Under the pieces are notes generated by a model, which saw only the letters and a list, made by a program, of their open reading frames with translations, did not search any database and was not told the DNA's origin. This document shows positions 1 through 55,000 of a stretch of DNA of 55,000 nucleotides, one piece after another (the stretch's first letter is position 1; every line of letters starts with the position of its first letter). The position numbers were made by a program, and so were the translations under genes. The stretch lies in assembly GCF_964204645.1 (NCBI RefSeq), contig NW_027437478.1:1-55000 (forward strand), written 5' to 3'. This DNA is from Tubulanus polymorphus. Its lineage: Eukaryota; Animalia; Nemertea.

Positions 1-309
1 CATAAGTCATCGTTCGTCATAAATGCCGTTCCAAAAAAAAACAGGAAACAACAAACCAAATAAATGTACAAAATTACACATTATCGCAAGTTAATGATAA
101 CCAGGAATTCGAACAACCGTATTGATACGATATCATCCACTTAGTTTTAACTAGAGAAAATAGTCAAGAATTTCACAAAAAAATTGTCACATAAGATTTG
201 AGATCATTAATAGGAACATGAAATGACCACAGCGTCAGTACACCAAATGCGAGATTCAATACAAAGATCACCAGATCTCATTCATGAGATGTTAGTTACG
301 CAGACTGAG

Positions 310-391
310 CATGGACGTATAAACTAGATTAGTACGTCTATATATATTATACGTCTATATATATTATAGACTCTTAGTTTATACGTCCATG
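310..391. repeat. Short palindromic (hairpin) repeat
   Basis: CATGGACGTATAAACTA ... TAGTTTATACGTCCATG inverted ends around a duplicated TACGTCTATATATATTA core. Confidence 0.6.
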
Positions 392-551
392 GAATGAGCA
401 TGGACGGTAGAACTACATGAAATGTAATAAATAATACAAATATAAAAACCACACACGTATTACAACGTAGATTTTAACTTGTACAACTTTTTGCTGCATG
501 GGTTAGAGATATAGCGTATTGAATGTTTATATTCCTTTTTAGGCCATATAA

Positions 552-800
552 TATGGTGGCTGATTCGGACCATACTATAAAATTTTCTGTACGGCTAGAG
601 CAACGATACAAAAATTTCCATATTGGCCCTTTTTTTGGTTTTTTTCGCGCGAGAATTCAAAACTTTTTGAAGTCTTGCGCGAGAAAACCAAAAGTTTTGA
701 GATCTCGTGCGAGAGAACCACAATGTTTTGAATTCTCGCACGAGAAAACCAAAAAGGGCCAATGTGAAATTTGTTAGTATGCCCCGAATCAGCCACCATA
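552..800. mobile_element. MITE-like palindromic element
   Basis: TATGGTGGCTGATTCGG-CATACTA at 552 is inverted at ~775-800; internal arms (TTGGCCCTTTTT...CGCGAGAATTCAAAAC) are also inverted. Confidence 0.7.
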
Positions 801-1352
801 GTATAAAAACACGTACAGCATAAGTTCGGAATAATAATTGTAGAAAACCATGCAAAAATTGTTTGTTTCTCATCAGTTTCATTTTCCGCACGCGTCAAAA
901 AAGTTCGTCGGTATAAAAATGAAAAAATGCATATCCCGCAGACAGAAATCTGGTTTCGTTTCTTTTTTAAACTCTCCCCTACTTTTTGTTTTTCTTCACG
1001 GTTGCTACCCAATTGTTACTTAGCAGGAGTAATTTGATAACGAAGTGCAGCTTTACATTACATCATGATACATGGTCTTTAACGCCTAAATTTCCCTAAT
1101 TAAAAGATAAAGAATAGTCGCGTGCCCTCATCACTTATGGAATTTGATTTGGAATATGGCTTATCATTTTTCTCTTTTTTTCAAAAGCAATGTAAAAATA
1201 AATAAAATATCCTTGCACTGATATATTTGATAAGCCTATATCTTACTATTAGAGATGGGATCATAACGATCATCTTTTTATCCAAAAGATCTTTTTTCTA
1301 TTTCGATATGTATATTGTTATCAATTGGGTAAAAAAGCTATTTCGTCATCAG

Positions 1353-4300
1353 GTTGAGGAAATATTGTTTAGACCGCATTTGCAATGCCCGTCTTCGGTG
1401 AACGAGTCGCAGAGATTTGAATGTACCGTTCAACTTGTTCAAGGCGTCAAAGCTAGAAAACTGGAAGTTGATCTAGATGACGGCACCGTACTGAGATTCG
1501 ACAATCAAGGTATCCGAAAATGACAAATTTTCAGCAACTCAATCGATACTGGGACCGGTTGCTCAAAGGTTGGTTAAAATAACCGGTGGATAAGTCCCTA
1601 ACCATCGGTTAGTTAACCACAGGTTAAATTCAGTTCCTCAAAACCTCGGTTTGCCAATCGGTGGGTCAGGTTCCTTAACCAGTGGTTAAATCATTAATTC
1701 ACTCGTTGGCCCAATTTTCATATGCCCTGTCGCACTTTGAATGGAGTCTGTTTTGATTGATAATGACAGAAAAATTGAAAAAAAAGGAAACCAATTTTAG
1801 AGAAAAAATAATAATACTTGATTGAATACTTGATTGAAACGTAATGTTGTGGTGCGAATTCTATCTGTGCCTCTTCCAAGGTCCTCTCTTTCAAAATGCA
1901 ACCTTTCTCTTCTAACTTTCTAATTCTTGAGCAACCCAATTTGACCGACGGTTAAAAGTTTGACCAACCTTTGAGCAACCGTTCCTAGGTATATGAAAAT
2001 CACTCACTAACTCACTAACTAAACTCACTAACTGACAATTTGACTGAATTGCGTTGAACATACGATCAATTAAATAACGTAAAACGTCTTCAGAAAAACT
2101 TGACACATAAGTTAAGGTCTAAGTAACTACCTGACCTAATAAAGCATGTACCGAGGCGGCTAGTGCTTAAGCAAACCCATGGTCACTCAAATCCTCAAAA
2201 ATGCTATAGAGTCTAGAGCAAACTAATTCTATTGTTTTATGTTCTTTCCATTATCTGATCTAAATTGCAGAGTCAACCGTGTTCTCAGTGGGAACGACCG
2301 AATGTCCGGAAAACAATTGCACAACTGCAAGCATCGAGAAAAAGCATTATCTACTTAATGATATCATTAGATATCACGGCACCATAGGACAATATGAGAT
2401 AGACGTTGGAAAAATCGGGGATTTCACATTCGAGGTGAGGTTTATATTTTATTAATGCACGGCAATCCATCATCGATGAAAAACCGAAATCAAGGACCCG
2501 ATATCATAATTGTCTGTTATTATGATCACTTTTCATTTCTTATCTAACCTATTCAAAATTTCTCCCAAAATTGATTAGGGAAAAAGGGCGCTGAAATCCC
2601 CTAATTAAGAAACTACTTGGTTTAGGGTTTAGGAAAAATTAAGTTTATTTGAAAAAATACTACTGTTCTTCAGTGACAAATCCTGACGAGATGTAATTTT
2701 GATGGCGCTGACATTTCAAATGTTCAAAGCTTTTGTTTTTAACGATAGATTATGTAACATGAATACATAATAACCATTCTTGAGTAATTTTAGCTTTAAT
2801 GAGTGATGGATTATACTGAAATATGAGTGATTGAAAAGCGCAAATTGGAAGGAATTTTCACATCGCGTGTATATTATCGTTTAGATACAGCGGCCCAATT
2901 GCCTTCTACCTTGGAAGGTGTTTTGTCTCTATTCGTACAGTTGCATCGACCCTGTTTTAACGCAATGCTCGAAAACTGAATCAGTCTGGGCTTTGAAATG
3001 TCAGTCGCCATCGGTGTACAGTTTCCAAAAGAAAGCATGCGTCGACAGCGCCGGGAAAGTGAAGATTCAAAGCTATTTCAAGAATTACGATAAAGTACAC
3101 AGATTCTTCAGGACGGTCGTTTCTATTTCGCAATCGATATCGAAGCCCGGTAGACAGACGTTTCAGATAGTGACTGGTAACACTACCGTTGAGCCGGGCG
3201 ACGTCATCGTTGTTCAAAGCCCGAGTGTGACGCTGAGAAAGTTTCCGATCACTGCATATACCTCCGTACGCGGGAATAACGTGGCATCGAAACACTCAAC
3301 ACGCGATTACCGGATAATGGTTCAAGCTCATTTTCTTCGCGCTCTTGAAGTGCGATTCGCTCACACCTATACACCACAATCAACGAAGGATACGTTCAAC
3401 GTGACCGCTTCGGTGTTCGGCGGTGAAAATTCAACGGTGACCGTCAACGTTCTTGTGCCGATTAGAAATGTGAAGATTGATTCACCTGCCGCCGGTAGGT
3501 TACACGCAGACGATATGTATCAAATAACAGTGCAACAGCATTCATCACCAGGCCTACTTACTAACAGATACACACTATCCGTGCTAGATGGCTGACGGGA
3601 GAAATCCCACAATAATTCTGTCAAAAGATGAAAAATTCTTGAATAGAAGATTATATATGTCGAGAATTTTTATATATTCTGCTGTTTCATTTTGTTTCTC
3701 AGTACGCCTGATGATGGCTAAACGTTGCTCAAAATATATACCGATCCATTCAAGAATTTTTCATCTTTGACTGAATTATTGTGGGATTTCTCTCGTCTAC
3801 TTACAAACAGTTCATGAACTGAGAAAACCTAATTTCTTTCTTTCATCGAAGCAAAAACAAACGAAACAGTGACATTCTCGATACCGCCTCATTACGGCAG
3901 TGACGTGAAATATGTTTGGAAATTCTCCGCGAACGGTTCAGCGACGAATGAAACTACCGAAAACCGAACTACTCGTTCGTACACAAAATCGGGCACCTAC
4001 GACGTGTCTTTGAATGCCATGAATGATGTCAGTTTTGAAGGAGTTTCGGTAAGTATAAAAATGGGCACTTCCCGCCATCTTGTCCCTGCGCTCGGAAAGC
4101 AAAACAAAGATAAATTGATGCCATTTGTGGTTTGCCCACAATTGTAATCTTTTGTATATTTTTATATATTATATATTGAAGAAAAGCCGATTTGAGGGTT
4201 CAGAGACTTTCTGCCTCACGCAGAACTGACTGCTATTTGAGAGTATTTGCTACTCATTTAGAGGAGTTCTACTTCTCCCAAAAAATATCAAATTACTCTC

Positions 4301-7300
4301 AAAATCCGAGAACGTCTATTTTCAATTAAATCGCTATTTTTGGTATCGAGTAACCATCATTTGTTTGAAAACTTCTACGTTTAGAGATATCAGGTAACAG
4401 TCACTCACATAATCTTATATATCCCGACAAGACATTACGTCTATGTACAGTCATTTGATTGGCCAGTGGTTCGTCACACGTGCGGCAATAATATGCTACC
4501 TAATATGGGGATTTAGAAAGAAACTACTGGGGCCGGTCTTATAGAATTGTATTACCTTTAACCCGGGGGCTTACTTAATTCATTTTCGATTGAATTAGCC
4601 CCAGAATTAAAGGTAATACCGGTCTATAAAATCGGGCCCAGGGATATATCTTATTGGATATCTCTAATAAAGTATCGTCACGTGATCTTTACCTTTCAGA
4701 AACAAATCATAATTCAAGACGAGGTTCTGCAGTTGACGGTGAATGCAAGTAAACAATTCATCAAATTGGGTGACTCCGTTGAGGTAGCCTGGTACATTTC
4801 TCAAGGTATATACTATTGACTTATCTCTTGTGAAAAATCCCTGAAATCTTAATTAAGTACATCAAGGAATGAGTGCTCAATCTGTGCTCGGCAAAATATA
4901 GGTACTGATGTTGAATGCGTAATGACGATGGAAGCTGATAAAACGGTTAGGATCAAACCTGGAACTAATGAATCGCAACAAAGTCATAACGGTAGATATC
5001 ATAAATTTATTAGTTAATAGGCTCTCCGACAATGAAGATATTATTAATTACAAAACGATAATGCTTGATTCGATCTCGGATCTCGGAATCAGCAAATCAT
5101 CTTTGCGTTAACAGTCCGGGAGCCCAGCAGAACATTTAGCGTATAGACGAACTGGTTACCAATGACCGAAACCATTGTACATGGCAAATCTTTCAAAGAT
5201 CCATTGGTAAAAACCAGAGTCTGGCATTTCATGACTCCTGTATTTACCTCATGGGACCCGCCAAACTAGGGGTAAAAACTGATTAAAACAAAATTTTCAT
5301 AGGCACCCATCACTACCAGTTGCATTCGAACGTCTTACTAAAGTGATCTGGGCTCCTGGATTATGATATGTAATATCTCAATGTATCATAGGAATGGGCG
5401 GAACACTGGTTTATACATACGCAACACCTGGCAGCAGAACTGTAGTGGTAAACGCGACTAACATGGTCAGCTGGCAAGTGGCAAACTTCACCGCATATGT
5501 ACAGGCACCTGTTGGAAAACTGACGATGGAATCGCCAGTAAACGTGGCTGTTGATACGTCGAGAACGCTGACTTTCACGACAAAGACTGGGACAGAATTG
5601 ATATTGAACGCCACTATCGACGGCGTTTCAATAGCCGATGTTTCGTTGTTGCGAACAACGCCGACCATCAAAGGAAAAATCGTTATTCCGGGCCAGAAAA
5701 ACGTCCACAACTATACACTTAATTTGACCGTCTACAACGATATAAGTGTTTCAACAGCCGTTTCGATGATAGAAGTCGACGTGCCTTTTACGGACACGGA
5801 GGTCCTTTCGGTGGACCGTTCGTTCGCTCCGACGGCCGAGGATGTGAATGTTACCGTAGCGCCGGTAACAGCCACCCGGGTAACTGCACAATACGAGTTT
5901 GGAGACGGGACGCCGTCGGTAAACGACTGGTTCCAATCTAGCGACAATACGACCGTCTCTACGTTGCATCGATTTTCTAATCCGGGCAACTTTACGATCA
6001 AAGCTACGCTGAAAAATCCGCTCGGAAGCGTGTTCAGGGAATTCGCGGTTCTCGTCCAACATCCGGTGAGAGCGATCAATTTCTCGTCGAATTCGCCGCT
6101 CGTTTTGCAACGTGATAAAAAAACTGACTTGCTGATACCGCTAAAAGGTAAATGTTTCAGCCGAATTGATTTGTGTTTTTAAAAATTTTCTATCTAAATG
6201 AAGTGTATCAAAACTGCTAATTCGTGCAAACCAACTATGGAATGTTGACCGTTTTTTTCCAATTGTATCTATCTTACGAAACTTAACGAATCTGACGGTG
6301 ACATTTGCACCCATCCATTTTAGGAATGGTAGGGACGAACTTCATTGCTGCTGCTGGAATCCCGTTCCCAACGGATCCTATGTACGCAATTTGGGTAGAC
6401 GATTATAATCTAACAGACAACGGACCTTTCACCCTCGACGACCGTCGAATCAACTTCACCATTAACGAGCCAGGAACTTACCTGGTGCACGTGAATATTT
6501 CCAATCTAGTTAGTTTCCTCAACTACACACATCGAGTCGAGGCGGATATAAAGATAGACAGCGTCAAATCCGCCTATTTTGGAGTTAATATCGCCAAAAT
6601 CGGTGAAAACCTCAAGTTTGGAGCGACGGTTATGGGAGGATCACGGGTAAAATTGATTTTCGAATTTCAAGACGGATTGAACGAAACGGTTGACGCCGAA
6701 GTCGGCAAACTCAAGCAAGTGCAACACGCTTTTCAAACGGATGGCCAGTTTCTCGTCAACGTGACGGCGGTAAACAGCGTCAGTGTGTTATCAACGACGA
6801 ACAACATCCCGATGGTTATTCAAATCCCAATCGATCACGTGGGGTTGCATTTCATTACAACAACTAACGCCCCGATCCAGGAAATACCCCAAGGCGCCAC
6901 CTACAACGCAAAATTCCAAGTGAAACTGGCAGAAAATAAACCTTTCCCGACTAATTCAACGTGCGCGATTGATTTCGGTGACGGCGAAAATGTAACGGAA
7001 TTGATCGGCCAAAACGCCGCGCTCGGTCGAAGGAAAAGAAGGAGTTTAAGCCCTTCATTGTGCACAGTAGCTGGTGGATGCGTTTTGATAGAAATTCCAC
7101 ACGTTTATAAAAACGGTAATCCATTTCAAGTTCGGGCAAACCTCACCAACGCTGTCTCGCAGAAATCTTTGAATATTACGGCCAACATATATGCAAAAAT
7201 TGTGAACTTAGGCTTAAAGATCATGTATCTCGATCCCTATATCCCTGGATCGGATAAGTTGCGCGGTGGTTGGATGTTAAACGGTAAACCGAATGCCTAC

Positions 7301-10300
7301 CCGACTAGTTATGGAATCTATGGCGTTGCCACGCGCGACTGGGGCTCGCACATGCATTTAACGTGGAAATTCGGCGCAAAAACCAACGCCGTCATCTACA
7401 ATAATCTAACATCGAGTGAACACGTGTTCAACACTCCGCAGACGATCGCGGTGGAGCTCTCGGCCTCAAACGTATTGAATGCTGCCACGGCACCGGTGCA
7501 AACCATCGAACTGAGATATCCCGTGGGCGATATTAATCTAATCGTGGACCCAATCGTTATCAGGAATACGAGTATATCAGCGACATTGAAACTAGGAAAT
7601 AACGCCGAAGGAGCTTGCTATTATATAGATTTCAAAATTGCTACGCCTTGTCGGGAGTACATGTACGGCGACGCCGCATCCTGTCAAAGCGGCGAACACG
7701 GTTCAAAAATAGCCGCTATAGCGCCTGATTGCAAGAAATTCTTCACTGCCAATGAACGCAGTCAATATAGCAATGGTATACAGTTGCCGAAAATGAAAAT
7801 GATGACGGCCGCTTTTTATTCCGTTATACTGGACGCGGTAAACGTCGTTAGTCGTCGGACTTTACCGATCCCGTTAGTAGTTACCCGCGGGCCGTGTTAT
7901 CCCCCGAATGTCACTCTTCAAATCCCGGACGTATGCGCGAATATGCGATATCCTGACTGTGGGGACTATCGAAGATACCCAGGCGCCTTCGGCGTGCTAC
8001 GATCGGAGAGTCTCGTCGTAAATTCCGTCCCGATTCTGAATTGTACTTCGTCGAAAATCGCCAATTACACTTGGACCATTTTCAAACAGGAAAACGGCGA
8101 GTTCGTCGAGATGACCGAAGACGAGTTGAACGGTACTGTACTATCGTCTTCTAGTTTGCGTATGATTTACTTCGCGCCTCGGTTTTTCTCGTACGGGAAC
8201 TATCGGCTGGAATTGAACGTATCCATGCACGAAGAGCAGGGTATTTTCAAGGTTGTGTCTGGTGACATTTTCGTAATAAGAACGCCGTTAGTCGTCAACA
8301 TCAAAGGCGGCTACGAGACAACTATGAAATGGTTCGCTAACGTGACGGTGTCCGTCGGTGATTCTACCTACGATCCCGACGATCCGGATAGAGACATGTC
8401 GAAGTTGAAATTCGATTGGTATTGCAAAAAATACTGCGAAACTTTCGCCACATATGACCAGTATTTTAACGTGATGAGTGAAGGGAGGTTGTGTAATCCA
8501 GGGGATTTGACTCCGTTATTAGATGCGGCCAGCGCCAGCCAGTCCAGTAGACCACTCACCACCGTCGGATGTGTCAAATACGCAGATGAAATACAATATC
8601 CAGGTAGGAATTGATTCTAGAACATATAAAATGTATGTACATAATGAATGAATGTGTACTGTAATTCATAATGAAAACAGCAGAAACGACGAATTTCCTT
8701 TTAAGAAATCCGTTCTCCGTTTTGGCGCCCGCACCAAAACAACAACAAAAAAACGAATTCTCTCTAAAAATCCATCCTGGCCATAACATCTAGTGTGTTT
8801 GGTCCTTTCGACCCTTGAAAACCGATGGAACTGGTATCTTATCTACGAACAGTTAGAATTCCCTTTTTACAACTGCAGGTTTAATGTATGACGCAAAAGG
8901 CAAACGTATCGATACGGCCAGCTTCGTAGTTGATACCGCTAACTGGAACGAAGCTTTCAACTTAACGTTGAAACTCATGGTACTGAAATATGACCCGTTT
9001 TGGGGCGGCCTGAGAGCAGCGTATTTTGAGCAGTCAGTATCAGTGGTTAACGGCGACCCACCTGACATCAAAATGATGTAAGTGTTATCTTTGTAGTACG
9101 AATACAGTTAAGTCCCCTTCGTAGGACGTCTACCTTGTCCGCCGTAGATCCCCAAGCGTACGCGGCTAAATCTGACATTAATAGGCTTTAAACCTTTCAT
9201 TACAAGGGTTTTTTTTAAATTTTTTTTCAATAACAAAATAATTGCTTCATCATATCAGCCTCGATTTTAAATCTAGAAACTTTCACAAGTTACTAATTCA
9301 TCGTATTCATGATTTCTTTTGCTCCTAATTCATTATACTTTGATTTATCCTATTTGTTGTTCTGTAATTATATATCTACTAAAGTTATATTCATCTTAAT
9401 TTCTAGATCTCGTGATTTGAAAAAATTTATTTCTTCCGACATTTGATTCAAATTCATTACAACTTTTTGCTTATTTTATGCAGTCCTTCCGAGGTTTTGT
9501 GTGGAAAATACTCAAACAATAATTTTATTTTAAATACGAATTTCCGTTCCCTTCCGTTTTAAAACGTCCAAAATAGCTCATTTTTATTTTTTCCCTTCGT
9601 TCTCCCACTTTTTTGAAAAAAATCCCTACTCCGAGTAACTAAAAACGGCCTCGATATCACACATGTAAACTGTACGGAATCGATGACGTTTCTCAAAAAA
9701 AACTTCAAGACACATTTTCGGTAATTTCTGCAAAACCTTTGCGTAAATTTTGGTAATCGTTTTTGTTTTTAGATGTGTTACGAACTGTCAAACTAAAATG
9801 AATCCCAGCAGCCGATTTTCAATAGGAACGACCATCACAAATTTCCCGGGGCTTCGCGATTTCGGTTTCGAGTAAGTTTATACGACCCTTCTCCAATCAT
9901 AGGTAATGATAATCAAATCATTCGATGTTTTCCAGATAATCCGAAGTAATAGGTAACAAACTGGATAAGGCGTGAAGATACACAACATCCGTATAAGATA
10001 AATATGCGGGAGAAATCCCATAATAAATTCAGCCAAAGGTCATAAGTTCTGGAATGGAAGTGTATATTACAGTTGTGTTGTTACAGCGCACATGATAAAT
10101 AACAGTGGCCCCTACTTCGTCGGCGCCAACAAAGTAAAATGCGACGACTAAGATGGATTTTCGCGAGAACGAATGCTCAAAACACGTCTACCTATCATGA
10201 CGCAGCTCTGCAGAGACTAAGGCGCAAGGTATCCGATTGGCTATTGAACAGCTGCGAGCGCACGTGAAGGTTTAGTGATAGATGGCGCCAGTGCGTGGTC

Positions 10301-13300
10301 CTCAGTCTCTCGTCGCGTAAATACAATTATCCACCATTCGATGGACAATTTCCCTCAATTTGAGCAACGTTTGGGCTAAAGACTATTCGCAATCATCAGT
10401 ACGTCTGAACCAATTCGGAAGGAGTTTTGCTAATCGCTTTAGATATTTGGCTGAATTATTGTGGGATTTTTCACGTACATATACGTGTGGGATATATGTT
10501 GACATGAAAAATCGCATTTTAGCTGGACGTTGAGAAAAGTGAAAATCCAAGGTCACACAATCCTTTTCCAAACAATTGCGCTAAACGATTGGGCGAAATC
10601 AGTGCCCACTGGTATCACGCATGATTACATTTCTATATACCCAGCTGTAGATGGCTATTTCAACAATTTGAGAACCGATCAAGATGCGAGATACGCGCTA
10701 TTAGTGCAGTCGTGGAGGACAGCAAACCCGAAAATCAAAGGTATAAAATCATCGTGTCTATCTTACTTTAATTCGGCTTGGCTGAATGGATATTTGTGGT
10801 TTTGTCTTTAGGTCAGTTTCTGGCATATAACCTATGATGAGAGGGCGCCAAAACAGCATGATCATGGTTTCCAAATGAATGACTCTGTCAATATTTAATT
10901 TCCCGAAGCGTCCACATACTGATATTCACTACTGCACACTAGCTTCATCAGAAAACAAAATCAGTTTAAGAGAGCTACGTCTTTCTCTTAGGGCCTAAAT
11001 GTTCCTTTTTTGCATCTGCTTGTGCCCTTTTGAAATGGTGTCTGTATTGAAATCTTGGACCGCTAGTATCTTCGGTCTAGAAGGCCCTAGGAAGAGATAG
11101 CAAACTAGTCGGCGGACGTTTGGTTCATGTGATTGGAAATTTATACGAGGTTTAATACGTCATTCTCAACTCCAAACATGAGAATCTTAACTGATAACTT
11201 AGTTGACCTCAGATATAACTTCAAAACGGATCCTGTTAGTTTTTCTTTGCATCGATAGGAAAGGCCAGTCTGCCGTTCGAGATAAACGATACTCCGAAGG
11301 AAGGGATTTGCGGTGTGGATCCGCCTGAAGGAACGGCAATCGGTACAGAGTTTAACGTTTTCTGTAGTAAGGATTGTAGCGATCAGGACGGTCCACTTCG
11401 GTACAAGATCGCTTACAGGGTAAAGCCTACAGATGATCCCATTTGGATTTACGACGGTGAGATATGATATTTAAAACACTTTTTCCACGAAAAAGATTCT
11501 TCTGATATAATGACAGTGGTTACTTAAGCTGATGACCGACATTGTTCAAGCAATATAAACGTCAAATAATGGCTGCGTCGTAGCAATCATCACGAAAATA
11601 CATTTTTCTTTTGAATTAGAAACAATTGAAAATCAAGTATCATTTACAATCCCGACAATTATACTGACTGTTATTGTATTGTAGATCTATCATACGATTT
11701 TAAGATTGTAATTTCGGAGTGTAATTTTACTTAGGTTTTCAATTCAATTTCAGGCAACAACGCGACGATGGAAAAACCCTCAATGTTACCGACAGGTTTA
11801 GTGTCTAATGACTATCACTTAAATGTGACATTGCGTTGTTTAGACCGGCTGGGTGCCCTTACTGATATGTTCCTTTCAGTCAAAGTACGTCGTGATTTTT
11901 ATGAAATAAAAAACCTGATTTGTTGGTGAAAACAGATCGTTTGTACATGACGTCATCACACGTTCATTGTACGTCATGATTGGCCATTCATTCCATTGAA
12001 AATCCCGGAAAAGCAACACAATTTTAAATGTATATTTGGATTTAATTGATTTTAAAACTATTTAGTAATTTAGTTAAAATAGCTATACGACGTGGCTTGG
12101 TCGTGTGTATAGCTTGTGTCTTAGTAACAATTTAAGACAGCATGTGATTGCACGGGCATGGTCTGCATTATAGCAATTCTTATATATTCCACTTCAACGT
12201 TGTTTTCTAAATCTTAAAGCCGCGCTTTCGTAAGTCCAGCAATATAAACCACCTAATACTTTTACAGGTGCTGCCACCTACGCCTAAAACTATCGCCAAT
12301 ACTCTGTCTAAATGGTCAGTGGTTGAAGCGAAGATTCAGGATCAATTGGCGGCAGCTAATCTTGCAGGATTCGCTCAGTTCATTGGTTTATACGGCGGCT
12401 ATCTGAATAACGAAGCGGCCAGTGATGATGCACAGTTCAACGATTGTAAGCATTCTTTACACGATGGCACATAAAGCCTATTAAATATTAAACGGATCGC
12501 ATTAGTTTTAGGGTGTCCTCAAATTCTAACACGACATTGACACGGTTGGATATGGAGGTTTTGAGCCATTTGTTTTTCTTCTGTTGAATCTTTAGCAGCA
12601 TTCATATCGTTTATACGACTGGAATTATGAAATTCATTTTGATAATAAGGGATTGGAGATCTGTTATTCGTTTCTTGTTTATTTTACATAAACAGATTTG
12701 AATTCGCTGAACCAAACGTTTGATGCAGCGAATATACCACCGAGGAACGAATCCCTTCTTGCCAGACAAAAAGTGAGAGAAAAGGTAATCCAGTGGTAAT
12801 CCATTGAGGATTTCAATACCGGTATCATCCGTAACCATATCCCGTCCTACCAAATCAAGTAAGCCCTTTGTTCAGGGTTGACATTTGACCCGACATTACT
12901 GGGCTGATCTAAGCCCAATTAATGAGCACGGTTTGGACGACTGATACTAACAACTCCGACGAGGATTTGAAAATGTTCTTGGACTTGTCCCAACTGACAA
13001 CTTGATAAATACCAAAAATTTGGCATCGGTCTCACTCCGATGACGCATGATTTATTTTTCAGTATCGTGAATTAGTTGTGGGCGAATATACAGCAATAAC
13101 GCCTCCTACTATCGGCGTTTTGAACCAGCTAGCTTCAGCGTTAGGTGTAGTAACAGCGCGTCATGACGAGTTATCCATTAGAACGATTGTAAGTTGTAAC
13201 GAAACGATTTTATCTAATTGAAACCCTTTCGGTGCTGACTAATCAATACCTTCTAGTGCGGTAGCCAGTGCGGCGTACTAACAAAGTCCATTATCGATTT

Positions 13301-16300
13301 ATACCCCGCACTGCGGTGTAGACGCACTGAAAGGTTTCATCAAGTTTGGTTATATAAATATAGTTTATTTTCAAGAGAAGTTGGTTGGCGAGTAAAAGTA
13401 ATCGAAAAAAGAATCTCGCGGGTCGAAATTCAGTGAACCTCTTTAATACCCATTATGCTTGCGTCACTAAATAAGGTCTACAGAAAACAGTTCCAGTTTA
13501 CTTATAAGTTTTCCATCTTCTTTTGATGTCAAATAGGAATTGCTTTACGCAATACTGACGGATTACTGTCATATGTCAATTCAACGCGCGGGTCAAGTTG
13601 AAAGTTCCGCCGAAGACATTGAGAGCGTTAGCAGGTTTTTACTGGAAGTGGTCGGTAGGTTATTTCTAAGATTGTACACTATAAACTATACTGAACATTA
13701 TTCCTTTCCGATTGTATTCAACTCAAACGTAAAACTCATATCAATTTACTACTGGCTTCAAGCGACCAGACCCTATTAACCAAATGATCATCATTTCTGA
13801 TACGACGACAAAAATTAATGCTTGATTCAAATTTGAACTGCGAGTGTGGAAGCAGCTCTTGGGCCACGGGTCTGCGATCGAATTCAAGTTCTTAATTGGC
13901 TTTTGTTTCTTTTCTCTGATCTAAGGTTTCGAAGATTTATCTTAGTATAATGGGTCTATTCAATTTAGGAAATGCGGCTATTGGTGCTGGAGAGGTCAGC
14001 AAAAATGCGCAAAAAGAAATTGCCATGTATGAATCGATGTTGAATCCGAATAGTAAACAACAAAATACTCCTCCAACAAGAACTTTGTCTCGGGCTGAAT
14101 TACAGAAAGAAATGCTAAAACTGGATGATGTTGTAAATACGGTATGTAATTAACTGTTTTAACGGCTGAGTCAAAAGTATTCATTGACACTGTTGAACGC
14201 CGTCGATAAGCCTTCCAACGCGGTCGTTCAAAGATTCATTTCTTACGATGATGGTAAAGCGCGAAAGTCCAACGCATCTAAAAAAACGCATGTAATTTCT
14301 GCGAAGGTTTAAATGTGAGATAAAGCCACACGTTTTGACTATCCAGTACATATAGCCTCAAAAGGCTATAATGCAAATTCGGTTACAAGACAATAGGATA
14401 TACATGTACGTATGGCCAACATTTTGCTAGGGGTTAGAAGACAATATGAGGTTTATACACAAATGACAAAAAATCAATCGTTTGTTCAACTAATATTTTG
14501 CATGACGCGACTTTCCAATAGACATGTTTATGTTGTTATGATCGTTTTAGGCTAAACAGTATATTCTGGATTTGGACACATTAGTTAAATCTTGTATGGT
14601 TATGATTGTGATGCAACGAAAAGTTCCCGGCGACGAGCCAAGCGTTATGACAACAGCATCAATGAGTATGAGTCTGGAAAAGAGGTTTTCTGGAGAGCTA
14701 TCCAAAAGTACGTAATATCAAAATGTTCGATTTATTACTATTTGAATCGACTAATTGAGTTTCTTTTTGCAATTTAGAACCTATCACGCCTGGCAGGAAA
14801 AACTCGAAGGATAAAATAGATTTGCCTAACCCTTCGTTGATAGTCGGAGAAGGGAATGACACGACTTACTTTGTAGAGTCAAAGGTTCGTATTAGTGGAA
14901 CATCAAAAGCTCTAAGTATACAATTTCTCCTATATTTTGTCGGATATCAAAAATGTATGTTAACACGTTTTCGTGTTCTTCGTATTTAAGTGTCTTTCAA
15001 TCAGTTCAAACATTTATACGTTTTCGAACAACACCGGTAACAACGCGGCAACCAAACCCAAGGAAGTGACGTCAGGACTACTGTCGTTAGATATGAGAAA
15101 TGAAACCGGTGACCCGATGATCGTTGGCGGTCTGCCAGACCCGATCGTACTAGTTATCGAAAGGAAACGAAACGGCGTAAATATCGTAGCAAAGAAACTG
15201 TTGATAATGTTAATTAGTAATATCAGATATTGCACTTTATCATGTTTTTTTTTTAAAATGTACTTAGATTCCAGATATAAGTGTTGTAGAATCGACGAAG
15301 CCTAATGAGGAAATGCTGATCCATACTATAACGGTACCACTTGACGCAACGCTCGGCATTGAAGTTGTATTAAGTGAAAACGCCACGGACCTCGTCAACG
15401 GCACAACAGAATCGACTACCAACAACAACACGCAGCAAGCCCCAACTACAAAGTTGTCTTCAATTTCAAATAGCACGACTTCAAATACGGTTACATCCTC
15501 GAGTTCCAGCGTTACTTCTCCGAGCGCTGCAACTTCCAGTAGTACTCCCCGAACTACTTTACCAAATTACAAGATTTTTAAGACTCCAGACCAGACATTG
15601 GACACTACTTCATTCAATGTAACTGATGTAACCAATGTTACCACTTTCGGCGCAACAACTGCCGGTATTACCAATACCAAAACTATTGTCACTGGGACAT
15701 CTGCAACTGTGACTTCACTGACAAATTCAACTCCGTCGATAAATCCAAAAATTAATGTTACTACAACAGCCCCGATGAAAGGTACTCACACTCCTTTTTA
15801 TTGTCATCATCTACACAATCTACGAACGGTCGGAGTTAACTTGATTTGTAATTACGGTTGTTATCAGCGAAAGTTTTTTTAAAGCGTTGATTTGAATTCA
15901 TGGATGAAAGATTATGATATCGAAGAACATGAACTTTGTCAATGGTGCAACCGATATCATTAGACTTAAACATTTCAGGTCACGTAGTAAGCGTGTGAAT
16001 ACACATTTCTGAATTGTTTCTCAATTTTGTTAAAGATCCTCCTGGTGGTTTTGTTCTTTCGGAGAATATAACGAGATTCGTCGTTTTCGTCAAAGTCGGT
16101 TCACGTCCAACTGTTTCTAAACATGATTTCAACTGCACGCTGCCCTTTCATGCTGAAACTGATGTGAATGGCTCTACAGCAGCAGAAAGGGATCTGAATA
16201 CATGCTTGTTCCACAACATTCTAAATGGGTAAACGATGTATTGACACCAAGTATTGATTGTTCTGCATAAGCTTAACAGTTTTAATCCAAAATATTTCAA

Positions 16301-19300
16301 GTCATTCTTTGCGCGAGTAAGTTTTCGATTTAATCAGATATTTTAACCTGCATATCATACTGAACGACTTTTTTCTTGCAGAACCGATAAACCAGTTTAT
16401 GTTGGCATCAAGGCTTTGAATGGAACTATAGGTTAGATGCCCGATTCTATGACGCAAGCATGCATTTCTTGAAAATTTATTCCGAATTCTTCAAGATACC
16501 GTCTACGATTCGTTTGCAGATCCTGCCAATGCAACTGTCGATGATTACAAGGAGGCTATGTACAATGCATCATTTTTCACTGCTGATTGCTTGTACTGGA
16601 ATACAAAGACCGAAGAATGGTCGAATGCTGGCTGCACGGTAAAATATCCTCTTGGAAACCCCTCTTACTTCATCTGACGTGGAATACGATTTTTGAGGAA
16701 GCTCCCCGAAGTCAAAATTCATTCTGGATCCTAGTCATAATCAATATCTAGTTTTGACTGGCCGCCCTCCTTTGTTCTGAGTAAAATCCACTTGAAGTAT
16801 TCTTTCGTTCTTGACTCGAGGCGCTGGCCACCAGTCAAATTTAATAACCCTCCCATTTACCGCCGCCCCCACCTACCGCCAATGTATATCTCAATACAAA
16901 TACATAGTAAAACACCCCGATATACCGCCATTCACTCTCCATATAGTCAAAATCGTTCTGAACCGATGTGGCCGGTATACCGGGGGTTGGCTGTAGTTTG
17001 AAATCTCTGGCGCTAATCGTATCTATGTTCTACCACAGGTTGGTGACCTAACTACTAGTGATAGCACGCAGTGTAAATGCACACATTTGACGACGTTCGG
17101 GTCGTCTTTTACGATTCCTCTACCGAAAATAGATTTTAGCGGCGGATTTCTCAATCCTAACGACAATCCAGTGGTGTTCGGTACGATGGTGTCTCTACTA
17201 TGTTTATACTTAATTCTACTGATCTGGGCTGTTAAAGCCGACAGAAAAGATCTCGTAAGGGTAAGGTTTCAGAAATTCACAATAACAAGATATGTTCTGG
17301 ACCGATAGTTGCACAGTCAAAACCCTAAAAATGTCTGTCAAAATCTCTAAAAATGTTATTTGAGTATTTGAGACAACATGGCCTTGATGGTCGTATCTAA
17401 CCCTTCACTGTGTTACTGACGCATAGTTTTACATTTGTAGTTGATGTTGTGTAAAAATGCTTTTTAACGAATTATCAATGGATAGTATTAACATCATTAT
17501 ACCTATTTTTCGATAGGCTGGTTCCACGCCGCTGCCGGATAACGATCCCCGAGATAAATACATTTATGAAATACTCGTAACTACAGGAGAAGCGAAAGAA
17601 GCCGGTATTGTGAACGAAATCCAACTCGTATTCCCTTTGAAAGTTCCTTAGATCTATCACCTGACTTACGTACGTGTTTCCTGCGGTACCTCATGTGTTT
17701 ACATTTTCAGGTACGACAGCTCAAGTATCGTTTGTATTGACCGGTGAAGATGGTGATACGGGTCCCAGAGTTTTAATGGATGAGAAAAGGAAGGTTCTTC
17801 AAAAAGGCGATGTTAATTCGTTCATTATGGTAGTGCCGAAACCGCTGGGAAACTTAGCGCACTTACGGTAATACGTTCTAATACATTAAATCATTTCTAA
17901 ATGAAATTCTATCAACATCTGAATTAGGAGAACTAAGCGTTTCTTACTGTCAAGTGTAGATCTTCGATACCATACTGTCTTATTCAGTTTCTCCTAATGA
18001 TAGAAAGTTAATTTTGAAATGTATCATTCAGTATTTGGCACGATAATGGTGGCAAGAATCCGTCTTGGTTTTTCAACCAGATGCAAGTAACCGATATTCA
18101 AACTCTGGATAGATATCTGTTCATTTGTGACAAATGGTTGGCCGTAGAACAAGAAGACGGTTTGGTGAGTGTCATTCCAATTCCTTCTTCTCCACTGGGA
18201 CCTTACGTGTTGTTTTGCCTAAGCATTGTAAATACTGATACATGTATAACCAAAATATGTTCTTAGCTGCAACAGTTCTCATCAAATAAGCACTGATAAG
18301 CAAGAAATGATCCGAAATATACGTAGATTGCTTTTTGAAACGTGAGCAGTACGGATGGAATTAGCAATGGGCCAGACCTTGCAAGTTATGGTTAATATAA
18401 ACGTTTTTAATTAATTATTTACTACCTACGTAATAACGTTTAAAACTAGTAGGCCTTAATGGACCCTTAGCATTAATGAAGCAATCGTCCACTCGAGATA
18501 TGTCGATGCGTTTTTTCAGATCGACAGAATAATTCCCCTAGCGGGAGACATCGAGATGAAAGCCTTCAACTATCTATTCTGGTCGAAAACTCGCAAAGAC
18601 CTCTCCGACGGGCATATTTGGTTATCGGTTTTCAAAAGACCTCCGAAAAGCAACTTCACCCGCGTTCAGAGATTGACGTGTTGTTTAACCCTCGTCTACG
18701 TGTCGATGATGGCCAGTTTGACCTTCTACAAGGCGATGGCGATGCGGCAAAACGTCACGCAAATTGTCATCGGGCCGATCAAGTTTACGCTCGAGCAACT
18801 GGTCGTTTCTATCCTGGCGTCGTTGATAATCGTACCGGTGAATGTGTTTATCGTGCTGCTGTTCAGGATGTCCGGTCCCTGGCCACCGAACGCCTGTGGC
18901 AAATGTTGTCGCAACAAACGCGTGTGCGACTCGAAATACAGCGAAATGAAGTCGGACCAGGCTTCGGAGGCGATGGAAATAGAGTTGCAAAACGAAAAAG
19001 AGTATCTAGATACAGGCACGTAAATACCTAAATCAAGCCCGTTTTGACTGGAATTTAGCTACTTATCTTACTAATCATTTGTACTTATTTACGGTTCAGG
19101 CGAGAGAAAATCCGCGACACCATCGCGACGACCTTGGAAAGATTCCCAAACCAGTCAGAAAATCAGCTACACGGACGCATCGGGCTACGGGAAAATACCA
19201 GAATCACCGAAAAAAGACGACCAGAAAAAGAAGAAGAAGAAAGTGGTTTTGCCGTGGTGGTGTGTGATTGTCGGCCATACGCTTGCATTTATTGCCGTGG

Positions 19301-22300
19301 CAGTGAGCTTCTATTTCGCGAACATGTTCTCCAAAGACCTCGGGTTATCAGGCTCTAAGGAGTGGATTGCATCATTTGGAGTTTCTCTCATCCAGTCGAT
19401 CATGCTTCAACAACCGATTAAGGTACCGTAGTACATTCACCATAGTATATTCTCACGTGGGTTCGAACTTTTTGCATTTTTTTTTACTTTTGTGATGAAG
19501 TGTTATCACATCTCTATGCATTGATTGCCATTATTATGTTTACATTAATTGTATGTAATTTATTATGCTTAGATAAATAAAGATTAATATATTTCTTTTT
19601 TTTCGTTTTTTCATTCAGTAGATGAATGATCGTTTCATTGTCATTTCACTTCCCTTGACATTTTTCAGGTTTTGTTTTTGGCCCTTCTTTACGCCCTGAT
19701 CATCAAGAAACCCGACCTTGAGGAACCGGACGAGAGCGAGTACGACAACAGCCTCAAGGACAACGAGGAGTGGTTGCACGATCCTTACTGCAACTCGCCT
19801 GATATTAAAGAAAAAATCGCTCGATATAAAGCCATACCACTGCCACCGGACGAGGAAGAACTTAAAGCTGCCAGGGATAAGAGGTACGTACGAATGAATA
19901 CAATTTAGGCAATAGAGATAAATCAAAACAAATCAAGTCAGATGACAGCCTCGATAAACTGAAGACATATATACATGGTGAGGAACTAAAAGCTACCTGG
20001 AATAAGAGGGAATAGACTGTAGGCCATTCCAATCATGGAATCAAGAATCCATGTTCCAATAAAGATGACAAAGGCAGAGATAAATGGTATTCACACTTAG
20101 GACCAAATGCTTTTTAGTCGGAATCGTAGTAACAGTTCATTTGTTGTTTGGTTTAAACGCTAAGCAGCCAGTTAAAACGCGGTTCCTCAGCCGTAAGCGA
20201 AATTTAACTCATGGTTAGAATGACATACATAAATATTTCAGTTCTTTTCCCCGATCCTACCCGCAAAACTGCAACCTTGTTCTTTGTCGTGTTAACATGG
20301 TCAATTCTCATCTCTTTTAGGCTTAAGGAAATCGAAATGGTGAACATTATCTGGGAGATCATATTCTACACGATATATGTTGGAATTCTGATGGTTTTGT
20401 CTTATGAAAATCGAGATACGAGATCTCACTATTTCTATAAAGACATAGAGAACATCTTCTACAACGATAGATACACCAGAAACAACACCGTTGGAACTTA
20501 TGCCTTATCCGCCGTGAGTTTTTTTATGGTTGTGAGCAATTGGATCGTTTTTAATACCCTCTAATAAACCCTTAAACTAATGAGATGCCTCTTTGTAAAA
20601 AGATCCAGATTCCGAAATTCGAAGATATGATAAACTTGGAACTTATCAAACTTGCATACGGATTTGTGAATAGCTAACTTCCGCAACAAATTCTAAATAT
20701 ATTTAATTGGAATTCATTTAATCACAGATATAATACCAGAGCTCGAAACCACCCCAGAATCTAGGCCCGCGAAACTAGCATTTTCAATAAGCCGTTCCTC
20801 TGTAAAGCTCCTTCAATTTGGCAAAGCCAACCTGCACTTTAAATCCGCCCCAACTATCAGCACCCTCGTAAGTAGTAAGCTGCTTGATTGATGTACACTT
20901 TAAAATATATTTTCATTCAGAGAGACTTCTGCATGACATAAATTTATCTTCATTTTTCATCGTTTCATCCCTTTTCATTTCTTTTATTTTATTTGTTCGT
21001 TTTTATGTCGAGGTGCCTGAACATCCTTTTAAATACAGCCTTTATTGCTCTACTCGGACTCCTGTCACTTCAATGTCTGTAACCTATTTTGTTTTAAGGT
21101 ATTCATTTTCTACATATTGATGGTGACAAGTAAACTACTATACTATACTATACTCTACTATGAAATACTCAGCATTTCGGGGTATCTTATTTCTTATTTT
21201 CTTATGATACGTTTTCATCGGTCACTTTCGTTGCCTGTTTCTGCAGGTGAGGAATTTCGATCAGTTTTGGGATTACGCCGAAAAATCGCTGGTGCCTGGA
21301 ATGTTCGGGTACGATATGTTCCCGGGTGATGATTGGTACAAATATAAGAATTACATCGTTGATCGACAGGCGTTGAGAGTCTGCGTTCCACGTCTACGTC
21401 AGTTACGAACAAAACCTGGTAAGTTTTCCTGTTTTGGCTAAATCGCTATTGGTTCTAAAAGATACAACTCATATGTTCATCGGTAATCGAGAACAGTTGC
21501 TTTAATTTCGTTTCCAAATAAACTTTTTACGTACTTATACATTCATTTTAGTAGTAAATATCGTTTTAGTCGCATGTAACTCGAGATTAGATCAGTTATT
21601 TGGTGATGTGTGCCGGCCTAGCTATAGTATGTTTAGCCAAGAAGAAGGGAATTACAAAGCTGGATGGATTCCCGTTAATAAATCAGGTGAATACACGCCA
21701 TCTGGAAAATGAGTAACTAATTCAATATGCAAAAAAGATATTAATGTATGCATAGTGCGTAGTTCCAGCCTGAAAGTGAATTCCATCGCTCCTTCGAGAA
21801 ATGATGGCGGATGCCGTAACCCCCCCCCCCCCCGTATAAAATGCCCGCATTAATGATTCGAATGAAATCAATTCTCTCGACGTCAATTTTAGATTTGGAC
21901 GTTGTTTATATTTTCTTGAATTTACATGTAGAGATTTCGATATTCTAGATCCAAACGATAAACCGGATTATGGGTTCGGTTACTCGTCGGCCTGGAAACT
22001 CAAGGGTTCGCCTACGTCTGGGAAATTTGCCACGTACTCCGGTGGCGGTTACGTAGTGAATTTGGGAACGCAGCCGAAACAAGCTCTGCGCACTCTAAAA
22101 ACGATTAAAGCTGGAAACTGGTTGGATAAGAATACAAGATGTATCATCATCGAGTTTTTGCTTTACAACAACAACGTTCGCTTGTATGGTGTGGCGTTTC
22201 TCCTCGTGGAATTCCTAAATAGTGGAGGTAATCACATACATAGTGAATATATAGAGGAGCTTATAATTATTGATGCAATATGGCTGCGCCCGATCAATGG

Positions 22301-25300
22301 ACTACATTACAGTCCTGACTATAGACAGTTGTAAATCAAGGTTATCTGTCGACAAAAACTCCAATATTGTTTTCCTATCAAATTCAAGATTCATTGATTG
22401 CATTTTTATATAAGTATATTTTATTTCATATTTGAAAGATATCGAATTTTGTCTATGTGTATGAGCCCGTAGTAGCCACCATTATATATCACGAAGCCCG
22501 TTGAAAACGTGTTGAGATGAACAAATATCGAAAAAAACCAATTGTATTCCCAATTAAAAAATCCATATCACGATTGATGCATTTGTTTAAGTCAGAATCG
22601 TGCTCTCAATTCAGGGGCGTTTACAAAGTATAAAGTGACAGTAATGCGCCTGGAGAAAGGAATGACACCGACGAACTCAGTGATGTTCTTTTTCCAATTC
22701 ATTTTTCTCGGGTTCTTGATCTACTTCGCGGTGCGCGCTTCGAAGAGACTGCGGAAAATCGGTCGACGTCAATATTTTAATGTAAGTATAAAATGTGTGA
22801 ACATATGAAGATTAGAACGGAGACGTAATTTTTTTGCATCGGATGCAATGTTAATTTTGGCCCGAATTCTGAGTCCTTTAGCTTCCTACTGGTTTGCCAT
22901 TTCTCATTACAATTTGTGATGGGTATTCTTTGGAAAGGGATGTTTTATACCTGAGACAGGTATTTTTCATCAGCCAATTATGACGCAATTGGCGGCCATC
23001 TTGGTGTCACCAGTACTCATTCGTAAGTTGGAAAAAGTTTTTCCACATTATATTGATACCTAAGCGTATTTTGCTACCACAATCAATTAGAAAGTTGTAG
23101 CTCATAACGTGTTCTATGATTGTGGTGAGTTTCAAGGTAATTGGATTTCGTATATGGCCACCAGGGGGCGTTGAATAATACAATATCTTAGCATTTCTTT
23201 ATTATATTCGTATCAATGCATATTTTGTAAACACAATCAATTGGAAAGTTGTAGCGCATGACATCATCTATGATTGTTGCGAGTTTTAAGGACATAAGTT
23301 TTTCTATATGGTCACCAGGGGGCGTTGAACAGTAGAATAACTTAGTATTTCCTTATTATATTGGTACCTAGGCATATTTTGTTACCATGATCAATTGCAA
23401 AGTTGTAGTTCGTGACATATTCTATGATTGTGGTGAGTTTCGAGGTCATTGGGTTTTGAATATGGTCACCAGGGGGCGTTGAATAGTAGAATGACTTAGT
23501 ATTTCCATATTAAATTGGTAACGAGGCATATTTTGCTATCACAATCAATTACAAAATCGTAGCTGCTGACATGTTCTATGATTTTGGTGAGTTTCAAGGT
23601 CATTGGATTCTGTATATGGTCACCAGGGGGCGTTGAATATTGGAATTGTTAGATTGTTGAGCATTTGAAACCACTTCCCAAGTGGGCATGGTGTCCCTGG
23701 GCCCGTAGTTTTCGAATAACTCACTATCTAACTATTCGTTATCTGGCTTTTGACGCCTTCAAAACGGTTACAATATTGTTTATAATGACATCCTGCGTTA
23801 TAGAAGGCGTTCTGTTTAAAGTCGATGTGCACAACGTCATCAATATTCGCGTTGCAAAATAAGAATTAAAACTGTGAATTTTGGAATTCATTTCTGTTTA
23901 GATATATTTCATGATTCTCATTTTATTTTTGATAAATTTCAATAATTAGTTTTTAGAAGATGCGGACTAAGTCATCAATACATCGGTGTTAGACTGGTTG
24001 CCAGTCAATTCAATTCATTAATCGATATATTAAAATCCGATATGACTTTCTTGATGCTTGATATTGTATGATTTATATCGTATTATTTTTTGTCGACAAT
24101 ATTAAAAGCAATATATGCGTTATTTTAAGGCGTCAATAAACGTTCAAGTTCGTTTTCTTTACAGTCATTTTGGGATGTTTACGAGTTTGCGGTGATACTC
24201 ATGGGATTTGTGGCCATATTCATGCAAATAGTGAGATTCTTCGGGGCGTACGCGATGGCTGAAATGATGGTGGACAGAACCAAATTCATAAATCTTGACT
24301 ATGTCGTTTTGTACGACGAGGTAATTTTCACAGAATACAACTAACGAAATGAGGAAATGATAAACTATGTAACGTTTGTAATAAACCATTTTACAGTTGC
24401 TAGCCGCCATTTTGTTAGGGTACTTTTGTCCCGTATTGTTGGGTCGTTTTTTTCTCTTTTTAAAAACTATCCGTGATGTGTGTTGTATCATATTTCATCT
24501 GTCCATGGATGGATTTTGACAGTTTCAGCAACATTCAAACCGCATAAATCTCTAGTTTTCAGTTATGTAAAAATCATTTTTCAAATTTGCAACAATGCGA
24601 CATGAGAGCGATATAAAAATATGCGGTCAGTTTTTTCTGTGCGCATAGAAATCAAGGGTACTGAACTTTGAAGTTCGTTATTTTCAGAAATAATTTTCTA
24701 AAAAATCCAAGCATTTCAAGAACTGTGCGCATAAATGCCCTCTTTCAGGTGAACTTTGAAATGTTAAGATATCTTGCCTAGTTTTTTTCCTATGGCACTT
24801 TACCTGCAGCGCATGTATTGTCATTCCGAGATTCGGCGCTGTTTTCTTAGCGCGTATTTCAGTATATGGGTGTTATTTTTTTCATTTTTACTACACTTGT
24901 CTCTACGGAAAATGGTTTTAATTGTTGGTACTAGTATCAGGTTTGAATATAACGGCATTAATACTGTATTCCGTTCTCCGGAGCTAGTTCGTAATGGCTG
25001 TATTGGTAGCCGCTTTTACAGCAGGCAGAGGCTTACGTACATGCACCCAAGAAAACCCAAACTATCCCTCTTTTGTTGTAAATGCAATCCACACACTTCT
25101 TGCGTTTTTGTGATGGTAGATGTCACTTTTTACTTTTAATCACCTGTGTCTGACATTAGGACTTGATACTTGATATTTCACCACCAATGCAAGGAAACGT
25201 TTTCCTATATTTTCTTCCCGAGCAAATCAATCTTGTGTGTACTTAAGTAATAGGGTTTTAGTTGTTTCAGGCCAAAGGTCGAACGGTCGAGCTCGTAAAA

Positions 25301-28300
25301 AATGAAAAAACATAAAAATAATAACAATTTCTACTTGAATTACTCGCAAAACTCATAAAAATGAACAATAATTCTCGCACACTCGAATTTATTTTTCATT
25401 TTCTACTCGCTAGAAGAAAGTGTGAGTAAAGTGTGAGTGAAATAATTCATAAATCATTGAATATTTATATGCGTTGAGTTCATTTTAATAAAAGTTTTGT
25501 TATTAAAATGAAGAAAGAAGAAGAACCCAACTTTAAAATCGAAATCAATGAAACCAATAAATCATTTTCACAGTTTTACATTAAAAATTATATTTCAGCA
25601 ACAAATTTAGTGTCCGCAAGGTATTATAAAATCGATAATATTACTATGATTAATCAAATATCATCAAATGAAACATATTTACTTACTGAACTAGTAGATA
25701 CTTTTGATAATGGCGTTAAAAATCCTAAAATATTCAATACAGTTTTAAATTTTAAAGGAACTTTAGATGAAAACATAATTAATATTCTTAAAACTCCTTT
25801 CAATGAAAGAAATGATGATATAATACTTTCAAAAGATTACAATGATTTGATTAACTTAAGAATTGAAAAAAGACAATTATATTATTTCAATTTTGATAAT
25901 AAACAAATTATCTATAATGAAAATTCATCAAATATTGCAGTTCAATGTAATTTAGATGATGAATTTAGAAAATTCAATCCTAATGAAAAAGTGCATTGTT
26001 ATTGCGGAGGTAAATATTTAAAATCACATAAATCAAAGCATTATGAAACAATTAAACATAAAAACTGGCGTAAAGAGTAACAATTCTACAATATAATTAT
26101 TGAATTGAGTTAAATGATTTAAATATCTAATAGACAGTTGAAATGATAAATATTTTGACAGTTGAAATGATAAATTGTTTAACAGTTGAAATGATAAATA
26201 TTTTGACAGTTGAAATGATAAATTGTTTGACAGTTAAAATGATAAATATTTTGACAGTTGAAATGATAAATTGTTTAACAATTGAAATGATAAATATTTT
26301 GACAGTTGAAATGATAAATTGTTTGACAGTTGAAATGATAAATATTTTGACAGTTGAAATGATAAATATTTTGACAGTTAAAATGAAAATTGTTTGACAG
26401 TTGAAATGATAAGACAGTTGAAATGATAAATATTTTGACAGTTGAAATGATAAATATTTTAACAGTTGAAATGATAAATTGTTTGACAGTTGAAATGATA
26501 AATTGTTTGATAGTTGAAATGATAAATATTTTAACAGTTGAAATGATAAATTGTTTGACAGTTGAAATGATAAATTGTTTGACAGTTGAAATGATAAATA
26601 TTTTAACAGTTGAAATGATAAATTGTTTGACAGTTAAAATGATAAATTGTTTGACAGTTGAAATGATAAGACAGTTGAAATGATAAATATTTTGACAGTT
26701 GAAATGATAAATTGTTTGACAGTTAAAATGATAAATTGTTTGACAGTTGAAATGATAAATATTTTAGCAGTTGAAATGATAAATTGTTTGACAGTTAAAA
26801 TGATAAATTGTTTGACAGTTGAAATGATAAGACAGTTGAAATGATAAATATTTTGACAGTTGAAATGATAAATTGTTTGACAGTTAAAATGATAAATTGT
26901 TTGACAGTTGAAATGATAAATATTTTAACAGTTGAAATGATAAATTGTTTGACAGTTAAAATGATAAATTGTTTGACAGTTGAAATGATAAGACAGTTGA
27001 AATGATAAATATTTTGACAGTTGAAATGATAAATTGTTTGACAGTTAAAATGATAAATTGTTTGACAGTTGAAATGATAAATTGTTTGACAGTTGAAATG
27101 ATAAATATTTTAACAGTTGAAATGATAAATTGTTTGACAGTTAAAATGATAAATTGTTTGACAGTTGAAATGATAAGACAGTTGAAATGATAAATATTTT
27201 GACAGTTGAAATGATAAATATTTTAACAGTTGAAATGATAAATATTTTGACAGTTAAAATGATAAATATTTTGACAGTTAAAATGATAAATATTTTGACA
27301 GTGAAAATGATAAATTGTTTGACAGTTAAAATGATAAATTGTTTGACAGTTGAAATATTTTAACAGTTGAAATGATAAATATTTTGATAGTTGAAATGAT
27401 AAATATTTTGACAGTTGAAATGATAAATATTTTGACAGTTGAAATGATAAATATTTTGACAGTTGAAATGATAAATTGTTTGACAGTTACATAAGTTACT
27501 AGATAAAGTAACTTATTGTTTTTTTATTTAAATCTTTTTAATTTCTATTCACGCTATTGGTTAACAAGAATTGACTAGAATTCAAATAGATTTAACAAGA
27601 AATTCAATAACTTTAACTGTTAGTATCACTCTAGTATTATTTCATTGTTTCTCTTACTGAATAAGCCAACTAACTAATATCACTCTTGTATTATCCTAGT
27701 CAAGTGTAAAGAATTTATAATATCATACTTGAATGAATTAAAACATAAATTACTTCTGTTACTTCATTTTCAGAAATAAAGCATAATATGTATTCAATAC
27801 CATTAATATGTATTTAATACATGGTATTAGGGTATCTAATAGGGTATCTAATACATGGTATTAGGGTATCTAATAGGGTATCTAATACATTGATACCTCA
27901 ACCCTCATACATTTCAACTAATATATTTTATATTTTCAACCAATTTAACAGTCTTATTCTCAATTTGAATTATATAGTTTATCATCTAATTCATGAATAT
28001 ATTTATGATTTCTCAAACTCTTTTTATTTTTATATCTTTTATTACAAATTTCACAACACTTAATATTATTCAATCTATCTGAAATATAATTCATATTTTC
28101 TATTAATTCAGTGTATCTAATTTTACAGCAATCATAGAATTCTAACAACTGTTTTATACTATAAACTGAGAATGAAAATAAACCTGTAAGCATAATAATT
28201 GATTTAATATTCTGTTGATTTTTATATATTAGATGTAATAAGTTTAATATATTTTCACTCATTTTTATAGTCAAAATATATGAAATTAAAAGACGCTGTT

Positions 28301-31300
28301 TTAATCCTCTCAATCATTTTCTAAATTAACTTTTTTATTCTTTTTATTTCTGTGATTGTTTCCATTTAACTTCTTTAATTTTTTACTCAATTTATTATTT
28401 TCATTCATCAAATCTTTTGAAATATTTTCATAGTAAAAGTATAATGCCGCCAATATTAAACCTCCAGCAACTAAATAATGTTTCAAATCACTTTTCCCAG
28501 TTGGAATGAAACCATCCATTTATTTAAGAGAAAAATTAAACAGTTTATAAAATATTTGCTAGTTTTTAATTAAATATTTTATAATCATTTTAAAAATATT
28601 AAACTTTTAAATGATTAAATCAAATAACAATTAAATTTACGGCCAAACAATTTATCATTTCAACTGTCAAACAATTTATCATTTCAACTGTCAAAATATT
28701 TATCATTTCAACTGTTAAACAATTTATCATTTTAACTGTCAAACAATTTATCATTTCAACTGTCAAACAATTTATCATTTCAACTGTTAAAATATTTATC
28801 ATTTCAACTGTCAAACAATTTATCATTTCAACTGTCAAACAATTTATCATTTCAACTGTCAAAATATTTATCATTTCAACTGTCAAAATATTTATCATTT
28901 CAACTGTCAAAATATTTATCATTTCAACTATCAAAATATTTATCATTTCAACTGTTAAAATATTTCAACTGTCAAACAATTTATCATTTTAACTGTCAAA
29001 CAATTTATCATTTTAACTGTCAAAATATTTATCATTTTAACTGTCAAAATATTTATCATTTTAACTGTCAAAATATTTATCATTTCAACTGTTAAAATAT
29101 TTATCATTTCAACTGTCAAAATATTTATCATTTCAACTGTCTTATCATTTCAACTGTCAAACAATTTATCATTTTAACTGTCAAACAATTTATCATTTCA
29201 ACTGTTAAAATATTTATCATTTCAACTGTCAAACAATTTATCATTTCAACTGTCAAACAATTTATCATTTTAACTGTCAAACAATTTATCATTTCAACTG
29301 TCAAAATATTTATCATTTCAACTGTTAAAATATTTATCATTTCAACTGTCAAAATATTTATCATTTCAACTGTCTTATCATTTCAACTGTCAAACAATTT
29401 ATCATTTTAACTGTCAAACAATTTATCATTTCAACTGTTAAAATATTTATCATTTCAACTGTCAAACAATTTATCATTTCAACTGTCAAACAATTTATCA
29501 TTTTAACTGTCAAACAATTTATCATTTCAACTGTCAAAATATTTATCATTTCAACTGTCTTATCATTTCAACTGTCAAACAATTTATCATTTCAACTGTT
29601 AAAATATTTATCATTTCAACTGTCAAACAATTTATCATTTTAACTGTCAAACAATTTATCATTTCAACTGTCAAAATATTTATCATTTCAACTGTCTTAT
29701 CATTTCAACTGTCAAACAATTTATCATTTTAACTGTCAAACAATTTATCATTTCAACTGATAAAATATTTATCATTTCAACTGTCAAACAATTTATCATT
29801 TCAACTGTCAAACAATTTATCATTTCAACTGTTAAAATATTTATCATTTCAACTATCAAACAATTTATCATTTCAACTGTCAAACAATTTATCATTTCAA
29901 CTGTTAAAATATTTATCATTTCAACTGTCAAAATATTTATCATTTCAACTGTCTTATCATTTCAACTGTCAAACAATTTATCATTTTAACTGTCAAAATA
30001 TTTATCATTTCAACTGTCAAAATATTTATCATTTCAACTGTCAAACAATTTATCATTTCAACTGTCAAAATATTTATCATTTCAATTGTTAAACAATTTA
30101 TCATTTCAACTGTCAAAATATTTATCATTTTAACTGTCAAACAATTTATCATTTCAACTGTCAAAATATTTATCATTTCAACTGTTAAACAATTTATCAT
30201 TTCAACTGTCAAAATATTTATCATTTCAACTGTCTATTAGATATTTAAATCATTTAACTCAATTCAATAATTATATTGTAGAATTGTTACTCTTTACGCC
30301 AGTTTTTATGTTTAATTGTTTCATAATGCTTTGATTTATGTGATTTTAAATATTTACCTCCGCAATAACAATGCACTTTTTCATTAGGATTGAATTTTCT
30401 AAATTCATCATCTAAATTACATTGAACTGCAATATTTGATGAATTTTCATTATAGATAATTTGTTTAGTATCAAAATTGAAAATATTTCAAATATTAAAA
30501 TATTTTAAATATTAAAATATTTCAACTGTCAAACAATTTATCATTTTAACTGTCAAACAATTTATCATTTTAACTGTCAAAATATTCATCATTTTAACTG
30601 TCAAAATATTTATCATTTTAACTGTCAAAATATTTATCATTTCAACTGTTAAAATATTTATCATTTCAACTGTCAAAATATTTATCATTTCAACTGTCTT
30701 ATCATTTCAACTGTCAAACAATTTATCATTTTAACTGTCAAACAATTTATAATTTCAACTGTCAAAATATTTATCATTTCAACTGTCTTATCATTTCAAC
30801 TGTCAAACAATTTATCATTTTAACTGTCAAACAATTTATCATTTCAACTGTTAAAATATTTATCATTTCAACTGTCAAACAATTTATCATTTCAACTGTC
30901 AAACAATTTATCATTTTAACTGTCAAACAATTTATCATTTCAACTGTCAAAATATTTATCATTTCAACTGTCTTATCATTTCAACTGTCAAACAATTTAT
31001 CATTTTAACTGTCTAACAATTTATCATTTCAACTGTTAAAATATTTATCATTTCAACTGTCAAACAATTTATCATTTTAACTGTCAAACAATTTATTATT
31101 TCAACTGTCAAAATATTTATCATTTCAACTGTCTTATCATTTCAACTGTCAAACAATTTATCATTTTAACTGTCAAACAATTTATCATTTCAACTGTTAA
31201 AATATTTATCATTTCAACTGTCAAACAATTTATCATTTCAACTGTCAAACAATTTATCATTTCAACTGTTAAAATATTTATCATTTCAACTATCAAACAA

Positions 31301-34300
31301 TTTATCATTTCAACTGTCAAACAATTTATCATTTCAACTGTTAAAATATTTATCATTTCAACTGTCAAAATATTTATCATTTCAACTGTCTTATCATTTC
31401 AACTGTCAAACAATTTATCATTTTAACTGTCAAAATATTTATCATTTCAACTGTCAAAATATTTATCATTTCAACTGTCAAACAATTTATCATTTCAACT
31501 GTCAAAATATTTATCATTTCAATTGTTAAACAATTTATCATTTCAACTGTCAAAATATTTATCATTTTAACTGTCAAACAATTTATCATTTCAACTGTCA
31601 AAATATTTATCATTTCAACTGTTAAACAATTTATCATTTCAACTGTCAAAATATTTATTATTTCAACTGTCTATTAGATATTTAAATCATTTAACTCAAT
31701 TCAATAATTATATTGTAGAATTGTTACTCTTTACGCCAGTTTTTATGTTTAATTGTTTCATAATGCTTTGATTTATGTGATTTTAAATATTTACCTCCGC
31801 AATAACAATGCACTTTTTCATTAGGATTGAATTTTCTAAATTCATCATCTAAATTACATTGAACTGCAATATTTGATGAATTTTCATTATAGATAATTTG
31901 TTTATTATCAAAATTGAAATAATATAATTGTCTTTTTTCAATTCTTAAGTTAATCAAATCATTGTAATCTTTTGAAAGTATTATATCATCATTTCTTTCA
32001 TTGAAAGGAGTTTTAAGAATATTAATTATGTTTTCATCTAAAGTTCCTTTAAAATTTAAAACTGTATTGAATATTTTAGGATTTTTAACGCCATTATCAA
32101 AAGTATCTACTAGTTCAGTAAGTAAATATGTTTCATTTGATGATATTTGATTAATCATAGTAATATTATCGATTTTATAATACCTTGCGGACACTAAATT
32201 TGTTGCTGAAATATAATTTTTAATGTAAAACTGTGAAAATGATTTATTGGTTTCATTGATTTCGATTTTAAAGTTGGGTTCTTCTTCTTTCTTCATTTTA
32301 ATAACAAAACTTTTATTAAAATGAACTCAACGCATATAAATATTCAATGATTTATGAATTATTTCACTCACACTTTACTCACACTTTCTTCTAGCGAGTA
32401 GAAAATGAAAAATAAATTCGAGTGTGCGAGAATTATTGTTCATTTTTATGAGTTTTGCGAGTAATTCAAGTAGAAATTGTTATTATTTTTATGTTTTTTC
32501 ATTTTTTACGAGCTCGACCGTTCGACCTTTGGCCTGAAACAACTAAAACCCTATTACTTACTTAATAGAAAGTATTCATAGAAAGTAGCTGAAAATTTGC
32601 CCGACCCCATTTGTCCAGCTTTTTGACCACTTCTCCATCCATCTAATTTCAGTAGATTTTTATGTAAATTAATTGATAGACTACTGATTTAAATGGTCAT
32701 CATACTCGATTTTGAGTGTTATATTTCTTTTCTTCTTCCATCTCGATATAGGCCTATATATTCTCTTCCCACGCGCATCTTCGAATACGTGATCAAAATG
32801 CTGCTCAGTCTCACTGCTAAAACTGGTCAAAAAAATCCCTTAAACTCCGACATCTCTAATGTCTTCGATCTATTATTGCATAAATGACGTAATATTAAAA
32901 CCTGATACTCGTACCAACAATTAAAACCATTTTCAATTTCCATTAAAACCAGACAAGTGTAGTAAAAATGAAAAATAACACCCATATACTGAAATACACG
33001 CAAAGAAAACAGCGCCGAATCTCGGAATGACAATACACGCGCTGCAGTTAAAGAGCCATAGGAAAAAAACTAGGCAAGATATCTTAAAATTTCAAAGTTC
33101 ACCTGAAAGAGGGCATTTATGCGCACAGTTCTTGAATTGCTTGGATTTTTTTAGAAAATTATTTCTGAAAATAACGAACTTCAAAGTTCAGTACCCTTGA
33201 TTTCTATGCGCACGGAAAAAACTGACCGCATATTTTTATATCGCTCTCATGTCGCATTGTTGCAAATTTAAAAAATGATTTTTACATAACTGAAAACTAG
33301 AGATTTATGCGGTTTGAATGTTGCTGAAACTGTCAAAATCCATCCATGGACAGATGAAATATGATACAACACACATCACGGATAGTTTTTAAAGAAGAGA
33401 AAAAATGACCCAACAATACGGGACAAAAGTACCCTAACAAAATGGCGGCTAGCAACTGTAAAATGGTTTATTGTCATATGTTTGTATAATGTTATCTGTC
33501 TATATTTGCAGTTGTCGGTTTATTTACTCGCAATGATCGTATTTCTATCGACACTTCAAGGGCTGAAACTACTGCGATTTAACAAAAGGATTTGCGCCCT
33601 GGCTTTGATGATGAAGTGGTTGTCCTGGCCACTAATGCGATTTATGGTCGTGTTCTTGGTTCTGTTTTTCGGATTTGTTAGTTTGTGTCACCTGAAGTTC
33701 ATGGTCCGTTTGAGAGAATATTCAACGTTCATTGCTAGTATGGAGACATTATTGAACATGATGTTAAGTAAGTGTTATTACTAGGATCTCACTGAATGAT
33801 GTTCTACTATAGGGACATAGGTTCAGAGGGTTCCATCCGGAGGACATTGATTTGGGTGCCACCCATTCCGTCTCTATCAAAGCCCAACGAACGCAGCACT
33901 GGGAAAACGGGTGATAGAAACATGTTTCTGGCGTTTCTCTTGATCACTAGCGTTTACAAGAAACGATAAACATTGTTTCGGGAAAAGATGTTTCCGAGGT
34001 CAAACGTGTTTTCGTTTGTGGGCTTGAAGCACAAAAGGGAAATACAACAGGGAAACACAGGAAACATGTGCTTCCTGTTTCTGTGCTTCACCGCGTCGTG
34101 TACGTCGCGCTTAAGTGATGGGGAGGGGGTCCATTTTGAGGTTTCCGAATCGACCATTCTCACGCCCAAATTATTCAATTTTATAACGTTTCAATTCATT
34201 GTATACCTCCATTCTAGATAAATTCAATTTCCGACGAATGCAGGCAGTCAGTCCCGTGATGGCTCCGTTAATGTTCGTGGCATTCGTTATCATCGTAAAT

Positions 34301-35574
34301 TTCATGATGGTTAACTTCATGGTTGCGATCATTTTGGAGGGCTACACGTACGCGATGGATTGCATAGCTGGACAAGCGAACGAGTATGAAATTGTGGATT
34401 TTATGATGCAATCATTCAAAAAAGCCATCGGTATGACTAGAATAGAAGGGAACCCTACAGAATGCCGGTTGGAATATTTGGAAGGTAAACTGGATTTAAA
34501 TCATTTTAACTTATTCATTGTGGATATTTCAGGTAGAGTAAATTATACAGAGTAAAGTAGTTGAAATAATTAAGATCTATTTATTTCTTGGATACATTTA
34601 TCTACATAATGCTAGCTTGATATATGGTATGATCTTTATAGCATATCATCAACATTAATTGAACTATAACAATCCAACGATAAACCCAACATTTTCAAGT
34701 TCTGCGGCTGTTTGCGAAATTGGATTTGTTAGTTTGTGTTTGTAAGACAGGATTTAAGTTCTACAGTACATTTGCAGATTGGCTTTATTCGAAACTAGTT
34801 TCATAGTTCTTGAACTAATTTGACTAGAACCTAGATTATCGGTCGTGGGTTTTATTTATATATGGAGTCTCACTAATCAATTATTCACTCGAGGAACTAG
34901 CTTCGAAATACGTATACTATAGGTTGTTTAATTCCTCGAGAAGCATGGTGAAATATGAAAGAAATATTCCCCAATGGTTAAAATCAGTAAATATACGTAA
35001 AATGTAAACAAATACACGCAACATTCGTATACGTATATACCAAAAGTATTCCATTCATTCTCATTCACCTGATGAAGCTTCTATGCATTAGTAGCGAAAT
35101 CTCGTGCGTCAAATTAATAGATAACCAATATAGTTACTACTCGTCTCGTTATCTATACCAAAAGTAGTATAATGACCAATTCTACAAATTTCAGTTTATA
35201 ATCTAATTTTCAAAGCAACTTATCCTCATGAACTGAATGTTTATACATTTCCCTCACAGATTCCTTGCATAGTTTTTATTAGAACATCTTTTGAATTTGA
35301 TAAACAGTTTCTGCTGTTCTTCAACCTCAAACAACATCCATTGATCTTCCTCCTTACACTGAGGTATATGTGGATTTGATGTTTTCGATTTACAGGAGCC
35401 CAAGATAGCGCGGATGAGAAGTGCCGCGAGCTTTCGAACCGAGTCGATTTGATCATCGACAGGCTGGAGAACTACATTAAAAAACAAGCCGACAGCAAAG
35501 ACGTAATGGCCGAACTGGAGGAAATGAAGAAGTCGTCGGAAAAATCTAAAAAACGAAATATCATCATCAGTTAA
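1353..35574 (+). CDS. Polycystin-1-like / REJ-family receptor-channel gene, multi-exon, 5' end upstream of the window (span from first recognised exon to stop codon)
   Basis: GT-AG exons splice in frame (e.g. 1353-1509, 2271-2434, 2885-3494, 3852-4048, 4700-4805, 4902-4991, 5392-6147, 6324-8603, 8879-9077, 9773-9871, 10523-10740, 11259-11456). They encode PKD repeats (FGDG, Y..PG.Y.V.V.A.N.VS), REJ (DPDD, C..NC..K.NP, G.C.V.P.EG), GPS (CLYWN...W...GC / CKCTHLTTF), PLAT, FTRVQRLTCC and polycystin channel helices. TAA at 35572-35574. Confidence 0.93.
1549..1988. mobile_element. MITE, Harbinger-like
   Basis: TIR GGGACCGGTTGCTCAAAGGTTGGTTAAA versus TTTGACCAACCTTTGAGCAACCGTTCCT; superfamily assignment is tentative. 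Confidence 0.65.
3593..3799. mobile_element. MITE family A, copy 1
   Basis: GACGGGAGAAATCCCACAATAATTCTGTCAAAAGATGAAAAATTCTTGAAT is inverted at ~3748-3798. Confidence 0.7.
4528..4641. mobile_element. Small MITE with CTG/CAG flanks
   Basis: GGGCCGGTCTTATAGA..GTATTACCTTTAA inverted as TTAAAGGTAATACCGGTCTATAAAATCGGGCC. Confidence 0.55.
5392..6147 (+). CDS. PKD1-like exon: PKD/Ig-like repeats
   Basis: ORF 5394-6182 with YTYATPGSRTVVVNATNMVS and YEFGDGT...HRFSNPGNFTIKATLKNPLG; AG acceptor at 5390-5391, GT donor at 6148. Confidence 0.9.
6324..8603 (+). CDS. PKD1-like large exon: PKD repeats and start of REJ module
   Basis: 769-aa ORF with IDFGDG and NVTAVNSVS repeats, GPCYPPNV and STYDPDDPD...FDWYC; contains a polybasic RRKRR motif. 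Confidence 0.92.
10007..10478. mobile_element. MITE family A, copy 2 (longer internal region)
   Basis: Same TIR as 3593-3799: GGGAGAAATCCCATAATAAATTCAGCCAAA ... TTTGGCTGAATTATTGTGGGATTTTTCAC. Confidence 0.6.
16496..17260 (+). CDS. PKD1-like GPS/GAIN cleavage-motif exons (16496-16638, 17039-17260) plus first TM helix
   Basis: Spliced translation CLYWNTKTEEWSNAGCT|VGDLTTSDSTQCKCTHLTTFGSSF...NPVVFGTMVSLLCLYLILLIWAVKADRKD; canonical HL/T autoproteolysis motif intact. Confidence 0.92.
17517..18164 (+). CDS. PKD1-like PLAT/LH2 domain exons
   Basis: YEILVTTGEAKEA|GTTAQVSFVLTGEDGDTGPRVL...LGNLAHLR|IWHDNGGKNPSWFFNQMQVTD...FICDKWLAVEQEDG, a classic polycystin PLAT signature. Confidence 0.92.
20585..21160 (+). 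mobile_element. 5'-truncated, decayed CR1/L2-type LINE 3' end in a PKD1L intron
   Basis: Translates PLCKKIQIPKFEDMINLELIKLAYGFVNS*LPQQ...HRYNTRAR...PSIWQSQP (typical LINE ORF2 C-terminus with stops); ends in a (CTATA)n tail at ~21133-21160. Confidence 0.6.
23040..23660 (+). repeat. Four-copy 154-bp tandem repeat with a CTCF-like motif
   Basis: CCAGGGGGCGTTGAA starts at 23161, 23315, 23469 and 23623 (exact 154-bp period); units also share CAATCAATT..AAAGTTGTAGC. Confidence 0.85.
25508..26080 (+). CDS. 190-aa hypothetical protein with C-terminal C2H2-like Zn finger (left arm)
   Basis: Intronless ATG ORF in AAAATG context; ends HCYCGGKYLKSHKSKHYETIKH, a CxC-x10-H-x5-H pattern reminiscent of Zn-finger tails in large DNA virus and Polinton-like virus proteins. 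Confidence 0.75.
   Translation: MKKEEEPNFKIEINETNKSFSQFYIKNYISATNLVSARYYKIDNITMINQISSNETYLLTELVDTFDNGVKNPKIFNTVLNFKGTLDENIINILKTPFNERNDDIILSKDYNDLINLRIEKRQLYYFNFDNKQIIYNENSSNIAVQCNLDDEFRKFNPNEKVHCYCGGKYLKSHKSKHYETIKHKNWRKE
26134..27488 (+). repeat. 24-bp minisatellite array (left arm)
   Basis: Units ACAGTTGAAATGATAAATATTTTG and ACAGTTGAAATGATAAATTGTTTG, punctuated by a 17-bp ACAGTTGAAATGATAAG variant. Confidence 0.97.
27491..27516. terminator. Perfect 10-bp-stem hairpin at the end of the left array
   Basis: ATAAGTTACT-agataa-AGTAACTTAT followed by a T tract; terminator function is only inferred. Confidence 0.3.
27815..27890 (+). repeat. 34-bp tandem duplication containing TAATAGGGT
   Basis: TAATACATGGTATTAGGGTATCTAATAGGGTATC x2.2. 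Confidence 0.85.
27960..28262 (-). CDS. 100-aa hypothetical protein: hydrophobic segment plus classical C2H2 Zn finger
   Basis: ATG at 28262 (AAAATG context); MSENILNLL...IIMLTGLFSFSVYSI...CEICNKRYKNKKSLRNHKYIH (CxxC-x12-H-x3-H). Confidence 0.7.
   Translation of the reverse strand: MSENILNLLHLIYKNQQNIKSIIMLTGLFSFSVYSIKQLLEFYDCCKIRYTELIENMNYISDRLNNIKCCEICNKRYKNKKSLRNHKYIHELDDKLYNSN
28310..28519 (-). CDS. 69-aa small membrane protein with basic coiled-coil tail
   Basis: MDGFIPTGKSDLKHYLVAGGLILAALYFYY (TM-like) then NENNKLSKKLKKL...; ATG in AAATG context, co-oriented with and just upstream of the Zn-finger ORF. Confidence 0.6.
   Translation of the reverse strand: MDGFIPTGKSDLKHYLVAGGLILAALYFYYENISKDLMNENNKLSKKLKKLNGNNHRNKKNKKVNLEND
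28644..30233 (-). repeat. 24-bp minisatellite array (middle, inverted)
   Basis: Reverse complement of the left array, including its higher-order variant pattern (17-bp breaks, single TGATAGTT and ACAATTG variants). Confidence 0.97.
30234..30482 (-). pseudogene. Third, 5'-truncated copy of the 190-aa ORF 3' end (Zn-finger part) plus spacer
   Basis: Matches 31671-31919 (and 25885-26133 inverted) apart from one noticed substitution; breaks at ...TCAAAATTGAAA into an AT-rich junction. Confidence 0.9.
30512..31670 (-). repeat. 24-bp minisatellite array (right arm, inverted)
   Basis: Same units on the minus strand. Confidence 0.97.
31724..32296 (-). CDS. 190-aa Zn-finger protein, identical right-arm copy
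   Basis: Translation identical to 25508-26080; coordinates mirror exactly about the element axis. Confidence 0.75.
   Translation of the reverse strand: MKKEEEPNFKIEINETNKSFSQFYIKNYISATNLVSARYYKIDNITMINQISSNETYLLTELVDTFDNGVKNPKIFNTVLNFKGTLDENIINILKTPFNERNDDIILSKDYNDLINLRIEKRQLYYFNFDNKQIIYNENSSNIAVQCNLDDEFRKFNPNEKVHCYCGGKYLKSHKSKHYETIKHKNWRKE
33512..35574 (+). CDS. PKD1-like terminal channel exons (33512-~33767, ~34219-34484, 35396-35574)
   Basis: LKLLRFNKRI...FGFVSLCHLKF...YSTFIASMETLLNMML; APLMFVAFVIIVNFMMVNFMVAIILEGY; short helical tail ending RNIIIS*. Confidence 0.88.
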
Positions 35575-38106
35575 ACGCTGAAAGATTTAAGACATTTCTT
35601 ATAGTATCGTTTGAATAACTGCACATTATGTTGATAATAATTCTATTTGCATTGCTCGAAAACGATGAAGTGAAGTTGACCTGATATATCCAATAACTCG
35701 ACTGATCCTCGGCTCAGTCAGTCGCTACGGGATGGTAGTGTGAAGGGATCCGTTGAGAAGGCTCCGACTCGACCATTTACTCAGTCAGTCACTACAACGG
35801 ACAGTAGTGTAAGAGGCCCGAATCATTTACAAAACATACTTTACCTTCCATTAACATTATATTTGCATTGAACTTGAGTGTTTTTTTTGCTCTAAGTGGA
35901 CCGGTATGAGTCCATATCCGTTAAAAATCTGTTTTCATTATTGATCGCTCTTGCGTCGTGTAAATATTTTCATAATTTATGCAATCTACAATTCTCAATG
36001 ACTAATTTTTCATTGCAATGTATTTTAAAAATTTGCTTCTTCTCGAAATAAATGCATGAAATTCAATATGTTGGAATTTGATTTTCCACGTTAGAATCGG
36101 GCTAAATCGATCAATATTCGTCCGACGATACAACACTTGAATTATATCATTGTTTTTGCCTCTTATGAATAGTTCATGAGATTTATGTATCCACAATTGA
36201 ATACCAGGTCGAATTTTAATCTACGATTGATGATGAGATAATTTAACCATTTTCAAAGAATAAATCATCGAATGTATTTTCTATCGACAAGGATTATATA
36301 AAGCAACTGAGTATTTTTATTTGTATCGTCCAACAAACACAAGGCAAGGTCTGCTCCGGCGTACTGGTTGAGCGATATTGAGTAAGAAGGAGCCTATGGA
36401 AGTTGAAAAATAGCATATATATAACCCATTAGACATCTCAGATATTTGGGTAGAATTTCATATCACCCAATATAGGCACTCGCGTATTATGCGATTCATG
36501 AGTCAAGACTCCGTGGACCGTTGTTGCATTAGTTTAGTGTTAAAATCTAATAAACATCTTGAGGATTTGATTAGTAATATCTCCAATAGCTTTGATTCAT
36601 GAAGTCTTTTAGGTTAAAACTGACCAATGTTATCACACAAAGCCCTAGCAATGAAATAAACAACATAACGCCTTATGAGATCTAGTTTCTAGGGATTTTA
36701 TTCGAGGTTTTTTAACTGTAATTAAATCAAATGTATATTAAGAATATACGTAACAACCTACAGACATCTCCGTGAATAATTTATACATTGAAAACCAATC
36801 TAACAATTATGATAAGTGGAAAACTAGAATTGAATTGAAATATCCGATTAAGTACACAGGGAATTGAATATGATTGATATGTTTTTCACCTAGTGTGACA
36901 ACGCTTCAGCCGTCTACAAGTGGTACTTTTCATACAAACTAATAGCTGTTTGTACCGCGTCTAGTGCGCACCATCACATATTGACAGGTTGGATGTGCCC
37001 ACCATGGCAGGGTTTCGTTCCGGGGCAGAGTTTCAATTCATCACTGTAAGGATTTGTTCGATAAATCCTTCGCCGTAAGCGCAATTAACAATGACCAAGC
37101 AACTTTTTACCAGGCCAGATAGTCCATGGACATAAAGAGAACATAAAAATGCCATCCCCTCTCTCCACGCCTGAACAGTTTGGGCTATTCGACGTGATTG
37201 ATAAGCCCCTGATCACTAAAGAATAATGGGACACTGGCACTAACAGATGGCGCATAAAAACATTGGGTCATTCGTAATGAAAATCAGTTCATTTTCAATG
37301 AAAGTTAGTTGATTTTTAGGCTTCCGTCCCCGACATTTATCAAACGAGGCATCGAATAGATATACGATTCCCTTTCTCACTCAGTGTATGTTACAGATTT
37401 CACTGAAAATTTAGTTAATAATCGGAAAAACTTGCTCGAATTCAGTCTCCAGCGAATTCAGGGTCCGATCTAAGCACTTGTCCGATTGCCCGGGACAAGT
37501 ATATACACGACGTTTGAATGCAATATATATATATTCATTTCAACGATTAAATCTTTGTAGAAAAATGGAATTATCCTGTTGTGCAAAGAAGAAAATATTC
37601 AAGATCATCAAATTACATATAGATTTCAATTTGACGAATGGTAAAAATCTATATCTTCAAAGGTTAATTTTCAAGAATATCTTCAAGGAGTCCTATCAAT
37701 TTTTTTTTTCAGTCGAACGAAAAGAAAATCGTTTTAACTTTTTCATGTATTACAGATTTTTGCCTTTTAATCAGCGGGGATATTTTATTCTAAATTTCAA
37801 TAAGGAGTAGTGCAGTTTATGGAATTTTCTCTTTAAATCTAAAATTGCTTTGGTAAATTAAACTTTTATTGTTCTCGCTACAATTGATCTCAAATTGTTA
37901 CCAAAAAAGATAATGATAACAAATCTGAAATTTCATTTATTTCTAAATGACCAATTTCAAAGAATAAAGAAACATATTTCAAAGAAACATATTTTGCGAA
38001 GCCCAAATGGTGTCCGGGGGAAGAGAGCGCCATAAAACAGCGCAAACCCATGTTGACAGACGACAGCAGGTCTACAAGTGACAGACGACAGACGGAACAT
38101 AGCAGG

Positions 38107-39130
38107 ATGAATCAGTTACAGATTATGTTTACGGTCGCGACAGCTTTACTGGTTCTGTTTGCTCAGGGTGAGTTTGTATTTTAGCCAGCCCCACAATATA
38201 CTGTCCACTTCAAATGCAGCTTAATTCGTAAAAACTCATTTCATCTCAATTGTTTTTTTTTATTTCATCTCATATCATCTTCGTTTTCGACAACAGTTGT
38301 TTAAAGTCTGACATGCCACTCTCGTGTGTATAAAAGCCGTTATAAGGCAGAATATAATACAATGAAACAGTTCGCTATTGACGGTAAGTATTTCATCTAA
38401 TTTTTTCTAAATCTCAGTTATCCTTATTTTCAGTGACAGCAACTGTAATGAGATGCTACGATTGTGAATATCATAAAGACGGTTATAAGGCAGTATATGA
38501 TGCGATGAAACAATTTGCTATTGACAGTAGTAAGTTTATCTTTATTCGCATTTTTTAATCGAAATCAATATAGATGTAGACATTTTCAATGGAGTATTGT
38601 GACGCATCTTCCTAACAAGCGGAGACAAAATAACGACGCCCAACTTAAAAACAAACTTACTGGCGTCATTCGTGCCTAATCTGTTGAGCCCCCCGACACT
38701 TAATTTGTTTCATCTGTTTCAGTTCTTTTGAAAAGAAACAACTCAAACGACATCGGAAAACGGTCATATTTTACCGACGGCTGTGAAACCAGCGATGATG
38801 TTCATAGCACAACGTGTCCCCTCAGCCGCGGTTATCAGTGCGGGGTAAGTAATGATTTACAGTAATCGCCCCGGTGAATTTCGTTGATACGTTCATCGGT
38901 TTCAGAATTCGTTACTGTTCGTTTCATTTCAGAAATTGCAATACGAAAGTTCAGTGTTTATTCGGGGCTGTTTCAAAAATTGTAAAAGCGAATATCCTCT
39001 ACCAAACAGCACTAAGTCTGTTGAACCGAAATGCTGCACCACCGACGAATGCAATAGCGCTTCCATCTATAGTATAGATATGATAATATTCGTTATGGTT
39101 GTTTCCGGTGTTTGGTTGTTTTCTAGATAA
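38107..39130 (+). CDS. Ly6/uPAR (three-finger fold) GPI-anchored protein, 4 coding exons: 38107-38167, 38434-38529, 38723-38844, 38933-39130
   Basis: Signal peptide MNQLQIMFTVATALLVLFAQV; CYDC, C, C, CG, RGCFKNC and CCTTDECN give 10 Cys; hydrophobic C-terminal GPI signal; canonical splice sites in compatible phases. Confidence 0.88.
38297..38383 (+). pseudogene. Degenerate tandem duplicate of Ly6 exon 2
   Basis: AG/GT-bounded 87-nt phase 1-1 exon reading V*SLTCHSRVYKSRYKAEYNTMKQFAID versus TATVMRCYDCEYHKDGYKAVYDAMKQFAID; in-frame TAA at 38302-38304. Confidence 0.75.
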
Positions 39131-39810
39131 GTGAAATTCGAGACCGAAAGTTAGGTTGCTTTTTAGGCTGACTATTTATTTTCAAACCTGGTTCTTCATC
39201 ACTCGATAACGTTTATAGTTCACTACCACAATAGCAATCAGAATACAGAGGGTGCAGAGTTTGCAACATTTTAAACAGATTTTTCTGAAATCAATTTTCT
39301 TCATGGATGCGATCAAACTAAGACATCGAAATAACGAAGGATGTAAATGGAGCGGGTCCATTTCATAGTTAATCGTCCTTCAAAAGAGCTGTGTTTCTCA
39401 GTGAAAAGAATAGGAAATTATAGTACCCGACGAAGAGCAAAGCTATACCCACAAAATTACAAAACACTTTCGGATAGATGTGTATTGAGAACGCTGATCT
39501 CGTGTGACCATCCAAACTTTGGATGCGACAGCGAAACAAAATGCAAGACGCAGTTTCGCTTAGAGTTACAAACAGTAACTGTCAAAGTATCGTAATCGCT
39601 TATTCTTTTGTAAGGCGTAGATACCGACCAATTAGCATGTGCCGCTAATAATCACAACCAACCCAGTCAGTTTACCTCTCGTAGACTAAAAGAACCAACT
39701 GAACACAGATCTAGTTATAATGTACATGTGATAGGATTCATGAATTACTGACACACGAAATCAATCAATAGATCTTTTAGTTGCACCAAAACACTTATCA
39801 TCAATCGGTT

Positions 39811-39920
39811 AATTACCAGTATTTGGTTGATGCTTTCCAATTATAATGTATTTCATATAATCGATCTGTAAATTACCAGTATTTGGTTGATGTTCTTCAA
39901 AATACAAAATGTATTTCATT
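39811..39920 (+). repeat. ~60-bp tandem duplication
   Basis: AATTACCAGTATTTGGTTGATG at 39811 and 39871. Confidence 0.7.
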
Positions 39921-41067
39921 TGTAAAATTTTCATTTGAAATGCTGATTATATAATCTGTACTCAATAAAGTAAATGCCTGTAGCGCATAGTGAGTAAACT
40001 GTGTAACATCAGAGATCTGACTCAATTCATTAATTTTCACCACATTTCACGCCATACCTGACTGGTCACTGGTCAACATTCCTGACTTCTTGCCTTTTGG
40101 TGGAACGACGGCGAAGATGATAAAGGTGGCGCCAGGAGCTGGTCAATTATCGGCAAGCTACAAGTCCGGGACACAAAAGATGGCGGCTTTTGACAAAGTT
40201 GACTCCTGGAACAGATTGGGGGAAATTCTACCTATTTTAAATGGCATTTTCAATTATCACTCTATCTACTTTGCTAGTACGCCTATTATCATATTGTAAA
40301 AATGAAATGTATATCTGCAAAATAGTTAAGCCGTTAATTTTGATTGGCCGAGGGTATGGGATTGATAACAAAAATGGTTAAAGAATAATTCTAAAACCCA
40401 TAAAATCCCGAGGAAAACTATTTACATGGGATGGACAGAACTTGGAAAGTTGTTGTAGGAAGTCTATATTCGGGATTGGAAACTTCCGAGGAATCCTCAG
40501 ATGATTGGATTCGAACCGTTTACGGTATGTTCCATTGCGCATGTCTATTGCACGCGACAGAACAATAATCTCCCGTTCGATATGGCTTCGATGTTTGACG
40601 TGAAAGATGAAACTAGGAAAAGATTTTCATATTTGAGTGTTTTGCGAGTTGATATCGATATTGTTTATAGGTAATTCGATTTTCAGACTTATTTCCCGTT
40701 CGCATTGCTTTGTGGGAGATTTTATAACAGTTGATTTACAGTCGGGCTCAGTTAAACCTCGTCTCAAAAGAGAAACCACTGTCACAGTATTTAATACCGG
40801 CCGGACGCCTTCAGGTTTAATTCACTGGTCTGTCAGAAATATCTCAGCGAACAAGAATGTAAAAAATGGCGTTCGTTGCCGTACAGCCAGACACAGCTGT
40901 TAGCGACAGCTGGAAGACACGCCCACACATCGGTCACACCTACAGGTATCAGCTCTCTTACTGAACATGTCAAGTTGAAAGTTATATCTTTTTTTCTGGC
41001 GTTTCTAAACTGTTTAATTTGTTTTTTCTTATCCAGATGAACCGAATTACTTGTTATTGTTGGGATT

Positions 41068-41285
41068 GGGGTCTCATGCAGTTGTTTGAGTGGAGGATTG
41101 GGAACCAAGAGGTCCCTAGATCGAAACCACCTGGCGTTGGCTGTCGAGACACATGCATGGACTCAGCTCTGGTAACTCTGTCAGGTTGTGAGCCTTAACA
41201 ACCTATAAAAAGGCCTTGGCCGTCTCTTAAGAACCACTAGGGTTACAGTGGTACTAGCTGCTGGGACGAAAAACTCTTCTTATTA
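41068..41285 (+). mobile_element. Putative tRNA-derived SINE
   Basis: Degenerate A box (TGCAGTTGTTTGAG) and B box (GATCGAAACC); GC-richer body ending TGCTGGGACGAAAAAC. Confidence 0.4.
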
Positions 41286-41629
41286 CATGCTAGGTGGCGT
41301 TACGGCAATATAAACTTGTCCTATGTATTGGATACCGTCTGAAACAACTGGAAGCTCGTAAGTATCACCTGCTAAGAGGTTCCCGGGTACTTGTAAGTAA
41401 TATCCGCACACCCCTTTCTGGAGAACTGTAAACTTCGAATCGTCAATGAAATCAATACATCACTAAATTCATTTCTAATGCCAAAAGAATTATTTATTTG
41501 TATTTTCAAGCACTGATACAAATTTGAATCGTATAGAACAAGGAAACGCGAAACCTACAGAATTAGAACATACATCTTCTAGTATAATGCGATGCTGGTC
41601 AAATTATCCATCATTTCTAAATACTTTTT

Positions 41630-42148
41630 CTAGTTTTTTTTAATTTTTTTTCAATGCATTTTTCAGAGATTTCAAATTGTTTCTTAGATCTTTGGCATTT
41701 TTTCTTACGTAATCGATAATCAGCGATTTGCCTTGTTTTGACTGAAATACTTTCGCCAAAACGCTAGGTAGTTGTGAACCTTTTAACTTTAGATCGTCCA
41801 AGATCTTGCTGTTGACGATAGTTTCGCAATCTAATTTGCTCAGTGGTCCCGATATGGCCTTGCCGTAATGTTCGACAGCAAGAGATGATACCTGTCGATG
41901 AAACCAAACACATAATTGAAAATGCTATTTCCCGGAAAGCCCTTTAAATACAATACTGAGATTATAAGAATATTAAGAGGTTATAGTGAGTGTAGCTGCG
42001 ATGGATTAACACACGTGATAGGATTGAAAAAACGCTTTTTGACTATACAGCTTTTTCTCTTTATAGACAGATATTTACCTTGCGACATGTGCTTTCATCA
42101 ATGGCATCGGTTGAAACCCAGAAAACCGCCAGAAAAACCACCAAAAAA
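41630..42148 (-). pseudogene. Secreted-protein family copy 1 (start codon deleted, 3' frameshift)
   Basis: Exon 42079-42148 (..VVFLAVFWVSTDAIDESTCRK, GT donor) and exon from 41891 (VSSLAVEHYGKAISGPLSKLDCETIV...KDLRNNLKSL); lacks the ATG segment present in copies 2 and 3. Confidence 0.6.
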
Positions 42149-42649
42149 CTGTAATCAGATCATAGAAATAGAGACTGGTTTCCGGCAGTGTCAGAACTGG
42201 AGACTGGTCCCCGGCTGTTTCAGAACTACAGATATCATGAGTGATCTTACCTATTTAATGTGTGTTGAGATTTAACGTGATATCAAAGCGACTGACGAAT
42301 GTTTCAGTTGTCGATTGAATCATGCGAGTTTTATACATATTTTGGGCTGAATAATATTTGATCAGAAGTTGCTGAACGGCTTCACATTAAACATCCCACT
42401 CAGTAGATCTAATACCAACTATTTACAGGATCGAGATTCGATTATTTCTGCTTTGTTTAATCTGTCTGCATCTGTTTTTCTACTGTATATTGCTGGAAAT
42501 TTGAAGGACGATGGAGGTTTTACATTTTCAATCCACAATTCCACAAAAGAGTCAAACTTATTGATAATAAACTCATTTTAACTAAACCCATAAAAGATAA
42601 ACTCATTTTAACTCTTTAGTCAAATTCAACTGAACTTAGGTATTTTGTC

Positions 42650-43203
42650 CAGGACAGTGTAAATGGATCCTAGAAACAAGTCTGGAAGTGTGGAACTTGG
42701 TCAAAAACTGTAGAAGTAGGTCCAGAACTGGATCTATTATGCGGCTTTCATGAATTATATTTATGGGCTTTCAGGAATATTATTGAGCTTCAGTTATTTC
42801 AGTGGTTAAACTATAGCAACAAGTAATGTACGGAAACTGGAGTTCATGGCCAGTGTCGCTATTATCAGACAACCTGCGTTTATGCTTGCGTCACACAACA
42901 GTAAGAAGATTTTAACAGAAACCCGATGCTGGAGAAATGACACAACCGCAACACTGGTTAACATTAGCAACCATACCAGATCCACAACACTGTCGAAGTA
43001 GGCCTAGAAATGTGGACCTGGGTCCACAACTATGAAGTAGGTCCACAACTGTGAAACTGGGCCCATAACTGCAGAAGTAGGTTTAGAAGACAGTGTGGAA
43101 CTGGGTAATCATGTCGAAGAAGGTCCAGATTACTGTGGACTGTAGAAGTATGTCCAGAAGTGTGGAACTGGGTCCACAAATAGAAGTGGGTCTAGAAGTG
43201 TGG
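42650..43203 (+). repeat. Degenerate ~20/40-bp satellite (also at 47820-48300 and inverted at 49150-49540)
   Basis: Recurrent TGTGGAACTGGGTCCA / AACTGTAGAAGTAGGTCCAGAA motifs. Confidence 0.75.
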
Positions 43204-43236
43204 AATTATGTAAGTTTCTGAAAGCAGCCTTTGAAC

Positions 43237-43239
<3 letters not shown>

Positions 43240-43330
<91 letters not shown>
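43240..43330. repeat. (TA)n microsatellite
   Basis: Pure TA run. Confidence 0.99.
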
Positions 43331-43333
<3 letters not shown>

Positions 43334-44705
43334 TAGTATTTAGTAATCTAGTAATTTAGGGGGATACATCATGGAGGTTCAAAGGCTGCTTTCAGAAACT
43401 TACATAATTTGACAAGAGTATTTTTTGGGGAATTGAAAAGGGTTATCAGTTTATAATGACTAGGTCTTGTTAAACAGAATTGTGGTAAGCACTGTGATCT
43501 TAGAATTGTATATTCTGGACATTCAAATAAAAAGTGATATTCATTTCCAATTACATTTTAGTTGCATTTTAAACAAAATCTCTGGTTTTGAGGTGTATTA
43601 CTATATCTACCGGTTTCAATCGGTAGTTTGTGATTACTACATCTAAACCGGCACAATGTGCGTCGCAATGAAATAGGGAGGTCATGCAAATATGGTTCGA
43701 ACTTTAGTTCAGTTTTGATCATAGAATACATTAGTCCTTTTGAGCTGTTACGGCAATCGGCCCTCCATTTTTGAGTAAATTGGTCTTGAAGACGCTGTTT
43801 GATCAATTCACCAATAAGTTCAGGATTTACTCGCTCGTGATTTACCCAGTAGTTCATTAAACCACACTCTTCTAGGGTGCATTTTATATAACTTAACCAC
43901 TTGGTTGTTTTTCCATGGAGCAAGTGCATATTAAAAAGCATTTTATACATTTGACCCGATAATGTCGATACATCATTCCATAAAAGCTTTGCCCAGAACT
44001 TAACCATTTAACTCTTGATGATTATCGCAAGCGGGGTTCTACCTAATTCACCATAGACCATATAATTTGGGGTAGACCGGTTTAGATGTAGTAAATATTT
44101 ACAAAAACGCAGGTGGTATTTCTCTAAAATAGCAGTTGATTCGTAACCCCATATTTCACATGCATGCGTAAGGATTGGTTCGACCATAGCATCAAAAAGT
44201 TCTAAACCTACGTCTGTATCTAAAGAGTACTGTTGGACCTTTTTCAAGACAAAAAATAGAGCTTTATTTGCTCTTTCCCCAATTTTCTTTCGACATTTTG
44301 CAAATGTACCAGTGTAATTAAATAATATTCCTAAGTAGACAAATTCGTCAACAACTTCGACTTCATGTTGGTGTATAAAAAAAGTTGGTTTTAATCTTGT
44401 TTTCCTTTTTTGGAATATTAGTATTTTAGTCTTTGCTGGGTTGATTTTCAATTTCCATAGGTCACAATATTCAGACAAAGAATCAAGTGCTAATTGTAGG
44501 CCTTCCATCGAGTCTGATAAAATGAGGGTATCGTCTGCATACAAAAGCACTAAAAGTCACAACCAGAAATTTACCTCATCATTATTATCAATACATACAC
44601 TTTGACAGCCTTTACTCAATAGAAAGTTTTCAAGGTCGTTTACATATAGACTAAAAAGTAGTGGGGATAGGTTATCTCCCTGCTTGAGACCAATATGACT
44701 ATGAG
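43331..44705 (-). mobile_element. 5'-truncated non-LTR retrotransposon (LINE, possibly RTEX-like) ORF2 pseudogene
   Basis: GLKQGDNLSPLLFSLYVNDL...LLYADD...YLGI...YGELGRTPL...RFRCSNHKLPIETGRY...CLKCN...EYHFLFECP; in-frame stops at ~44557, 44008 and 43558. Confidence 0.9.
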
Positions 44706-45791
44706 AAGTCCTTCAATTTGAAGAATGAAAGTTTTATATATTTGATGGGCGCTGTTATAACATATGGATTAGGGAGTCTAAAATTCAGTTCAAAGATTGA
44801 AAATGAACTTATTTTGACAGCGGAAACCTACTGCTCGTCAGGCCATCTGGTGGGATAGCAACTTTGTATGTACCTCAGTTATATATATTGTACCTAGGTT
44901 ATATTCAAATCCACCATTAATTATTCGTATCAATTAGACGACAATGATAGGTTTAATCAAATCCCCTCTCTATAGGAAACAATACAAGTCATGTCTAGAA
45001 GTTTCTGCCACATTTTGAATTTGTCGAAAATCTGCATGATTAAAAATTGCAAAAACGGGGGGGACTGAGGCAGTCTAGGGGTACCGTCTGACTAAGCCCC
45101 GGACGGTGTTGAGACAAAATTATGTTTAAACGCTGATATTTGAGTTCACACAGTTCACTTGTCCCTAACGCTAGCACGGTATATACCCCACGAGCAAACA
45201 AGCGATCATTTAGACAAACGTCATATTGTGTTACAAGATTATTTCGTTAATCTTTTTCATTCGAACGAAATGTTTTCGTGGGAACGGCATTTTTTTCGTT
45301 CTAACGAAAAGTTCCTCGTGGGAACGACACGTTTTTCGTTCGAGCGAAATGCTTGTTTTTTTATGGTAGCCAATTTCCCCTAACCCCTTAATCTATGGAC
45401 GAGGTGGTTATACAGATTATCAAGGAGATCAGCGCCATTTGTCAGTCAAAGACCGATTCCGTGACTACCTAATATCCATTAAATCCTCCTAATATATGTT
45501 ACTAACCCTTTATGTATAGAAAGTAGCCGAAATATTGTATGATTCTCATTTTGTTTCAATGATTACGTTGATTATAATGGAATGTTACCTGAATCGAGCA
45601 TAAGATTAACTACTTGTGGATCGATCACGCATTTGGAATTATAATCTAACACCCCAATGAAGTACCCCCCTTTAAAATCACGTGAGCACCGCCCTTTACG
45701 TTCATGTCATGTATATGACATTCCGGTCGAAAACTCCGGTCGAGAATTCCTTCTTGTAAGAATAAATAAGGATAATAATATAAAATCCCAT

Positions 45792-45915
45792 TAAAATATT
45801 CAAAAGACACGACGTTTCGATCTCACCCTAGAGATCATCGTCAGGTGTGACGATGATCACACCTGACGATGATCTCTAGGGTGAGATCGAAACGTCGTGT
45901 CTTTTAAATATTTTA
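45792..45915. mobile_element. Penelope-like pseudo-LTR palindrome carrying minimal hammerhead ribozyme motifs on both strands
   Basis: 49-bp perfect inverted arms (45802-45850 / 45857-45905); + strand ACAC-CTGACGA-T-GATCTC(tagggt)GAGATC-GAAAC-GTC-GTGT fits a minimal type I HHR core. Confidence 0.7.
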
Positions 45916-46714
45916 GATTTAATAAATAAATTCTGGTTTTTAAATTCTTTTAATCAGTAAATAGTGGGATTTTATATTATTATCCGTTCAACACGTTTGA
46001 GTGTGGTCATCGTTCTATCAAATAAGGATATTTTTTCATCGTGTCACCTCCGGGGGCAAGGCAGAGCATACTGTTGATATTACAACCAAACCCGACATAA
46101 ACCGCAATCTTTAAAATCACCTTCATTTCACCTTGAAAAACTGCATTATACAATCGCATTTCAACAGTTCCTGCATTTGCGCAGATTCTTTTACAGCAAT
46201 ATTGTTATTCAGAAAATCTAGACTATATTGCAGATCGAATTCGATCAGGCGCAAGATTGAATTCTACACTAGCTCTCAATCGAATAATTGTGTAATACAA
46301 TGTGTAATCAGTTGTTATGACTTGCAACAGAATATGACGTTTGTCTAAATGATCGTGTGTTTGATCACGGGATATATACCGTATATACCGTGTAAGCGTT
46401 AGGGGACACGTGAACTGAGTAAACTAAAATACCAGTGTTAAAACATCACCTGCTAACAGGTTCGCGGGTACTTATCATATGCCCACCGGTTTCTGGGGGA
46501 ACTGTAAACTGCGAACCGTCAATGAAATCAATACATCACTACATTCATTTCTAATGCCGATTAAGAATTATTTTTTCGCATTTTCAAACATTGACACAAA
46601 TTGTAATCGTATAGAACAAGGAAACGCGAAACCTATAGAATTAGAAGATAAATTTTCTAGTATGATAGAATGTTGCTCGAATTATCCATCATTTCCATGG
46701 CATTTTCTGGTTTT

Positions 46715-47259
46715 CTAGTTTCCCAGTTGTTTCAAGGCTGTGATCAAAGATTTCAAATTTTTTCTTTGATCTTTCACATTGTTTCTTGCGAAATCGATAA
46801 AGTTACAACAGTGTAAATCATGATTATAAGAATACTAACATGTTATAAATAATTGGCACTATTTCCAGTCTTGAATATAATTGCGTAAAATATAGATGCG
46901 TAACAATATAGATCTTAAACAACAGTTATTATTTGATTCTAACGTTTCGGGTTGAATACTTAAACCCATCTTCAGAGATTTGTTTCAGATACTGAGAGGT
47001 ATTTCCGTTAATTCGACTTTCCATGAGGAATATATACTGCACGTTGGACCAAGGATGTTTGCAGACTTTAGGTTCATGAATGTAGCTGCGATGGATTAAC
47101 TCTTCATATGACATACGATCGAAGAAACGCTTTGACGATACAGCGTTTCCTCTTTATAGGCAGATATTTATTTTCCTCGCTACATGTACTTTCATCAATG
47201 GCATCGGTTGAAACCCAGAAAACCGCCAGAAAAACTAACAAAAAACTGATCAATTTCAT
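46715..47259 (-). pseudogene. Secreted-protein family copy 2 (donor lost, last exon partly deleted)
   Basis: ATG at 47259, MKLISFLLVFLAVFWVSTDAIDESTCSE with GT>GA donor; remnant IDFARNNVKDQRKNLKSLITALKQLGN* ends at 46715. Confidence 0.6.
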
Positions 47260-50083
47260 GTTGTCTCTGGAAAACTGCAATCAGATCATAGAAATAGAGA
47301 GTGGTGTCCGGCAGTGTCAGAACTGGAGACTGGTCCCGGCTGTTTCAGAACTACAGATATTACCTGTATGATGTGTGTTGAGATTTAACGTGCTGTTGAA
47401 GTGACTGACGAATGTCTCATTTTGTCGATTGAATTCTGCGAGTTTTATACATATTTTGGGATGAATAATATTTGATCAGAAGTTGCTGAACGATTTCACA
47501 TTATATATCCCACTGAGTAGATTCAATTCCAACTATTTACAGGATAGATTCGATTATTTTTGCTTTGTTTAATCTGTCTGCCCCTGTTTTTCTACTGTAT
47601 ATTGCTGGGAATTTGAAGGACGATGGAGGTTTTACATTTTTCATCCTCACATGAATAAAATCTTGTAAAAGGCTTGTTTATGAACTGTATATTCAAATAT
47701 TAACCAAATTGCATCCGGTTCCACAGTTCCACAATTCCACAGTAAATCTAGTAATTGAAAATGAACTCATTTCAACTCTTGACTCAAGTAAAACCAAACT
47801 TAAGAACTTTGTTCAGGGCTGTGGAACTGGTTCCTAAGTAAGCAAGTCCTGAAGTGTGAAAAACTGTAGAATAAAATATAGGTCCAAAACACGGTGTATC
47901 TGGATCAACAACTGTAGAAGTAGGTCATGAAGTGTGGAACTTGGTACACAACTGTAAAAGTAGGTACAGAACAATGGAACTGCGTCGACAACTGAAGAAA
48001 GTAGGTCCAGAATTGTGGAACTTGCTCTACAACTGTAGAAACATGTCCAAAACTGTGGAACTGGATCCAAAACCGTAGAATGGGCCCAGTACGGAACTAG
48101 GTCGACAAGTAAGGAAGGTGCATTCCTGTGGAACTCGTTCCAAAAATTAGGTCTACACCAAGACTGTGGAACCGGGACAACTGTACTAAGAAAGTTTTCA
48201 GAACTTGGTCCAAAACTGTGGAAATGGATCCAAAACTGTGGAAATGGATCTAGTTTTATGGAACTTGGCCCAGGAGTATCGAACTGAAAACTGTGAAAAA
48301 CTGTGGGATTGGCTCTCTTGGAAAAGTTCGAAGTTTTGACATAAGAATCTATTCTATATCGTGTGTTTTCTGTATATGCAGTTGAAATTTACGCGATCTT
48401 GTTCAATTCAATTTGGGGAAAATCGGCGAAAAAACTAATTACGCCAAACGTTTTAACAGTCGTAAATATCAATAAAATCATTGATTGTATTGATCACGAG
48501 TTAGGTTCTATTCAAACCGACTATTGATTATTCGTAGATGATGGCTTTGATCAGATACCCTCCATAGGAATCATCCAAGTCATATGTAAAAGTTTCTGCG
48601 ACATTTTGATTTGCCCGAAAGAATCTGCATGATAAAAATTTTTAACTTGAGAAAATGTAAAGAATTTTTAACTGTATGACAGTCTAGGGGTACCGTCTGA
48701 CTACGCCGCGGACGGTGTTAAGACGAAATAATCTTCTGACGCTGAAATTTGAATTTACACAGTTCACAAAATAAAGAATAATAAAAATGAAAAAAAATGA
48801 TAATAACTTGTCCGTAACCCGAACAGACAGAGTATCATCAAACACACGACCATTCAAACTTATTGTATTGCAAGGCCGCACTTATTACACATGTTTTCGA
48901 TTATACTATGACCCCGATAGCTGGTGTAGAATTCGACCTTGTCCTGATTGCGCTCGATCAGTAAAAATAGTCTATATTTTCTGAATCACAAAATTTGTAT
49001 TTAAAAATGCGGAAAGGCGATTGTATAATGCAATTTTTCAAGGTGAAATGAAGTTGATTTTAAAGATTGCGGTTTATGTCGGGTTTGGTTGTGGTTTTTT
49101 TTAAACTTTTGTCCGATCGAAATGTTTTGCGACGTAGAAACTAAATAATTTTTTCCAGTTCCACATTGTGGACCTAATTCTATAGTTGCAGAGCTAATTC
49201 CTCAGTTCGGGTCATATATCTACAGTTATGGACCCAGTTCAAAATTTCTGGATCTACATCTACAGTTATGGACCCAGTCAAAACTTCTGGATCTAATTCT
49301 ACAGTTGTGGACCCAGTTCAAAACTTCTGGACCTACATTACAGTGTGTGGACCTTTTTACACAGTCCTGGTCCTACTTCTTGAATTGTGGACACAGTTCC
49401 AAACTTCTGGACCTATACTTATTCAGAAAGTTGTGAATCAAGATCTAAGTGTGCTGGGCATACTTCGGCAGCTTCGGACCCAGTTCAACACTTCTGGACT
49501 TGCTTATCTAGGGTCTAATTCCACAGTCCTGGACAAAGTTCGGTTGAATTTGATTCAAGGGTTAAAATGGATTCATTTTCGTCAAGTCGACTCTTCTGTG
49601 GAATTGTGGAACCGGGCGAAGTTTGGTTAATATTTGAATCTACAGTTCATATTAAGTCTTTTACAGGATTTTATTTCATTGTGTGGATGAAAAATGTACA
49701 ACCTCCATCGTACTTCAAATTTCCAGCAACGACTGTAAACAAATCACACAGATTGAACATGGCAAAAATAATCGAATCGATCCTGTAAATAGTTGGAATC
49801 AAATCTATAGTACAGTGAAGTGCTAATTCCGAGGCCGTTCAGCAACTTCTGTTTAAATATTATTCAGCCCAATGTATGTACAAAACTCGCAAGATTTAAT
49901 CGACAAAATGAAACATTCGTCGGTCGCTTCAACAGCACGTTAAATCTCAACACACATCATACAGGTAAGATCATTTACGCAAAATATCCATGTTCTGGCA
50001 AAGTCGGGAACCAGTCTCCTGTTCTGGCTTAGCCGGGAACCAGTCTCTATTTCAATGATTTGATTGCAGTTTTTGGAAACAAC

Positions 50084-50820
50084 ATGAAATTGATAAGTTT
50101 TTTGGTGATTTTTGTGGCGGTTTTCTGGGTTTCAACCGATGCCATATATGAAAGTACACGTAGCAAGGTAAATATATGTCCATGGTGAGGAAACGCCGTT
50201 TGTTAATCGTCGAAGCATTTCGTCAATAATGATCCAATAATCCATCGTAGCTTAACTTATGAACCTAAAGTCTACAAACCTCATTGGTCCTATGTGCAGT
50301 TGATATTCCTCATGGAAAGACGAATTAACAGAAATAACTATCGGTATCTGAAACAAATCTCTGAATATGGGTTGAAGTATCCCACCCCAAACGTTAGAAT
50401 GAAATAGTAGCTGTTGTTTTGGATCTATATTGTGGGTTTTTACGCAATTCAAGACTGGAAAAAGTCGCAATTATTTATAACCTCTTAGTATTCTTATAAT
50501 AGCGATTATCAGTGTTGTATTTGAAAGGTTCACCAAAGAAAAAGCATTTTCAATTGTGTTTGTTTGATTGGCAGGCATCATCTCGTCCTTTCGAGTGTTA
50601 CGACAAGGCCATATCGGGACCACTGAGCAAATTGAATTGCAAGTCTATCGTCAAACGCGATATCAAGCACCTACCAGGTCGACAAGGTGACTTTTCGCCG
50701 AGGGTCTTCAATTCTAGAAAGGGCAGCTCGCTGACTAATGATTTCGCAAGAAACAATGTGAAAGATCTAAGAAATAATTTTAGATCTTCGAGAACAGGCT
50801 TGAAACAAATGAGAAACTAG
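50084..50820 (+). CDS. Secreted-protein family copy 3: open 109-aa spliced ORF (50084-50167 + 50575-50820), unknown basic secreted protein
   Basis: MKLISFLVIFVAVFWVSTDA signal peptide; AAG|GTAAAT donor and GGCAG| acceptor in phase 0; stop AAC TAG at the same position in all three copies; upstream non-coding exon ending CATACAG|GTAAGA at 49964. Confidence 0.6.
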
Positions 50821-51810
50821 AAAACTAGAAAATGCCACGGAAATGATGGATAATTCGAGCAACATTCTATCATACTAGAAGATCTATGTTCTAATTCTAA
50901 TTCAGTTCTAGGTTTCGGGTTTCCTTGTTCTATACGATTCAAATTTGTGTCAATTATTTGTTTATAAATGCAAATAGATAATTCTAGTCGGCATAAAATG
51001 AATGTAGTGATGTATTGATTTCATTGACGGTTCGCAGTTTGCAGTGCCCCGGAAACCGGTGGGCAGATGAAACGAGTTCCCAGTTGTTCCAGACGGTGTC
51101 CAATGCACGGGAAAGGTTTTTTCAAGGGAAGCATTACGGGTAAGGGAGTTAGTGGGTCGATATCCTATACCAAAATTGACTAGACCAACCAATAAAAGTA
51201 AATGGGAGATTTTGAATGAAGCCTGAGGATAATTCCACCAAATCTATATCAATAATTAGCTGGCCAGACAAAGAACTGAATTTCCGTCACGAAGTATAGC
51301 TGTTTAATATTAACTTAGTTTAATTTCATTCTCTAAATTGCGAGGGATCCTGCCAATGATTACATACGTAAGTATTTGGACCAGGACGGCATTGAGAATC
51401 TTCAACTTTTGACAACACATGAGGACAGTTGATGGCTTAGTTCGGCATACTCAGATATTAAACCAGATCACCAAAGTGATACTGATGGGACTAGTTTCAT
51501 TGTACCTATCGTTTCGACTCTTAATCATCAGGCCTTTTCTGAATGTAATGAACTTTCTCCAAATATCCCTATCAGAGAAGGAAAAAGTTATCATCGGGAA
51601 AACTAGGCGTTCGCGCGATCACTATCGTTATTTGGGAGATGAAGGCATAGGTTGTACATTAATTTAGTTATTCATCGTGTCAGTTCATACTAAGAAGAAA
51701 GATACTCACAGGATAAAGAAATTGAAAGAAAAAACAAAAATGTTACATGATTACAAATGGACCAATACTATAATCACACAATCGATACAAAAAACATAAT
51801 GGGTTTGTTG

Positions 51811-54370
51811 TTACAAAAGAATGAGTTCCTTTTCTGAGTTGTAAGCAGCGCTGTTTGGACGACCGGTTTTAGGGATTAGATTCATCCAATAATCTCTACC
51901 GTGTCTGCAATAAATATAAGAGCATGATATATAAAGAGACGCTTCCGCGCAATATGGATACTGGTCAGGATTATCCGGCTATCGGTTTACTTTTGACGAT
52001 CATGTTCATATACACTCTGTCAATATCCAGCCGCGAATGGTAAATTATGATCTTTTCCGGGTGGTCTGAATCCTCGTTCCTCGGACAACTGTAATTATAA
52101 TGGGAATTATCATGCGAATGGATTTCCCAATGTGATTTGGATATCGAAATGCAATGCAACATTTCGTGTACAAACCTCTTCGGCCATTTCACGAATATGA
52201 TAACTCTCGAATCCGCAACATCCTCCGATGTACCTCACTCCAAGTTCATAAACTTTACGGGCATAGTCTCTACATTCCCAACGAGTAAGAATGCGTGGTT
52301 CCATCGCTGAAAATGAAAAGCATCTAAATATTACTTATTTCAATATCGAGACGATCCTATTGTTATTTCAGCTCACCTAACAAGTACTCGGGTAGTTGAG
52401 AATATCCTTCAACTAGATACTCAGTTTCAGGAGAAAGGAATCCGATTGGCTGCATCATCAGAAATGGAGATAAACCAGCTTCATTCAGGGCATCTTTCAT
52501 CAATTTCATCGTTTTCAGTTGCGGGTTATAATCAAACTGGCAATTTAAACCCACAATATCGGCCCCTGGGTGATTGAAAACAAACACCTACGATTATGAT
52601 TTAATAAACTTTGCACGACATTGAAACATGTTTGAAAAATAACACATATCAGGAGGGATGTAACCATTGAGTGAAGGAATGATATTACACCTCGTTTAGC
52701 CATTCTAACTGCACATTCTCCTGCACTGATTCTGTTGTGGGGGTCCTCTTTCCCAGTGTCCGGGTGACGTGTGTTGACCACCTGCGTTGTTTGCGTTTCA
52801 CCAGCGTAGTTCCATGGGGTTCTTCTCATAAATTAACTACAACTAGCTTCTTCTATCGATCCAGATCTTTATTCTTATACTCTCTTCTTACAATCTTCCT
52901 AGCACGTCCCCTCTAGTTCTAACCACTAGCTCAACCGACCCAGCTCTACCGACCAAGCTTTCGACCCCACTGCATTAAAACCCTCCCTTTTTATACTTAT
53001 TCTTCCTTCGCTCGTGACGTATATTTCCACACCGCTTGGCCTCATCGCCAGAGACGTCTTATTCTATTACTACAGTCCTACTGGCCATGTAAATCATTTC
53101 TACGTGTGTTATACGTCACGAGCGCTAAATTTATAACTCAACTTTCCAGAGCTCAAGGCTGCTGCTATAACAAGCTTTCCCACGTAGACACCCACGTCAC
53201 TCTCACCTATCTTCTATGCTTCTCTCTTATGTGTGACGTAAGTATTCACGTAGGTCGCCTGCTAACCGCAACTACTGCCTTGAACTCCGGCTTATTTCCC
53301 ACTGTCTAAATAGGTAATTTATTACTCCAATAATTCCATCCATACACCCAACTGGACCTATTCTCATCGTACACGCTATAGGTTTGTTGTATTTCTTCAT
53401 GACATCAATCGCCCATTCCATCTCTTCGATTGAACAGAAAAACTGGATTCGAAAAGTATATGTATACATTCTACAGTGTTATACAAAAGTTCGATTTGTT
53501 GATAGGGAAATTCCAATGTAAAATACCAATGAATACCATCTTTGTCTTGAATAGTAGAATTTTACCTCCGCTATAAAGAAATCGACATCCTTTTCTTTGA
53601 ACACTTGGCATTGCTTTTCGAATTCTGCTTGAACTGCTGCCTTCCCTTTTCCAGCTGTATATGTCGGTGTAGGCGACAAACCTCCGCAAACTAGTAGATT
53701 GTATAATGTGGCAACATTACGTGCAAGATCGCACGCCGCGTGGTTTATTTCAGAGGTCTAAGATGAATACATTATAGATATGTACATCATTACCAAAGAA
53801 CTAACCATTCAGTACAATTTGTGTCACTGAATAGTTGAATAAGAGTGAGATAGATAAAGACCACAACCTACGTTATAATTTTTGGCCGACTCACTACATT
53901 GAAGCATTCCATCTGTCGCGTGAAAGGTGAATGCTTGCATTACATCAGCTCCAGCTCGAGCAAATTCTTTGTGTAAACCACTGACTGAAAAATGGCAAAT
54001 TAATGATTTTTCTTTTATCGGCTAATCCCCGTTTTGACTTGAAGATAACCCAACGGTTATTTTAAAGGACTTTTTTTCTGGCAGATGCCTCGTAGTTCGT
54101 CATTGTTTAGATTCAAAATGATGCCCACGAAACTATAGATTTTGTTGCAGGCAGGAAGGTGTGCTAAAATTGATCGGGTAAAGTTGGGCTGTGAATAGAA
54201 TAAGTCACAAACATGTAAAACCTACCGGCGTCAGGATGTTCTAGAACGCATTCAGGAGTATACAGCCCAGCAGTCACATATCCTCTTTTTTCGAATGTAT
54301 TCATGTAACAACCGTCGCCAATGATTATGCGTTTTGCTAATATCTCCAGTATATTCGGTTTAGCTGCCAT
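51811..54370 (-). pseudogene. BHMT: Betaine--homocysteine S-methyltransferase-like gene (8 coding exons), disrupted
   Basis: [91 protein letters not shown]. Exon 4 is split by a solo LTR; in-frame TGA at 52020-52022. Confidence 0.9.
52733..53332 (-). mobile_element. 600-bp solo LTR (Gypsy-type 4-bp TSD) inserted in BHMT exon 4
   Basis: ATTC TSD at 52729-52732 and 53333-53336; ends TGTTG...CAATA; minus-strand TATAAAA (~52988-52994) upstream of AATAAA (52868-52873); removal restores GCMDGI-SAGECAVR. Confidence 0.85.
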
Positions 54371-55000
54371 ATCTAGTATTTTGCAAATAAGGCCACCTTG
54401 AATCGTTTAACGTTTGACAAAGATTTCCAAACTGGTCTATGAATTTTACAGAAAACACATTCTACTATTAGGTCAACCATCGTTGTCCCATTTGATGGTT
54501 ATAGAAATTGATTGCCTTGATATACATGTCACGCGTATATTCTGTTGTTGTTGTATGAGGTTCCGTCTAGGCAACTTGAATGAGAGTTTTCATGTATATC
54601 AAATCATTAACTGGACCGTTGCCATTGGGAAATAGATTTCCCCCAAAAGTTGCACCTGTTCACGGTGACGAATATCCGCGATATCATAAGCTGAGATCCT
54701 GCCCTTTCTGATGATATCGACGAACACTATCAAGTCCATTCAATTTGCTTGATCATGTACAGTGGTTTATTAAGGTTTTTATTGGTTCATACGAAATTCC
54801 TGGATGCTGCGGGGACCTGCTGTTTGAGGGATGATTTCTCAAGGATTCTAGATTTTGGCAATTTGGTCGGAAGCCTTCATGAGTTGATAATTATATAATG
54901 TGGTTTTGTACGATATAAATTAGTTGCATCATATCTATAGAACTAATTACTGGATGTAATTAATCTATACCGCTGTTAATTCGTCGCTGATTTTAATATG

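What the first reader, a model, noticed from the sequence alone, without database searches (positions are those of the whole stretch)
25246..32558. 7.3-kb minimal Polinton/Maverick-like 'satellite' element: integrase-type ends, giant gene-bearing inverted arms, no replication or capsid genes
Seen in sequence: 5'-AGTAATAGGG...CCCTATTACT-3' termini, a perfect 6-bp TSD (TACTTA), inverted arms of >2.2 kb each with an identical 190-aa ORF and a minisatellite, a ~1.15-kb unique core with two small ORFs, and much higher AT content than the flanks. Established knowledge: 5'-AG termini, long TIRs and 6-bp TSDs characterise Polintons/Mavericks (adintoviruses), which use a retroviral-like integrase and protein-primed PolB. 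Inference: this is a recently inserted non-autonomous parasite of a Polinton-like virus, resembling a transpoviron or defective-interfering genome. It would keep only cis ends, repeat arrays and small Zn-finger/membrane genes and be mobilised in trans.
Basis: partly seen in the sequence, partly recalled or inferred. Interest (0 to 1): 0.92.

Follow-up and report, generated by a model that had tools for sequence, protein, structure and literature searches.

The report
AT-rich foldback element, Maverick-type ends
A 7.3-kb, very AT-rich mobile DNA element with huge mirror-image arms sits in an intron of an animal polycystin-like gene. Its ends look like those of Maverick/Polinton virus-like elements, but it carries only a few small orphan zinc-finger genes and long repeat arrays, so it probably depends on another element to move.

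Summary
Window 25246-32558 (7,313 nt, 22% GC against 36-37% in the flanks) starts AGTAATAGGG, ends CCCTATTACT and is flanked by a perfect 6-nt duplication, TACTTA. The two 887-nt terminal units are identical, and each carries a 190-codon ORF. Behind them lie 57 (left) and 116 (right) inward-pointing copies of a 24-nt unit. A 1,155-nt core holds a 100-codon C2H2-finger ORF and a 69-codon ORF. No polymerase, integrase, capsid or transposase gene was found. ORF190 matches other proteins only in its C-terminal CCHH finger; those matches are unnamed metagenome proteins, several of them fused to GIY-YIG nucleases. ORF100 has one 69%-identical relative elsewhere.

The 6-nt duplication and AGT...ACT ends fit the published Maverick/Polinton signature. 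They do not fit IS3EU (TA..TA ends), Galileo (7 nt) or a TTAA target. So "non-autonomous, moved by an integrase supplied in trans" is the best reading (about 0.5). The "satellite/transpoviron-like" part is analogy only: no helper, no second copy and no shared protein was shown.

Two small slips are declared.

The parts
25240..25245 (.). Left copy of the 6-nt target-site duplication, TACTTA
25246..32558 (.). The whole element: 7,313 nt, 22.1% GC
25246..25507 (+). Left non-coding end (262 nt). It starts AGTAATAGGG and contains an 11-nt direct repeat at 25417-25438. It mirrors 32297-32558 exactly.
25508..26080 (+). ORF190, left copy. The protein is rich in Asn, Lys and Ile. Residues about 145-188 form a CCHH zinc finger (C164, C166, H178, H184). 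The N-terminal 140 residues or so match nothing.
26133..27488 (+). Left array: 57 units of 24 nt (first unit 26133-26156, GACAGTTGAAATGATAAATATTTT). There are two natural tail variants, and a 17-nt short unit occurs every 7-11 units (a higher order of about 161 nt).
27489..28643 (.). Unique core, 21.6% GC
27810..27890 (+). A 34-nt unit repeated 2.4 times. It holds four 17-nt copies that contain TAATAGGGT or TATTAGGGT. The first of these is also bases 3-11 of each terminus; this is a weak observation (see the report).
27960..28262 (-). ORF100, listed as a 117-codon ORF from a TTG at 28313. It has one long predicted helix and a C-terminal C2H2 finger. One relative, P0022, is 69% identical over 86 residues without gaps and keeps the Cys/His ligands.
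28310..28519 (-). ORF69: a hydrophobic stretch followed by a basic tail. It has no relative and is not significant by length alone.
28644..30234 (-). Right array, inner block: 67 units
30287..30482 (-). A third, partial copy of ORF190. It is truncated once at the 5' side, carries one substitution, and has no start codon of its own.
30538..31671 (-). Right array, outer block: 49 units
31724..32296 (-). ORF190, right copy, identical to the left copy
32297..32558 (-). Right non-coding end, finishing ...CCCTATTACT
32559..32564 (.). Right copy of the 6-nt target-site duplication, TACTTA

Best explanation
This is an integrated copy of a non-autonomous, foldback-shaped DNA element.

Shown: it is bounded by symmetrical AGT...ACT ends and a 6-nt duplication of the target. 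It lies in an intron of a plus-strand polycystin-1-like gene of an animal. It encodes no polymerase, integrase, transposase or capsid protein.

Inferred: a staggered 6-nt cut-and-join at ends of this kind is the mark of the retroviral-type (DDE/rve) integrases of Maverick/Polinton elements. The enzyme was therefore most probably supplied in trans by such an element, and the 262-nt ends are the cis sites it recognises. They may also serve as origins if copying is protein-primed.

What the element keeps for itself is two identical copies of ORF190 (C-terminal CCHH finger), ORF100 (C2H2 finger, with a relative conserved elsewhere) and perhaps ORF69. It also keeps 173 inward-pointing 24-nt units.

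Inferred: the arrays are iterated binding sites for a DNA-binding protein, either its own finger proteins or a helper's. Tandem repeats in the ends of foldback-type transposons are proposed to work in this way.

Inferred: array length changes by unequal exchange or slippage. That explains the unequal arms (57 against 116 units) and the stranded partial third copy of ORF190.

Inferred: the perfect duplication, the identical terminal units and the intact ORFs point to a recent insertion. The gap between 22% GC (GC3 0.15-0.23) and host exons (GC3 0.47-0.54) points to a source that does not share the host's composition.
For: Ends, duplication and arms.

The literature on vertebrate Mavericks gives 6-bp duplications and the end motifs 5'-(AGT)2//(ACT)2-3' or (AG)3//(CT)3, with inverted ends of 46-1,447 bp (PMC8097293). 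A lizard Polinton has a 6-bp TSD and 584-bp ends (PMC3014272). IS3EU/GingerRoot also make 6-bp duplications, but their ends are TA..TA (PMC10045372).

No enzyme or capsid gene: Pfam, PHROGs, PDB sequences, 5.8 billion proteins and full HMMER against 1.84 billion representatives.

Coding: the ORF190 and ORF100 lengths exceed shuffles. ORF100 has a gap-free 69% relative that keeps its ligands. The ORF190 finger columns are invariant across 12 proteins.

Arrays. The analogy is Galileo, where tandem repeats in the ends act as secondary transposase-binding sites and differ in number between the two ends (PMC3573991).

Intron position: Pfam-supported host exons lie on both sides, and only short open frames abut the site.

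Composition.
Against: - Only one copy is seen, and nothing else in the window resembles it.
- No Maverick/Polinton gene is in the window (Pfam).
- No protein of the element matches any Polinton, polinton-like virus, virophage or transpoviron protein.
- The first six bases are AGTAAT, not an exact reiterated AGTAGT.
- The arms (2.2 and 3.9 kb) are well beyond the published 46-1,447 bp range.
- The array units do not resemble the termini, so they are not simply extra copies of the end site.
- The duplication contains TTAA, which allows a second, less tidy parse.
- The end signature amounts to a handful of bases plus a length, so the assignment rests on little information.
Confidence: 0.5

Rival explanations
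1. It is a non-autonomous foldback-type member of a cut-and-paste DNA transposon superfamily, known or still undescribed. A transposase encoded elsewhere in the genome moves it, and the arrays are secondary transposase-binding sites.
For: Long, internally repetitive and unequal inverted ends are the hallmark of foldback-type transposons such as Galileo (PMC3573991). IS3EU/GingerRoot also give 6-bp duplications. The direct repeat at the borders reads TACTTAA and contains TTAA, so a TTAA-target parse exists.
Against: Galileo makes 7-bp duplications. IS3EU ends are TA..TA; if the ends here are read as TA..TA, no flanking duplication remains. The TTAA parse leaves four unmatched bases at one end, whereas the 6-nt parse gives perfectly symmetrical ends. 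The array units do not resemble the termini. No transposase is in the window.
Confidence: 0.2
2. It is an integrated copy of a small linear plasmid-like or transpoviron-like replicon. Its natural home would be an AT-rich giant virus, polinton-like virus or protist associated with the animal. It would have been captured in the chromosome once, by a helper's integrase or by host repair at a staggered break.
For: Its GC of 22% and GC3 of 0.15-0.23 contrast with 0.47-0.54 in host exons. It is about 7 kb with inverted ends, small zinc-finger genes and a possible membrane protein, and it lacks capsid genes, which recalls transpovirons (PMC5499653; PMC8877843). The only relatives of the ORF190 finger are unnamed metagenome proteins, several fused to GIY-YIG nucleases. 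Polinton-like viruses encode stand-alone GIY-YIG nucleases.
Against: The helicase present in every transpoviron is absent. No transpoviron, virophage or giant-virus protein came back as a hit. The clean 6-nt duplication with symmetrical ends argues for an enzyme-made insertion rather than repair capture. The origin of the metagenome proteins is unknown.
Confidence: 0.15
3. It is an assembly artefact or a contaminant: a fold-back chimeric read, or foreign DNA joined into the contig.
For: Perfectly identical inverted kilobase arms and long arrays are hard to assemble. The composition is foreign to the flanks.
Against: The host gene continues on both sides, with exons in the right order. The borders are exact, with a 6-nt duplication. 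The arms differ in length and in array detail, and they enclose a unique core, which a fold-back artefact would not produce. There is no match in the plasmid or phage collections.
Confidence: 0.04

Closest known systems
Maverick/Polinton elements (polintoviruses) of animals
   Same: 6-nt target duplication, 5'-AGT...ACT-3' ends, long terminal inverted repeats, integration into host chromosomes (PMC8097293; PMC3014272).
   Different: [quoted passage not shown] This element is 7.3 kb and has none of their genes. Its ends are 2.2 and 3.9 kb, carry genes and are filled with a minisatellite. The terminal trinucleotide is not exactly reiterated.
Transpovirons of mimiviruses
   Same: About 7 kb, inverted ends, no capsid genes, small zinc-finger and membrane-type proteins, dependence on another replicon (PMC5499653; PMC8877843).
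   Different: The core helicase (fused to an inactivated polymerase domain) is absent, no protein homology was found, and the copy sits in an animal chromosome. The likeness is one of outline, not of family.
Foldback-type transposons (Drosophila Foldback, Galileo, Tetris)
   Same: Very long, internally repetitive inverted ends whose repeat numbers differ between the two ends. Many copies consist of little else. The repeats are proposed as secondary binding sites (PMC3573991; PMC4079207 listed).
   Different: Galileo makes 7-bp duplications and belongs to the P superfamily. The arms here also carry a protein-coding gene, and the ends are AGT...ACT with 6 nt.
IS3EU/GingerRoot DNA transposons
   Same: 6-bp target duplications and an integrase-related DDE enzyme (PMC10045372).
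   Different: Their termini are TA..TA (occasionally TG..CA). This element's symmetrical ends are AG..CT.
Tlr1 elements of Tetrahymena
   Same: AT-rich host, linear-type elements with inverted ends, sometimes regarded as non-autonomous Polintons (PMC5499653).
   Different: Tlr1 elements are large and carry the helicase and other polinton-like-virus genes. Nothing here is homologous to them.

Membership tests
Maverick/Polinton | [quoted passage not shown] | tested here: not met
   No such ORF or Pfam hit in the element
Maverick/Polinton | Retroviral-type (rve) integrase gene | tested here: not met
   No such ORF or Pfam hit in the element or among window ORFs of 110 aa or more
Maverick/Polinton | Capsid module (major and minor capsid proteins, packaging ATPase, protease) | tested here: not met
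   none
Maverick/Polinton | 6-bp target-site duplication | tested here: met
   TACTTA on both sides. The criterion is from PMC8097293.
Maverick/Polinton | 5'-AG...CT-3' ends, in vertebrates (AGT)2//(ACT)2 or (AG)3//(CT)3 | tested here: inconclusive
   The ends are AGTAAT...ATTACT: AG/CT and AGT/ACT are met, but the exact reiteration is not
Maverick/Polinton | For a non-autonomous derivative: an autonomous partner sharing the same ends | not tested
Transpoviron | Core helicase-domain protein | tested here: not met
   No helicase ORF or hit. The core gene set is from PMC8877843.
Transpoviron | Core zinc-finger/Zn-ribbon protein homologous to that of transpovirons | tested here: inconclusive
   Two finger proteins are present, but no transpoviron protein came back in any search. 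No named hit means no demonstrated homology.
Transpoviron | Association with a mimivirus and its particles | not testable with these tools
   Only a chromosomal copy is available
Foldback-type (Galileo / P superfamily) | 7-bp target duplication | tested here: not met
   6 nt with symmetrical ends. Galileo makes 7 bp.
Foldback-type (Galileo / P superfamily) | Long, internally repetitive inverted ends | tested here: met
IS3EU/GingerRoot | 6-bp duplication together with TA..TA termini | tested here: not met
   The inverted repeat can be read two bases further out as TA..TA, but then the flanks (TGTACT / CTTAAT) are no duplication
TTAA-target families (piggyBac-like and others) | TTAA duplication flanking symmetrical ends | tested here: not met
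   TTAA is present at both borders, but that parse leaves four unmatched bases at one end

The most novel reading that the evidence does not exclude
This could be an animal-genome counterpart of the transpoviron: a gene-carrying satellite of Maverick/Polinton-type viruses. It would have shed every replication and capsid gene and kept only the integrase-type ends, its own zinc-finger DNA-binding proteins, and kilobase arrays of their binding sites, carried in duplicate in gene-bearing inverted arms.
Probability: 0.25. Interest if true: 0.8.

Novelty: new variant of a known kind. Interest (0 to 1): 0.55.

Why it matters
Whether Mavericks/Polintons of animals behave as viruses, with parasites of their own, is an open question. 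The literature held here hardly mentions non-autonomous Polintons: one paper, and it concerns Tlr1.

A small element would be a natural marker of recent activity of such an integrase in this host if it uses their end signature, carries its own conserved orphan genes and has a foreign base composition. It would also be a compact case for studying what the minimal cis requirements are.

It also exposes a zinc-finger family (Cys-x-Cys ... His-x5-His) that has no Pfam model and no solved structure. In metagenome proteins this finger is repeated up to seven times and fused to GIY-YIG nucleases.

If the Maverick link fails, what remains is an unusual gene-bearing foldback transposon. That would be of interest mainly to transposon curators.

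Tried and rejected
Searches that gave nothing useful:
- ORF190 and ORF69 found nothing in the word-indexed search of 5.8 billion proteins.
- ORF190 had no significant match to PDB sequences, and the ORF190 finger profile found none.
- PHROGs gave only noise.
- There was no match in the plasmid or phage collections.
- Rfam and the tRNA scan found nothing in the window, so a Dada-like small-RNA-gene target is not supported.
- The cluster look-ups returned no names for any relative.

Structure prediction:
- ORF190 alone gave pLDDT 31.7.
- ORF100 with its one relative gave pLDDT 63, one long helix.
- Both models are too poor for a fold search, so none was run.

Ideas rejected:
- The bacterial promoter/terminator scan is uninformative here, with fewer hits than in shuffles.
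- The array ORFs (MINILTVE... repeats) are not genes. A 24-nt unit open in one frame is expected by chance, and the 17-nt units break the frame.
- The array units are not copies of the terminal site.
- The 9-mer shared by the termini and the core repeat is enriched by window count (5 against 0.43 expected). It is not significant as a local alignment (284 of 1,000), and the copies are not independent.
- The TTAA and TA..TA parses of the borders do not hold (see membership test).

No genomic context could therefore be read for the window's own proteins, for P0022 or for the finger proteins.

Slips, declared; nothing was deleted:
1. In one search my script joined two stretches of the element in memory, only to draw base composition for shuffles. 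The joined string was neither printed nor saved. I repeated the test on each stretch alone and rely on that.
2. The report quotes only units as they stand in the window.


Full report
**1. The observation**

The element runs from 25246 (AGTAATAGGG...) to 32558 (...CCCTATTACT) and is flanked by TACTTA at 25240-25245 and 32559-32564.

The direct repeat reads one base further (TACTTAA), because the element's first A equals the base after the right-hand copy. The inverted repeat also reads two bases further out, because TACTTA begins and ends with TA. Only the 6-nt reading gives both a duplication and symmetrical ends.

The 26-nt terminal string occurs at these two places only. GC is 22.1% against 37.0% and 36.4% in the flanking 5 kb.

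**2. Anatomy**

- *Terminal units.* Each arm begins with an identical 887-nt unit, with 0 mismatches between the two. The unit is a 262-nt non-coding end followed by a 190-codon ORF (25508-26080 plus strand, 31724-32296 minus strand).
- *Arrays.* Next comes an array of a 24-nt unit. The first unit, as it stands at 26133-26156, is GACAGTTGAAATGATAAATATTTT. Its 17-nt head occurs 173 times with up to 2 mismatches, only inside the element and always pointing inward: 57 on the left and 116 on the right.
- *Unit variants.* Exact heads are followed by one of two natural 7-nt tails, or directly by the next head, which gives 17-nt short units every 7-11 units and a higher order of about 161 nt.
- *Unequal arms.* The left arm is 2,243 nt. 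The right arm is 3,915 nt, because it holds one full copy (97% to the left arm) followed by a second, partial copy (95%).
- *Partial ORF190.* The second copy begins with a 196-nt fragment of ORF190 (30287-30482). It has one truncation and one substitution, and it has no start codon.
- *Core.* The 1,155-nt core (27489-28643) carries a 34-nt repeat block (27810-27890). On the minus strand it carries ORF69 (28310-28519) and the ORF listed as 117 codons (27960-28313).

**3. Are the ORFs genes?**

- A 190-codon ATG-ORF never arose in 3,000 shuffles of the terminal unit. A 100-codon one arose in 3 of 3,000 shuffles of the core. ORFs of 69 codons or more and of 80 or more arose in 129 and 43 of 3,000, so ORF69 and the plus-strand 80-codon ORF are unproven.
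- The 117-codon ORF has one relative among 5.8 billion proteins, P0022 (95 aa, from an assembled public sequencing run). It is 69% identical over 86 residues without a gap, and the Cys-x2-Cys...His-x3-His ligands are kept.
- The alignment begins at the second Met, so the gene is probably 27960-28262, 100 codons.
- Pfam and PDB sequences see only a single C2H2 finger, below the curated cut-offs.
- A two-sequence AlphaFold model is mediocre (pLDDT 63; one helix over residues 16-69). I did not use it for fold searching.

**4. ORF190**

The word-indexed search found nothing. Full HMMER against 1.84 billion representatives found 15 weak hits (E from 3e-8 to 4e-4), all to residues about 145-188.

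In an alignment with 11 of them, C164, C166, G167 and H178 are invariant, and Y170, K183 and H184 nearly so. This is a Cys-x-Cys...His-x5-His finger.

The hits are unnamed metagenome proteins. Four of the ten scanned carry a GIY-YIG nuclease domain in front of one to seven such fingers.

A profile of the alignment matches no solved structure, and Pfam has no model for it. The N-terminal 140 residues or so of ORF190 match nothing. A single-sequence model was useless (pLDDT 31.7).

**5. What is absent**

No ORF in the element, and no ORF of 110 codons or more in the window, matches a polymerase, integrase, transposase, capsid protein, packaging ATPase, protease or helicase. The one exception lies outside the element: a reverse-transcriptase fragment of a retrotransposon at 43558-44550.

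The element has no similarity to the rest of the window or to the plasmid and phage collections.

**6. Setting**

The flanks belong to a plus-strand polycystin-1-like gene. I searched its exon-sized ORFs one by one:

| ORF | Pfam domain |
|---|---|
| 5394-6182 | PKD |
| 6305-8614 | PKD + REJ |
| 21247-21441 | Polycystin_dom |
| 22056-22334 | Polycystin_dom |
| 33482-33784 | PKD_channel |
| 34199-34555 | PKD_channel |

Open frames that abut the insertion site are at most 28 codons on the left and 9 on the right, so the element lies in an intron.

I take the host for an unidentified animal and not for human. The flanks are 36-40% GC, and in my judgement the retrotransposon fragment is not of the human L1 kind. 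No tool was asked about this.

Host exon GC3 is 0.47-0.54, against 0.15-0.23 in the element's ORFs.

**7. What moved it**

A 6-nt duplication with symmetrical ends means a staggered enzymatic insertion.

- Vertebrate Mavericks have 6-bp duplications, the end motifs 5'-(AGT)2//(ACT)2-3' or (AG)3//(CT)3, and inverted ends of 46-1,447 bp (PMC8097293). A lizard Polinton has the same duplication and 584-bp ends (PMC3014272).
- IS3EU/GingerRoot also make 6-bp duplications, but their ends are TA..TA (PMC10045372).
- Galileo, the best-studied foldback-type element, makes 7-bp duplications (PMC3573991).
- There is no small-RNA gene at the target.

The end signature therefore fits the Maverick/Polinton integrase best. 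But it is little information: a length and three to five bases. The trinucleotide is not exactly reiterated, and the arms are far longer than any reported.

By definition Polintons encode the polymerase and the integrase (PMC5499653). This element is therefore not a Polinton. At most it is a non-autonomous user of their machinery.

**8. How it probably works (inference)**

The ends would serve as cis sites for an integrase supplied in trans, and possibly as origins. The identical arms are what a recent insertion would show. They are also what end-to-end correction during copying would give (from general knowledge of replicons with inverted ends).

The arrays are best read as iterated protein-binding sites. 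In Galileo, tandem repeats inside the ends are secondary transposase-binding sites and differ in number between the two ends.

Here the units do not resemble the termini. So I favour the element's own finger proteins, or a helper's DNA-binding protein, over the integrase's end site.

Unequal exchange or slippage within the arrays accounts for the unequal arms and the stranded ORF190 fragment.

**9. The transpoviron analogy**

Transpovirons are linear molecules of about 7 kb with inverted ends and no capsid genes. Their core set is a helicase-domain protein, a zinc-finger protein, a hypothetical protein and usually a membrane protein (PMC5499653; PMC8877843).

The outline is similar here. But the helicase is missing and no protein homology was found. 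This is a likeness in how the element may live, not membership.

**10. What I left out, and slips**

- I did not scan the viral or metagenome collections, by terminal pattern or by protein look-up, for a partner or for relatives. I could not tell in advance what would come back. The step is referred.

**11. Verdict**

This is a real, discrete and probably recent insertion of an unusual non-autonomous element with Maverick-type ends.

- Confidence that it is a genuine mobile-element insertion: above 0.9.
- Confidence that a Maverick/Polinton-type integrase moved it: about 0.5.
- Confidence that it is a gene-carrying satellite in the transpoviron sense: about 0.25.

Novelty: a new variant of a known kind. 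Interest: 0.55.

Noticed in passing
window 2918-34555 (+): The host gene is a polycystin-1-like gene with long introns. Exon-sized ORFs hit PKD, REJ, Polycystin_dom and PKD_channel in the expected order. The exon(s) for the first 90 positions or so of the PKD_channel profile were not found among ORFs of 45 codons or more.
   Followed up: partly
P0001-P0015 (relatives of the ORF190 finger): These share a Cys-x-Cys...His-x5-His finger with no Pfam model and no solved structure. It is repeated one to seven times in small Lys/Asn-rich metagenome proteins, four of ten with an N-terminal GIY-YIG nuclease domain. It looks like an undescribed DNA-binding module of homing-type nucleases.
   Followed up: partly
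window 43558-44550 (-): A fragment of a retrotransposon reverse transcriptase (Pfam RVT_1, only the last part of the profile). Its reading frame is interrupted once by a stop.
   Followed up: partly
window 23036-23646: A 154-nt unit repeated four times (81% matches) in the same intron, 1.6 kb upstream of the insertion. It is unrelated to the element.
   Followed up: no
window 47908-48080 and 49218-49415; 43240-43330: Two arrays with periods of 40 and about 80 nt, and a perfect (AT)45 microsatellite.
   Followed up: no
window 27491-27516: A perfect 10-nt inverted repeat with a 6-nt spacer lies right at the inner edge of the left array. Its second arm starts AGTAA, like the element's terminus. 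By my rough estimate a palindrome of this size is expected by chance in so AT-rich a core. It remains unexplained.
   Followed up: no
window 27825-27887 and termini: The 9-mer TAATAGGGT (bases 3-11 of each terminus) recurs twice in the core's 34-nt repeat, next to two TATTAGGGT copies. It occurs 5 times in the window against 0.43 expected, including a stray copy at 13770-13778. The copies are not independent, and the local alignment is not significant.
   Followed up: yes
window 15313-15882 (+): A 189-codon Ser/Thr-rich ORF with many N-x-S/T motifs and no Pfam hit. It may be a mucin-like exon of the host gene.
   Followed up: no
window 30469-30525: A short AT-only 8/9/17-nt repeat marks the join between the outer array and the partial ORF190 copy in the right arm. 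It looks like the scar of the internal duplication.
   Followed up: partly
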